Part shown: piece by piece, positions 1 to 64,000 of the stretch | How positions within the stretch are numbered: position 1 is the stretch's first letter | How the letters are laid out: each line of letters begins with the position of its first letter | DNA from: Glycera tridactyla | Lineage: Eukaryota | Assembly (NCBI GenBank): GCA_965644265.1 | Contig: OZ286470.1 | Location: forward strand, 65,782,001-65,846,000 | Direction of reading: 5' to 3' | Length of the DNA: 64,000 bases | Made by a program: the position numbers and the translations under genes | Notes under the pieces: generated by a model | What the model was told of the DNA's origin: nothing | What the model saw: the letters and a program-made list of their open reading frames with translations, nothing else | The model's database searches: none

Positions 1-408
1 CCATTAAACCCGCCTTCCAAGAGATCTTTGAATGTTGATGAGATAGCTCTTCTCCCTCTCGCAGAGGTGTTTCTGATGGGTAGGACTTAGGACTGTGTAT
101 GCAGAGTGAAGACGAGAAGTGGGGTTTCACACAATTACCCCCACATATAGGTGACCACACTAGTACATGGCAAACTCGTTGGGACATCACCCAACCACAT
201 GATCTAGCAGTCATTGCAAGGAAAACACTAGACATCAGTCGTACTGGCTGAATATCCGAGGCTGTATATGCCAAATGTGAAGTTTACAGCAGGCAATCAT
301 TCAACCATGAAAATATGTCCTAATCAGTAGATGGTGCGACACTAGGTCAATTAAATAATCAATATATCCATTGCCAAAACAGTCTTTGATATCCCGATAT
401 CAGGTGTT

Positions 409-637
409 NNNNNNNNNNNNNNNNNNNNNNNNNNNNNNNNNNNNNNNNNNNNNNNNNNNNNNNNNNNNNNNNNNNNNNNNNNNNNNNNNNNNNNNNNNNN
501 NNNNNNNNNNNNNNNNNNNNNNNNNNNNNNNNNNNNNNNNNNNNNNNNNNNNNNNNNNNNNNNNNNNNNNNNNNNNNNNNNNNNNNNNNNNNNNNNNNNN
601 NNNNNNNNNNNNNNNNNNNNNNNNNNNNNNNNNNNNN
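409..637. other. Assembly gap (N run)
   Basis: Run of n characters. Confidence 0.99.
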
Positions 638-839
638 TTAATTCATTCGATCTTAAACCTATTTATCCACACATAACCGTCTGTCTGCCCGTCCGTCCGT
701 CCGTCCGTCCACCCGCCATTGCAGCCACCCATCAGTCTGCCCGCCCGTCTGTCCCAAGTGACCTGTCCCTCTTTCCACCATCTCATCCACCACTCCAATA
801 AATAGATCACTACTTCGAACAAAAATGATTGTATTACAG

Positions 840-1212
840 CCTGATCTGGTCGCTATAGAAGAGCAGAAAGTGATCATACGATCAGTGAAAACGGAGGCCC
901 GACTCATCTGTCTCTTCATGTACTCGTTTAACAAGCGAGTATTTCTCTTGGATGCCTATGACGAAGGGATGATCAACGGGGATTACATATTCTTCGGTAA
1001 TGATGTATCAAGCCTCATCGATGACGATCCGATATATCGTCCAGAGGTGGACCCTGAAGTCTTACTTGAAGGATTTCTGGCTTTGGCACCTTACTACCAA
1101 GAGGATGCCCTCGTTGACCAGCTCAATGCTGACATTGTGTCTGCTTTCGACGACCCCTTATTCGATGGATTTGATAACTCGGCTGATGTCAACCAAACAA
1201 ATATTTGGGCTG
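840..1212 (+). CDS. Receptor guanylyl cyclase-like gene 1, internal exon (ANF-receptor-type ligand-binding ectodomain)
   Basis: Acceptor ttacag|CCT and donor GCTG|gtgagt. Translates PDLVAIEEQ...RVFLLDAYDEGMINGDYIFF...TNIWA. Same length (373 bp) and phase as paralogous exon 62030-62402. Confidence 0.9.
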
Positions 1213-3832
1213 GTGAGTGAAATATCATGAAGATGTGACTGAGTGTCGGTAATTCCCATGGTTTGTTTGTTTGTTTGAGTTTAACGTCCTTTCAACTTTA
1301 TTGAGTTATAGCAACATTTTCTGTTGGGGACCAGGAGGTGTTTAGAATGACCCGACCCAATCCCCGTGCATAGGCGTCCTAATATAGCCCAGGTGGGTCT
1401 CATGGGACTTTGAACAAACAGATGATCACTATGAAGGAGCGAGTGGTGATGGGCGAGAGAGGACCAAGACCCTTTTCACTGCTATTCTAGAACTGTCATA
1501 TACAGTAAGGGCACCCCCCCCCCCCCCAATGAAGTTTTTTATAGCATCCTTGAATATAGAATAGTGCACGAATCACCCTATACATTCTGTAATGTCCCTC
1601 ACAGCACTATACCGAAGATCTTCATATTCTCCAGGTACATCAAAGCCAGTGTGGAAGATTATCACATCAATTATGGCATAAATGATGCAGGTGGAAAACC
1701 ATCAAAACTATCTCCTCAACTGATCATCAACAAAGAGCTACCTCTCCATGAAAATCACTGATGCATCCAAGTGGTCTCCATTCACATATCCCACTGTATT
1801 GAAATTGCTATCTGCCTGTGCTATATCAGGGACTTTGGCAATCAAAACTCAATTTTAGATGATGTCATGACAAGGTCTCTAAATCTCTCAGCAGACTGAA
1901 GACGATTGCAACTACGGGAAAACTGTTCACATAAGACCCATAAAATAGAAATCCCCATGCAAGAGGAGACCACTTCTGCAAGAGCAGCTTTCCTGTTTGA
2001 CATAGATAACTTCACCTCTGATGAGAGACCACTCTTTGGTGACTTTCAGGGCAGTCTTTGATCACAGGTCTTAAATCAAAAATGGCATAGCCATGCTTTT
2101 TCGATCTATGAAAATGTATATGGTGGAGACCCTTCATGGCAAGGCCACCTGTCTTCAATATCACTTGAGATAAGATGCTGCAGTGAAATACATGATGAGG
2201 GACCACCGAAAATGTCTCCTAAAAGTGGTCTCTCAAAAGAGGTGGTCTCTCATCAGAGGTATAATTGACTAGGTCAAATAAAGGAGCTGCCCTGAAAAAA
2301 AGCGGTCTTCCCTGAGAGGTGGTCTATTGTCAGAGGATCTCTTGTCACAGGTTCCACTATAAAACTATGATGCATAAAGAGGGACCAAACATGATGGGAA
2401 TACCCTAGGATTTCACTGTATTCTCTGTCTTATTATGACTTTGATATTGGTGCTAATTGGTGCGAGTTTGAGGGATGGATTCAACAGTTTGGATGTTTTC
2501 ATGGGTGGGCTAGGCTGCTGGATGAGAAATGATGGTCTGTGAATTGGAAGGTGATGGGGGAGAGGACTATCAGTACATCTAGGCCAACTGGTAGATCCAC
2601 AGCCTGTGATGTCTGCTTGTTTAGCTGCCCCTCACTGCTGTCCACTTGCACATCATCTACATCCTATATCCCATCCTGAATTGATGGCAGGCAGACAGCA
2701 TATGGATAGGACAGACCCATCTTTTGACTCTTTTTAGAAAGTGTCACAAGTGAGGACTCGGAGAACCTCATATTTTGGGCCAACTTTCATTAGCCTGTTT
2801 TTTGATATGCTTGACATTGATTCTGTTTGCTCATGATGGGATGGTCTCTACTTTGAGTTTACATACTGCATTCAATCATGTAACAGTTCAAAGGATGTGG
2901 TGAAAGTTTTGTTAATGTATATCACCATAGCTAATTTATGATAATATCTCACATCAGCAGCAGCAGGGCTTTTCGCAGCCCTGTTGGAGGATGAATATGG
3001 GGCAGACCTCAAGTGATTGCACTCATATATCATCTGTTCTATGGAAAATTTCCCATTCTGGAGAGCTGTTAGATACATCTCTAACCATTTAGGCCTCAAA
3101 CACCATCTCCCACCTGACATATGGTATCTAATTGACAGAATTCATGAGGGGACTATTTCTTTGAGTGCACACACTGAAGACACATGGATTTTTGGCCTGC
3201 TGCTCCTGCATAAAGCCTGGCAGAGCCATTCTTCGATACATTACTACATTCTTATACTGATAGCTTACAACATCACTATTATTAAGTAGAATATCTCGAA
3301 GTATGCAAGTAGACAGTGGCAATATGCTTTCAACCATTTCCCTCCTTTTTCAAGAATTTATTTGCGAATTCTTTCATGCCATAATCGTCAAATCTGTTCT
3401 TTGCGATATTGCCGTTTTCTGAGCGCTGTCACGAACATTTCACCTACATGGAATAATCATTGTGATACCTAGTCCGATGTGTCTATTCTATCCTTCATGG
3501 AAATTGTACAACTGGGTGATTGAAGCAATTCTATCCACCGATCATCTCGATTTTGGTGCTGATCACTGAACAATACTGCTTTTCCAAATAGTGACAGCGT
3601 TCAACAAAAGAGGCCTCTCATATTTACATGATTGTGACCTTGTGAAATCACAGGGCAGGGTCAAGACGTGGAATATGAGAATCATACTAGTCCAAATTAT
3701 GACCCATGGGGGTTGAGAGGCCGTTTAACCCTTGCAAACTAACAAACGAACTAAAATTACAAATACACGGGGGGATTGGCCATGCCATGAAGATATGTAT
3801 GCCTATGATGATCCTTTCCATATGTTCAATAG

Positions 3833-4038
3833 GTTTTTTGCATGATGCTGTGTTACTGTGGGCATATGGTGTCAATCGAACCCTCAGAGAAGGCGGGGCT
3901 GCCGATGATGGCGTTGCCATCTCGGCCAATATCTTCAACATCACCATTAAGGGAGGTGTATCTGGTAATATCTCCATCGACCACAAGGGTGATCGTAAAG
4001 TTGATCGGAAAATTTCTATCATGCAGCCAGGTCCGAAG
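3833..4038 (+). CDS. Receptor guanylyl cyclase-like gene 1, internal exon (ectodomain C-terminal part)
   Basis: Acceptor caatag|GT and donor AAG|gtaaga. Phase 1 joins the previous exon to give AGFLHDAVLLWAYGVNRTL...GVSGNISIDHKGDR, typical of the NPR/rGC ectodomain. Confidence 0.88.
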
Positions 4039-4195
4039 GTAAGAGGACACAAACGAGCAATGACCATGGTCACCAATAGATATAGTGTATGTCCCCGAAC
4101 TCTAATCGAAAATGCTGGCCAAGTTGAGGCCAGCGAACCGATTCCACGTTTGATGCGTAGTGGCCAACAATAACTGACCTAGTGGGAGTCATGTG

Positions 4196-4640
4196 AATCA
4201 AATGTGCACAGGGCAACACCATGGTCATCATTATTGAAACAGAAATGTACACAGGGTAACACCATGGTCATCATTATTGAAACAGAAATGTACACAGGGC
4301 AACACCATGGTCATCATTATTGAAACAGAAATGTACACAGGGTAACACCATGGTCATCATTATCGAAACAGACATTTACACAGAGCAACACCATGGTCAT
4401 CATTATTGAAACAGAAATGTACACAGGGCAACACCTTGGTCATCATTATTGAAACAGAAATGTGCACAGGGTAACACCATGGTCATCATTATCGAAACAG
4501 ACATTTACACAGAGCAACACCATGGTCATCATTATTGAAACAGAAATGTACACAGGGCAACACCTTGGTCATCATTATTGAAACAGAAATGTGCACAGGG
4601 TAACACCATGGTCAACATTTTTTGAAACAGAAATGACGAC
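4196..4640. repeat. 43-bp minisatellite (~10 copies) in intron
   Basis: Unit gcaacaccatggtcatcattattgaaacagaaatgtacacagg; ggg at 4211 and 4254 gives period 43. Confidence 0.95.
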
Positions 4641-5229
4641 AGGTGCCTGCCTACTGTAGTAGAAGTCCAAGGCTCGTTCAATGAGTGCAGTTGCATATAT
4701 AGTCAGCGGAAGATGGATAATAGCTCTGGTTCAAATTCAAATTCAAATTCAAAAAAACTTTATTTTAACTCGTAATACACAAAAATAGTAAAAGCATGCA
4801 GATATATGGAAGCATATTTTTCCGGCACACATGAGTGGGGGAAATAGGGGATTTAGGATATTCAACATTATAATTACATATATACAACATCAAAATTTCT
4901 AAATAGATGAATAAAACAGTATGGGGGATAAATTAGTATGGGATAATCACAGACGCACACACACTTACACACCGACTCATATCCCAATGAATTAACAATC
5001 ACATCACACACACAATATCCTGATTTCAGCAACCGTCGCAGGAAACTAGAGGATAGGGGGGGGGGGGGAGTAATCCCTATCTTATGGGGATCTATACTGG
5101 GACCCGGGGCCTTGTGCAAATCACATCAAAAAAATAGAAGAAGAATATAATAAAAGACAAAAAGGTTCATGACACACGCTAGCTAGGTCAGGTCAGTTAC
5201 ATCTCACTCCACACTCTTTCGGGTAATGC

Positions 5230-5900
5230 TGCCTAGTTCCCATGGGATCAGGGTAGAATTGACCGTGCTTTTGAAGCTGTTAGACGAACATGATTCTTTC
5301 AAAGAATTATGTGACATATTCCAAACTACTGCACCACGATATCTGAAATTGCCTTTTGACCATTTTAGCCTTAGCGGAGGGACTTGCAGGTGTTTGTTGA
5401 TACTAGATCTTGTTTCTCTAGAATGAGACTCACTGTACAGGTGCTTTGTCTGTTCTCAAAATCTTAAACATACAAGTTGCTGAATGTTTAGTACATCTAG
5501 TTGCCAGCGTGTCAAGACCCAGATCATCATGTAGCGCTTACATTTCATGAGGATGGTCCTGCTAGTGCAATTCTGGACTCGCTGGAGCATAGTGGAGTCA
5601 CGTTGGGGTAGGTTATCATAAACGATATCGCAGTAGTCAAAGATAGGAGTGACCAGTGTTTTATATAATCTAAGTGCAGTTTCTTGGTCAATGAGGGGCC
5701 TTAGGGTTCGGTGATTTCACACCTTGGGCACCAATAGGATACAGATATAGTGGTTCAGTGACAGAGGCACTAGCTCGCACATTTGCCATGACTCACGACT
5801 AGTTGGCTGCTTGGTTGGCTGCTTTAGGACAGGTGTTTTTTGTCATCTGGGAGAAGAAATGAGTGCTATCATGGTGCGTAAGACAGGTGTGAGCTCAGGA
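5230..5900 (-). mobile_element. Degenerate 3' end of CR1/L2-type LINE
   Basis: Minus-strand pieces read ...YKTLVTPIFDYCDIV... and ...LQVPPLRLKWSKGNFRYRGAVVWN..., with stops and frameshifts. Boundaries approximate. Confidence 0.65.
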
Positions 5901-6430
5901 CAGTAAATTTCACTGATGATAATTTGGAGGCAAATTAAAATGGTTGCCTATGCCAGTTGGCTACTTAGTCGAGGTGTCCTTTATAGCAGGCTCAACTGTA
6001 TACGTTGTATATCAAAAAGGGGTTGTGATGGTGATATGCTGCATAACTCATAATTGCTGAAAACCAGCAGAACCTTACTGTTCGTGTTTCTTCTTATTGC
6101 CACATACTATAATATGCCAGGATCAGGAACATTTCCCCGTGACATTATCATGTGTTTCTGCTGAGCTTTATGCGCTGCATCATGCAGGCAGTGGGCGCAT
6201 GGTGGGCAGCTCACATCTTGGGGAGTGCGCTTTCTAGTTCTCTACATTGCCGATTGTGTTGCTTTATAGAGTGACACGCCAATCCCAGCGCATCGTCGGC
6301 GAAGGCAGTCCCCTATCACCAAATTGACTGAGGGGAGACAGAGCGGCTCCATCTATGTTGCTCTCGTGCTCACTTTCCCGCGAGCTGAACATGGCTCCAT
6401 TTCGTATTCGCATCACGCGGAGAACGAGCT

Positions 6431-6530
6431 GTCTGCCTGTCTGCCTGACCGGCTGGCTGGCTGACTGACTGACTGACTGACTGGCTGACTGACTGACTGA
6501 CTGACTGACTAACTGACTGACTGACGGACT
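6431..6530. repeat. (GTCT/GGCT/GACT)n microsatellite
   Basis: Direct tetranucleotide repeats. Confidence 0.95.
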
Positions 6531-6578
6531 CTTGTGGGCGAATCTAGATGCCTTGCATCACGTAGTTCTTTACCATAG

Positions 6579-6774
6579 GTTGTACAGCTGTTTCACTGGC
6601 ATGGTGCTGAAGGCCGATTGGAGAATGTGTTTCATCCTACGTCAATTGGTAACTGGAGTGGCCTCTACTGGGGAGGCGGATCAACTTCAGTTCCTACAGG
6701 GGCGCCTCCGTGTGGGTGGCAGCAGGAGTACTGTCCTCTTCAAACAAAAGGTGTCACTTCGTCAGTCATCACAG
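6579..6774 (+). CDS. Receptor guanylyl cyclase-like gene 1, juxtamembrane exon (not in the ORF-track frame)
   Basis: Acceptor ccatag|GTT and donor ACAG|gtgagt. Translates VVQLFHWHGAEG...LYWGGGSTSVPTGAPPCGWQQEYCP..., the conserved WxGG...PxCG...CP juxtamembrane motif. Phases 0/1 fit both neighbouring exons. Confidence 0.88.
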
Positions 6775-6874
6775 GTGAGTTCATGTGAACATAGGCATCT
6801 TTGCTATGATCCTCATCCTCATCATCTTCATCTTCATCTCCATCTCCTTCTTATTATTATTCTTCTTCTTCTTT

Positions 6875-6876
<2 letters not shown>

Positions 6877-6948
<72 letters not shown>
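6877..6948. repeat. (CAT)n microsatellite
   Basis: Direct trinucleotide run. Confidence 0.97.
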
Positions 6949-6949
<1 letters not shown>

Positions 6950-7303
6950 GTCATTATCATCCTCTAACCGTCAGGGAATGCACTAGTCCATGGATAATGT
7001 CCGACTTGTATGCTTATATACATAAATCAGGTCATTTTTTGCTTAGGCTACTTTCCTTCAGCCAACCGTAATTTTCAGCGACAAAATACAAAAGTCGTCA
7101 CGAGTTATACATCTTTCAACAGTCAAATTACAGTCGAACCTAACCTATGCAGCCACCCCTGGGGAGGACATGTAAATTATAGTGGAAATACTGCCGGTGG
7201 ACTGCTTAGGACAGGTTGCTGCTTAGTTCAATGGCTGCATATGACAGAATAGACTCTATAGTCTAGAACATGCTTTTGAGAATCGACCAATTCCGTCAGC
7301 CTC

Positions 7304-7388
7304 ATATCGATGGCTCAGCGCAATACTAGGCTAACTCTTTACCATTTCTATAGTGAGTTAGACTAGTATTGCGCTGAGCCATCGATAT
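7304..7388. repeat. Inverted repeat, 34-bp arms (1 mismatch), 17-nt loop
   Basis: atatcgatggctcagcgcaatactaggctaactc (7304-7337) vs gagttagactagtattgcgctgagccatcgatat (7355-7388). Confidence 0.95.
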
Positions 7389-7478
7389 ATTTATGAATGG
7401 TTCGGAGATATGTCGAGCGTAATTCAATTCAAACAATCAACCAATCTCTTCCAAGCGTGATAATTTGTCTTTTTTTAG

Positions 7479-9433
7479 GAGTGCTGTCCATGTTGGGTGT
7501 GTTGATGCTTATCGTCGCTTTGCTCTACCTCTACAAAAAGCAACTCGAAAAGTCGAACCTGGCAAGAGCCTATCAGTGTTTCATCGACCTCCCATCGTTA
7601 AGCCTCGTGTACTGGCAATCTCAAGATCTTGAACCCATCAACAATAGAACAGACTCAAGAGTGAACCAAAGGACTGGTGCAGGCTCAAGATCTAGCCAAG
7701 GATCGCAAACCATTAACCAAAACAGAGATGTGTCCACGGCAGATGGGATGCACCCTTCAGAAACTATTCCAATTGATGAAAATGAAAAGTCGGTTGATTT
7801 GATATTGATTACGGGAAGCATGCTATTTGACCAGAGTTGGCGGGAAAAGGGCAAATTCGTGCATTTGGACGTGGATTCAACTTTGGAAGAACCTATCCCG
7901 ACAGGTACTACTGTGTTTGGCAGTCTTAGTGGTTTGCCCGTTGTAATACGGGCGTATAGTAATCATTTCATGAGCTCAGAAAAATCGGTTCTCTTACGAG
8001 ATATCTGCAACATACGATTTCTCAAACACAAGAATCTGGCGTCCTTTCTTGGCGTCAGCGAGACGTCATCACTGATCCTAATCATAAGGGAGCAAGTTTC
8101 CAGGGGCAGTGTTCGAAACCTGATTGATGATCCTGAGATCAAGTTCTCACAGGAGATGAAACTCTCGTTTGTGACTGACATCACTTTTGGCCTTTATGCT
8201 TTGCACAAAAGCACTGTCAAATACCACGGTCACCTAACAAGCAGTAATTGCGTAGTTGATAAAAGATGGGTCTGCAAAATCACCGATTTCGGATTCAATG
8301 GTGTTCGAAAATTCACTGAGAACGAGGATGGACTTCCCGATGATGCAAAACTATGGACAGCCCCCGAAGTCCTCCGTGGAGCCTCCAATTTCATCCCAGG
8401 ATCAGCCGATATATACTCGTTCGGGATCATCATACAAGAGATCGTGATGGAAAGCTTGCCATTTGTTGATAATCTGCCCGGCCTGACTAGTACTGAGATT
8501 ATCTCAAGAATTAAAGAGGGAGATAATCCACCATACCGACCCTTTATGGATCCACTCTATCATCACGGATGGATTAACTTAGCAAGTCTGTGCTGGGAGG
8601 AAGACCCAAGAAAGCGTCCTTCATCAACGAGTATCCTTCGGGAAATCAGGAAAATGAACCATGGCAAAATTCCTGATTTGGTGGATATGATGGTACAGAA
8701 TATGGAGAAACACACAGGAGTGTTGGAGAGAAGTGTTAAAGAGAGAAATGCTGAACTGATCGGAGAACAGAGGAGAATGGATGCCATACTGGGAGAGTTA
8801 CTCCCGCGAAGTGTGCTTGAGCAGTTGAAATCAGATACACAAGTTGCACCAGAATCATTTGATGAGGTCAGCATGTTTTCCTCCGATATTGTTGGCTTCA
8901 CCAGTGTTTGTGCTGGGTCCACACCAATACAAGTGGTTCAGATGTTGAATTCACTCTACTACGAATTCGATAAGATTGCTGACAAGTATGATGTTTATAA
9001 AGTAGCTACCATCGGCGATGCGTATATCGTCGCCAGTGGTGTACCTTTGCGGAATGGGAGAAAGCATGCTGGAGAAATTGCAGCGATGTCTTTAGATATA
9101 GTGCATGTAGTAGCTAACTTTGAGATCCCGCACCGAACAAACGAGCGGCTTCATATACGCATAGGCTTACACACAGGCCCTTGTACTGCTGGGGTAACCG
9201 GCACCAAAACACCAAGATACTTGCTCTTCGGGGAGACAGTGGAAATTTGTGCTAGGTTAGAAGCCAGTGGGAAAGCCATGAGAATTCATGTTAGCGAAGA
9301 TTGTGCGGCCCTACTTGAGGTTGATAATCACCACATCTTGGAATTACGGGGTGATGTGAAAATCAAAGGTTTTGGGACGATGCGAACGTTTTGGCTTGGT
9401 GGCACATCGAAGACCGGTAAGAAGGACTTCTGA
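7479..9433 (+). CDS. Receptor guanylyl cyclase-like gene 1, terminal exon: TM helix + kinase-homology domain + hinge + class III cyclase domain
   Basis: Acceptor ttttttag|GA (phase 1). TM GVLSMLGVLMLIVALLYLYKK; KHD HGHLTSSNCVVDKRWVCKITDFG and KLWTAPE; cyclase SDIVGFT, VYKVATIGDAYIVASG, IRIGLHTGP, PRYLLFGETV, RIHVS; stop TGA 9431-9433. Confidence 0.93.
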
Positions 9434-10456
9434 AAGTATCAAAGTGAATCCAAATGTGAATAGACATGAACAGACATTCAGTGAGGTGTCCATCTGGTAG
9501 AATGTCACCTAGTGGCAAGTAGTGGTGGAGATGATAGGTCTCCCTCATTCATGATACAGAAATTCAATCAAAAATTCAGTCACAATTAATGGTATAGAGA
9601 TAGGTATAGCCTTTTATACGGGTGGATTTATTTCTTCTGAAGCATAATTCTGAAATCCATAAGCCATGATAATGACTTCTCAGTAAATTAGAGGAGTCAT
9701 TGGCTGATTCTGTACTAGCCATATATCAAGCATGTGAGATGTACAGTGCAAAGCCTGCACTTCTTCAGTCATATTCGACGAGAAGGATCACCTATTAAGT
9801 TGAATATATCATACTGATTGCTGAAAAGCACGACGAATAATAACCCACATTCACAGAGAATATCCATGGTGGTGATAGGAGCGGAGGGTGTAGGGCAGCT
9901 TACTGCTAGCACCACCTTGTGTCAATAGACTGAAATACACTTATGTAAACCTTTAGAATTAAATTCTGTTATCCTTCATAGCCGGTGAATCTCTGCATAC
10001 GGGTACTAGAGTGGAACTAGTGGTGAGCAAGGAGCCCCGATACTGATATCAGCTGCATGGCAGATGCATATATTTGGTCCAACCTTGGCTCATTCTTTTA
10101 CCTATATACATTGCGAATTGATGAATTTCCTAAATTTTTTCAAGACAATGCTTACAACATCTGGGTGATTCTGCATGATATTGGTTTGAGATGAATGAGC
10201 AAAAGGTGGAAAGAGGCATTACAAGCTCACCGAATCAGGTCCAAATGCTAAATGCAACTGGTGCATTGTACTGCCAGCAAAGGGCAACCATTATGGTAAA
10301 GCTGTTCACGTTAATGTGTCAGAGGTGTGTCTGAAACTGTCAGCTACTTGACAACCCTAAAGGTTCACCATCATCTGGTGTTCAGGGTTTGTGAAAGCGA
10401 TGTCTGCAGGGAAGAGAACATGTAGCTTTCATTGACCAGGAACACACGGCAAACAT

Positions 10457-10460
<4 letters not shown>

Positions 10461-10514
<54 letters not shown>

Positions 10515-10590
10515 TGTGTGTGTTTAAGAAGCGTGTGTCTGAAGCACATCATACTCCTTGCTCACCGCTAGGAGTACATCATAGAAGTTG

Positions 10591-10672
<82 letters not shown>
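10461..10672. repeat. Two (TG)n microsatellites (10461-10523, 10594-10672)
   Basis: Direct dinucleotide runs. Confidence 0.97.
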
Positions 10673-10673
<1 letters not shown>

Positions 10674-11504
10674 TCCACCATGTAGGGAGGATAGGTGGCG
10701 CAATGTATCACTAAAAATCATTATCCCATGTGGCATATGCCCTGACACATGAGAACGACAGTCGCTCCGATGTAGCCGAGACATTCACACCCCATCTGTC
10801 GCCTCCTCCATCTCAGGTGAGTGTGAATAATCCATTCTGTCGGATCGTGCTCAATGCTATAGTGATGGCTTGCCACAATACATCCTGGATTTAAGCACTT
10901 CGAAGGAGAGAAAAATATCACCATTCATAACCTATAACACATCCATTACAGGAAATCCATCCAACATGCACACACGTACACACCCATACGTATGTATGTG
11001 GGTGGTGTGTGTGTATGTATGTATGTATGCGTGTGTATGTGCATGTATGCATGCATGCATGAATGTATGTATGTATATAATCGTGAAATCTCATATGAAA
11101 TAAAAGCAACCGGAACAAGACTTTCAAGGCGAATATCAGATAATTTCAAAGGCTAGATCTTGAGCCTGCACCAGTCCTTTGGTTCACTCTTGAGTCTCTT
11201 CTCAAACACCTATATTCTGTTGCAGTTTGCATGGATTTGAGGTGAAATAAATCAGATATCACGAAGATCATGCAATGGAGTCTTATGCAAATATGAGTGG
11301 ACTATTTTGTATGAGTAGTGACACTATTCGAACGAACGAGATTGACGCTGGCTTAAATTTTTACGATGGGTAGAATAGTTGTCACGCAATCAACGTCCCA
11401 ATATAGCCCAGGTTGCGCTTTCGACACAAAACATGAATTGGAGGAACGGGTCCCGCCTTTGATTGAAATATTTCCAATCTCACAATGTGCAATGATTGGA
11501 AAGA

Positions 11505-11660
11505 CAGTCAAACCTGCTCGAGAGACCGCCTCTCTGAAAAGGCCGCCTGCCCATAAAGGTCACCCTGAGCCGTGACCGCGATAGGATTTCAACAGTAAAT
11601 GATCTCTCCATGAAGGTCACCTCTGCCTACAAAGGTGGTCTCTATAGACAGGTTCAACTG
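11505..11660. mobile_element. MITE, CAGTCGAACCTG family (Tc1/mariner/pogo-like non-autonomous)
   Basis: Ends cagtcaaacctg ... caggttcaactg followed by TA; internal sequence similar to copies at 32099 and 59715. Confidence 0.75.
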
Positions 11661-12820
11661 TATGTTGATGATGACATGTGTTACAAGTAAAACGTGATTA
11701 CCGATAATGTTTCATCATTATGACGAAGAAAACCGCCACAATGAACGGGTAAATACATGCATGCATGCAAATGAGCATGTTCACCAATCTACACTCACAT
11801 AATAGGCTAATTACTTCCTCAGATATCATACGAAACAAGAAGTGCCTTTAAGTTGCACATTATGTAACCTTCTGCCAATAACCTAGAAGGAGCACCTTCT
11901 TAAGTATTGCCATCGAGGATGATGTGGCCTAGGAGTAGCATCATCCCTTCTCTTTTTCTCGATAGATTTTGGTGTAGGGGTTGAATGAAAACAGACCTTC
12001 AGATTTTCTATCATCTGTCTTTAGGCATTTTCTATCAAAATTACACTATCACCATGGTCCCTTTCTCTTCACCTCTTTCGTATTTCTTCAGCGAAATGGT
12101 CTCAGGTGTAGGTAGCTAACGGTTTGCCTGTTGCAGATATTGTCACTATGCAAAAAGTGGGTACCAGGCACACCAGTTTAGGGTTACTAGGGCTGCTACT
12201 GGGTCACTAGGATGTGTGATGGCAGTGTACTGCGAGCATAGGGCAAGAATTAATTGTAAAGCTGGTTTGAGTGTTAGCTTCCAGTTACATAGTTAGATGT
12301 GCCATCATTAGATTCAGTCTGTTCAAGAAGAGTAGGTAGAGGTGTGTCTGAACTGTTAGCCATTTCCTCTTGACAGCCATTCAGGTTCCCCATCATCTTA
12401 TGTTCAGGGTTTGTGAGGTGATGTCGGAAAGAGATCATCTAGCCTTCATTGACCAGGAACACACGGCATGTATAATCCTCTAGGTTGATACATGCCGTTG
12501 AACCTCAAACAAACAAACAATTCAAAGGCTTCAAAAAGGCTCTATATCTCTGGGAGTGTATCAAGACACCCTCCCCCTCCCCCACTACAGAGCTTGACAG
12601 TGCGATAAAGACACAATTACAAGGCAAGTACATATGAGGCTAGCCGTGACATAGTACAAGTTGTTGAGTGAGATGGGAATCCACTGACACGTGGTGGTGA
12701 ATAGCATTGCTTATGTCAATATCATTACAACTCTAGTTGGTTGAACATACTTTGGACAGGGGAATGATATCCCACCGAACATCCTGTCCACCAGCCCTTG
12801 ACTTGCAACCTACGCCCATT

Positions 12821-13270
12821 AGTAGTATAGGAGGGACGAAACTCCGAGGGTGGTTGCAAATGAGGAGGCTCGAGGGCTAACTAGGTCAAAGGTCAAAGGT
12901 CACCCGGAAGTAGGTCAAAGTAGGTAAAAATGAGGAGGATCGAGGGCTAACTAGGTCAAAGGTCACCTGGTCAAAGTGGGTGGGTGCAAATGAGGAGGAT
13001 CGAGGGCTAACTAGGTCAAATTGGGTGAAAATGAGGAGGATCAAGGGATAACTAAGTCAGGTGTGGATGTGGGGCTAATGGTGTGTTGACTGGTGGGGCA
13101 TTGACCTTCGTTGATGACATCACAGACGCGACGCGCTCGGTATTGGCGCGTCCGATAGATGGCGCGCGCGCGGGCGCGCACTGTCCGGCAATATTCGCGG
13201 GCGCGCACTGACGGGGATATTCGCGGGCGCGAAAGCGGGAATGCGCGTATGCGCTTGGTGGCGCCAAACC
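12821..13270 (+). repeat. Polinton left TIR (~450 bp) with four ~33-bp subterminal repeats
   Basis: Reverse complement of 29247-29718 apart from small indels; unit aaatgaggaggatcgagggctaactaggtcaaa at 12858, 12928, 12988 and 13029 (diverged). Confidence 0.96.
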
Positions 13271-13519
13271 AGTGGGTGAGCTTTTACGCGCGTTTTTCAC
13301 GATGTTGGGAAATTCACACGCGCGAAAAGATCCAAAGTACTTTCCACCAGGTCCGTGCCCATGCAATAAAAGCGCCGTCATTTTTTGGGCAGCCACAATA
13401 CATCATCGATCCAGCATCGATTGGCTGCCCTGGGTCATGTGACCTGAACATAGCAAGCCTATAAAAGGGGGAAGATCCTGTGTCAGGTATCACTTTCACT
13501 TCAGAGCCAGAGCAACAAC

Positions 13520-16500
13520 ATGTCTTACATTTACCACTGTGATATTTGTGGCTACCTTTTCAAGGAGGCCAGATTACTTAATCTCCATCTCGAGACAGAA
13601 CATGGCATCCAGCGTCCAGGATTCAAATGCCGAGCCTGTGGAGATGTGTTCGACACCTTGGTCTGCAAGACGCGCCACGAAGTCACGTGCCCAGTTGCCC
13701 TGCACTGCCCTGACTGTGGTGCCATCTTCACTCATCTCAGCAGTTTGTCACGGCACCGAAGCAATTTTCATCGCAACCGGGCCAACCATCAAGTCGGGAA
13801 TGGTGGCACTGTCCTGCAACAAGAGGAGAATCTCACATGCCCAAAGTGTCATCAGTCTTTTTCTCGAAAAGACAAAATTGGACCGCACCTTGCCAAGTGT
13901 ACCGGACCAAAGACTGAGGTCTCTTTGCAGTGTCCTCACTGCTCCAAGACATTTTCCCGACCGGATAATCTTGCACGCCACGAAAAAACATGCACCGGAC
14001 CCAAGAAAAAAGCTACACCTCAGTGTAGTAAATGTGAAAAAATATTTACAAGGGAAGTCCAACGGCGCAAGCATGAAGCCAAATGTCGAGGCAGCGAGAC
14101 ATGCAGTACCTGCCAGGCATCATTTCAATCCCGGGCAGAATTGCTGGTTCATCGTACATCTGCACATCCCAAGCCCACAAGCCGCAAAAGAAGGTATCCA
14201 GTCTCCAATACCAAGAAGGAGAGTGTCAAGACTTTGCCTGTACAAGCTTTCGAAGAGGACCCCCAAAACCCACCAGGACATGTGCTGCCTTCCCGCCAAG
14301 ACGATGACAAGTTGCATCAACTTTATAGACATAACTGGGCTTCCATCCGTACGCGGACTCATCCGAGTGACCGTATACAGTCCTGGTTCAACATCCGCCT
14401 CACCAGTCTCAACACGCAAGACCTGGAACCCACGCTCTGGAGTCTCTTTGAAAACCAGGAAGAAAGATTTCGCATCAACATCTCGTACGGCTTTGTTCTT
14501 CGGAATCGCTTGACTGGAGATCTCCGATACTTCCATTCGTCCCATAATAATGCTCGAGTGCTGGAGGTGGCACCCATCATCAGCAACAAAGAAGACTTCC
14601 CACTTTTCTGGAATCCATAGCTCAAGTTGATGTTCTGGAATGGGCTCGGAAGCAGCGACCCAACTCCGAGTGGGTGGTCGATATAGTCACAAATGTGACA
14701 GTGTACATAGACCGCATCATCCATCACCCCATCGGCTGTGGAATTCATCTCCTGAAATACATCCTTGACGCACAGGGTCTCTTGGCTCTGCAAAGAGGTG
14801 AACCATCTTCCGATCGACCCGACGGACTCTATCGTGATAATCTCTGCTTCTTTCGATGTCTTGCCCTACATCAGACGGCACCCACAAACAAAGATGATCG
14901 GTTCTTGGCACAACTGGTTGCCGCCAATTTCGAGACATGGCGAACAGCACGTCTGGCCGACGGGGAGGAAGATGTGCCGACCAAAGACAAATTTCCGGGA
15001 ATGGAGTTGAAGCAGTTATACGACGTGGAAACCATCTTTAAAGTCAACATCAATGTCTATTCTCTCGAGCAAGTGGATGGAAGACAGTTTGCCAAGATAC
15101 AGCGAAGATCTATTAATAATCATCCGACAACCATGTACCTCAATTTGTACGAGAAGCACTTCAGCTATATCAAGAATCTTGACAGCTACTGCCAGTCCTA
15201 TCAGTGCCGGTCTTGTGGACAACTATGGAAGCATGCTGGACATCTACATCGCCACGAGACCTCCTGCTTGGATGCCACTCATTATTCTTACCCCGGAGGC
15301 CAGTTTGAGTTAGCACCCACCCTTTTTGAACGTTTGACTGCAGCTGGGATAGACGTACCCTGGAATCAGCAGTTCTACCCTTTCCGGGCATCATACGACT
15401 TTGAAGCATTTTTTGACCACATCGACCTACCAGCCAGTAGTGGAAAGCAATCCATAGAGGCACGCCACCTACCACTCAGTGTAGCCATATGTTCCAATGT
15501 CCCGGGATTCACTGCACCTCAGTGCTTCATAAACGAGGATGGCAATGATCCGCGACTAATCGAACGCATGATGACTGCTCTGCACCGGATCAGTCTGAAA
15601 GCGTATGACCTTCTTCTACCCAAGTACCAGCCTTACCTAGACCTACTTTCTCAGCGAATAGAAGAGCGCACCGGCGATGACGATTACAAGATAATGGAAG
15701 CATTGATCGATGACGGTGATGATCCCATCCTTGGTCAAGACTCTCCCTGCAGCTCAACCCAACTGGAAAAGCTGTTTGGGGACTTGCAAGCCTGGATGAA
15801 AGAACTACCAGTGATCGGTTTCAATTCCGGGAAATCTGACCTGAACCTCATCAAACGTCTATTGATGAAATACGTCCAAGAAGGTCAGATGGAAAAGAAT
15901 GAAGATGGGCAACCTGTACCCAAGCAACTCCGAATAGAAACAGAGGATGGACAAGAGAAATACTGCAACACCGAGATGACCTACGTGGTGAAAAAGACAA
16001 AACAATTTTGTTTGTCTCAGTACCATCCACCTCAAGTTCCTCGACATCTCAAAACTACCTGGCCCCAGGCTTCTCCTACGACAAATATCTCAAGGCCTAT
16101 AAATGCACGGTGACCAAAGGATTCTTCCCTTACGAATGGATGACCGACTTGAAAAAACTCGAGGAAACCAGACTCCCACCTCACTCGGCCTTCTACAGTA
16201 AGCTGCGCGGGTCAACCATTTCGGAAGAGGACTATACTTACTGCCAGCAGGTATGGAATGAAGAGGGGATGACGACTTTCCGTGATTTTCTCGTGTGGTA
16301 CAACAACAGAGACGTTCAGCCGTTCATCGAAGCACTGCAGAAACAGTTTGATTTTTTCAAGAGGAAGGGACTTGACATGTTCAAGCATGGCATCTCTGTA
16401 CCAGGCCTGACCATGCGCTATCTTTTCAAGTCAACGGATGCCAAGTTCCACCTTTTTGGAGAGAAGCATGCAAATCTCTATCACCTGGTGAAGGACAACA

Positions 16501-18405
16501 TTGTTGGTGGGCCCAGCCTGATCTTTCACCGTTACCACGAAGCTGGAATCACCCGAATACGCGAAGCAGACTTTGGCAAGAGGCCAAGGTATGCCAGGGG
16601 GTGCTTGGCCTCGATGCTAATGCACTATACCTGTTTGCTCTGGGTCAAGAAATGCCTACTGGAGAATTCATCCTCCGTTTATCTGAGGACAACTTCAGAC
16701 CCCAACGCCCATCAAGTGGACGCCAGTACAGCCGGGCTGCTTTTTCAGTGGCTCAGTTGGATCGAGTCTCGGGACCCAAATCTCCACCTACGCCATGCCG
16801 GTAACGGACCAGAGGTACGGATCGGACGAAAACGCTATGCGATCGATGGGTTCGATAGTGAGTCTAAAACATGTTACGAATTCCTGGGCTGCTGGTACCA
16901 TGCGTACGATGTCTGCAGAGCAGTGGCAGGCATGACGGAACATCCCTATCACCCTGGAGTCCAGCTCGAAGAAATCAGACACCAGGTGGAAAAGCGGGCA
17001 GCGTACATCCGAACCCTCAGGTATAAGTATGTCCAGATCTGTCAGGTATAAGTATGTCCAGATCTGGGAGTGTGAGTGGAACCAACTCAAGAAGGAAGAC
17101 GTGCAGGTCAAGGCCTTCATGGATTGTCACTTTCCCAAGAAGTCCAGCATGCCGAGAAAGCCGATGACTGAAGAAGACATCCTCCAAGCAGTGGTGACAG
17201 AACAATTCTTTGGTCTCGTGCACTGCGACATCATGACCCCCGATGGACTCAAGGCCAAGTTTGCCGAGATGCCGCCCATTTTTAGAAATGCAACTGTCTC
17301 TCGTGATGACATCGGTCCATTCATGAAATCGTATGCAGAGGAGCAGTCCATCATGAGCCAGCCACGTCGAATGTTGATTGGCAGCTACATTGGTGAAAAA
17401 ATTCTGCTGACCACTCCACTGTTGCAGTGGTACTTACAGAATGGACTGATAGTGACCAAAATTCATCTTGTCTTGGAATACACTCCACAAGCCTGTTTCA
17501 AGGAGTTTGTCGAACAAGTATCATCTGCTTGCCGAGAAGGAGACAGAGATCCAGATTCATCTATCATTGCTGAATCCATGAAACTCTTAGGGTATTGTGG
17601 GTATGGAAAGACCGTCACCAATCAAATGAAATTCCGAGACGTCCGCTACGTTGGCGAGGCAGGTGCGTCAAGACTCGTTAACCACAGAACCTTCCGAGTG
17701 CTGAATCCTTTGGATGATGATCTTTAGGAAGTGGAGTCGGCCAAATCTGCCATCAGTCTCAACTTGCCTCATCACATAGGCTTCTTTGTATATCAATATG
17801 CCAAGTTGAGGATGCTGGAATTTCATTATGACTTTATGCAAAAGTACTTGGACCCTAAAGATTTCCAATTAATTGAGATGGACACCGATTCCTCGTACAT
17901 GGCCTTATCTGCCACAACACTGGAACAGACGATCAGACCGGGACAGCGAGCCCAGTTCTACCGGGATTACCCATCGTGGTTCCCAGCTCAAGCATGTGAT
18001 GCGCACCAAGAATCATTTGTAGACACCAAACTGGCTGGAAAAACGTGGATACCAGGACCCTGCTGCTTGCAACGTCAACAGTATGACAAGAGGACGCCAG
18101 GGCTATTCAAGGAGGAGTGGAAAGGGGATGGAATGATTGCGCTTTGTTCCAAAACGTATTTCGGATTCGGGGATCACAACAAGATCAGCTGCAAGGGTCT
18201 GAACAAGAGACTCAATACATTCAATAAAGACAAGTTTCTGGATGTTCTCACCACCCGCACCAGTGGCCATGGCACCAACCGAGGCTTCAGAACATTAAAC
18301 AACTCCATCGTCTCGTACGTGCAAGTTCGGGATGGACTGACATTTTTCTATCCCAAGCGCAAGGTCCTCGATGAAGGCATCAGTACCGCCCCATTGGACA
18401 TTTGA
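13520..18405 (+). pseudogene. pPolB: Protein-primed family B DNA polymerase with N-terminal C2H2/C2HC zinc-finger array and internal Vsr-like nuclease segment; disrupted
   Basis: Fragments join: ZnF ORF -(fs ~14605)- LESIAQVDVLEW...YDFEA...GFNSGKSDLNLIK -(fs ~16000-16060)- KGFFPYEW...YNNRDV...GGPSLIFHRY -(fs ~16590)- LDANALY -(fs ~16742)- IDGFD...YEFLGCWYH -(25-bp dup 17017-17066)- KLLGYCGYGK -(TAG 17725)- EMDTDS...RTPGLFKEE...KTY...KGLNK. Confidence 0.96.
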
Positions 18406-18477
18406 ATTCTTCTCGGGGTCGTCAATAGGCTCCGTAGCTATAAGTATGGGATACAATGGCAAGTGCAGTCAGTTGCA

Positions 18478-19149
18478 ATGGATCCCCGCTTGCGAACACC
18501 GTTTACTATGCTGATGGCTGGCAACAGTGGATGTGGAAAATCAACCCTGGTGGCTCACCTGATTGCCCACACCAAGACGGTCTTTGATCGTGTGCCCAGC
18601 CACATCGTCATCTGCTATACTCAGATGCAAGACCTTTACCACACCATCAAGAGGACAGCACCTTGTCCCGTACAGTTTGTGGAGGGCTTACCCGAAGATC
18701 TCCAGACCACACCAAACACCTTGCTCATCATTGACGACCTACAAGGGCAACGCGGCAAAGTCTTCAGTGACTGGTTCACCAAAAAGAGTCACCATCTGAC
18801 GACCTCTGTGATTTATCTGGTACAAAATGTGTTTGCTCACATGCCAGAGCACCGTACGGTCAGTCTCAATGCCCATTATCTCGTCATCTTCAAGAATCCG
18901 AGAGATGCTTCACAGATTGTTCATCTCAGCAAACAAGTATTTCCACAAAATCCACAGCTGATGGTGAGTGCCTATCGTCAGGCAACAGAAGTCGCTCATG
19001 GCTACCTCTTTTTTGATTTCAAGCAAGACACACCCGACCTGTATCGGGTAAGAACTCACCTCTTTCCTGACGCCTCGAGACTATCCACGGTATTTGTCGG
19101 CAAGGAGATGATAAGCGATGCATCGCTGATCTGGAACGTGCCCCAATAA
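18478..19149 (+). CDS. A32/FtsK-like genome packaging ATPase
   Basis: Walker A GNSGCGKST, Walker B LLIIDDL, RTVSLNAHYLVIFKNPRD; TATA-like ctataag at ~18439. Confidence 0.93.
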   Translation: MDPRLRTPFTMLMAGNSGCGKSTLVAHLIAHTKTVFDRVPSHIVICYTQMQDLYHTIKRTAPCPVQFVEGLPEDLQTTPNTLLIIDDLQGQRGKVFSDWFTKKSHHLTTSVIYLVQNVFAHMPEHRTVSLNAHYLVIFKNPRDASQIVHLSKQVFPQNPQLMVSAYRQATEVAHGYLFFDFKQDTPDLYRVRTHLFPDASRLSTVFVGKEMISDASLIWNVPQ

Positions 19150-19204
19150 ATACCTCGACCCACATGTGGCGCATCATTTCCGATCTGGACGTTGCTGGTG
19201 AAAC

Positions 19205-19576
19205 ATGGCATCACTCAAGAAACATGCCACGGTGATTCGCGTCTTGAGCAAAGCCAAGCCGGGGTTGGTACGCAAGATTATCAAGTCGGCAGACAAGAGC
19301 TTGATCCACACACTGTGCGAGTGTTCTTTCAATGTTATAAAAGGACACGTTCCCATCACATCGTGTCAGAAGGAGAAACTCAAGCGACACAAGAAAGGCC
19401 TGCGAGAGTTGGTCAAAGCTGAAGTGTCCTTGAAGAAAAAGAAACACATTCTTCAGCGTGGCGGATTTGTTGGTGCCTTACGGGGGACACTGGTACCGCT
19501 CGCCATTGAAGGTATTTCAGCTGCGGTTCGAGCCAAGAAACGAAACGCCAAGAAACGAAGGAAGGGAAGAAAGTGA
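19205..19576 (+). CDS. Small basic Polinton protein (probable core/DNA-condensing protein)
   Basis: 123 aa, K/R-rich, CEC motif and LQRGGF protease-site-like motif; position between ATPase and INT. Confidence 0.75.
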   Translation: MASLKKHATVIRVLSKAKPGLVRKIIKSADKSLIHTLCECSFNVIKGHVPITSCQKEKLKRHKKGLRELVKAEVSLKKKKHILQRGGFVGALRGTLVPLAIEGISAAVRAKKRNAKKRRKGRK

Positions 19577-20262
19577 TGGCCAAAAAATTAGCCCTCATCG
19601 ATCCCGAGCTGCTGGAAAGACTGATCAAGGGGAGCACCACCCAGCCGTCAATTGCTCCAGCAGAACCTCATTTGAAATCGATGAACACTCTCGATACAGA
19701 GATGAAGCAAGTGTTGGATCAACCCGGTCTCAGTCAAGACGGTAAAGTGAAACAGTATAATCAACTTCTTCAATGCTACATGACATTGGACGACAAGCGC
19801 TTGGATTCGGTAGCACAGCCTACACCGTCCACCACCACCACCACCGACCATTGGGAAACCGACATCATCGAAAGTGTACCAAAGACCATGCGTCGAAGGG
19901 CAAAATTGCTTCTAAATCGAATTAAAGCTAGTAATGGTTTACTGGGATGGAACGAACGTGGTGAAATCATAAGAGACGGTCATGCGGTGGCAGGAACCAA
20001 TATTGTGGATCTGGTCAATGACGTGATCCGGCGTCGCAAAGGTTTTGATCCTGAAGGCTGGACATCGTTTGCGGATGGCTTGAGGGAGATGAACGTGCCT
20101 CACGACGCAGTGGGTCATCCAGATCGTTGGGCATGGATTCGTGGAGTACAAAAACCCGAGTACGGAAGCAAGGTCTCACAATCGACCAAGAAACGTAAAG
20201 GATCGCCAGGAGGGGTGAGCAAGAGGAAGCCAAAGTTGAATTGGATTAACCTAAGAAAGTGA
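19576..20262 (+). CDS. Polinton protein of unknown function
   Basis: Intact 228-aa ORF coupled by a TGATG overlap; WNERGEI...GTNIVDLV...GWTSF motif pattern that I recall from Polinton core genes. Confidence 0.75.
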   Translation: MAKKLALIDPELLERLIKGSTTQPSIAPAEPHLKSMNTLDTEMKQVLDQPGLSQDGKVKQYNQLLQCYMTLDDKRLDSVAQPTPSTTTTTDHWETDIIESVPKTMRRRAKLLLNRIKASNGLLGWNERGEIIRDGHAVAGTNIVDLVNDVIRRRKGFDPEGWTSFADGLREMNVPHDAVGHPDRWAWIRGVQKPEYGSKVSQSTKKRKGSPGGVSKRKPKLNWINLRK

Positions 20263-20263
20263 G

Positions 20264-21343
20264 ATGACGAAGAAAACGACCAAAACAGAGAGACGATGGC
20301 AGTCGATCTACTTTAATCCAACAAAAGAAGGAAGTCTCGGAGGAGTGCAGGCACTGAGTCGTGTTGCACGTACACATCCCCGTCAGACCCAGGCCTGGTT
20401 GGAAAAACAAGAAGCCTATACTTTGCACAAACCCATCACGCGTCATTTCAAGCGTCGACGTGTCATTGTCGGTGGCATCGATCATCAATGGCAAGCGGAT
20501 TTGGTGGACGTGTCGGCCCTGAAAGCCGCAAATGACGGTTTCACTTACCTGCTCACATGTATCAATGTCCTGTCCAAATATGCCTGGGTCTTCCCTCTCA
20601 AAGACAAGACGGGTCGGAGTCTAGTGAGGGTATTTACTCTCATTCTGAGAAAGGGACGTCAGCCGCAACGGTTACAGACAGACAAGGGAACAGAATTTAT
20701 CAATCGGATCTTCCAGGGTTTCCTAACAAAAGAAGGCATCGACTTTTTCACCATAGAAAATGACGACATCAAAGCCTGCATTGTGGAGTGTTTCAATCGA
20801 ACGCTCAAAACGAGAATGTGGCGGTTCTTCACAGCCAGAAAGACCTCGCATTACGTTGACGTCTTACCAGCCTTGGTCAAATCGTACAATGCATCCCACC
20901 ATCGCAGTATTGGAATGGCCCCCAACCAAGTGACTCGCAACAACAGTGAATCGGTATGGCAACATCTCTACGGGGAAAGGCGTCCAAAAGCAAAGCAATC
21001 CAGACTGCGTGTTGGGGACCACGTTCGACTTGGGAAGACCAAGCGTCACTTTGAGAAAGGTTACTTACCCGACTGGACGCAGGAAATCTTCTCCATTACC
21101 CGTGTGATAGAAAGCCTACCGGTCATGTACCAAGTGGTGGACGAGAAAGGCGACAAAGTGAGAGGCTTGTTCTATGCGGAGGAACTTCAGAAAGTCAAAA
21201 AGCCTCGAGTACATGCCATCGAAGCCTTCCTCGATCAGCGACGTCGTGGAGGTCGTCAACAGTATCTGGTCAAGTGGAAAGGGTACCCCAGTTCCATGAA
21301 TTCGTGGATAGATACCCGGAGCCTGCGAAAGTATAAAAGCTGA
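20264..21343 (+). CDS. INT: Retroviral-type (rve) integrase with C-terminal chromodomain
   Basis: WQADLVD, LQTDKGTEF, IVECFNRTLK (DDE); C-terminal IEAFLDQRRRGGRQQYLVKWKGYPSSMNSW chromodomain; intact 359 aa. Confidence 0.96.
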   Translation: MTKKTTKTERRWQSIYFNPTKEGSLGGVQALSRVARTHPRQTQAWLEKQEAYTLHKPITRHFKRRRVIVGGIDHQWQADLVDVSALKAANDGFTYLLTCINVLSKYAWVFPLKDKTGRSLVRVFTLILRKGRQPQRLQTDKGTEFINRIFQGFLTKEGIDFFTIENDDIKACIVECFNRTLKTRMWRFFTARKTSHYVDVLPALVKSYNASHHRSIGMAPNQVTRNNSESVWQHLYGERRPKAKQSRLRVGDHVRLGKTKRHFEKGYLPDWTQEIFSITRVIESLPVMYQVVDEKGDKVRGLFYAEELQKVKKPRVHAIEAFLDQRRRGGRQQYLVKWKGYPSSMNSWIDTRSLRKYKS

Positions 21344-21373
21344 GTGCGCCTGACCACGGGGTCCATTGTTCCA

Positions 21374-21667
21374 ATGGATTTGCCAGGAGAAGGTGTGAGC
21401 CGCAGCAGCAGCACCCGTGCCAGCCGGACGGATTGGATGTTGTGTGGACGCAAATTTCCTCGAAGCGAAGTGGTCTTCTTTTGTCAGACTATCATTTTGT
21501 ACATTGTGATCCTGGTCAGCTTGTACAATTTGTCACGTGGACACAAGAATAGCACCCTCTGGACAGCCCTACTGAGTGGCAGCCTTGGAGTCATCACACC
21601 ACCGCCAGACATCACCACCAAGATCCGCCTGAAATGTAGTGACGCCAGTGCCCTCAGTCAAGTCTGA
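21374..21667 (+). CDS. Small two-helix membrane protein of Polinton
   Basis: Hydrophobic VVFFCQTIILYIVILVSLYNL and LWTALLSGSLGVI segments; lies between INT and penton. Confidence 0.65.
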   Translation: MDLPGEGVSRSSSTRASRTDWMLCGRKFPRSEVVFFCQTIILYIVILVSLYNLSRGHKNSTLWTALLSGSLGVITPPPDITTKIRLKCSDASALSQV

Positions 21668-21671
21668 TAGC

Positions 21672-22433
21672 ATGTTCTATGTCACGTTACCGAGCAACAG
21701 CTCGCTAGCCTACTTCCCCGAGAACACGCTCACTCATTATCGAGTCCGTCTACCACGGACTATCAACCTCGACGGTGAATGGGAAGTCGGACTGGCAGAA
21801 ATCCAGTACCCACACAGTTGGTACGACCTGCACGGCACTGCTTGTCATCTACGTGTGCGTTCCAAACCTGAACGGAATGAGCCCATAGACGAAATCCTTA
21901 CACTCAGTGAAGGATACTATGCCAGTGTGACCACGTTGGTCAGTTGCATCAATCACCAATTGAAATATAAGTGTAAGATGAATGTGACCAGATTCATGTA
22001 CGACAGCATCACGCAGAAAGTGGCGCTTCGCATCCCGGCATCTATGGAAATCAAATTGGACCCCAGTCTTCATTGCCTGCTGGGCTTCGACGAGAAGGAA
22101 GAGTGGCTGAGTCATACGCACTGTCATGGTGAATATGTTGCCGATTTGAGCCAAGGGTTCCATAACCTGTACGTGTATGCCGATATTGTCGAACCTCGCA
22201 TTGTCGGCGACAGTATTGTACCACTTCTGAGGATCGTACCCATCAAAGGAAACAACGGCGACGTGGTGGACGTCGTGTACAACCCCATACACTACGTCCC
22301 ACTCCAATTGAAGCATTTTCAGTTGGTGGACGTGTATATAAGGGACGATGCAGGTGAACAGGTCCCATTCGAACGTGGTAAGGTTGTGTTGACACCTCAC
22401 CTGAGACGTCGTCCTTTGCTCTCACAACGATGA
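21672..22433 (+). CDS. Minor capsid protein (penton, single jelly-roll)
   Basis: MFYVTLPSNSS...ENTLTHYRVRLP..I.LDGEWEVGLAEIQYPHSW and LYVYADIVEPRIVGDSIVPLLRIV, hallmark Polinton mCP motifs. Confidence 0.9.
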   Translation: MFYVTLPSNSSLAYFPENTLTHYRVRLPRTINLDGEWEVGLAEIQYPHSWYDLHGTACHLRVRSKPERNEPIDEILTLSEGYYASVTTLVSCINHQLKYKCKMNVTRFMYDSITQKVALRIPASMEIKLDPSLHCLLGFDEKEEWLSHTHCHGEYVADLSQGFHNLYVYADIVEPRIVGDSIVPLLRIVPIKGNNGDVVDVVYNPIHYVPLQLKHFQLVDVYIRDDAGEQVPFERGKVVLTPHLRRRPLLSQR

Positions 22434-22873
22434 TGGACATGGAAGCATACTACAGTCAGCAAGTAGGCAGTGGATTGCCCTTTTATGCGGGTGCCAGAAT
22501 GCAACGCGGTCATGGGCTCGGAAGTATATTAAGTGGCCTGTTCAGAGCGGCGGTCCCCCTGATCAAGAAAGCTGCGGTGCCAGCACATAAGACAGTTGCC
22601 CGAAAAACGGCAGCATCCGGTGTGAGGGCATTGAAGAAGCAGGCACTCAAGACAGGCGTGAGGCTTGCTTCCGATGCTTTGAGAGGCCGGAGCATGAAAG
22701 ACGCCGTCGAGTTTCGCATCAAGGAGGCAGGCATGGGCCTGCTGGGAAAATCTATAAAAAGAAAGACCCCCACACAGACTGCCAGTCGGCGTCAGACCAA
22801 GCGGAAGAGAACATCTTCGGGCAAGAAATCGAAGCGATCAGCCAAGAGAGTCAAGCGTGACATATTCGACTGA
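22430..22873 (+). CDS. Basic core protein (adenovirus pVII/pX-like)
   Basis: YYSQQVGSGLPFYAGARMQRGHGLGSILSGLFRAAVPLIK then a K/R-rich tail; directly upstream of the MCP. Confidence 0.75.
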   Translation: MMDMEAYYSQQVGSGLPFYAGARMQRGHGLGSILSGLFRAAVPLIKKAAVPAHKTVARKTAASGVRALKKQALKTGVRLASDALRGRSMKDAVEFRIKEAGMGLLGKSIKRKTPTQTASRRQTKRKRTSSGKKSKRSAKRVKRDIFD

Positions 22874-22874
22874 G

Positions 22875-32666: not shown

Positions 32667-33580
32667 GGCTGGCTACCGGTCTGTTGTATTGTATGCTGCG
32701 AGGGGCGGTCGAAGGTACGGATCACCAAATTCGTCGCGTTCTCCTACGTTTCCTCCTCTTCAATATGCTTCAATAAAGTGATGTGGAGTCTACCTCTCTT
32801 CTTCGTGTTTTCACTATGAACTACTAGTGTTAGAGTGTCACTATAATTCACAAGAGTTCCTGTATGTGGGGGTAGAGTGTATACAAGGTATAACACAACT
32901 CGCTTGAATAGTGATGTATAAAGCAGGCCGTTAAGCTCTACTCAGTGAGGTACTGGATCTTCATGGAGTCGATGTTGTAGCCGTCCGTCTGGTGGTCCGT
33001 CCCCTTCTATGCCCCTGGGTATAACGTCTGGTAGTGCCCGAATTGCAGTACCCCGATTTCTCGATTTTCTGGGGATTTTATAGTAAAGTGAGGTATGCCG
33101 TTTCTAAGCATACCTCGGCCAATTCTGACGTATGCGTGGCATGAGTCGTATTGGTGACTAATAAGGTGTCCGACATGATCGGGAGGTGCATTCCTCACCG
33201 TCTGGGACCATTTTTGGGTTCCTGGGACCCGGCAGTGCCGAGATATTGACCTACAAAACCTACGGCACTTGACTACAGTAAATAGGTCAATTTTGACGTA
33301 GGACCGGCAATTTGGCTTGTTCAATGCCTTATATAGAATGTTCTTGACCAATTTCCAAGAAATCCGGTGGTTCTGGCGCTTGTAGCTCGTATGATAGCCG
33401 CTACTGCGCTTCGAACCTGGTACCCCCTCTAGGAAGTATTGGTCTATTAATATTTGCAGCGTCAGACTGGCCATGGGCTAAGCCGCGCTCAGTCTTTTGC
33501 CCGCTAGCTTTCGTTCCAATCGGACGTATGTATGCTAGCTCTTCAGGAATCATATATATCAAGTGAGTGGCTCCATAATA
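32661..33580 (-). repeat. 3' LTR (920 bp)
   Basis: TATTATGG...CCATAATA; matches 47675-48594 with about 4 substitutions seen by eye. Confidence 0.97.
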
Positions 33581-33582
33581 CA

Positions 33583-33595
33583 TGCTCCTGTTTTT
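33583..33595 (-). other. Putative polypurine tract
   Basis: Minus strand AAAAACAGGAGCA, 2 nt before the 3' LTR; short and imperfect. Confidence 0.45.
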
Positions 33596-34904
33596 AAGGA
33601 TTTTAGCCCTCTAAAATAAAAATGAAAAAAAAATAAAAAAATGATGAAAGATGCATAATCGTTATCATAAAATAAGTAAAATTATTTTGTGATTTTTGAT
33701 ACCCTTCTTTCCTTCTTTCTCCTTCTTCAAAGAAGACTGCCCCAGCTGTCTCCATGTTCAATCGTATGTAGGCGTCTCTGTCACATGTGTACCTCCTTTT
33801 CGAAGCCGCTCAACCCGAGTAATTTATTTTGACAATAATACAACAATAAATATATGAATAAATATGTGAATAATACATGCATTTTATTCACAATTTTGAG
33901 GTACGGCATGTCTCAAATCATTGGGTCCAATATTCCTACAACATCAGAATTTCACTCAGCATGCGTGTCTGTAATCGTGGTTCGTGTAGTATGCGTGTAT
34001 ATGTGTCTTCATGCTGTGTATAACTAGTAATAACGGAATTCACACACTACAAATGTATTCACTAAAATCCGACAATTTCGTAATTTATCAAGAGTGCACC
34101 CCGCCGACACACCCGACTTTTATCAGCACATCTTCAAGAATCCGCGACCGTGATTGGTCCAGTCGGTTTTGCGCATGTGTTCGTGGGGTCACTCCTTCAA
34201 AATTGACAAATTGTATCCCGAATCCGTTTGAAAAACGAAGTCTATCGTAGTTAGAGGCGTGAGAATCATAAGGTATGGCTGGTATTTCCTAACGAAATCC
34301 TTCTCCATATATCCTTCATTAATATGTGATAGTCGAGGCTCAACCCTTATCTGGCAGCTGCTAAACCCATCTACACCGCAGCTGACCTGAATATTTGCTG
34401 CGATCCCTCGAGAAAGAGTGATGGGCTTGTCTGGCAAACCACTCGTGTAACAAATTCATGGTTTCTCTAATGTGCATTCCTTGTGTCTAACAAGGGTACT
34501 GTGGGTATAAAAACGTCAATATAGACCCATTTACTATCTGGGGAAATTTATCAGGATCTTGTGCCATACCTGTCGTAGTATAATACCCCAAGTCTGGAGA
34601 CCAGACTTCACACTCTGCAGTTATGGGTCGTTCCCTCTGTATCATCAAACGTATCCTATCTGCCTACCTAAATGCAACCAGTCTTCATTACATAAATGAA
34701 ACTGGGCTCGCTACTACCATCGCCACGTCTACCGAGTATCCCCCTATGGATACAGATGAATGGTCATGGTTATGGTCATGGTTATGGGTCCTTATACCCA
34801 TAATCTTTCTTGCGTTTGCGTTGGTTGGTCTGGTTTGGGTTACATAGCGAGCATGCAAGAAGTCCCAGCCGGTAAGTACCGTTTTTCTGTCAATCAACAA
34901 CAAG

Positions 34905-34962
34905 TAACAATAAGTAACAATAAGTAACAGTAAGTAACGATAAGTAACGATAATTAACGATT
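34905..34962. repeat. 9-bp tandem repeat (taagtaaca/g) inside the retroelement
   Basis: About 6 direct copies. Confidence 0.85.
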
Positions 34963-35528
34963 ACCCCTAGTCTGTGTTTCTGCATGTGTGTTATCTGGCA
35001 TGGTGTATTGTGATATGTGTGGGTATAATCGTACCTGTATATCAGACTTCTTCAGGTTTTTGCTTCCGAACTGATCTGACTAATAGCCAGTCGTTCGTAC
35101 TAATCGTCATTGAAACTATCATCGTTACGAGCGGCTCGTGTCAGTGTCTGTATTATGACTTGTATATCGAGTTCCACGCGTTACCAGTCAAGCGTGTAAT
35201 CGTAGTCGCCCAGACCTTGCCTGGCTTTCTCGCTGCCCGTAACATGATCGTTTCACTCTGCGCTGGTTCACTAGTCTCTAGGCGATGCCGCCGAAACCAT
35301 AGGATCAGCTTCGTATAACAGTAGAAGTCATATTTGGTACATTCCTTTTTATGGGCTTGCGAGGCGAGCATTGTAATCACTGAATCGGTCCCCACGGCTG
35401 TTCGTAACTTCCATTTAGCCGAGGCGATCGTTAGGGTGTAAGATTACATTGCTCACCCAGCAGCATCTCCCCATGGGAATAAGTATTAGAACATGTATCT
35501 CAGTGGTACTCCATTCTCTGATCGTATT

Positions 35529-38400
35529 TCACTGGGAACAATTGCTTTTGAAACAGAATAAGTCTAATGATAAGATAATAAATCGTAAATCCTTCCATTG
35601 TTGACTAATAGCAGGCCTATTAGTCGTTTGTACCGCGATTTCCCGTCTTTCCATTATTTCGTAAGAATCTTCATCACTAACAGATGGTGGTGGAGGTATA
35701 TTCCTTAGAGCTGTTACGAGCGGCTCTATTGCTCGCGGATTTGATATGGGTGGCTGTAATGGCCTTTTTGCGATTTTGTTCCAAGTAGCCTTTTTATATC
35801 TGTATAGAAACCAGCCAGCTATCAATATGGCTGCTAGCAACGATACCGCTATTATTAGCACAATGAGTATCGTTAACCAGACACTTCTCTGCTTTCTCTG
35901 GTCGGTGTGGATCAGATTGAATGGGTTAAGGGTCCTTCCCTTCAATATTTCGTCCATCGCTTTATCCAGATCCATTCCGAAAGATATCATATCATCCAAG
36001 CCCAATTTTTCATCTTCTGTAGTAATATCCAAGGACGGTGTAGGGATGCTTATCTATCGATTTTGCATACCTATTCTTCGTGTATTCTACTAATAAATCC
36101 ATATTCAGTCGTCTCGATAATGCTGGGATATTTACAGGAAAATCGATTTCCTGCGACATTTGTCTGTCCATACATCCATGTATAATAGGTGATACTGACA
36201 ATGTCCTTCCCCGTCCGTCTGTTAACGTAACTTGACATGCACAATCCTGGCTGACCACACAAAACCTGCATCCTTCCCTAACCATTAACGCCCTTGTTGG
36301 ACAACCTATTTAAATGGTTTGAGCATTCATGACCAGCAACCTGCCTGGAGCCAATGAATGCACATCCATTATATCTTCGTCCATTTCCAGTCGATAGGAA
36401 CAGTGTTTTGCAATTTTCTCGTTGTCCCCAAGATATAAGCTCATGGCGCATGTTGGGTGGTAGGTATCATGGATTGTGGTCATTTGTTTGCAATGCACCG
36501 TATGTGATTTGGTACATTGGATGAAGTCCATTTCACTCATTTCCAAAAATCTAGTATTGTCTATGGATATACCAAAAATCTTGTTGGGCGTAACAGGCCT
36601 AGTTACCAAACTCGCATTTATTGTGGCGGGTACGCTGAAGGTGGATAGCTTGAACAGTTTGAAACTCGCATCTGTTGAACGTAGAGGAACCGTGATATGT
36701 ATTACCAGCTTGTTGTTTCTCCATGAGTATTCTGGCTTTGCATATTTATAATATGATGCTGGCCTCATATTCGCAACCCTAAACACAATAAATTCCTTCC
36801 TTACATGCTCATCAAGGTCTTCTAATGCCTTAAATAAGGTTTCCTCCGGTACTATCGTTGAAGACAGCTCATTTCGTAGTAGAGAACGTAGGCCGGTCAT
36901 GAAATTGTTCATTTCCCTTTCTACGATTGTTAGATCTTGTAGCAAGGTGGCTATCATTGAAACTGCGAACGATGTATATTGTACACTTGCATATAGCCTT
37001 TTATTCAGATTTTCTATGATCGTTGAAAATTTGTTGTCCACATGGTTAATAGCCTCTCCCATCTTTATGAGATGTTTGTTGTTGGTTTGTGCGAGTGCAA
37101 CCGCTTGTTTTTGGAAGGTAATGACTTTATCCGCCATATTAAATTGATTGTCTTCCAGTGTTTTCAATGCCTTGTGTATGTGTTTGGCTTCATCTTGGGT
37201 TACTACGCCAAATAGCGAATTCAGAATTTTTCCTCCAAAGTTGAACAATCCTCGTTCCTTCCTTCTCTTGGTGTCACCTGGATTGTACTCTGTGGCCTGT
37301 ACTTGCTTTATGATGATTCCCATTTCTCGTATGTCAGTTTCGGTTGTTTTCATAGCAAATACCACTGAGTCAATCAATTCAATGAAGTCCGTATCGTCTG
37401 GTGTGACTTCCGAAGTCTCTCGTCTCTGCCTTCTTCCTTGTTTTGGTTCCGAAGTCTTGATTCTATTGAGTTGATTTACGTAGTATGTACGTAACTCATT
37501 TGCCATAGCTTGGAATCTATCTGTTAAGTAGTGGACATGACCGCATATATAGGCTCCCTGCGATTCCCATTCTGAAGTACCTTTCGTTCCATGTCCTTTG
37601 CATTTGCCATCGTACGCATGCCTTATGTTTCTCAGGCTTCTCTCAGCTTCTTCTAACGTGACATTCCATTTGCCTTTTATAACTTCGTCTGGCGTTATCC
37701 TGGGATCATAAGGGTTCGTGATATTTTCTAATTTAGCTAGGGCTGTCCCAGCTTCCCATATACCCCTCATAATGATATTGTCCTGTCTTGGAGTATCTTC
37801 GACGTATAAAGCTTCCTTTAATGTATTCAAAGCTGCTTTGAGTGAAGTGATGGATCTTCCCATCTTGATTTTCTTCATTGTCGTAGATCTTTTTGTTCTG
37901 ATTCGTGCATTTGCTCCGTAATCCCATCGTGCGTTAGTCATCATCTCATGTAGTAGATCCATAGATATAGCGGTTCTGGTTGCCTTGATTTCATTCAAAA
38001 TTCCTTTTAGATACATACATGTTTCGTTGTTTGTGTCTTCTTCAATGTTTTCACCCAGACATTGATGCCATTGAAGGCATTCTCCATTCTGGTTCGTAGC
38101 ACATTGAGTATGATTGTTCACGTCTGTGAACATAGTAGGGATGTTCACAATGAACATCAGGTTGAAGGTCGCTGTCGTAGGGATATAGTTACCCTCTATA
38201 GGTGAAAAGTGAGCCCCATAATTTAATCTTTCAACTGGATTCATCCCAGTCGAATCAAGAAAATCCTGGTTCTGGTTATCGCTTGCATCTTGTTGTGGAC
38301 TTCCCATAGCTCCACACCATGAGAGTATCATAAGTAATATCATCAAAGAGCAGTCTTCTCCAATGATCCATCTTTGGTGCCGCTTTGGTCTATTCACCAC
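35529..38400 (-). pseudogene. env: Envelope glycoprotein, class I fusion, baculovirus-F/errantivirus type; one in-frame stop and one frameshift
   Basis: Signal SLMILLMILSWCGAMG; KRRKER|GLFNFGGKILNSLFGVVT fusion peptide; heptad region; Cys-rich segment continues past TAA 36310-36312 (GCRFCVVSQDCAC); frameshift ~36050; TM VWLTILIVLIIAVSLLAAILIAGWFLY. Confidence 0.92.
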
Positions 38401-39005
38401 TGCAACACATAAAGAGGGGATAGGGACCCATAAATACCTGTGCCTAGGCCGACTTATTGACAGTATAATGGATATTATAATTGTCTAGAACTTTTCTAAC
38501 AGACTGTGATGTAGTGTAGGGCGTTGTCATACAACAAGGATAATCATAAAATTTTTATATAAATTCATGATTTCTACTGTGTGTTTGGATCCGTTTCAAT
38601 GGAATGTCGGCCTGATGCGGCATTTTTACAGGTTCCCTATTTCTCCCTATTTATCATAGGCGTTTGCCTTTCCTCTTTGCTCATTGCGTTTACTGTCTCT
38701 TTCTATGGCAACCGCTCCGGTTTGACCAATACCCTTTTCGCGCGTCCGTGTTCCTTCACCTTGGTGAATCCACACCTCGATTTGTATATTTTCTGATACT
38801 CTCTCGTAATTCCCTGGGCTCCATTTGCTCGAAGCTGCTCCATCATTTGTTAATATGAGGGAGGTATGGGGTTACCTCCCTCTTATCCCGCCCCTTGGGC
38901 TCCCATGGGACCTTCAGGCTTATTTCCTGGGCTTGCTCATCCCCTTTACCCCTGATTTCCATCAGTTGTAAATCTTACTTCGAAGAGGCAACATCAGTAT
39001 CCATA

Positions 39006-39629
39006 ATGTCATCTCAGAATATCGTGGTGGCTTGTATCAGCCAGTTCTGTTCAAACGGAATAGTGGGAGTCCACTATGACGAGGAGCGAAGGGAACTACG
39101 TATTTATAGTGGGAGGGTCTCTACCAGTTATGATGACCACATTCTGGATGAAATACGTAGTTTCATTCGAACAAGGGAGATAGTTGGCTATTACTTTGAT
39201 CAAGAACAATGCCGTGCTTCACTAATTGTTAGATTCAATGGTGGCATTGTCGTTAATAATGCAAGAGCCGGTGCCTATAGGCGCAATCATGGTTGCTCTA
39301 ATTCATCTGAAGAGCACGAAAATGAGCCTGACAGCAATGAACCAGCCTCTCCCTATGTTGTGAATCAGGATCCTAGGAGGGTTCCTGTTCGGATGTGGCC
39401 GAATTTCGTCCATAGAAATTCTGCCCCTCGTATAGTGGTGCGTCCTAACAATCTGTCACGTCCTGAAGGACGCAATATCGTCGGTCGTGAGGTGAGTGTC
39501 TCTTTTTTATACTCTTTTTTTGTTTTTATTATCGTGCTTTCAGTTCCTTCAGCAACTTCCTCTTCTCTATACGAGCATTGTAGTCCCGTATGTGTTCTAT
39601 TGGCACGATATCAGCCCGTAGCCATGTAG
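39006..39629 (+). CDS. Antisense ORF of unknown function in the pol-env spacer
   Basis: Open frame 38895-39629, ATG at 39006, mostly outside pol; internal repeat IVGVHYDEE / IVGYYFDQE; consensus donor GAG|GTGAGT at 39491/39492. Confidence 0.5.
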   Translation: MSSQNIVVACISQFCSNGIVGVHYDEERRELRIYSGRVSTSYDDHILDEIRSFIRTREIVGYYFDQEQCRASLIVRFNGGIVVNNARAGAYRRNHGCSNSSEEHENEPDSNEPASPYVVNQDPRRVPVRMWPNFVHRNSAPRIVVRPNNLSRPEGRNIVGREVSVSFLYSFFVFIIVLSVPSATSSSLYEHCSPVCVLLARYQPVAM

Positions 39630-42600
39630 GCTTCTTGTCGCGCCACTCGCACATGTACGAAACCTTTCCATTCTTCGTTGTGGACGTTATGACTTTTACT
39701 AGTTTCGACATGTCCGGTGTGCTCGCCTTGCTATCATTCTTCGGTTTGAAGCTGATTTCTGGATCAGTACTAACTATATCTGTGTTTGACTTATTGTTTC
39801 TTTGCGCATGTTCTCTATTCACAAACGTTCTGTCTCGCTTTCGTCGCCTGGTTACAGGCTGGATGTTTGGAAGGGTAGAAGTTTCAGATTCCATACTTTC
39901 ATTGTCTTTTTCTCTGTGTGATTTTGCAGTTTTCTCTCTATCTACTGTATTTTTCGTATTTCCAATTGTCCGTTCCGGAGTTGCATTCTGTCCGTCCTTC
40001 TTGGTCCTTTCGGTCCCTCTCAGGGTAGAATCCGCCTCCGGTGTGAATTTCTTCAGTCTATTTTCTGGTATTAGATGTTTGAGGTTATGATTGTTGATTC
40101 GTAGTAAGTGGAAACCTGGCTTCGGAGTTGAGACTATGATGAAAGGCCCTTCGTATTTCTGGCTAACTTTGTATTGCGAAGGAACCCTAGGGGTTACTAT
40201 TTTTGCCCAAACCATATCTCCTGGTTTGAAACCTTTGTATGTAACCTTCTTGGCTGTATCGTGACGCATTTTCATGTTTTCCGCATTTTTCCTGACATTT
40301 CTGGCTGCTATGTGTCGTATAGCCATTAAATCAGGCCATATTGAAGGAAAAACTTCTTGTGGTGGGACATCTCGAATTATTGGAGGTTCTTTCGTTATGT
40401 CACCGGAGAGGGTTGGTTCTAAACCATACATGATTTCATAGGGTGCAAATCCATGAGATTTGATGGAGATATCATGAGACCAACGAACATGAGGCAAAAA
40501 TTCCGTCCATGATTTTTCAGGAAATTCCATCATGCATGCTCGTAGTGAGCAGAGAATACTAGAATGTAGTCGTTCCACTGCTGCATTGGCCTGAGGGTGC
40601 CAGGAGGTTATATACTGTAGTTTGATACTAAATTGTTCTGCCAGGTATTGAAAGGTTTTAGACATGTGAGCTGCCGCTCTGTCTAATACGACCACCTTTG
40701 GAGGTCCAAATCTTTGAATCCACATCTTCATAAAATATGTAGCCAGGGTTTCAGCCTTTTCATTTGGAATAGTTTCGATCTCAAAGTGTTTTGAAAATCT
40801 GTCTACGATAACTAGTACTTTCAGGTTCTTATCTTTCGTTGGTGCAACCTTTAAAACATCCATGTGTATTACTTCAAATAATGAAGCCGGTGGTCTTAAT
40901 AAAAGGGGTGTCCTTTTATTATTATAGTCCCTTTTAGCTTGACCGCAGGCTTTACAACTAGCCACAAATTTAGCCAAGTCTTCGTACATTCCTGGCCAGT
41001 AGAATCGTTGCCGAACGATTTGTAGTAGACTGTTGAAACCTCTGTGGGATCCATGTGTTCCATGGTGGAATAGTGCTGCTATTGCATACCTCCTAGCATG
41101 TGGTAAGTATATCTGGTGAAATGTTTTATTGCTCGTGTTGTTGTGGAATTTCCGGCATAAAATTCCGGAATTTGTAAGCAAATATTTGTCCTCTTCCGCC
41201 ATGATTTTTCTGGCATGAGTCAGAGTCTCTGGCAGAGATTTATTCAATTTATATTGATATAGGAATGACGAATCTCTGTCAGTGGCTTGTTCCAGCGCCA
41301 TTTTTCTTTCGTCTATCATATATTCTGTATATAACTTGATGCAAGCGTTTTCATCCAGTAGCAAGGCTTCCTCGTATGATATATCATCTGAATCCTCGAG
41401 GCCTAGTTGTTTTTCTTCTTTGTCGTATGATGAATCACCCTCACTGTCGGCTATGTTTTCGATCTCCGTCTCGGACATAACGTTCCCATCAGCGTCTTCC
41501 CCACTGCTAGTACACGATTCTTCCGCGTGGCGGCGAGCGCCTCGCTGGAAGCCGGTTTTGGCGGGAAAGGTGGGCGTGGCACTTTTCTCTCTTTGGCCAT
41601 GCTGTTTATCCGTTGTGTCGAACATATCGAATCGCCGCTCTCTGGCTTCACACTCAGATGAATCTATTTCATTGCTGGGCTTGTAAGGCTGTGTTCTGAT
41701 TCCCATTAGACATTCCTTTCTTGCCACTGGTGATTCCAAGAATTCTGTAGTATTGATAAGACAATGGTTGTCACCTTCTTCATCCATTGATAGCATAGGT
41801 TGTTCTACATAAGTTATTCTAGATAAGGTGTCGGCTACAACATTTTCTCTGCCTGGTTTGTGCAGTACACGGATATTGAATTTATTCAAAAACATTTTAT
41901 AACGAAAGAGCCTGCCGGTTCTAGTGGCCAGATTGTGTAGATATACATTTGTTAGATTATCAGAGAATACTGTGATATCTGTCTGAGAGCCTAACATTAG
42001 TTCACATTGTTTCAATGATTCTACGAGTGCTAGGGCTTCCTTTTCATTCGAATGGTAGTTTGCTTGTGACGGATTTAATGTCTTTGACATAAATGCTACA
42101 GGTCTGACTATATTTTCTTCATCTTCCTGCGATATAACTGCGCCTACTGCCCTACCGCTAGCATCTAGGTATACTGTAAAGGGTTTGGCAGGGTCAGGAT
42201 AGTATAGTACCGCATTTTGTAAAAGGGAGGTTTTTATACTGTCCAATGCTTCTTGGCATTCCTCGGTCCAGATAAATTCATGATCTTTCTGTAGGAGTTT
42301 GTTTATTGGTGCTGCTATAGCCGCATATCCTCTGACAAATCTACGATAGAAGTTGAGCGTACCCATTAACTGTCTCACTTCCTTGACATTATTAGGGGCT
42401 GGGAGCTTTATTAGCGCTCCTAATTTGTTAGGATCGGCTTTTACCCCATCCTTGTTGAAGATATATCCCAGATATTTAACCTCGGATTTCATGAACATGG
42501 CCTTTGAAGGCGATATACGTAATCCTACTTGCCTAAGTCTCCACAAAAGTTGTCTCATAACTTCTAAGTGTTTTTCATATGTAGGAGTGGTAACAATAAT

Positions 42601-44476
42601 ATCGTCCATATATGATGTGACGTATTTTGAGTCCAAAGTGGCTAAACACCTGGAGATGATGCTTGAGAATATTTCTGGGCTTGAATTTAGGCCCATAGGT
42701 GTTTTTGTAAAGGAGTATTTGGCATTGCTAGTATTTATCGTACAGATATCAATACTATCTGGTGCCAATTGAACTGCATAGAATGCTGAAGCCAGATGGA
42801 CTACGGAGAAGACCTTGTTTTTTCCTGCCGCTAAGGTGGCAATGATATCGTTAATTGTTGGTATTGGTGATTTTGAGGGAACTATCATTTTGTTAAGATT
42901 GGAAAAATCAACCACTAACCTGGGTTTGATGGGTTTACCATCATCATCATATTTGTATACTACAAAGGTGGGTACACCCCACATAGAATGCGATGGTTTC
43001 AGTATTCCTGCCTCTACTAATTTTTGAATTTGTTCATCTAAGTCCTTCTCCTGCTGTGGAGGTAACTTGTATGCTCTTTGATTTACAACTGTTGCTTCTG
43101 GCTTTATTTCTATCCTGTGATATACATCTTGTATGACTGCTAACTCACTCAGGTCTACGGCAAATGCCTCTCTGTTATTATCCAGAATAGATAATAATTC
43201 CTCTCTATATTCGTTAGCCGCAGGTTCCAACGATAATATATCGTTCCAAACGATAGGTTTGAAAGTTTGAATCCTAGTCTGGTTCGAAATGTCTACTTCT
43301 GTTTGAGTTGATATTTCTCTACTGTTATCGTATTCTTCCTCCACAACGAAAGGGGTGGAATAGTCCTGATGCGGCCACAATACTCGCAATGAGTTTATTT
43401 GTTCACCGCTACATGGAAGTGGCGCTGATGGTCTCGCTAATGCGGAACGTTCGCCTATGTATACAGAACCTGGCATTCCTCTCTCATTAGATGCAGGTCT
43501 GGCCAAGTGGGCTTGCGCAATGGTAATCTGCGCATCTGAATCTATATATACGTTCTTTGAAGTTGGATTCGAAACAGATACTAGGAATGTATTATTCTGG
43601 CTTCTGAAGGCAATCCCCGGAACCGTCGATAATTGTGGGGTATTCTTGATTATTTCATATGAAATATCTAAGGAATCTGGTTCTTTCATGTAGTTTGGGG
43701 TTATTGTATTCTCACTATCAGCAGTCATATCGATATAGCAAGAAATCATTGCGGTCTCCATAGGTTTCATAATCGTGGAATCTGATGCTTTCAATGTATA
43801 TGAGCATTCCTTTACAGTTGTCATCAATACGCTGGTGATACCTCCTTCTAGATGCAATCTGCTCTCTGAATAGTCAATTTTCGCCGCAGTTTGCTGGAGA
43901 AATGGTACACCTAGGATGACTTGTAAGGGTATGGCTTCCACCACGAGGAATCTGACTAATATTTCCTTACTATTAATAGTTACAGGAATACTCACTGATC
44001 CTATCACTTTCATTTTCTGTGCTTGCGCATCGTATAGTTCTACCTCGTGTTTCGTATCTATTTCTCCCCTTAAATCTAACTGTTTCAGCATGTCTTCTGT
44101 GATAAGATTAGTTGTAGCCCCATAGCCTACCATAGCCTACCATAGCCGCTATTTGTACATGTTTGATATATATTCTAATGGAGTTAAGTGTGCCTAGCTT
44201 CTGACGTATTCGGTTTCTATCACCTGTTGACAGCGTTAAGGATGAATTGACCCTCTCTTTCTTTGTCATGTTTCTATCATCTACTCCTTTGATACTATAC
44301 ATATGCCTACTACTGTTTCCTACGTTACTGCCACTACTAATATTTTTTTTATAAAATTTCACTACAAATTCTAACAGATCGCAATGATCAGGGAGCGTAT
44401 GCTCACAATCTATCCCTAATGGACAATCTACCCAATTAAATGCACTCGTGACCCTATTTACGACATGCCCTCTATC
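39529..44476 (-). pseudogene. pol: Pol polyprotein PR-RT-RNaseH-IN(+chromo-like); protease site disrupted by a 10-bp duplication
   Basis: PR ILGVPFL; RT PRLVVDFSNLN, YMDDII; RH YLDASG, EKEALA, SDN; IN HHCC, IHMD, VLDRA, VERLH, GPF; C-terminal YMCEWRDKKPTW. Frame continuous from 44476 once one catagcctac copy (44121-44140) is removed. Confidence 0.96.
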
Positions 44477-45639
44477 CTAGTGAGAAAAAGGGTTATTTGA
44501 CCCTATGTTTCCTGTCGGCCTTGGTCCCTGGGGAGTGTAACCCTGGGAATAGCCCTGGGAATATCCTTGAGAATATCCCTGCGGATTCTGCCCATTATAC
44601 TGTTGGCCCTGAGAATTAAACTGTCCCATGGTCTGGGTCTCTCTTACTTTATTGATGGCTTGAGCCATAAATCCGTCATGGTGCTGAGGATTAGTGATGT
44701 TGACATACGCCTTCATTACTTTGAAACAATTACCTGATGTGTGCCCAGGCTTTAAACATGCTTCACAGACAGGTGTATTTTTATCTATTTTCTTATTATA
44801 ATTATTATATGTTCCAGGCCCAGGCGTGCCCCAGGAGGGAGTCCCAGGCGGGGTCGAGCTCGACATCTGATTCAAGCTGGTGAGTCTCTTTTTGTGATCT
44901 CCGTTGGAGATCACTATGCTGCCACCCCTCTGTTCGAAATGCTTTCTAACTTCGCCGATTCTGACTCTTGAGGCTGATATAATCAAATGAATCATGATCG
45001 GATCTTTGTAAAAGGATCAAATGATCTAATCTAACACGATTTTAAGATGATTTACTGATCTGATTAACGACAATTTGAAGAAATGTAGCGATTACGTAAT
45101 GGGCATTTCGCCATACATTCGTTTTTGTTGCCGATCACCGAAGCACACAGACATGACCGCTCAGCTGCGCCCAAATAGTAAATGCCCGAATGCTGATCTC
45201 TGATTGGCTGATTTTACACATGCTGTCTACAACTCCATTCATAAATCGGCGCATTGATCATGAAACCTGGTAATGAGGTGCGAAGAAGAAGCACTACTTT
45301 ACTTCCCTACGAACTATCTTATCAACCAAAACACAGATTTTTCGAGATTTATACATGGAAGTAAGACAAATGGATGTCGGGGAATCAAGAGAGAGACAGA
45401 CAGACAGACAGAAAGACAGACAGACAGACAGACAGACGGACGATTTGGCAAAAGTAGTCCCGGCTCTGAACCTAATAAGCATGAATGAATTTCTTGCGAA
45501 CGCTTCTGTTTGTGATGAAATGTGGCCATAATGACACAAGACAAATCCACGGGTGGCTTGCTCATGACTCGCTACCCCATATTCCTGAAGGAGGGCTCGT
45601 CAGTACCCCCACCCGTCCGTCTTTTTCTCTGTGTCTGTT

Positions 45640-45703
<64 letters not shown>

Positions 45704-47647
45704 TATCATCGTCAGTGAGGTGGTGGTGGTTGTTGTGGTAGTAGAGGTGGTGGATATGAAGGTGGTGGTGGCGGTTGTGGTGGGTATGAAGGTGGTGGTG
45801 GTGGGTATGAAGGTGGTGCTGGTGGTGGTGGAGTTGCATGGTGATTGTTGTGGTGGTAATGGTGGTGGTGGTGGGTATGAAGGTGCTTTTGCCATTGCTG
45901 GTGTCGTCGTCGTCGTCATCATCGTCATCTCTCTCTTTCTCTCTCTTTCTCTCTCTTTCTTTCTCTCCCTCTCTCTCTCTCTACTTCGGAGATCTCTCTG
46001 CGCCCCTGGGCGCTCTTGTTACAATCCCTAGCTATGTGGCCTATCTTACCACAATGGTAGCATGTGATTTTTCTTCTAGTGTCTTGGTCCCCTATTGGTC
46101 CATTATTTATCAACTCCCTTATTGCATTCAAAAGTTCCTTATTTTCGGGCGATTCTTTCTCCTGTTTCTGAGGTACCTTTGGGTCTTCTGCCTTTTCTTT
46201 TATTATTGGTGCGGTTGATATGGCTGCAACTTTGTCCGTCAGTTGCTGCATTCTTTCTGGTAAACTGGATAGTGCCTCTGAACTGGGCAATCTTTTATCC
46301 AATTTATCCATAACTACACTGATAGTCGCATCCATTGTTGTCTCCGTAGCTATTTCTTCTAAATTTCCAGCAGTTTCCGCTGCTTCTAATACTGAGTCCA
46401 CGGTTAATGGATTTGCCATCAACATGTAGTTTTTTGCAACTGGGTTCAACCCAGATAAAATGATACTTTTGTATTCACCAAATTGCGCCTGATTAAAGGC
46501 TTGTCCTTGTTTTAATTTGAATAAAAACCTACATTTATTCACTATCCTCATACAAAATTGTTTAGGTGTTTGTGCTGCACCCTGTTTGGTTTTATACAAT
46601 TTAGCCCTAAAGGCAGGCTCACTGTTTCCCTGCACACAGTATTCTGCAAGGAATCTTCTTTCTATTTCCTCGAAAGAAGTGTCTTTTGTGACATGGACAG
46701 TGGAGTACCATTGCTTCACTGTGTCACTGAGGTTAAATGGAAAGTGTCTGACCTTTTCATAGTCAGAGAGTCCGTGTAATGCACAGTATTCATTGAATAG
46801 GTCCAACCATTCAATGGGATTGTTTTTGGCTTAAAATTGCTGCACCTTGACTAGACTCTTATCTTTTACTACAAAAGTGTGCTGAGCTTGAGGCATAAAA
46901 TTCGGTGGTTGTGTAGAGGGTGGGCCATGGATGGCCATGTTATGTTCCACCAGTCCTGTTTTTGGACGGGTACCTGTCCCTAATGGGACGTCCTTAGGTG
47001 TGCTTGTCCTTGCATCAAAAGATGTGTGATCAATGTTCGACAAAAATGGATCATAAGCTTCTGGTATTCTATATGTGTAGCGAGGGGGGGGGGGGATAAT
47101 ATGCGTTGTCAAAAGAATGTAATTCACCTGTCCTTCTTCGAGATGAATTCCTTCCCGTGACTTCCCTTGGCGTATTTCCTTGACTTCTATTTTCCTGGGA
47201 CATAATCCCTGAATACCTGTTTTCTTGTAGTGTAATCCCTGAATTTCTGTTATCCTTCTGTTTCAGAGCCTTTGAGAGTCGCTGATGTATAGCATCCTGT
47301 ACGGACTCCTCATCGCCGCCATCTTCACTGCTTAGATCCCCACCATCCTCTGCATCCGTGTCCTCTTCATCGTCTTCTTCAGCCGCTTTCTCCCGATCTT
47401 CTTCAATCTGCCGCTTGTCAACGTCTTCTGCAGCTTCTTCGCCATCTTTCCCTGCAATTTCTTGATTTTTGGACAATTCTTTCCCTGCTTTTCTTGTATT
47501 TTCGTCATCGGACATGCTCGCTTGCGCCGCTTGGCTTTTGAATGTCACCTCGCCGCCGCTATCGCCTTCCATATCACCTAGCTCTTCAGCCCGTACGATC
47601 GTCGTCGAACGTGTCGTGTCCGTATACGTTTTAGAAGTCTGTTCCAT
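44477..47647 (-). pseudogene. gag: Gag with acidic N-terminus, capsid domain and two CCHC knuckles; disrupted
   Basis: ATG 47647; frameshift in G12 run 47084-47095; TAA 46831-46833 in VQQF*AKNNPIEWLDLF; CYHCGKIGHIARDC and CEACLKPGHTSGNC; 1-kb insertion; TAG 44477-44479. Confidence 0.92.
44980..45981. mobile_element. 1002-bp microsatellite-rich insertion in gag flanked by TA
   Basis: TA at 44978-79 and 45982-83; removing 1004 bp restores in-frame ISEV-SASRVRIGEVRK. Contains (GACA)n, (CT)n and (GGT)n. Confidence 0.85.
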
Positions 47648-47658
47648 TGTATCATCGA

Positions 47659-47672
47659 CAGCTTCTCCACCA
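47659..47672 (-). other. Primer-binding site, probably tRNA-Ala
   Basis: Minus strand TGGTGGAGAAGCTG 2 nt after the 5' LTR; complementary to the ...CUCCACCA 3' end of eukaryotic tRNA-Ala. Confidence 0.75.
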
Positions 47673-47674
47673 TA

Positions 47675-48594
47675 TATTATGGCTGGCTACCGGTCTGTTG
47701 TATTGTATGCTGCGAGGGGCGGTCGAAGGTACGGATCACCATATTCGTCGCGTTCTCCTACGTTTCCTCCTCTTCAATATGCTTCAATAAAGTGATGTGG
47801 AGTCTACCTCTCTTCTTCGTGTTTTCACTATGAACTACTAGTGTTAGAGTGTCACTATAATTCACAAGAGTTCCTGTATGTGGGGGTAGAGTGTATACAA
47901 GGTATAACACAACTCGCTTGAATAGTGATGTATAAAGCAGGCCGTTAAGCTCTACTCAGTGAGGTACTGGATCTTCATGGAGTCGATGTTGTAGCCGTCC
48001 GTCTGGTGGTCCGTCCCCTTCTATGCCCCTGGGTATAACGTCTGGTAGTGCCCGAATTGCAGTACCCCGATTTCTCGATTTTCTGGGGATTTTATAGTAA
48101 AGTGAGGTATGCCGTTTCTAAGCATACCTCGGCCAATTCTGACGTATGCGTGGCATGAGTCGTATTGGTGACTAATAAGGTGTCCAACATGATCGGGAGG
48201 TGCATTCCTCACCGTCTGGGACCATTTTTGGGTTCCTGGGACCCGGCAGTGCCGAGATATTGACCTACAAAACCTACGTCACTTGACTACAGTAAGTAGG
48301 TCAATTTTGACGTAGGACCGGCAATTTGGCTTGTTCAATGCCTTATATAGAATGTTCTTGACCAATTTCCAAGAAATCCGGTGGTTCTGGCGCTTGTAGC
48401 TCGTATGATAGCCGCTACTGCGCTTCGAACCTGGTACCCCCTCTAGGAAGTATTGGTCTATTAATATTTGCAGCGTCAGACTGGCCATGGGCTAAGCCGC
48501 GCTCAGTCTTTTGCCCGCTAGCTTTCGTTCCAATCGGACGTATGTATGCTAGCTCTTCAGGAATCATATATATCAAGTGAGTGGCTCCATAATA
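47675..48594 (-). repeat. 5' LTR (920 bp)
   Basis: Direct repeat of 32661-33580. Confidence 0.97.
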
Positions 48595-50487
48595 TATATA
48601 TATATATATATATAAATGTACAAAATACAAACTGATGCTCCGATACAGGACTGTTTCCAGGTTGACGAAATTCAGTTTTTCAAAGTCAAAGTCTGTTCTG
48701 CCGATGGGAGAGTGGCTGGAAAAGTTTGTTTTTTTCCTGTGAAGACATGTGGCATACGTTGATGACATATGTTTGTGTTACGTCATCAATATCAAAGCAA
48801 TGTGGGTGATCAAGGGACACGTGTTTCGATCGACTCAGATCAAAGCTACGATCTCGTGACACTGGAGCCGCATCCTACAGGAAGTTGATGGAAGACCTAC
48901 TTGTACTTGTGATGGACTCATCCTGCCAGCGGATGTTATGTTAAGAATGATATTCGGATGCAACAAATACGATTACAATACGCTATTTGATCTATCAGAT
49001 GAGTGAAGGCCCTCATCCATCATGGATGTTGGTCATGCTATCTGGAATTTCTATCGACTCCAAGTACAGCTTAAGCTGTCCATAGAGGCCATCTTCGGTC
49101 GCATCAAAAGGTGGCCTTTGTAGGCAGGTGACCTTTACAGAGAGGCCACTTCGAGAATACTATCACGGTCGCGGTCATGATAGTATTTTCAAGTGTAAAT
49201 GAGCTCTTCTCAAATGTACGAGAATTTAGAGTTTCGTTTCTCATTCTCACCAGAATTTTCTGACCCGGGGGAGTCTTGAATGATTCCACTCATGCTTATT
49301 GCATGGGTATCTTAATTTAGTCCAGAAGATGTTCGCAGCACATCAACCAACCAACCAACTGCCATGTCTTTGGACAAAATAGGGCGAGGGGTGGGGTGTG
49401 AAAGGAGGTTTTACCATACTCATCTTCCCTTGCCTCACAGCAGCCCCGGGCTCGATGATCCGACCTGATTGCATGACCTAACCATGACAGCTATTAGATG
49501 CTCCTAATCATGGAGTCAGGCCGATGGCTGTCTCCCTGCCTCCATTAGGGGTAGTAGGCATTGGAATGAGCTAGATGAACTTATCAAAACAACAGACAAT
49601 GTCAAATCCCTACCCTAATACTTGAATACATGTGAGAAAGAGAAAATGACAGGTCTTTGGTCAATTTGCAAATAGACGAAGTGCTGTGCATTATCCCAAA
49701 CTCCTCATCTTTCTTTTTTTTTTTTTTCGTTGTGTTTCTTGCTGGCCATATATGTATTGAATATCTGTCAATAATTCATGTTGCAGCTTGTATTTCATTG
49801 TCAGTTGCACGTATATTTCTAATGAGTTTTGTTTTCTTAGGTTGTCAGATATGGGAATATATCTCAGAGGAAAAATAAAGTTTGAAAAAAAGCAAATTCA
49901 AGAGTGACTTAAGTCATCACTTTTGATTGTTTTGGGAGAAATATCAAAATCAGCATCTATAGACTCCAACCATGACCACTGATCTACACTTTCATGGTAA
50001 GCATGCAACCACACATGAAGAAAACAAAGAGCATTATTTTAGTATATCATATGACACACGCTTTGCAGATGATCAATTTCACATTCAACACCATGGAAGA
50101 TCACACCATGAACTCGACATATCCCACCTCTTTTGGAATATATCCAAACCAGGTGATTCTTTCACATGAAACATCTTTATTCACACAAATGTAAGTCGTT
50201 TCACAAGCAATCGTGGTCAATGAACATAACTTCATGTAACACATACATACATACAACACGAGACTGGTATAACTTATTACAATCATGGAGAACAGGGTAA
50301 CGTAAATGTAGATATTGTAAACCGTAGAAGACAGGCAATAATTAATATAGAGATACTCAATAGGTGTGGTTCTATGGATTGTTAGGTCGGGAAATCGTTT
50401 TAGCTGCTGTGTGGCTTCCTTGAGTTTGTTACACCAGCTTCGTAAATGAGATTGTGTGGTACACCTACTTAGTAAATACTCGACGAA

Positions 50488-51290
50488 TCACATCCTATAA
50501 ATGATCTTTGCCTGGCTCTTGGCAGTTGACAGACATTGGCTGCTGCGAAAACCATCAGGGCTGCTGTTCCATAGTTTGGCGCCCCTGTATGTAGCGCTAC
50601 CTGTCGCAAATTGAGTATGGAGTCTCGGGATGGCAAGGTCATTTCTCACCGTTTGACGTGTTTCTCTACTCGATAAGGCAGATCGCTGTTGTATCAGCCC
50701 TGATAGTTGCGAGCTTCCAATGCCATTTACCATTTTATATGTCTCCGTTAGGAGATGTCGGTTCCGTAGTGTCGACAGGTAGGGTACATTCAGAGTTGTA
50801 TGACATTTGGTTGCAGAGTATGCCTGTGGATTATTCCGTACTACCCTGAGACATCGGTTTTGTAGCATTTGTAGCTTGTGTCCCATCATTGTCCCCATAC
50901 CACCATAAATATAGTCACAGTAACAGATGACTGACTGTATGAGGGAATGATATAAGAAAAGTGCCCTCTTCTCGGTGATATATGGACGCAGATGAGACAG
51001 GGCAGACAGCCGATGATTGATCTTTGTTGAGTGAGCAATATGTTTCTCATAAGGGAGCCTGGGGCACCCCACATGTCACTGGCATTCCGCTGGAGATTAT
51101 GTTCTCGAACTTGGTAGATTGGGTACGGTCAGATAGATATGAGCTTAACCAATCAATGGTACTGCGACGAAAGCCTATCTCGATAAGTCTTTCCAATAAA
51201 CAGTTATGATCAACTGTGTCAAACGCCTTCTTCAGATCCAGGAAGAGGACACATGGGGTGGTGAACCAATATACATTCTCGCATCACCTA
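50488..51290 (-). mobile_element. 5'-truncated, internally deleted CR1/L2-type LINE RT fragment, inserted (~49990-51396) into the dispersed repeat
   Basis: LFLDLKKAFDTVDH...LSSYLSDRTQ...TCGVPQ, then LYHSLIQSVICYC...LQNRCLRV...YRGAKLWNS. Confidence 0.88.
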
Positions 51291-52254
51291 TCAACCATCA
51301 GCCATAGAATTGGAATCTCCAGGATAGTAAGTCACAAACAATATAGTCACTCTCCAATCAAAAGGATACAAAATGAACAAGAGCGCCAAGACACAGCGGA
51401 GAATTCGTTTAATTTGCAGTCTCATGGGTGAAACAGCACCACAATTTGGCAGCTCTGTAGAAATCGAGATAATATGATGAATATTCACCAGACAAGAGCC
51501 AAATGTCAAGCTTTATTACATGGATATGACATTTTCAGTAAAGTATCAGGTGTTGAGTATTGCGTGTGATACTTCACGACTGGATGAGAACTACTTTTTC
51601 ACAATTTCTGCTCTGATTAATGTATTAAATGCAAGACTATATGACCATGAGGTACAAATGCAATAACAGACTCAGTGTGAATTTCTCCTATCCTTACATT
51701 TGGGAAGCACCTCGTGTACATGACCCACAGTGCAGGAGTGTAGCCAGACAGGTACAATATAGACCGCTCGCAACTCCTAAATGTGATAATCTTCCTCACA
51801 GAGGAACAGTACTGTGGGACCCTTTTTTTTCGGAGGTTAAGGGTCCGCGATGGTAGGTGAAATGATGTGAAATACACAGAAATTCAAGGTGTCATATCGG
51901 GTCACCTTCACTGAAAGTGGGATTGGTGTTAAGTGGACACCGCCGTCGGTGTCATCAACTGGTGCCCAAAATAATTCCAGTCCTGGCATTAGGCCAACGC
52001 CAGAAATCTGGCGTTAGGAGAAGACCATCAGAGAGATAGGAGGAACACCTGATAAGGTATATCAGTTAATCCAGTTAGGTGTATCTGAGACACCAGTGAA
52101 CAGATTTGGGCTATACCTGTATGGTGTTATGGTGACACCAATTGGAGTGATGGTCAGAATGGGCAGGGGGTCCTCCATTTGCTTCGAATGCATGTCATGT
52201 TTTGTCGTGTTCATATTCCATTTGACAGATGCACATACTCTCACACACATGCAC

Positions 52255-52318
52255 ACACATACACACATGCACGCTCACACATACCCACACACCCCAACAT
52301 GCACACCTACAATCATAA

Positions 52319-52369
<51 letters not shown>

Positions 52370-52520
52370 AGAACTCACATCCCCATACACACACAAAACC
52401 CACACATATGCACCTACACACATACTCACACACACGCACACCTACACAGATCTATTAGCACACACTCTCACACACATACACACAAATAGATGCATACACA
52501 TACAAACATACATGAATACA
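52255..52520. repeat. (CA)n-rich simple repeat
   Basis: Degenerate and perfect CA runs. Confidence 0.95.
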
Positions 52521-52959
52521 TGAAATATGAGATAATCCCCCAATAGTTACCTCTAGTACGAGACATTGCTTGTGGTGATTCTCAAGTTGTTCTTCATGCA
52601 GAACAACTGGCTTTCTTTGTCTGAGTCCATGTTACCCCTATCATTGTACATCTACAAGTGGCAAGAGGGGAGGTAACCAATTGTTTACTCAGTCTAATTC
52701 GCTACCAGCATGCAGTGCAGTGCATGCTACTAATTGAGCGTCACTCAACCGTGAAAAGCTGGCACTAGCAGTAGTGTTGGTGATCATGAAATACAAAAAT
52801 AGAGGCCTGCTAGTTTGAAACAGGTGCTGTCCCAACACCTAGAAGTAGTTAAGCTTTCTCAACACCAGAAAATCGTCTTCTTAACACCAGATTGGTTTAG
52901 AGTGTTGCGGGGTCACATGTGAGCAATTGTGATCTCATGATAGCCTACTTGAAGCTTTT

Positions 52960-53470
52960 TTTCCAATTTGAACTTTCTGACAACTTGCGAAAAGTGAATT
53001 CATCTTCGGGACAGTGATTCTTCCAATCTGCTCTCCTGCTGGGAGAGTGGCTAAATATATTCTCTTGAAGACATATGACATATGTTTCCATTCCATTATC
53101 AATACCACAACAATAGTGGTAATCAATAGACACGTGTTTTGATCGACTCAGATCAAAGCTACTATCTCGTGACACGGGAGCCGCATCCAACAGAAAGTTG
53201 ATGGGAGAACTACTTGTTCACAGAGTACTTGTGATGGACTCATCCCACCATCGGATGTGTCAAAAATGATATTCGGGTGCAACAAATGCGATTACAATGC
53301 GTTTTTTGATCCAGCAGATGAGTAAAGGCACTCATCCGTTATGTGTGTTGGTCATGCTATCTGGAATTTCTATCGACTCCAAGTACAGCTTGAGTTGTCT
53401 ATAAATGCCACATTCGGTCTCATTATAAGCTGGTCTTTATAGGCAGGTAGCCTTTATGGAGAGGCCACTT
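52960..53470 (+). repeat. Uninterrupted copy of the repeat family split by the LTR element (32520-32600 + 48700-49160)
   Basis: Shared gtgattcttccaatctg, gggagagtggct, gacacgtgtt..gatcgactcagatcaaagcta, ggtcatgctatctggaatttctatcgactccaagtacagct. Confidence 0.8.
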
Positions 53471-53999
53471 ACAGTTTGATTTGATTTGATTTGATTTTGG
53501 TGCAGTGGATAATTAAATAACATTTTCAGGGCACTTATGGGCCAATGTAGCACGGACATTTCAATCGCGATGCCAATATCAGCCTAAAAACTAAGTCGCT
53601 TGCAGAAATAACAATAACATCCTTATAGCAGCCACATACAATCTATCACAGAATCAAAACAAAATTATTCCGGCTCACTGCTCAAATCGCTTGAACATGA
53701 AGTGACATCTCGTGCCAAGATCTCGGTTTACACACTCAAAATGAACTTCCTATCATTTATTTTTCAAAAAGAATATTCCTTTGGAAATTTAATTTCAACG
53801 ATGGTGGCTGATATTTCCACCTTACAAGTGTGTGATGCGCTGAAGGGCGGAATACCTTTTGGCACTAATGTGTCATCAAACATATCATTTTATGTCGCAT
53901 CACTGGACATTGTGTGCCAATGGTGAAAAAGCAGCCAAAGTACTGGCTTGATATGCCGTTTTGCGACAGACATGCAACCGGCCGGATGCAATACATAGG

Positions 54000-54127
54000 N
54001 NNNNNNNNNNNNNNNNNNNNNNNNNNNNNNNNNNNNNNNNNNNNNNNNNNNNNNNNNNNNNNNNNNNNNNNNNNNNNNNNNNNNNNNNNNNNNNNNNNNN
54101 NNNNNNNNNNNNNNNNNNNNNNNNNNN
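54000..54127. other. Assembly gap
   Basis: N run. Confidence 0.99.
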
Positions 54128-54741
54128 TAAACTCTCTTTCTTTCTTTCTTATTTCTTTCATTCTCCCTTTTTCTACATTCCCTCCCTCTCCCTAGCTCTT
54201 ACTCAATCTATAAATCCATCCATCCATGGTGGTGTTGGTGCTGGAGCATAGTACCATCAATCGATCCGATGACACAGTGTAACACAGTCTTGGGGATGCC
54301 TGTGTTGGCGCTTGCCATTAACCAGTTAACAAGGGGCTAATGCTTTTCACACATGGCTAAAGAAATATTCTTTAATCCTTAGACAAACTGGCTAATATAA
54401 ATTGAATCGAAGCGAAGGAGAACAGGGAGAGTATCCACTCGTACAGCTCATTCAGTCATGATAATCCATGATGATATCTGGGGGCAGCAACAGAATCCTC
54501 GTGTCTGGAACTCAATATAAAAGTCTGCATTCAAACTTTTGGCGACTTAAAGTCATCTTATAGCTCTTTTTGCTAGAGCATGTAAATTTGGCCAAAAAGG
54601 AATCAGCTGTTTCAGCGCCAAACTTTCTGATGGATATATATTGTTCTAGTGCCTTCCCAGGATACCTTAGGTATTGCTATGAGCTGTGATGTTTTATCCA
54701 TTTTCAGGCAATCAGTTTGTGCTCCTCGTGTACCACATACG

Positions 54742-55030
54742 ATGACGTCGACGGACAGGAGAGTCAGATACAGGTCCTCTGTGGTCATCTCCATGTTATG
54801 GCTGAGCCTGTCCTATCCTTCTCATTCGGCTGCTGTGCCAGAGAGCCAGGAGTCAGAGAAGAACACCCTCACAGTAGGGCTCCTCATCCCTTCCTCAGTG
54901 GCCTGGGATCTGGGCAGTCAGATTGCATCGGCCATCATTCCTGCAACACAAGAGATCCGAAGACGCCAACTGCTGCCCAATCACCACATTGAATGGGTTC
55001 TCGGAGACACGGGTTGTGTCTCCCAAATTG
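54742..55030 (+). CDS. Receptor guanylyl cyclase-like gene 2, first coding exon (signal peptide + start of ectodomain)
   Basis: SVVISMLWLSLSYPSHSA signal-like, TLTVGLLIP, ASAIIPA, LLPNHHIEWVLGDTGC; donor ATTG|gtgaga. Start codon choice uncertain. Confidence 0.8.
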
Positions 55031-55199
55031 GTGAGACTGATTTTTGCAACGCTTCCATCTCGTAGTTGCTTTCGACCATATCTCGGCTTTGTATTTGTTC
55101 GTGTTGCACATATATTGTTTAAGTACTCACAATGTAACAACAGAGCAACCAAGTCAGCAATCCGACAACACCGGCGCCCATGAACAACACATAAACCCA

Positions 55200-55383
55200 N
55201 NNNNNNNNNNNNNNNNNNNNNNNNNNNNNNNNNNNNNNNNNNNNNNNNNNNNNNNNNNNNNNNNNNNNNNNNNNNNNNNNNNNNNNNNNNNNNNNNNNNN
55301 NNNNNNNNNNNNNNNNNNNNNNNNNNNNNNNNNNNNNNNNNNNNNNNNNNNNNNNNNNNNNNNNNNNNNNNNNNNNNNNNNNN
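55200..55383. other. Assembly gap
   Basis: N run. Confidence 0.99.
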
Positions 55384-55756
55384 ATGCAAAATATGAATTG
55401 GGACGTCATGTCGAAGCAAGATATTAAGATTCATGTCCATTTATGGCAGGGCTTGATGAGTGGCTTCTTTGGCCAGGGTCACAACTTTTGGTAAAATTCA
55501 CTACTGGTCATTCGCAGTTTCGCCATTTCTATGGCTCATCAGATAAATGATGATGGAAGTTACTCTCGACAGAAAAGAGAGACTTTATTTCGAGGGGGGG
55601 GGGCACTTCTGGTGGAATGCCCTCCTCTCCTGCATCCTATCTTCTGGGGTTGTTCACATGGGAGGGTCACCAAAGAACACAGTAAATACCGGGACCATCT
55701 GTCTTCTTCTGTTCCTTCTCTTCTCGAGGTCCCACATAGCTGCCAGTAGGTGGAAT

Positions 55757-56190
55757 TTAAAGATATTGATTCTTAAGGATTTTGACAGGTACTGTCCAGT
55801 CTCTTGGAATAAAGGCCTTATTCTGTAGGTGCACTATGGGTTTATCCATGGTGTTTAATCCTATGGGTGACTGGGTGTGCAGTCTGTGACTCCACTTAAA
55901 TTCAGTGTCATCACGTAATTTAGCCGCATGTATTGCATCCAGGAATGCATAGATGAACTCCGAAATGGTGACCTTCACATCTCCTCTTCCATTGTAGGCG
56001 GGGAGATTGAAGTTGCCTGCTGATGTCTGTTTGTTCGCACGGATCCTTCAATTGAATGCTGCTAAAGTGGGCCTGGATTCTATCCATACACCTTAACTTG
56101 CTTTGGTCAACATACTGTTTCCCACTTGTTTTGCAATTAAGAAATATAGGAAATTAATTTTGGACTTTCGCAGATCACATTCTCTCATGA
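55757..56190 (-). mobile_element. Penelope-like element remnant (GIY-YIG endonuclease end)
   Basis: Minus strand NVICES...NCKTSGKQYVDQSK.R.MDRIQAH...LRDDTEFKWSHRLHTQSPIGLNTMD, matching the PLE GIY-YIG pattern (C..CGKQYVGQT...WI..L.T..P.GLN). Confidence 0.75.
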
Positions 56191-57364
56191 GCAGTATTCT
56201 CGTCCAGATAAATTACTGATGATTCTACCGCTCTGGTCGGGAATAGCACAATATTTGCAATTTTTGGTATTGTATTTATTGCGTGTCTCGTAGTTATTAT
56301 CTATTTATTCATCTATATATATTGTCTATGATTTGAACTCCATTATCTCGAATATGAACGGGTGAGTCTAGCTCATATTGTTCGTGTCCCAGTCCCATGA
56401 AAGAGTGCCCATGTAATGGGCAGTTCTGTCCCTTCTTTTCTAGATAGTACCTTTCACAGTGGAATCTATTTTTTCACTGATAAATCGTGTGTAAAAATCT
56501 GTTACCTGTGTGAATGAGGCTGTATGTGGGTGTGATTGTTCAACCTATAGGATATGAATGAGGCATAATTGTGAATGAGTGTATTGTCTATAATTATTTC
56601 CTTTGTGATATGCATGTGTGTGAATGTGATTATATTATTTTACTTTGTGATTTCATGTTGTATACATGTTTTGTGCTATTTCATTTCTTCTACCGAGTAT
56701 GTTGGGTAAAGCCATATTGGGCAAAATTCATTTCACTACGAGTTGAAATGGAGATCATTCAATTTGATTGAAAGGACAAAAATGGATTGTCTTGAGTATT
56801 CATATAGCAAGAATGCACACACTTACATGATGATATCATATGCAAGGGATCGCAGATGGAGTATTCTCCCAAAAGCAATGGATGCCGAGGGAGATCACTT
56901 CACCTGCAATACGGACCATGTGATACCATCGTTCTTACTGCTCGGGAACGGCATTTTTGCATTCATGCCACACGTACTACAACCTTCCTTCTAAATCAAT
57001 TTTGATTTTCTTTTTGTTGAAATCTTCTTCGCCATACTTTCACAACTAGTCACCCCTCCCTCCCATGTTTGTTCGGCTTGCATGCCCACTGGTACATATC
57101 CGACAGGATATGATTCATAGTTGAGCAGTAGCTAAGGTACCAGTCAGGTGATAAATAGCAAAAGTAGTCCTGGCAATACTCCCCGGTCGGCGAGAATTTC
57201 ACGTGATATCACATGCCACTCTATCATACGTTTATCATATGAACCACGCAAGTGTGGCATAAAACCTGTGAACGATCTCTGGACATATCTACAGCAGTGG
57301 GGTATAGTTGCAGAGTTAGTCTGTAGTGATTGGTATCAGTGAATATTGTTTTCATATTTGCCAG

Positions 57365-57545
57365 GATTCCGAGCAGCTATCGATGTGTGGCAACACGTGG
57401 AGGATCTGGATGCCATCATTGGTGCAGCGTGTAGTGTTGTCTGTCAGCCTGTCTCTCTCCTCGCAGCAGCGTGGAATATACCGATAATATCCTACTCCTG
57501 TACTAGTAGTGCTCTCTCAAACAAGGACACATACCCCACATTCAC
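57365..57545 (+). CDS. Receptor guanylyl cyclase-like gene 2, exon 2
   Basis: tttgccag|GA ... AC|gtaagt; DAIIGAACSVVCQPVSLLAAAWNIPIISYSCTSSALSNKDTYPTFT. Confidence 0.93.
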
Positions 57546-58360
57546 GTAAGTACATCACTGCACCTTTCTTTCCCATGCCCATTGCATGTAATAATGATCA
57601 TTCGGGAGCAAACCACAACCAGCTGTTTGTTTGTTTGACTGTTTTGACTGATCTCAGCTCAGTACCACTATCAGAGCCTGAGGACTCTGATCTTCCCAGT
57701 ATTGCCGTCAGCTATTCATGAGTGGTTGATCTAACCTTGGCAAGACACAACCCTCTGCCTGCAATTGAATTTTGAACCTTTCTCTTGCATGTGTGTATGC
57801 TGAGGGGGGTATTGGTGCCGCTGGTATGTAGTCACTTATTATCATGCCAATGCTAACCTCAGAGCATTGTTGTTGGATCCCAGATAGGCGCTCACGCCAT
57901 CACCCAGCCCTGGTGGTGTTGTGCCCATGCCTGTTTTTTAGTTATGTAGTTTGTTGCCATTAATGCAGTGTATGGTTCACCCATACTAGTACTGCATCTT
58001 CGCACCCCAGTTGTGGTCACCCATCCCGCGATTAGCTGCAGCCACAGCTGATTCAAATTCCATCACGTGTGAAGACGCAACCAATACACCATGCAGCTCC
58101 CCATGCCGTGTGTTGCTGATCAGTGAAAGGTAGACGTTTTCCCCCCTGCAGACATCTCTCACAAACCCTGAACACATGATGATGGGGATCTGGAAGGTTG
58201 TCAAGTGGATGCAGCTGACAGTACAGACACACCTCTACCAATCTCACATGAATATATTGAACCTAATGATTGCATATATAACTATAGACGGGCTGGAAGC
58301 CAGCTAGCAATGCCTTTTTTAAGCGGACCACTGTACTTTAGGAGATGTTGATGTTTGTAG

Positions 58361-58559
58361 GCGTGTGATGGGGACGGAGGAGATGATAACGCCGCTACTC
58401 AATGCGCTGATGGACGAGTTTGGCTGGGAGAGATGTGCTGTTATATCCACCCCGGAGGACCTCCACACCAGAGTCGCCCTAGAGATGAAAACCATGCTCG
58501 AAAGGGCCGGCAAACGAGTCTATTACCACGTGATCAAACCTCCCATGGATGGCCACACG
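58361..58559 (+). CDS. Receptor guanylyl cyclase-like gene 2, exon 3
   Basis: tttgtag|G ... ACG|gtattg; RVMG...LMDEFGWERCAVIS; phases 2/0 fit the neighbouring exons. Confidence 0.9.
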
Positions 58560-59714
58560 GTATTGATTGATTGTTTTTGTTTTGTTTACGTTGGTCACAT
58601 GTATACAGAAATACAAAACATTGGAGCATTTCCGGGTTGACGAAAATAGATACCGTGAACAAAATCCAATTCACTTCGATGATATGATATGGTGATACAG
58701 AAAATACTATGTCAATCTTATATCAATGATTATGATATTAACACACACACACATGACTAAGATGAAGATGATATGATAAAAAATGATGTTGAGATGAGTT
58801 TTCTTTCACATGCATAAATCATCAATGACATTTTCTGCGCCCCTAAGAAGCCTCGTTGAATCAGAAGCAAGAAAATTGTATTCGTCGAAGAACAAGTCCA
58901 AAAGATACCCTCCAATATAGTAGAATATAGACTCTGAAACGGTAGGTTGTGTCGTCCTCTTCAAATAATATCAGAACTGATACCTTGAGTGTCTTTGATT
59001 TTCACAAGTTTTTTTAATTATCCCACCAATGCCCATTGCATGGGCGTCTCACCATATCCCAGGTGGTGCTGGCAGGAAGTAAAACTATCAAACAACCGAC
59101 ATCAAATCACAGGTTTTGAGAGATCCGAGCAGTATTACTGGTGAAAAATCGCTGTATGGGTGGGTCTGTGGATGGATTGATGGATGAATGGATGGATGGA
59201 TGGATTGATGGATGAATGAATGGATGGGTAGGCAGAGAGACAGACCGACGGACAGATGGACGAACGGGAGAGCGGACAGACAGATAGATAGATAGGCTGT
59301 GACAAATTCCTTTTCTCAATGCCGGTTGAAGGCCAGATAGCAACAGCCGTTGGCCAGTTCTGTGCATAGCTGACACCAATCTAAAGCCCCACTTATTTCA
59401 CCAGTTACCTGGAATATATTTGGCCCGCAGATCCAGGGATCGACGTGCTTCCAGGGCCATGAAAGGGAGAAAGCATTGTTTGTCTGAGTATCTAGATGAA
59501 GCGAAATATACAGGTGATTTAACAGACTCCTGCTGGGTCATTGCATTCCATTGCTGACAGACATAGAGATCCACATAGCCCAGAAAAATGGCTTTATGTG
59601 TTTACATGTTCACTTCCTCTAATTACTCATTTAATTTTGATGGGCCCATCTCATCCCGGAATAATATTGGGTGAAATTGACTCATTGAAGTCATCTTCCC
59701 CTGTCTTGGAGCTA

Positions 59715-59874
59715 CAGTCGAACCTGCTCTAAATAACACCTCTCTATAAAGACCACCTGAGCTGCGACCGTGGTAGTATTTTCAACAGTAAATGACCTCT
59801 CTATAAAGACCACCTGCCTATAAAGACCACTTTTTGATGCGACCGAAGGCGGTCTTTATAGACAGGTTCGACTG
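59715..59874. mobile_element. MITE with perfect 12-bp TIR and TA TSD
   Basis: TA|CAGTCGAACCTG ... CAGGTTCGACTG|TA. Confidence 0.9.
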
Positions 59875-61683
59875 TATGCTTTAACATATCCCCATACATG
59901 ATCGTCCACTCTATTTGTACCCTCCCTTATGGAGGTTCGCTACAGTTAGAAATTTAGTTGCCACATCCTTGAAATTCTCAGAATTGATGGAGTTTCATGT
60001 GGGAATAAAGAAAATGCTGAAAAAAGTATGGGTCACCAGCCTTGTTTTTGTACCACGGGCCATTGAAAATACTTAGAATTGGCAAATATCTGACTTGGAA
60101 GTCACAAATGACTGATTTTCACTTCTTTATTAAGAAAAATTGAAAGAGCCACAATTCCTTAAAGTTTGGAGTTGATCTTCAATTGAGACAATATTCCCGA
60201 TGAATAGGTATGCTCAATCAGCATGATCAGACTCATTTCATCCATTTTTTCTGCAAAATACTAATGACGCCAACACTGAGATTTTGATGTTTTTTGTAGG
60301 AAGAAAAGACATTTGTGCTATTTTTGAATAGAACTTGCTGCGGTTCTAATTTTCACAAATGATGTAGCCTATTATGTATGAAACTGAAAAAGATGGAGAT
60401 AAACATACCTTACCAGCCTATATTTTGTGCTATATTGAGTTGAACAATGCCATAAATATCGAAAAATATTGAAAAAAAAGACCAAAATGTGAGGAATTTT
60501 TCGGTGGGAGATCCTCTGCATATAGATATTATAGACCTATATTTGTTAGCTTGAATAATGCTTCAGTCCATATGATTTCTGTTAAATATGTGTTTTATTA
60601 AATTTTTCACATGAAATCTAATTATCATTAGAGACAAACTATGCCAAATCAACAAATGGCTCCCGCTCAACCATCTCCAATCTGGTTCTTATTTTTTTCC
60701 CTCGTAGCCTCTATGGCCAAATGGAAAAGTGTGAAATCTTGCATCTGTACTCCTAATAGTTTCTGAGATACAGCCTCTCGAAAAAGGGGGCGTGGCACCT
60801 TTTTACTGGAGAAACATCATCAAATGAGTTTTTTGGTGATTTTGAATGACTATATCTCCATCAATTCTTGGAGTAGGACCTTCAAATGTTCTGTGGGCGC
60901 AGACTGGGTAATAATTGATGGGAAAACATTAATAGAACAATTCTCAGGTGCTTACTTTTTTCCACAAAAATTCTCAGATTTGCTCCCCATTTAGCATGTC
61001 GAAAATCAGCTAGGGTGTTGACATCCCCGAAAATCAACTTTCCAATATTGGGATATGCTTGAGTATATTTTCATCTGAAAATGGACCTGTCTCCCTTTGC
61101 AAAAGCCCTGTATCATCAGCCAGATTGATAAATATTTTCAGATAAACACTCAGTTGTGAGTGAAAATTTGATTTTGCCGTTTTCGAGGCATTATTCAGCG
61201 AGCAATATGACCTGGTGGTCTATCATGAAAATAAATGAAACCCATACTCTTTTGATCCTGATATCATAGGCTAATTTTGGGAAAAGGTTTCATTGATTAC
61301 ACTTAGTTCCTTCATCTGAAAAAAATCCTAGAAAATGCACCTTTTTCTGATAGAATATCATTAATATGGTTTTTTGGTAACTTTGATTTGCTCTATCTTC
61401 CATAATTTCTTAGAGTAGGGCTTCCAAATTTTAATGGTTACAGATTGAATACCATATGATGGCAAAACACCAGCAGATCTATTGATAGGTGCTTACTTTT
61501 TCCTACAGAAATGTTCAGATTTGCTTCATATTTAACGTATCAAAAAGCAACTTGGCTATTCACATCACCAAAAATCAACTTTCTGAAATTATGGCATGAT
61601 TGTTGATATTTCCATTTGACAATGAACTCCTACCTCTACCCAAAAAAACTCTGTGACATTAGCCATGGTGATGTCAAGGCAGG

Positions 61684-61770
61684 TGATGATGATGATGATG
61701 ATGAGGAGGAGGAGGAGGAGGAGGAGGAGGAGCAGCAGGAAGAGGAAGAGGAAGGAGGAGGAGAGAGTGA
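61684..61770. repeat. (GAT)n/(GAG)n simple repeat
   Basis: Trinucleotide runs. Confidence 0.9.
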
Positions 61771-62029
61771 TGATACTGATGAAAATACAATGCTAACCAA
61801 CCATACTGGGCAGTTGTTATGTTACCCGGCAGGTGGCAATTAGAGGTAATAACCCGCAACCCCGCTACCAGTGGACCCTATGACCTTTACTCCCGGCTAA
61901 ACTGCCGCGAGCCTCCTTATGTTGTGTACCATGTTCTGTAGCTTTATTGCATTGTAGGGATGATGCTCAAATGTACTTGACCAAATGTGCAATAACGATA
62001 GCTTGTTCTCATTCCTAATGTGTTTTCAG

Positions 62030-62402
62030 CCCAATCTCTTAGCTATAGATGAAATGAACCTGATTCTTCGCACAATCAAGGACAAGGCACGATTCATCTG
62101 TCTGTTCATGTATACATACAATAAGCGGGTATTCCTGGTCAATGCTTACGATGAGGGCATGGTCAACGGCGAGTATGTCTACTTCGGGAACGATATGTCG
62201 GAAGTCACGGAAGATTCGCTCGTGTATCGCTCGGAGATTGACATCATGATGCTAGTCGAAGGGTTCCTCACGCTCACCCCCTCGGAGACTAGTGGTTCCC
62301 GGGTTGACCAGCTGAATGCGGACATCGTGTCGGCCTTCCAGCATCCCCTCTTTGAAGGATTCCACAATACAGCCAGCATTAATCAGACCAACTATTTCGC
62401 AG
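62030..62402 (+). CDS. Receptor guanylyl cyclase-like gene 2, exon 4 (paralog of 840-1212); gene continues beyond the window
   Basis: ttttcag|CCC ... GCAG|gtaagt; ARFICLFMYTYNKRVFLVNAYDEGMVNGEYVYFGND. Confidence 0.93.
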
Positions 62403-62449
62403 GTAAGTGGGGATGACCTCTCCACCTCTCTCTCTCTCTCTCTCTCTCT

Positions 62450-62900
62450 CTCCGTCTCTCTCTTTGTCTCTGTCTGTCTGCCTGTCCATCCATCTATCTA
62501 ACTATGTAACTATGTATCTATCCCCCTCTCCCCCCCCCTCTCTCTCTTTCTCCCTCCCTCTCCCTTCTCCCCCTCTGTCTTTGTCTCTGTCTGTCCATCC
62601 ATCTCATCCATCCCACTGTCTCTCAGTCAGCCAGTCTGAATGAATGAATGAATGAATAAATGAATGAATGAAACCCCTCTCTCTCTCCCTCTCTCTCTTT
62701 GTATCTGTCTGTCTGCCTGTCCATCCATCTATCTAACTATGTAACTATGTATCTATCCCCCTCTCCCCCCCCCCCCTCTCTCTCTTTCTCCCTCCCTCTC
62801 CCTTCTCCCCCTCTGTCTTTGTCTCTGTCTGTCCATCCATCTCATCCATCCCACTGTCTGCAGTCAGCCAGTCTGAATGAATGAATGAATGAAACCCCTT
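62450..62900. repeat. ~235-bp tandem duplication of a CT-rich/microsatellite block
   Basis: actatgtaactatgtatctatccccctc at 62501 and 62736. Confidence 0.9.
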
Positions 62901-63589
62901 TTCTCTCCATCCGTTTGTCTGTGATAGACCGACTATTTTTATGAGTTGCTGTCTCCTCCTGCCCTATCCTCTGTCATTTGGGAGGGATTCTTGCAGCGGA
63001 CTTCGCCTATTATCCTCAATCCAAATCATGGTCTGGAGAACTTATCCGAAGAATTCTTCTCCAAAAACAAAGTTAGTAAGTGGGAGAGGTAATAGCGGAT
63101 ATGGTTACATTTCCTTTAGTTTGGTGTTGGGACTTCTCCAAAATGAGAATTCATTGATATCTATTGAAGTGGGTATCTTTGTATATATCGTCTTCTAATG
63201 ACACATAGTAATATAGCCCAAATACACTTCGAAATACATATTATGAAAATACAAACTTAGATAAGAAATACGAATTTAGAAGATGATTGAAATAATTGCG
63301 GTAACTATGTGGTTATATGATTCTCGGATTTAGGGAGATTCGATCATGTATCTCACCTCTTGTATTGACCCATTGTAGAGACTTGCTCCCCCTGACGGCT
63401 AAGTCTTGAAGTTGTTTGATCTTGGAATGACAGGTTTTCCATCAATCTGACACCTGGTGACTGTGCCTTCCGTCAGATTTCGATGACAGAAAATTTAATT
63501 TAGTGTGATGGCAACAGATCAAGAAGTCATTTACATCTCCCGAACTACTTGCTTGATGCGCCTTATGTCTAGGATAGATTATGCATTTG

Positions 63590-63930
63590 CACAATAGTGT
63601 GTTGATGAAGGTTTTCTGCATTCGCATAACGTTGTGTTGATGAATGTTTTCTGCATTTACACCACTTTGTGTTGATGAATGTTTTCTGCATTTACACCAC
63701 ATTGTATCGATGAAGAATTCTGCATTTGCACAACATTGTGTTGATGAAGGTTTTCTGCATTTGCACAACATTGTGTTGAACGTTTTCTGTATTTGCACAA
63801 CATTGTATTGATGAAGATTTTCCGCATTTGCACAAATATTGTGTTGATGAAGGTTTTCTGCATTTGCACCATATTGTGTTAATGAAGATGTTCTGCATTT
63901 GCAAAACGTTGTAATGATGAAGGTTTTCTG
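63590..63930. repeat. ~35-bp minisatellite
   Basis: Unit tgcatttgcacaacattgtgttgatgaaggttttc, about 9 degenerate copies. Confidence 0.92.
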
Positions 63931-64000
63931 CACGATGCTGTATTACTGTGGGCCCATGGCGTGAACCGTACCCTGGCAGGAGGTGCTGCCCCTGATGACG

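Follow-up and report, generated by a model that had tools for sequence, protein, structure and literature searches.

The minus-strand element described here is best read, with a probability of about 0.82, as a recently inserted and now defective copy of an env-carrying Ty3/gypsy element of the chromodomain-bearing 'ancient errantivirus' kind, carried by a non-insect invertebrate that is most likely a lophotrochozoan. It lies within a 64-kb window (the whole stretch of DNA that was analysed), where gag, pol and env follow one another between paired long terminal repeats (LTRs), together with a primer binding site (PBS) and a weak polypurine tract, and where Pfam domains appear in gypsy order (zinc knuckle, protease, RT, RNase H and integrase), as expected of a Ty3/gypsy LTR retrotransposon. 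The env product matches the Pfam domain Baculo_F with 51.1 bits, the cutoff being 24.1 (E 1.1e-13), which bears out the proposal of a preliminary description that an F-type envelope is encoded by a gypsy element. The novelty which that description implied finds no support: F-type env gypsy elements outside insects have been documented in bulk, with 1,512 env-carrying Ty3/gypsy elements reported from most animal phyla (Chary and Hayashi, eLife 2026; PMC13524379) and none from echinoderms or sponges in that survey. The existence of env-bearing gypsy elements outside insects is already a published idea, and such elements have been described in worms, molluscs and corals.

In the operational sense of Chary and Hayashi, an errantivirus has an F- or gB-type env beside gag-pol inside LTRs, which is the arrangement found here. 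The window copy lacks the intact ORFs that they also ask for and, being broken, would fail the filters of their survey (PMC13524379), whereas its relatives have long uninterrupted ORFs. Since gag, pol and env are broken here and open in relatives, we regard the window copy as a defective member of the group.

Structure of the element and its insertion site

The coordinates of the element and its parts are collected in Table 1. The two LTRs have 4 mismatches over 920 bp, which suggests a recent insertion. Their termini are TATTATGG...CCATAATA, i.e. TA...TA rather than TG...CA. Ends of the form TATTATG...CATAATA occur in the window copy and in two related metagenome contigs (L002 and L003), while the 3' end deviates in two others (L001 and L005). 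The PBS has the counterpart TGGTGGAGA in L002, L003 and L005 and TGGTGGAGC in L001. By visual comparison with the 3' ends given for Ala in supplement 1 of PMC13524379, the site fits a tRNA-Ala-like primer, and Ala-type sites are likewise found in several annelid, mollusc and coral rows among the 'ancient errantiviruses' of that source. No tRNA or Rfam match was found in the 64-kb window. At 15.9 kb, the element exceeds in length the survey rows with which it was compared (PMC13524379).

All three runs of at least five TA units in the window sit at the two junctions of the element, which may reflect a target preference for (TA)n, as judged from a single insertion (n = 1), the related contigs having no visible flanks.

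Two antisense frames accompany the coding genes. The first, in the pol-env spacer, contains splice-like motifs (acceptor-like at 38965, donor-like at 39492), and when the spacer was shuffled by dinucleotides, 1 of 2000 shuffles reached its 223 open codons; no relative was found in Pfam, in the ten related contigs (L001-L010) or among viral contigs. Antisense ORFs are on record for plant elements (PMC7264820). The second is a decayed TM-like frame in the 3' untranslated region (about 34460-34871, plus strand), with three stops and a strong donor-like site at 34872, for which the ORF listings of L001-L010, the scope of that search, gave no relative.

Table 1. Positions of the element and its parts in the window
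Feature	Position	Strand	Details
Ty3/gypsy element	32661-48594	minus	15,934 bp
5' LTR	47675-48594	minus	920 bp; pairs with 3' LTR
PBS TGGTGGAGAA	47663-47672	minus	2 nt past 5' LTR
gag, broken	44477-47647	minus	zf-CCHC, E 2.2e-7; terminal TAG 44477-44479
gag CCHC knuckles	about 46068-46018 and 44779-44708	minus	
gag/pol junction, putative readthrough site	44460-44482	minus	CAN, in-frame stop, G(A/C)(C/T)AGR context
pol	39529-44476	minus	PR, RT, RNase H, disordered acidic linker, 'mini' domain (by model), IN, chromodomain-like tail
Chromodomain-like domain	about 39730-39540	minus	Pol C-terminus
Antisense ORF in pol-env spacer	38859-39629	plus	256 codons stop to stop; 207 aa from ATG 39006
env piece 1	36310-38343	minus	677 aa; ATG 38343; Cys-containing head; premature stop 36310-36312
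RKER and fusion peptide	37263-37207	minus	
Fusion peptide GLFNFGGKILNSLFG	37251-37207	minus	aa 365-379
env piece 2	36043-36309	minus	Cys-rich region; frame unchanged after stop; frameshift near 36043-36055
env piece 3	35529-36053	minus	membrane-proximal helix, TM, cytoplasmic tail
Long 3' untranslated region	33581-35528	minus	closes in weak polypurine tract 33595-33581
3' LTR	32661-33580	minus	920 bp
(TA)n tract, 3' junction	32619-32660		other half 48595-48614

The env gene and its product

The preliminary description had listed a furin site, a fusion peptide, heptads, a Cys-rich region and a TM, and all of these are present on the minus strand. The span that it took as env therefore stands with respect to its features, but not as a single ORF, since the premature stop and the frameshift given in Table 1, neither of which it mentioned, divide the gene into three pieces. 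Four intact Env relatives align over both breaks, so these pieces represent one broken gene in which the TM has been severed from the ectodomain; the second piece was delimited by tblastn with four Env relatives (P0124, P0125, P0127 and P0128) and the env of L001.

The first piece begins with a short, hydrophobic, signal-like N-terminus. Directly before the fusion peptide stands KRRKER, a minimal R-X-X-R and not the canonical R-X-K/R-R, while canonical furin-type sites lie upstream at aa 149 and 305, within an enlarged helical F2. Long helices are predicted downstream of the fusion peptide, and three of the seven heptad registers reach 58-62% hydrophobic residues at a/d against a background of 44%, a modest signal. 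Four cysteines fall in aa 610-648 and six more in the second piece. The TM (about 35880-35800) has a hydropathy peak of 3.27, and the third piece is homologous to relatives at E about 1e-6. A basic site, a glycine-rich fusion peptide, heptad helices and a TM together compose the predicted layout of a class I (F-type) fusogen.

Homology to baculovirus F (PF12259) covers aa 324-651, starting shortly before the fusion peptide and taking in the head. Baculo_F also scored above its cutoff in five of the eight relatives scanned, and the nearest ESM Atlas cluster is 75% Baculo_F (score 0.96). The Env model itself has poor confidence (pLDDT 52.8), and Foldseek returned mixed matches with TM at most 0.22 among those at E<=0.001; because the model is poor, we treated this fold search as weak. 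Its top match, A0A145VUZ2 from an abalone herpesvirus (E 9e-10, TM 0.15), is an uncharacterised protein and possibly F-like, the Env model being too poor to say.

What precedes the fusion peptide sets this Env apart from baculovirus F, with ~360 residues and extra basic sites. Across the clade of the window element, the fusion peptide is found at about aa 290-445, whereas its median position in 64 distant relatives is 120, and upstream R-X-K/R-R sites occur in every clade member with an N-terminus (8/8) against 7/64 of the distant relatives. These 64 were taken from 86 distant matches of at least 700 aa, out of 138 distant rows, and the tally is a rough pattern, the fusion peptide being misplaced in 3 of 9 clade rows. 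An enlarged Env part before the fusion peptide, with extra furin-type sites, would on this pattern be a family trait. In RSV F, double cleavage releases an internal peptide, which may offer an analogy for the additional sites.

Relatives of the element

An exhaustive HMMER search with Env gave 1,166 relatives at E<=1e-3, whereas a word-index search gave none. The best seven are 36-42% identical, and five of them (P0124, P0125, P0127, P0128 and P0129) have an uninterrupted full-length env with a C-terminal hydrophobic stretch. That Env frames stay long and open at ~40% identity across the clade implies that function has been selected for. Looking up 20 of the Env relatives gave one named species, the snail Littorina saxatilis (28%), and viral contigs yielded no Env relative.

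Five Pol relatives are 57-65% identical over RT-RNase H, followed by one at 42% and others at 36% or less. The ten metagenome contigs L001-L010, from three record prefixes, belong with the window Pol in the same group (53-60% identity). Prokaryote genomes contained no Pol relative, and viral contigs matched Pol at 24-29% only. An env shares the contig with a window-type Pol in three of the five contigs longer than 6 kb: uninterrupted in L001 (881 aa), cut in L002 and decayed in L003. Only env fragments are seen at L003:12012-13100, beside uninterrupted gag and pol, which indicates that at least one relative can do without env. In both L001 and L002, env precedes gag, and the single LTR between them in L002 led us to read this order as the product of a circularly permuted assembly.

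In a tree of RT-RNase H, the window element and nine of these relatives make up a clade of 10 rows supported by an SH-aLRT of 100; three named insect Pols lie elsewhere, as do chromovirus-like rows from fungi and algae. The 55 rows of the tree include 47 of the 120 listed Pol matches, 4 loci and 3 outgroups. The RT phylogeny that the preliminary description had proposed as a check thus separates the element from the named insect Pols, in a tree that includes no verified errantivirus.

Pol and the probable assignment to the ancient errantiviruses

The survey divides env-carrying elements into an 'insect' kind with a pseudo-RNase H and an 'ancient' kind with RNase H and a mini domain (PMC13524379). 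An AlphaFold model of the corresponding bridge in the window Pol contains one RNase H, a disordered linker, and then helices and three short strands (pLDDT 83-97), and no pseudo-RNase H. As a model matched to the verbal description in that paper only, this is consistent with RNase H plus a 'mini' domain. The integrase carries a GPF motif and is followed by a C-terminal tail that is putatively chromodomain-like, with a weak match in Pfam: the window's own Pol tail gave no Pfam match, and Chromo matched the tail of one of four members (E 0.026). A profile built from four Pol tails matched the solved chromodomains of cpSRP43 at E 1.5e-8 for the whole chain and 0.0009 for the single domain.

The survey also describes a clade, drawn from cnidarians, molluscs and annelids, whose elements bear a chromodomain. 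By our own count of its sheet, a chromodomain is present in 28 of 139 rows, all from annelids, molluscs, cnidarians, a nemertean, a hemichordate or a rotifer, and in none of the 56 arthropod rows (PMC13524379). The window element resembles the 'ancient errantiviruses' of this source in its gag-pol-env order, its F-type Env with furin site and fusion peptide, its probable RNase H plus mini domain and its chromodomain-like tail.

The Drosophila errantiviruses (gypsy, ZAM and Idefix) likewise have an Env homologous to baculovirus F and LTR ends other than TG/CA, and two of their three subgroups prefer TATA or ATAT targets, but their ends are AGT...AnT and they are without GPY/F (PMC5408687), as opposed to the TA...TA ends and GPF found here. 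They also have a pseudo-RNase H and mostly Ser or Lys primers (PMC13524379), in contrast to the predicted mini domain and Ala-like PBS of the window element. That it is not a typical insect errantivirus, as had been surmised, agrees with all four of its GPF motif, TA...TA ends, lack of a pseudo-RNase H and chromodomain-like tail; on these features the element departs from the insect type and fits the ancient, chromodomain-bearing kind.

The host and neighbouring DNA

CpG o/e in the flanking DNA is 0.52-0.55, which suggests a methylated genome. A methylated, CpG-depleted genome is unlike those of holometabolous insects, while some hemimetabolous insects and crustaceans are likewise CpG-depleted and microsatellite-rich, a point that counts towards an arthropod host. 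Two tandem receptor guanylate cyclase genes lie at 762-9433 and 54778-64000 (plus strand), the first with its TM, kinase-homology and cyclase parts in one 2-kb exon. The tested cyclase is 40-45% identical to sequences from many phyla, and placozoan, hemichordate, coral and oyster matches rank above the first insect, which stands at 59 of the 120 listed. In a quick tree of 62 sequences picked for taxon spread, it formed a long branch that grouped only with nine sequences of similar length.

If the host were an insect or other arthropod, the element would be either an insect-borne member of the ancient group or an ordinary errantivirus. The ESM Atlas clusters nearest to Env are indeed mostly arthropod, and the ancient group includes some insect elements with the mini domain (PMC13524379), but the chromodomain-like tail, which no arthropod row shares, the GPF motif with TA...TA ends, the bridge without a pseudo-RNase H and the ranking of the cyclase matches all run against such a host, and we consider it improbable. 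The non-insect host of the preliminary description is, on this indirect evidence, probable. Among non-insect hosts a lophotrochozoan is favoured, while an echinoderm is improbable; were the host an echinoderm, the element would extend the group to a phylum for which the survey lists no member.

The window contains further repeats. A Maverick/Polinton, the 320-bp terminal inverted repeats of which match with 100% complementarity, occupies 12821-29718 and encodes pPolB, an A32-like ATPase, an integrase with chromodomain, an adenovirus-type protease, probable capsid proteins, zinc-finger ORFs and a weakly matched Bcl-2-like ORF (E 7e-4). Stops and frame changes interrupt both PolB and the probable major capsid gene. 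Copies of a short MITE-like element with the ends ACAGTC(G/A)AACC...GGTT(C/T)GACTGT are found at 7130, 11504, 32255 and 59714-59878. Blocks on either side of the LTR element (30475-31203 and 49667-51825) are 87-91% identical, which suggests an older local duplication.

The gag/pol junction

In five of five elements (the window copy, L001, L002, L003 and L005), gag closes with one in-frame stop, immediately followed by the pol frame, and the context CAN-stop-G(A/C)(C/T)AGR is conserved across them. The simplest reading of this junction is that Gag-Pol would be made by stop-codon readthrough. MuLV, Candida Tca2 and soybean SIRE1 likewise have one frame on both sides of a single stop and a purine-rich 3' context (PMC2194720), but the window junction, where readthrough is putative, differs from theirs in that no pseudoknot-like stable fold was detected among the nested folds computed. 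Indeed, no stable RNA fold was found 3' of the gag stop in any of the five elements (z -0.64 to +1.09, nested folds only), a result that also suits a different origin of Pol, namely from a spliced RNA or an internal start, with the in-frame stop merely ending gag.

To this alternative, which concerns the junction only, we assign a substantial but minority chance. The gag stop of the window copy resembles a good splice acceptor (a pyrimidine tract and TAG|G), and the comparable junction of Tca2 gave no readthrough in yeast reporters (PMC2194720). The four relatives, however, have no pyrimidine tract at the gag stop, and one of them has TGA. Moreover, the frame behind the stop is open into the protease in all four, and the first post-stop codons keep a (D/A)-R-x-(H/R)-(V/I) pattern despite synonymous changes.

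Damage to the window copy

About seven lesions are distributed across gag, pol and env, and as judged from its sequence the window copy is non-autonomous. In gag, there is a frame change within a G run near 47085-47095, an in-frame stop at 46831-46833 and ~1.1 kb of extra simple-repeat-rich DNA that separates the two CCHC knuckles, the starts of which are 60-73 aa apart in the four relatives examined (4/4). In pol, the protease motif is disrupted where the frame changes at a 10-bp tandem repeat (near 44110-44140), and RT has a non-acidic residue at its first catalytic position, in contrast to five of five close relatives. With gag, RT and env broken, the suggestion of a potentially infectious element does not hold for this copy.

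Some of these breaks could be assembly errors, or the element as assembled could be a mosaic of several copies, the true locus being intact. About seven lesions are rather many for LTRs that diverge at 4/920, one break falls within a homopolymer, the window has N gaps, and the neighbouring Maverick combines identical terminal repeats with split genes. The lesions are nevertheless varied and mutation-like, comprising two nonsense codons, a catalytic missense change, the 10-bp tandem repeat and the 1.1-kb extra stretch, and the 2-kb exon of the host cyclase is unbroken; a copy that was defective before being mobilised in trans would likewise account for the excess. We therefore think assembly artefacts unlikely as the explanation and prefer genuine damage to the element.

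The first 677 codons of env are open, as they might be had the host domesticated env as a syncytin-like or restriction gene. Given that env sits inside a young full element, has two breaks within itself and shows no sign of better preservation than pol, we attach next to no credence to domestication.

Proposed life cycle and significance

In intact members, transcription would start in the 5' LTR, reverse transcription would be primed by tRNA-Ala, and Gag-Pol would be made via readthrough of the in-frame stop. Integration would be directed to TA-rich sites through the TA...TA ends of the LTRs, perhaps with help from the chromodomain. Env would be expressed from a subgenomic RNA, with a candidate splice acceptor at 38400, and after cleavage at two or three basic sites would serve as a class I fusogen, carrying particles between cells. 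On the model of Drosophila gypsy, this spread would probably lead from soma to germ line; the survey itself states the transmission route outside Drosophila as unknown (PMC13524379). The window copy could produce at most a secreted ectodomain without an anchor, and would be mobile only with proteins from other copies.

The main text of PMC13524379 nowhere mentions readthrough, frameshift, microsatellite, target site, antisense or splice, so the junction, the LTR ends and the antisense ORF are not described there. Our search of the literature, outside of which lay subscription papers, Repbase and the sequences on the authors' GitHub, found no account of readthrough or TA targeting for this group and, within the same limits, none of these family traits for env in annelids or molluscs. 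We tentatively raise the idea, against which the odds presently lie, that these elements form a distinct env-gypsy sub-lineage, with Gag-Pol made by readthrough as in gammaretroviruses, (TA)n targeting, and an F protein whose ~200-residue helical insert is released at the extra furin sites. As F-type env gypsy elements were already shown across most animal phyla by the 2026 survey and the window copy is defective, the interest lies in the family traits. If confirmed, these would add to the record an animal gypsy lineage in which the stop codon between gag and pol is conserved, LTRs whose ends are non-canonical and may target microsatellites, and an F protein with additional sites for cleavage.

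Follow-up and report, generated by a model that had tools for sequence, protein, structure and literature searches.

A minus-strand Ty3/gypsy element in the window (the whole 64,000-nt stretch of Glycera tridactyla DNA analysed here) carries on its opposite strand, between pol and env, an exon that is almost certainly a real protein-coding accessory gene. This exon, which we call AS2, is kept open across copies under purifying selection, and the first-pass annotation of a dedicated antisense gene was therefore borne out. That annotation had also proposed a complex element, and the complexity exceeds the proposal, since a second antisense exon, AS1, was found. What seems new here, judging by the literature surveyed, is the presence of selected antisense accessory genes in a Ty3/gypsy element with an F-type env, whereas antisense aORFs themselves were already known.

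The host element and its copies

In Pfam searches of the minus-strand element, pol matched protease, reverse transcriptase (RT), RNase H and integrase, gag a zinc knuckle and env Baculo_F. LTRs, PBS, PPT, gag, a PR-RT-RH-IN pol and a downstream env were all present, which assigns the element to the env-bearing Metaviridae (Ty3/gypsy) under the definition used (PMC7879559). As listed in Table 1, gag, pol and env are all broken in the window copy, and its LTR pair shows 99.5% identity (5 mismatches in 923 nt). Intact lengths in other copies are about 700 codons for gag, with an in-frame TAG, about 1645 for pol and about 915 for env. The single TAG at 44477-44479 between in-frame gag and pol suggests stop read-through. 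The family has at least 150 copies in the source genome, as judged from a protein search in which 150 of 557 candidates were scored.

Table 1 Features of the element and its antisense exons in the window
Feature	Position	Strand	Remarks
3' LTR	32658..33583	-	plus-strand donor motifs (one at 33563); TATA-like motif at 32917
AS1 antisense exon	34623..34871	+	about 78 aa (75-93), ends in donor
env, F-type (Baculo_F)	35529..38343	-	frame broken near 36050 in window copy
Candidate env acceptor	38400	-	conserved in diverged subfamilies compared
Candidate acceptor, pyrimidine-rich	38940..38965	+	40 nt before AS2 ATG; inferred
AS2 antisense coding exon	39006..39491	+	ATG to phase-0 donor, 162 codons
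Splice donor GTGAGT	39492..39497	+	after AS2; GTAAGT in most diverged copy
Length-variable T-tract	39498..39531	+	indels in 24/29 copies; inferred intron start
pol, PR-RT-RH-IN	39529..44476	-	frame broken near 44130 in window copy
gag	44477..47647	-	interrupted in window copy; in-frame TAG links gag to pol
5' LTR	47672..48597	-	plus-strand AATAAA at 47786, then U-rich tract

Several minor characters of the element were recorded. The LTR termini are TATTATGG...CCATAATA and not TG...CA (32658-32670, 48580-48600), the flanks seen were mostly (TA)n runs, and a 1.1-kb microsatellite-rich insert within gag (44894-46012) is not in the other aligned copies. We take the PBS to resemble tRNA-Ala and the end of pol to be chromodomain-like; a Pfam search gave no match for the latter. 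Two conserved stretches, 34960-35530 and 38485-39005, contain frameshifting indels and are non-coding. They are likely cis-elements; RNA structure prediction over the conserved non-coding sequence gave no strongly structured response element (lowest z -2.9), and an Rfam search returned no family.

AS2 is a selected exon within a longer open frame

The pol-env spacer, 1045-1185 nt long in this element, contains a stop-free plus-strand frame of 256 codons (38859-39629), and only 3 of 2000 simulated spacers had a frame of at least 224 codons. The longest minus-strand frame within the spacer is 81 aa, which agrees with the earlier statement that there is no long sense ORF here and hence no shadow of pol. 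The gene had been placed at 38895-39629; the open frame was confirmed, but the limits had to be redrawn to the selected exon given in Table 1. The codon at 38895 is a TTG without support as a start, and selection begins only at the ATG at 39006: the 49 codons upstream of it gave ω 1.5, and a ratio of 0.76 in a separate variant count, indicating no selection, and in diverged subfamilies frameshifting indels lie directly before this ATG. Base -3 of the ATG is A in all 70 distinct contexts, while -2 and -1 vary. Among 29 close copies the exon has no indels at all. Indels farther upstream occur in all 29; these do not count as independent events, some of them being differences from the window copy that several copies have in common. 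At the other end, the sequence after the donor is length-variable, so that read-through would append unrelated tails; with the T-tract indels (Table 1) and read-through products that end differently, the tail 39492-39629 could not be retained as coding.

The exon encodes a conserved, predicted alpha/beta domain of about 95 aa, an acidic linker and an Arg/Pro-rich tail. An internal repeat reported for the N-half is present but weak, as 43 of 5000 shuffles reached its score with a split chosen post hoc. A TAATG stop-start overlap before AS2 was rejected since it is not conserved across copies.

AS2 is under purifying selection

The ω values were obtained with the GY model in IQ-TREE from 26-30 copies each, as point estimates without intervals. 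They were 0.065 for the AS2 N-domain and 0.19 for its C-part (30 copies), and the same method gave 0.084 for RT, 0.085 for capsid, 0.14 for integrase and 0.14 for env. Conservation of the AS2 exon is at least that of reverse transcriptase. Variants shared by at least two copies were 43 synonymous and 22 nonsynonymous, compared with 24 and 52 for private variants (Fisher p 5e-5). When three further diverged subfamilies, with exons 70-85% identical to the window, were added, the shared variants numbered 96 synonymous and 10 nonsynonymous in the N-domain and 53 and 19 in the C-part. The sense-strand mirror frame, which shares wobble positions with AS2, seemed constrained as well (71/24) but has 5 stops in the reference plus 9 stop variants. 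Within the exon, indels at 70-85% nucleotide identity are in-frame, and the frameshifting ones sit just before the ATG.

The exon contained no stop in 145 of 150 scored copies, these being the best-scoring 150 of 557 candidates and so biased to intact ones. In a sample of young copies that was drawn from protein matches and is therefore biased (LTR mismatches 0-15 where measurable), the stretch from ATG to donor was uninterrupted and 486 nt long in all 20, compared with 2 of 10 older copies (21-52 LTR mismatches), in which env was also broken. The open frame in young copies and its decay in old ones show that selection acted during replication and not after insertion. Across 23 copies, AS2 distances followed those of RT (rho 0.86) and env (rho 0.89), and 0 of 2000 permutations reached either value. 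Kept in most copies with conservation like that of gag/pol, AS2 qualifies as an antisense aORF between pol and the 3' LTR. Third-position divergence is 0.35 in AS2 against 0.17 in RT and integrase, roughly a twofold excess, though the AS2 tree follows pol.

All this leaves hardly any room for dismissing the AS2 frame as non-coding DNA that is open by chance or that shadows another ORF. The lack of AS2 homologs in the collections searched and of a splice joint in unstranded, presumed-RNA contigs would fit such an ORF, but the selection is specific to frame and strand and begins at an ATG, no sense ORF is available to shadow, and the synonymous excess refutes this reading.

Splice signals around AS2

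The consensus donor GAG/GTGAGT noted at first pass was located at 39491/39492. All 42 distinct copies examined have GAG/GTGAG, as do all 29 of a wider set, and the donors of AS2 and AS1 both alternate between GTAAGT and GTGAGT. The YAG of the candidate acceptor at 38965 was kept in 25 of 29 copies and missing in 4, and no ATG occurs within 40 nt upstream of the AS2 start in any of the 29 copies where the ATG was found. These signals make it very probable that AS2 is part of a spliced antisense unit. Contigs from five presumed-RNA runs revealed neither an antisense transcript nor a splice joint at 39491, and some cross the donor unspliced; since the contigs are unstranded, with sense RNA or DNA looking alike, and their RNA origin is presumed, they do not decide on splicing. 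Contig depth over 39321-39920, a measure that cannot rank expression, was severalfold above that of most of the internal region in these runs and flat in one of them.

Candidates for the continuation of the transcript were also considered. A short intron from 39491 to 39543 was rejected as a general feature because its AG is lost in subfamily B, and in two older subfamilies because the acceptor lies merely 37-38 nt from the donor. The plus-strand frame 39584-40090 was dismissed as the next exon, as its wobble positions are shared with pol and stops in this reading frame are rare throughout, and a plus-strand frame in the LTR was dismissed as a second coding exon, being frameshifted and not conserved. 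No second coding exon was found after AS2, and no pol window showed clear overlapping constraint.

AS1 is a second, hypervariable antisense exon

AS1 lies on the plus strand between env and the 3' LTR in every lineage examined. Of 30 stretches, 27 have both a start and a donor, and no start was found in the other 3. Among the 27 donors, 22 are GTAAGT and 5 GTGAGT, and 25 are in phase 1. In the window copy a premature stop is present and the donor phase is shifted. In the alignment the product starts with CxxC and ends in basic residues; between these are an N-glycan sequon, a Thr-rich stalk and a hydrophobic segment, and C, H, N, W and Y occupy invariant positions. A single-pass membrane glycoprotein is predicted from these features. 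A search for families or homologs of AS1 gave nothing credible.

The 24 open copies gave ω 0.22, with 3 broken ones left out, and a mean distance of 0.415. In 23 copies the AS1 distances were unrelated to those of RT (rho -0.01; 1028 of 2000 permutations) or env (rho -0.04). AS1 is hypervariable, falls into several allele classes and recombines independently of gag/pol/env. Since AS1 is unlinked to RT and env while AS2 tracks both, AS1 behaves as an exchangeable cassette and AS2 as part of the core. The stretches flanking AS1 are conserved but non-coding, the interval from the AS1 acceptor to the AS1 start contains several ATGs, which is a point against the antisense unit proposed below, and a 115-codon plus-strand frame at 34971 was rejected as a gene because of frameshifting indels.

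Homology and fold searches with AS2

A word-index search with AS2 yielded 43 candidates, none at E 0.01, and a wider one 7995 candidates, none at E 0.1. There were 0 matches among 1.84 billion representatives and no homolog in metagenome and viral contigs, and searches against Pfam, PHROGs and PDB sequences gave weak matches only. The collections searched hold few animal transposon proteins, so this absence does not prove novelty. In Pfam no bZIP match was found, PF04195 (TRP28) was unmatched at E 0.1 or 10, and SMC was unmatched as well. The KTSC domain, which we assumed as a lead, had no Pfam match at E 10 and was absent from the fold-search listing of the pLDDT 51 model.

AlphaFold models of AS2 were of low confidence (pLDDT 36 and 51). 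Both contained beta hairpins and no long helix, and a helix-hairpin unit appeared twice, in agreement with the weak internal repeat. Fold searches found common arrangements only, the best (VIA Z 7.6) being to designed proteins and not interpretable, and there was no viral match at E 0.001.

We consider it quite improbable that AS2 derives from a captured piece of a host or viral gene and gives the carrier cell or particle an advantage unrelated to regulation. AS2 does have its own start and splice signals, its excess of third-position divergence over pol possibly reflects a different history, and a distant host paralog could exist because only 150 of 557 own-genome candidates were scored; the searches of protein, viral and metagenome collections nevertheless returned no source for such a fragment.

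A candidate spliced antisense unit driven from the 3' LTR

On balance, we favour the reading that the AS2 exon belongs to a spliced antisense RNA from the 3' LTR and encodes a soluble regulator of the element's transcription or RNA handling. A single antisense unit is suggested by the conserved plus-strand donors in the LTR, the acceptors before AS1 and AS2 and the poly(A) hexamer of the LTR. The 3' LTR, with a promoter motif read from the sequence, is the candidate start, and an origin of the antisense RNA there is favoured to a similarly modest degree. The AATAAA at 47786 and the U-rich tract after it may serve as the antisense poly(A) site; the A[AT]TAAA hexamer is kept in 22 of 24 copies, although motif conservation there is weak evidence because the LTR is conserved throughout. 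A leader from the 3' LTR would be joined to AS1 or to AS2 through the acceptor that precedes it, and either exon would in turn be spliced on to a terminal exon. Introns and a poly(A) signal could persist in accessory genes of antisense orientation, since, given the known replication cycle, they would not be read on the genomic RNA undergoing reverse transcription.

Internal promoters like that of maize Grande gene23, driving AS2 and AS1 in place of the 3' LTR, are a possible alternative to which we give a smaller but real share of belief. Such promoters have a precedent in Grande (PMC7264820), and conservation in the non-coding spacer before AS2 is 92-93%, compared with 76-85% for the exon. 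TATA-like motifs lie at 38555 and about 110 nt before AS1, but the former varies in older subfamilies, several ATGs stand between it and the AS2 start, and a good acceptor is found 40 nt before the AS2 ATG.

AS2 is read as a soluble regulator because of its co-inheritance with gag/pol, its near-invariance and its basic tail; its sequence is without a signal or TM segment. That it regulates the element's own expression is plausible, and we hold this part less firmly than the origin of the RNA; the homology, family and fold searches lend no support to any function. Most arms-race proteins are not near-invariant. The near-invariance of the AS2 domain would thus suit a fixed partner more than an arms race, and it makes unlikely, though still the main rival to a regulator, a counter-defence role in which AS2 would block host silencing by piRNA or chromatin, its own strand allowing expression while the sense promoter is shut. 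A need for AS2 in replicating copies and a plausible independent antisense expression would accord with counter-defence, to which the lack of an enzyme family match is a further objection.

AS1, on the other hand, may be a swappable surface protein, for which entry interference and FAST-like cell-cell spread are leads. Because its alleles lie far apart and vary independently of the backbone, AS1 looks like a module of self/non-self distinction or host conflict. The most far-reaching picture, which we offer tentatively and consider rather doubtful as a whole, is of an animal Ty3/gypsy lineage that has independently turned into a complex retrovirus. Alternative splicing of a second, antisense transcription unit from the 3' LTR would yield two proteins: a near-invariant regulator belonging to a new fold family, and a polymorphic glycoprotein at the surface. 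The latter would be an entry-interference or cell-to-cell-spread module, with balancing selection acting on alleles that lineages exchange.

Comparison with known antisense and accessory genes

Fungal Boty brtn was reportedly described by Zhao in 2011. The first-pass annotation had held that antisense proteins are not a standard Ty3/gypsy feature, which is too strong for the group: plant Retand elements characteristically carry an antisense ORF downstream of pol (PMC11963269), and others are described in Grande, RIRE2 and fungal Boty (PMC7264820; PMC8365987). Like AS2, the ORFs of Retand, Grande (gene23), RIRE2 and Boty (brtn) are antisense, family-wide and conserved, lie downstream of pol and have no known function. 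Unlike those elements, the host element here is F-env-bearing and non-plant-type, AS2 lies between pol and env and matches neither TRP28 nor SMC, and there are two antisense exons, each with a donor, of which AS1 encodes a hypervariable, predicted membrane protein.

In HIV-1 the ASP gene overlaps env. A likeness to HBZ and ASP had also been proposed, and it holds for the organisation only, in that an LTR element with env carries a protein gene in antisense: the element is not a retrovirus proper, and AS2 has no bZIP match, no env overlap and no sequence likeness to HBZ, APH or ASP. HTLV-1 HBZ and HTLV-2/3/4 APH are made from spliced 3'-LTR RNAs (PMC10186651), and the splice signals of AS2, as motifs, fit an RNA of this kind.

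Env-bearing gypsy elements are widespread in animals, and those that Chary and Hayashi treat as metazoan F-type "errantiviruses" (PMC13524379) likewise combine a Ty3/gypsy pol with an F-type env and are multi-copy and young. The main text of that paper makes no mention of antisense genes; its prefilter allowed a pol-env gap of 1000 nt, which is shorter than the spacer of the element here. Accessory genes of animal elements not described as antisense include the rotifer ORF3s (PMC5408684), sORF2 (PMC11952523) and CERV of C. elegans. CERV is a novel accessory protein that the Ty3/gypsy element Cer1 makes from a spliced RNA; it exports Cer1 RNA and is an animal precedent for a self-regulator (PMC10309623). 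The sORF2/FAST-like proteins of MDG1-group elements are 63-107 aa long with an N-out single TM and a juxtamembrane basic patch (PMC11952523), and AS1, as read from its alignment, is likewise a small single-TM protein with such a patch. AS1 differs in being antisense and hypervariable, in its glycan sequon and Thr-rich stalk, and in belonging to an element that already has an env. The N-myristoylation motif MGxxxS/T is not found in AS1, which starts with MD or MA in 26 of 27 copies, the lone MG having no S/T at position 6.

PMC7879559 lists no antisense ORF examples, and in extract PMC8220671 cites plant examples only. Our literature search, whose coverage excluded most subscription papers and Repbase, found no antisense accessory gene in an animal env-bearing Ty3/gypsy element; in the literature surveyed the trait has so far been reported from deltaretroviruses and from env-less elements of plants and fungi. 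Env-bearing Ty3/gypsy elements can thus carry selected, likely spliced antisense accessory genes, which pipelines limited to the sense strand or capping the pol-env gap would miss. The copies of this family, at least 150 and of graded age, allow direct tests of the roles of antisense aORFs, which reviews list as open.

Other features of the window

Elsewhere in the window, the plus strand carries a 678-codon ORF at 7397-9430 and a cluster of long ORFs at 13443-28109. The cluster presumably resembles a Polinton/Maverick (polymerase, packaging ATPase, integrase, capsid).
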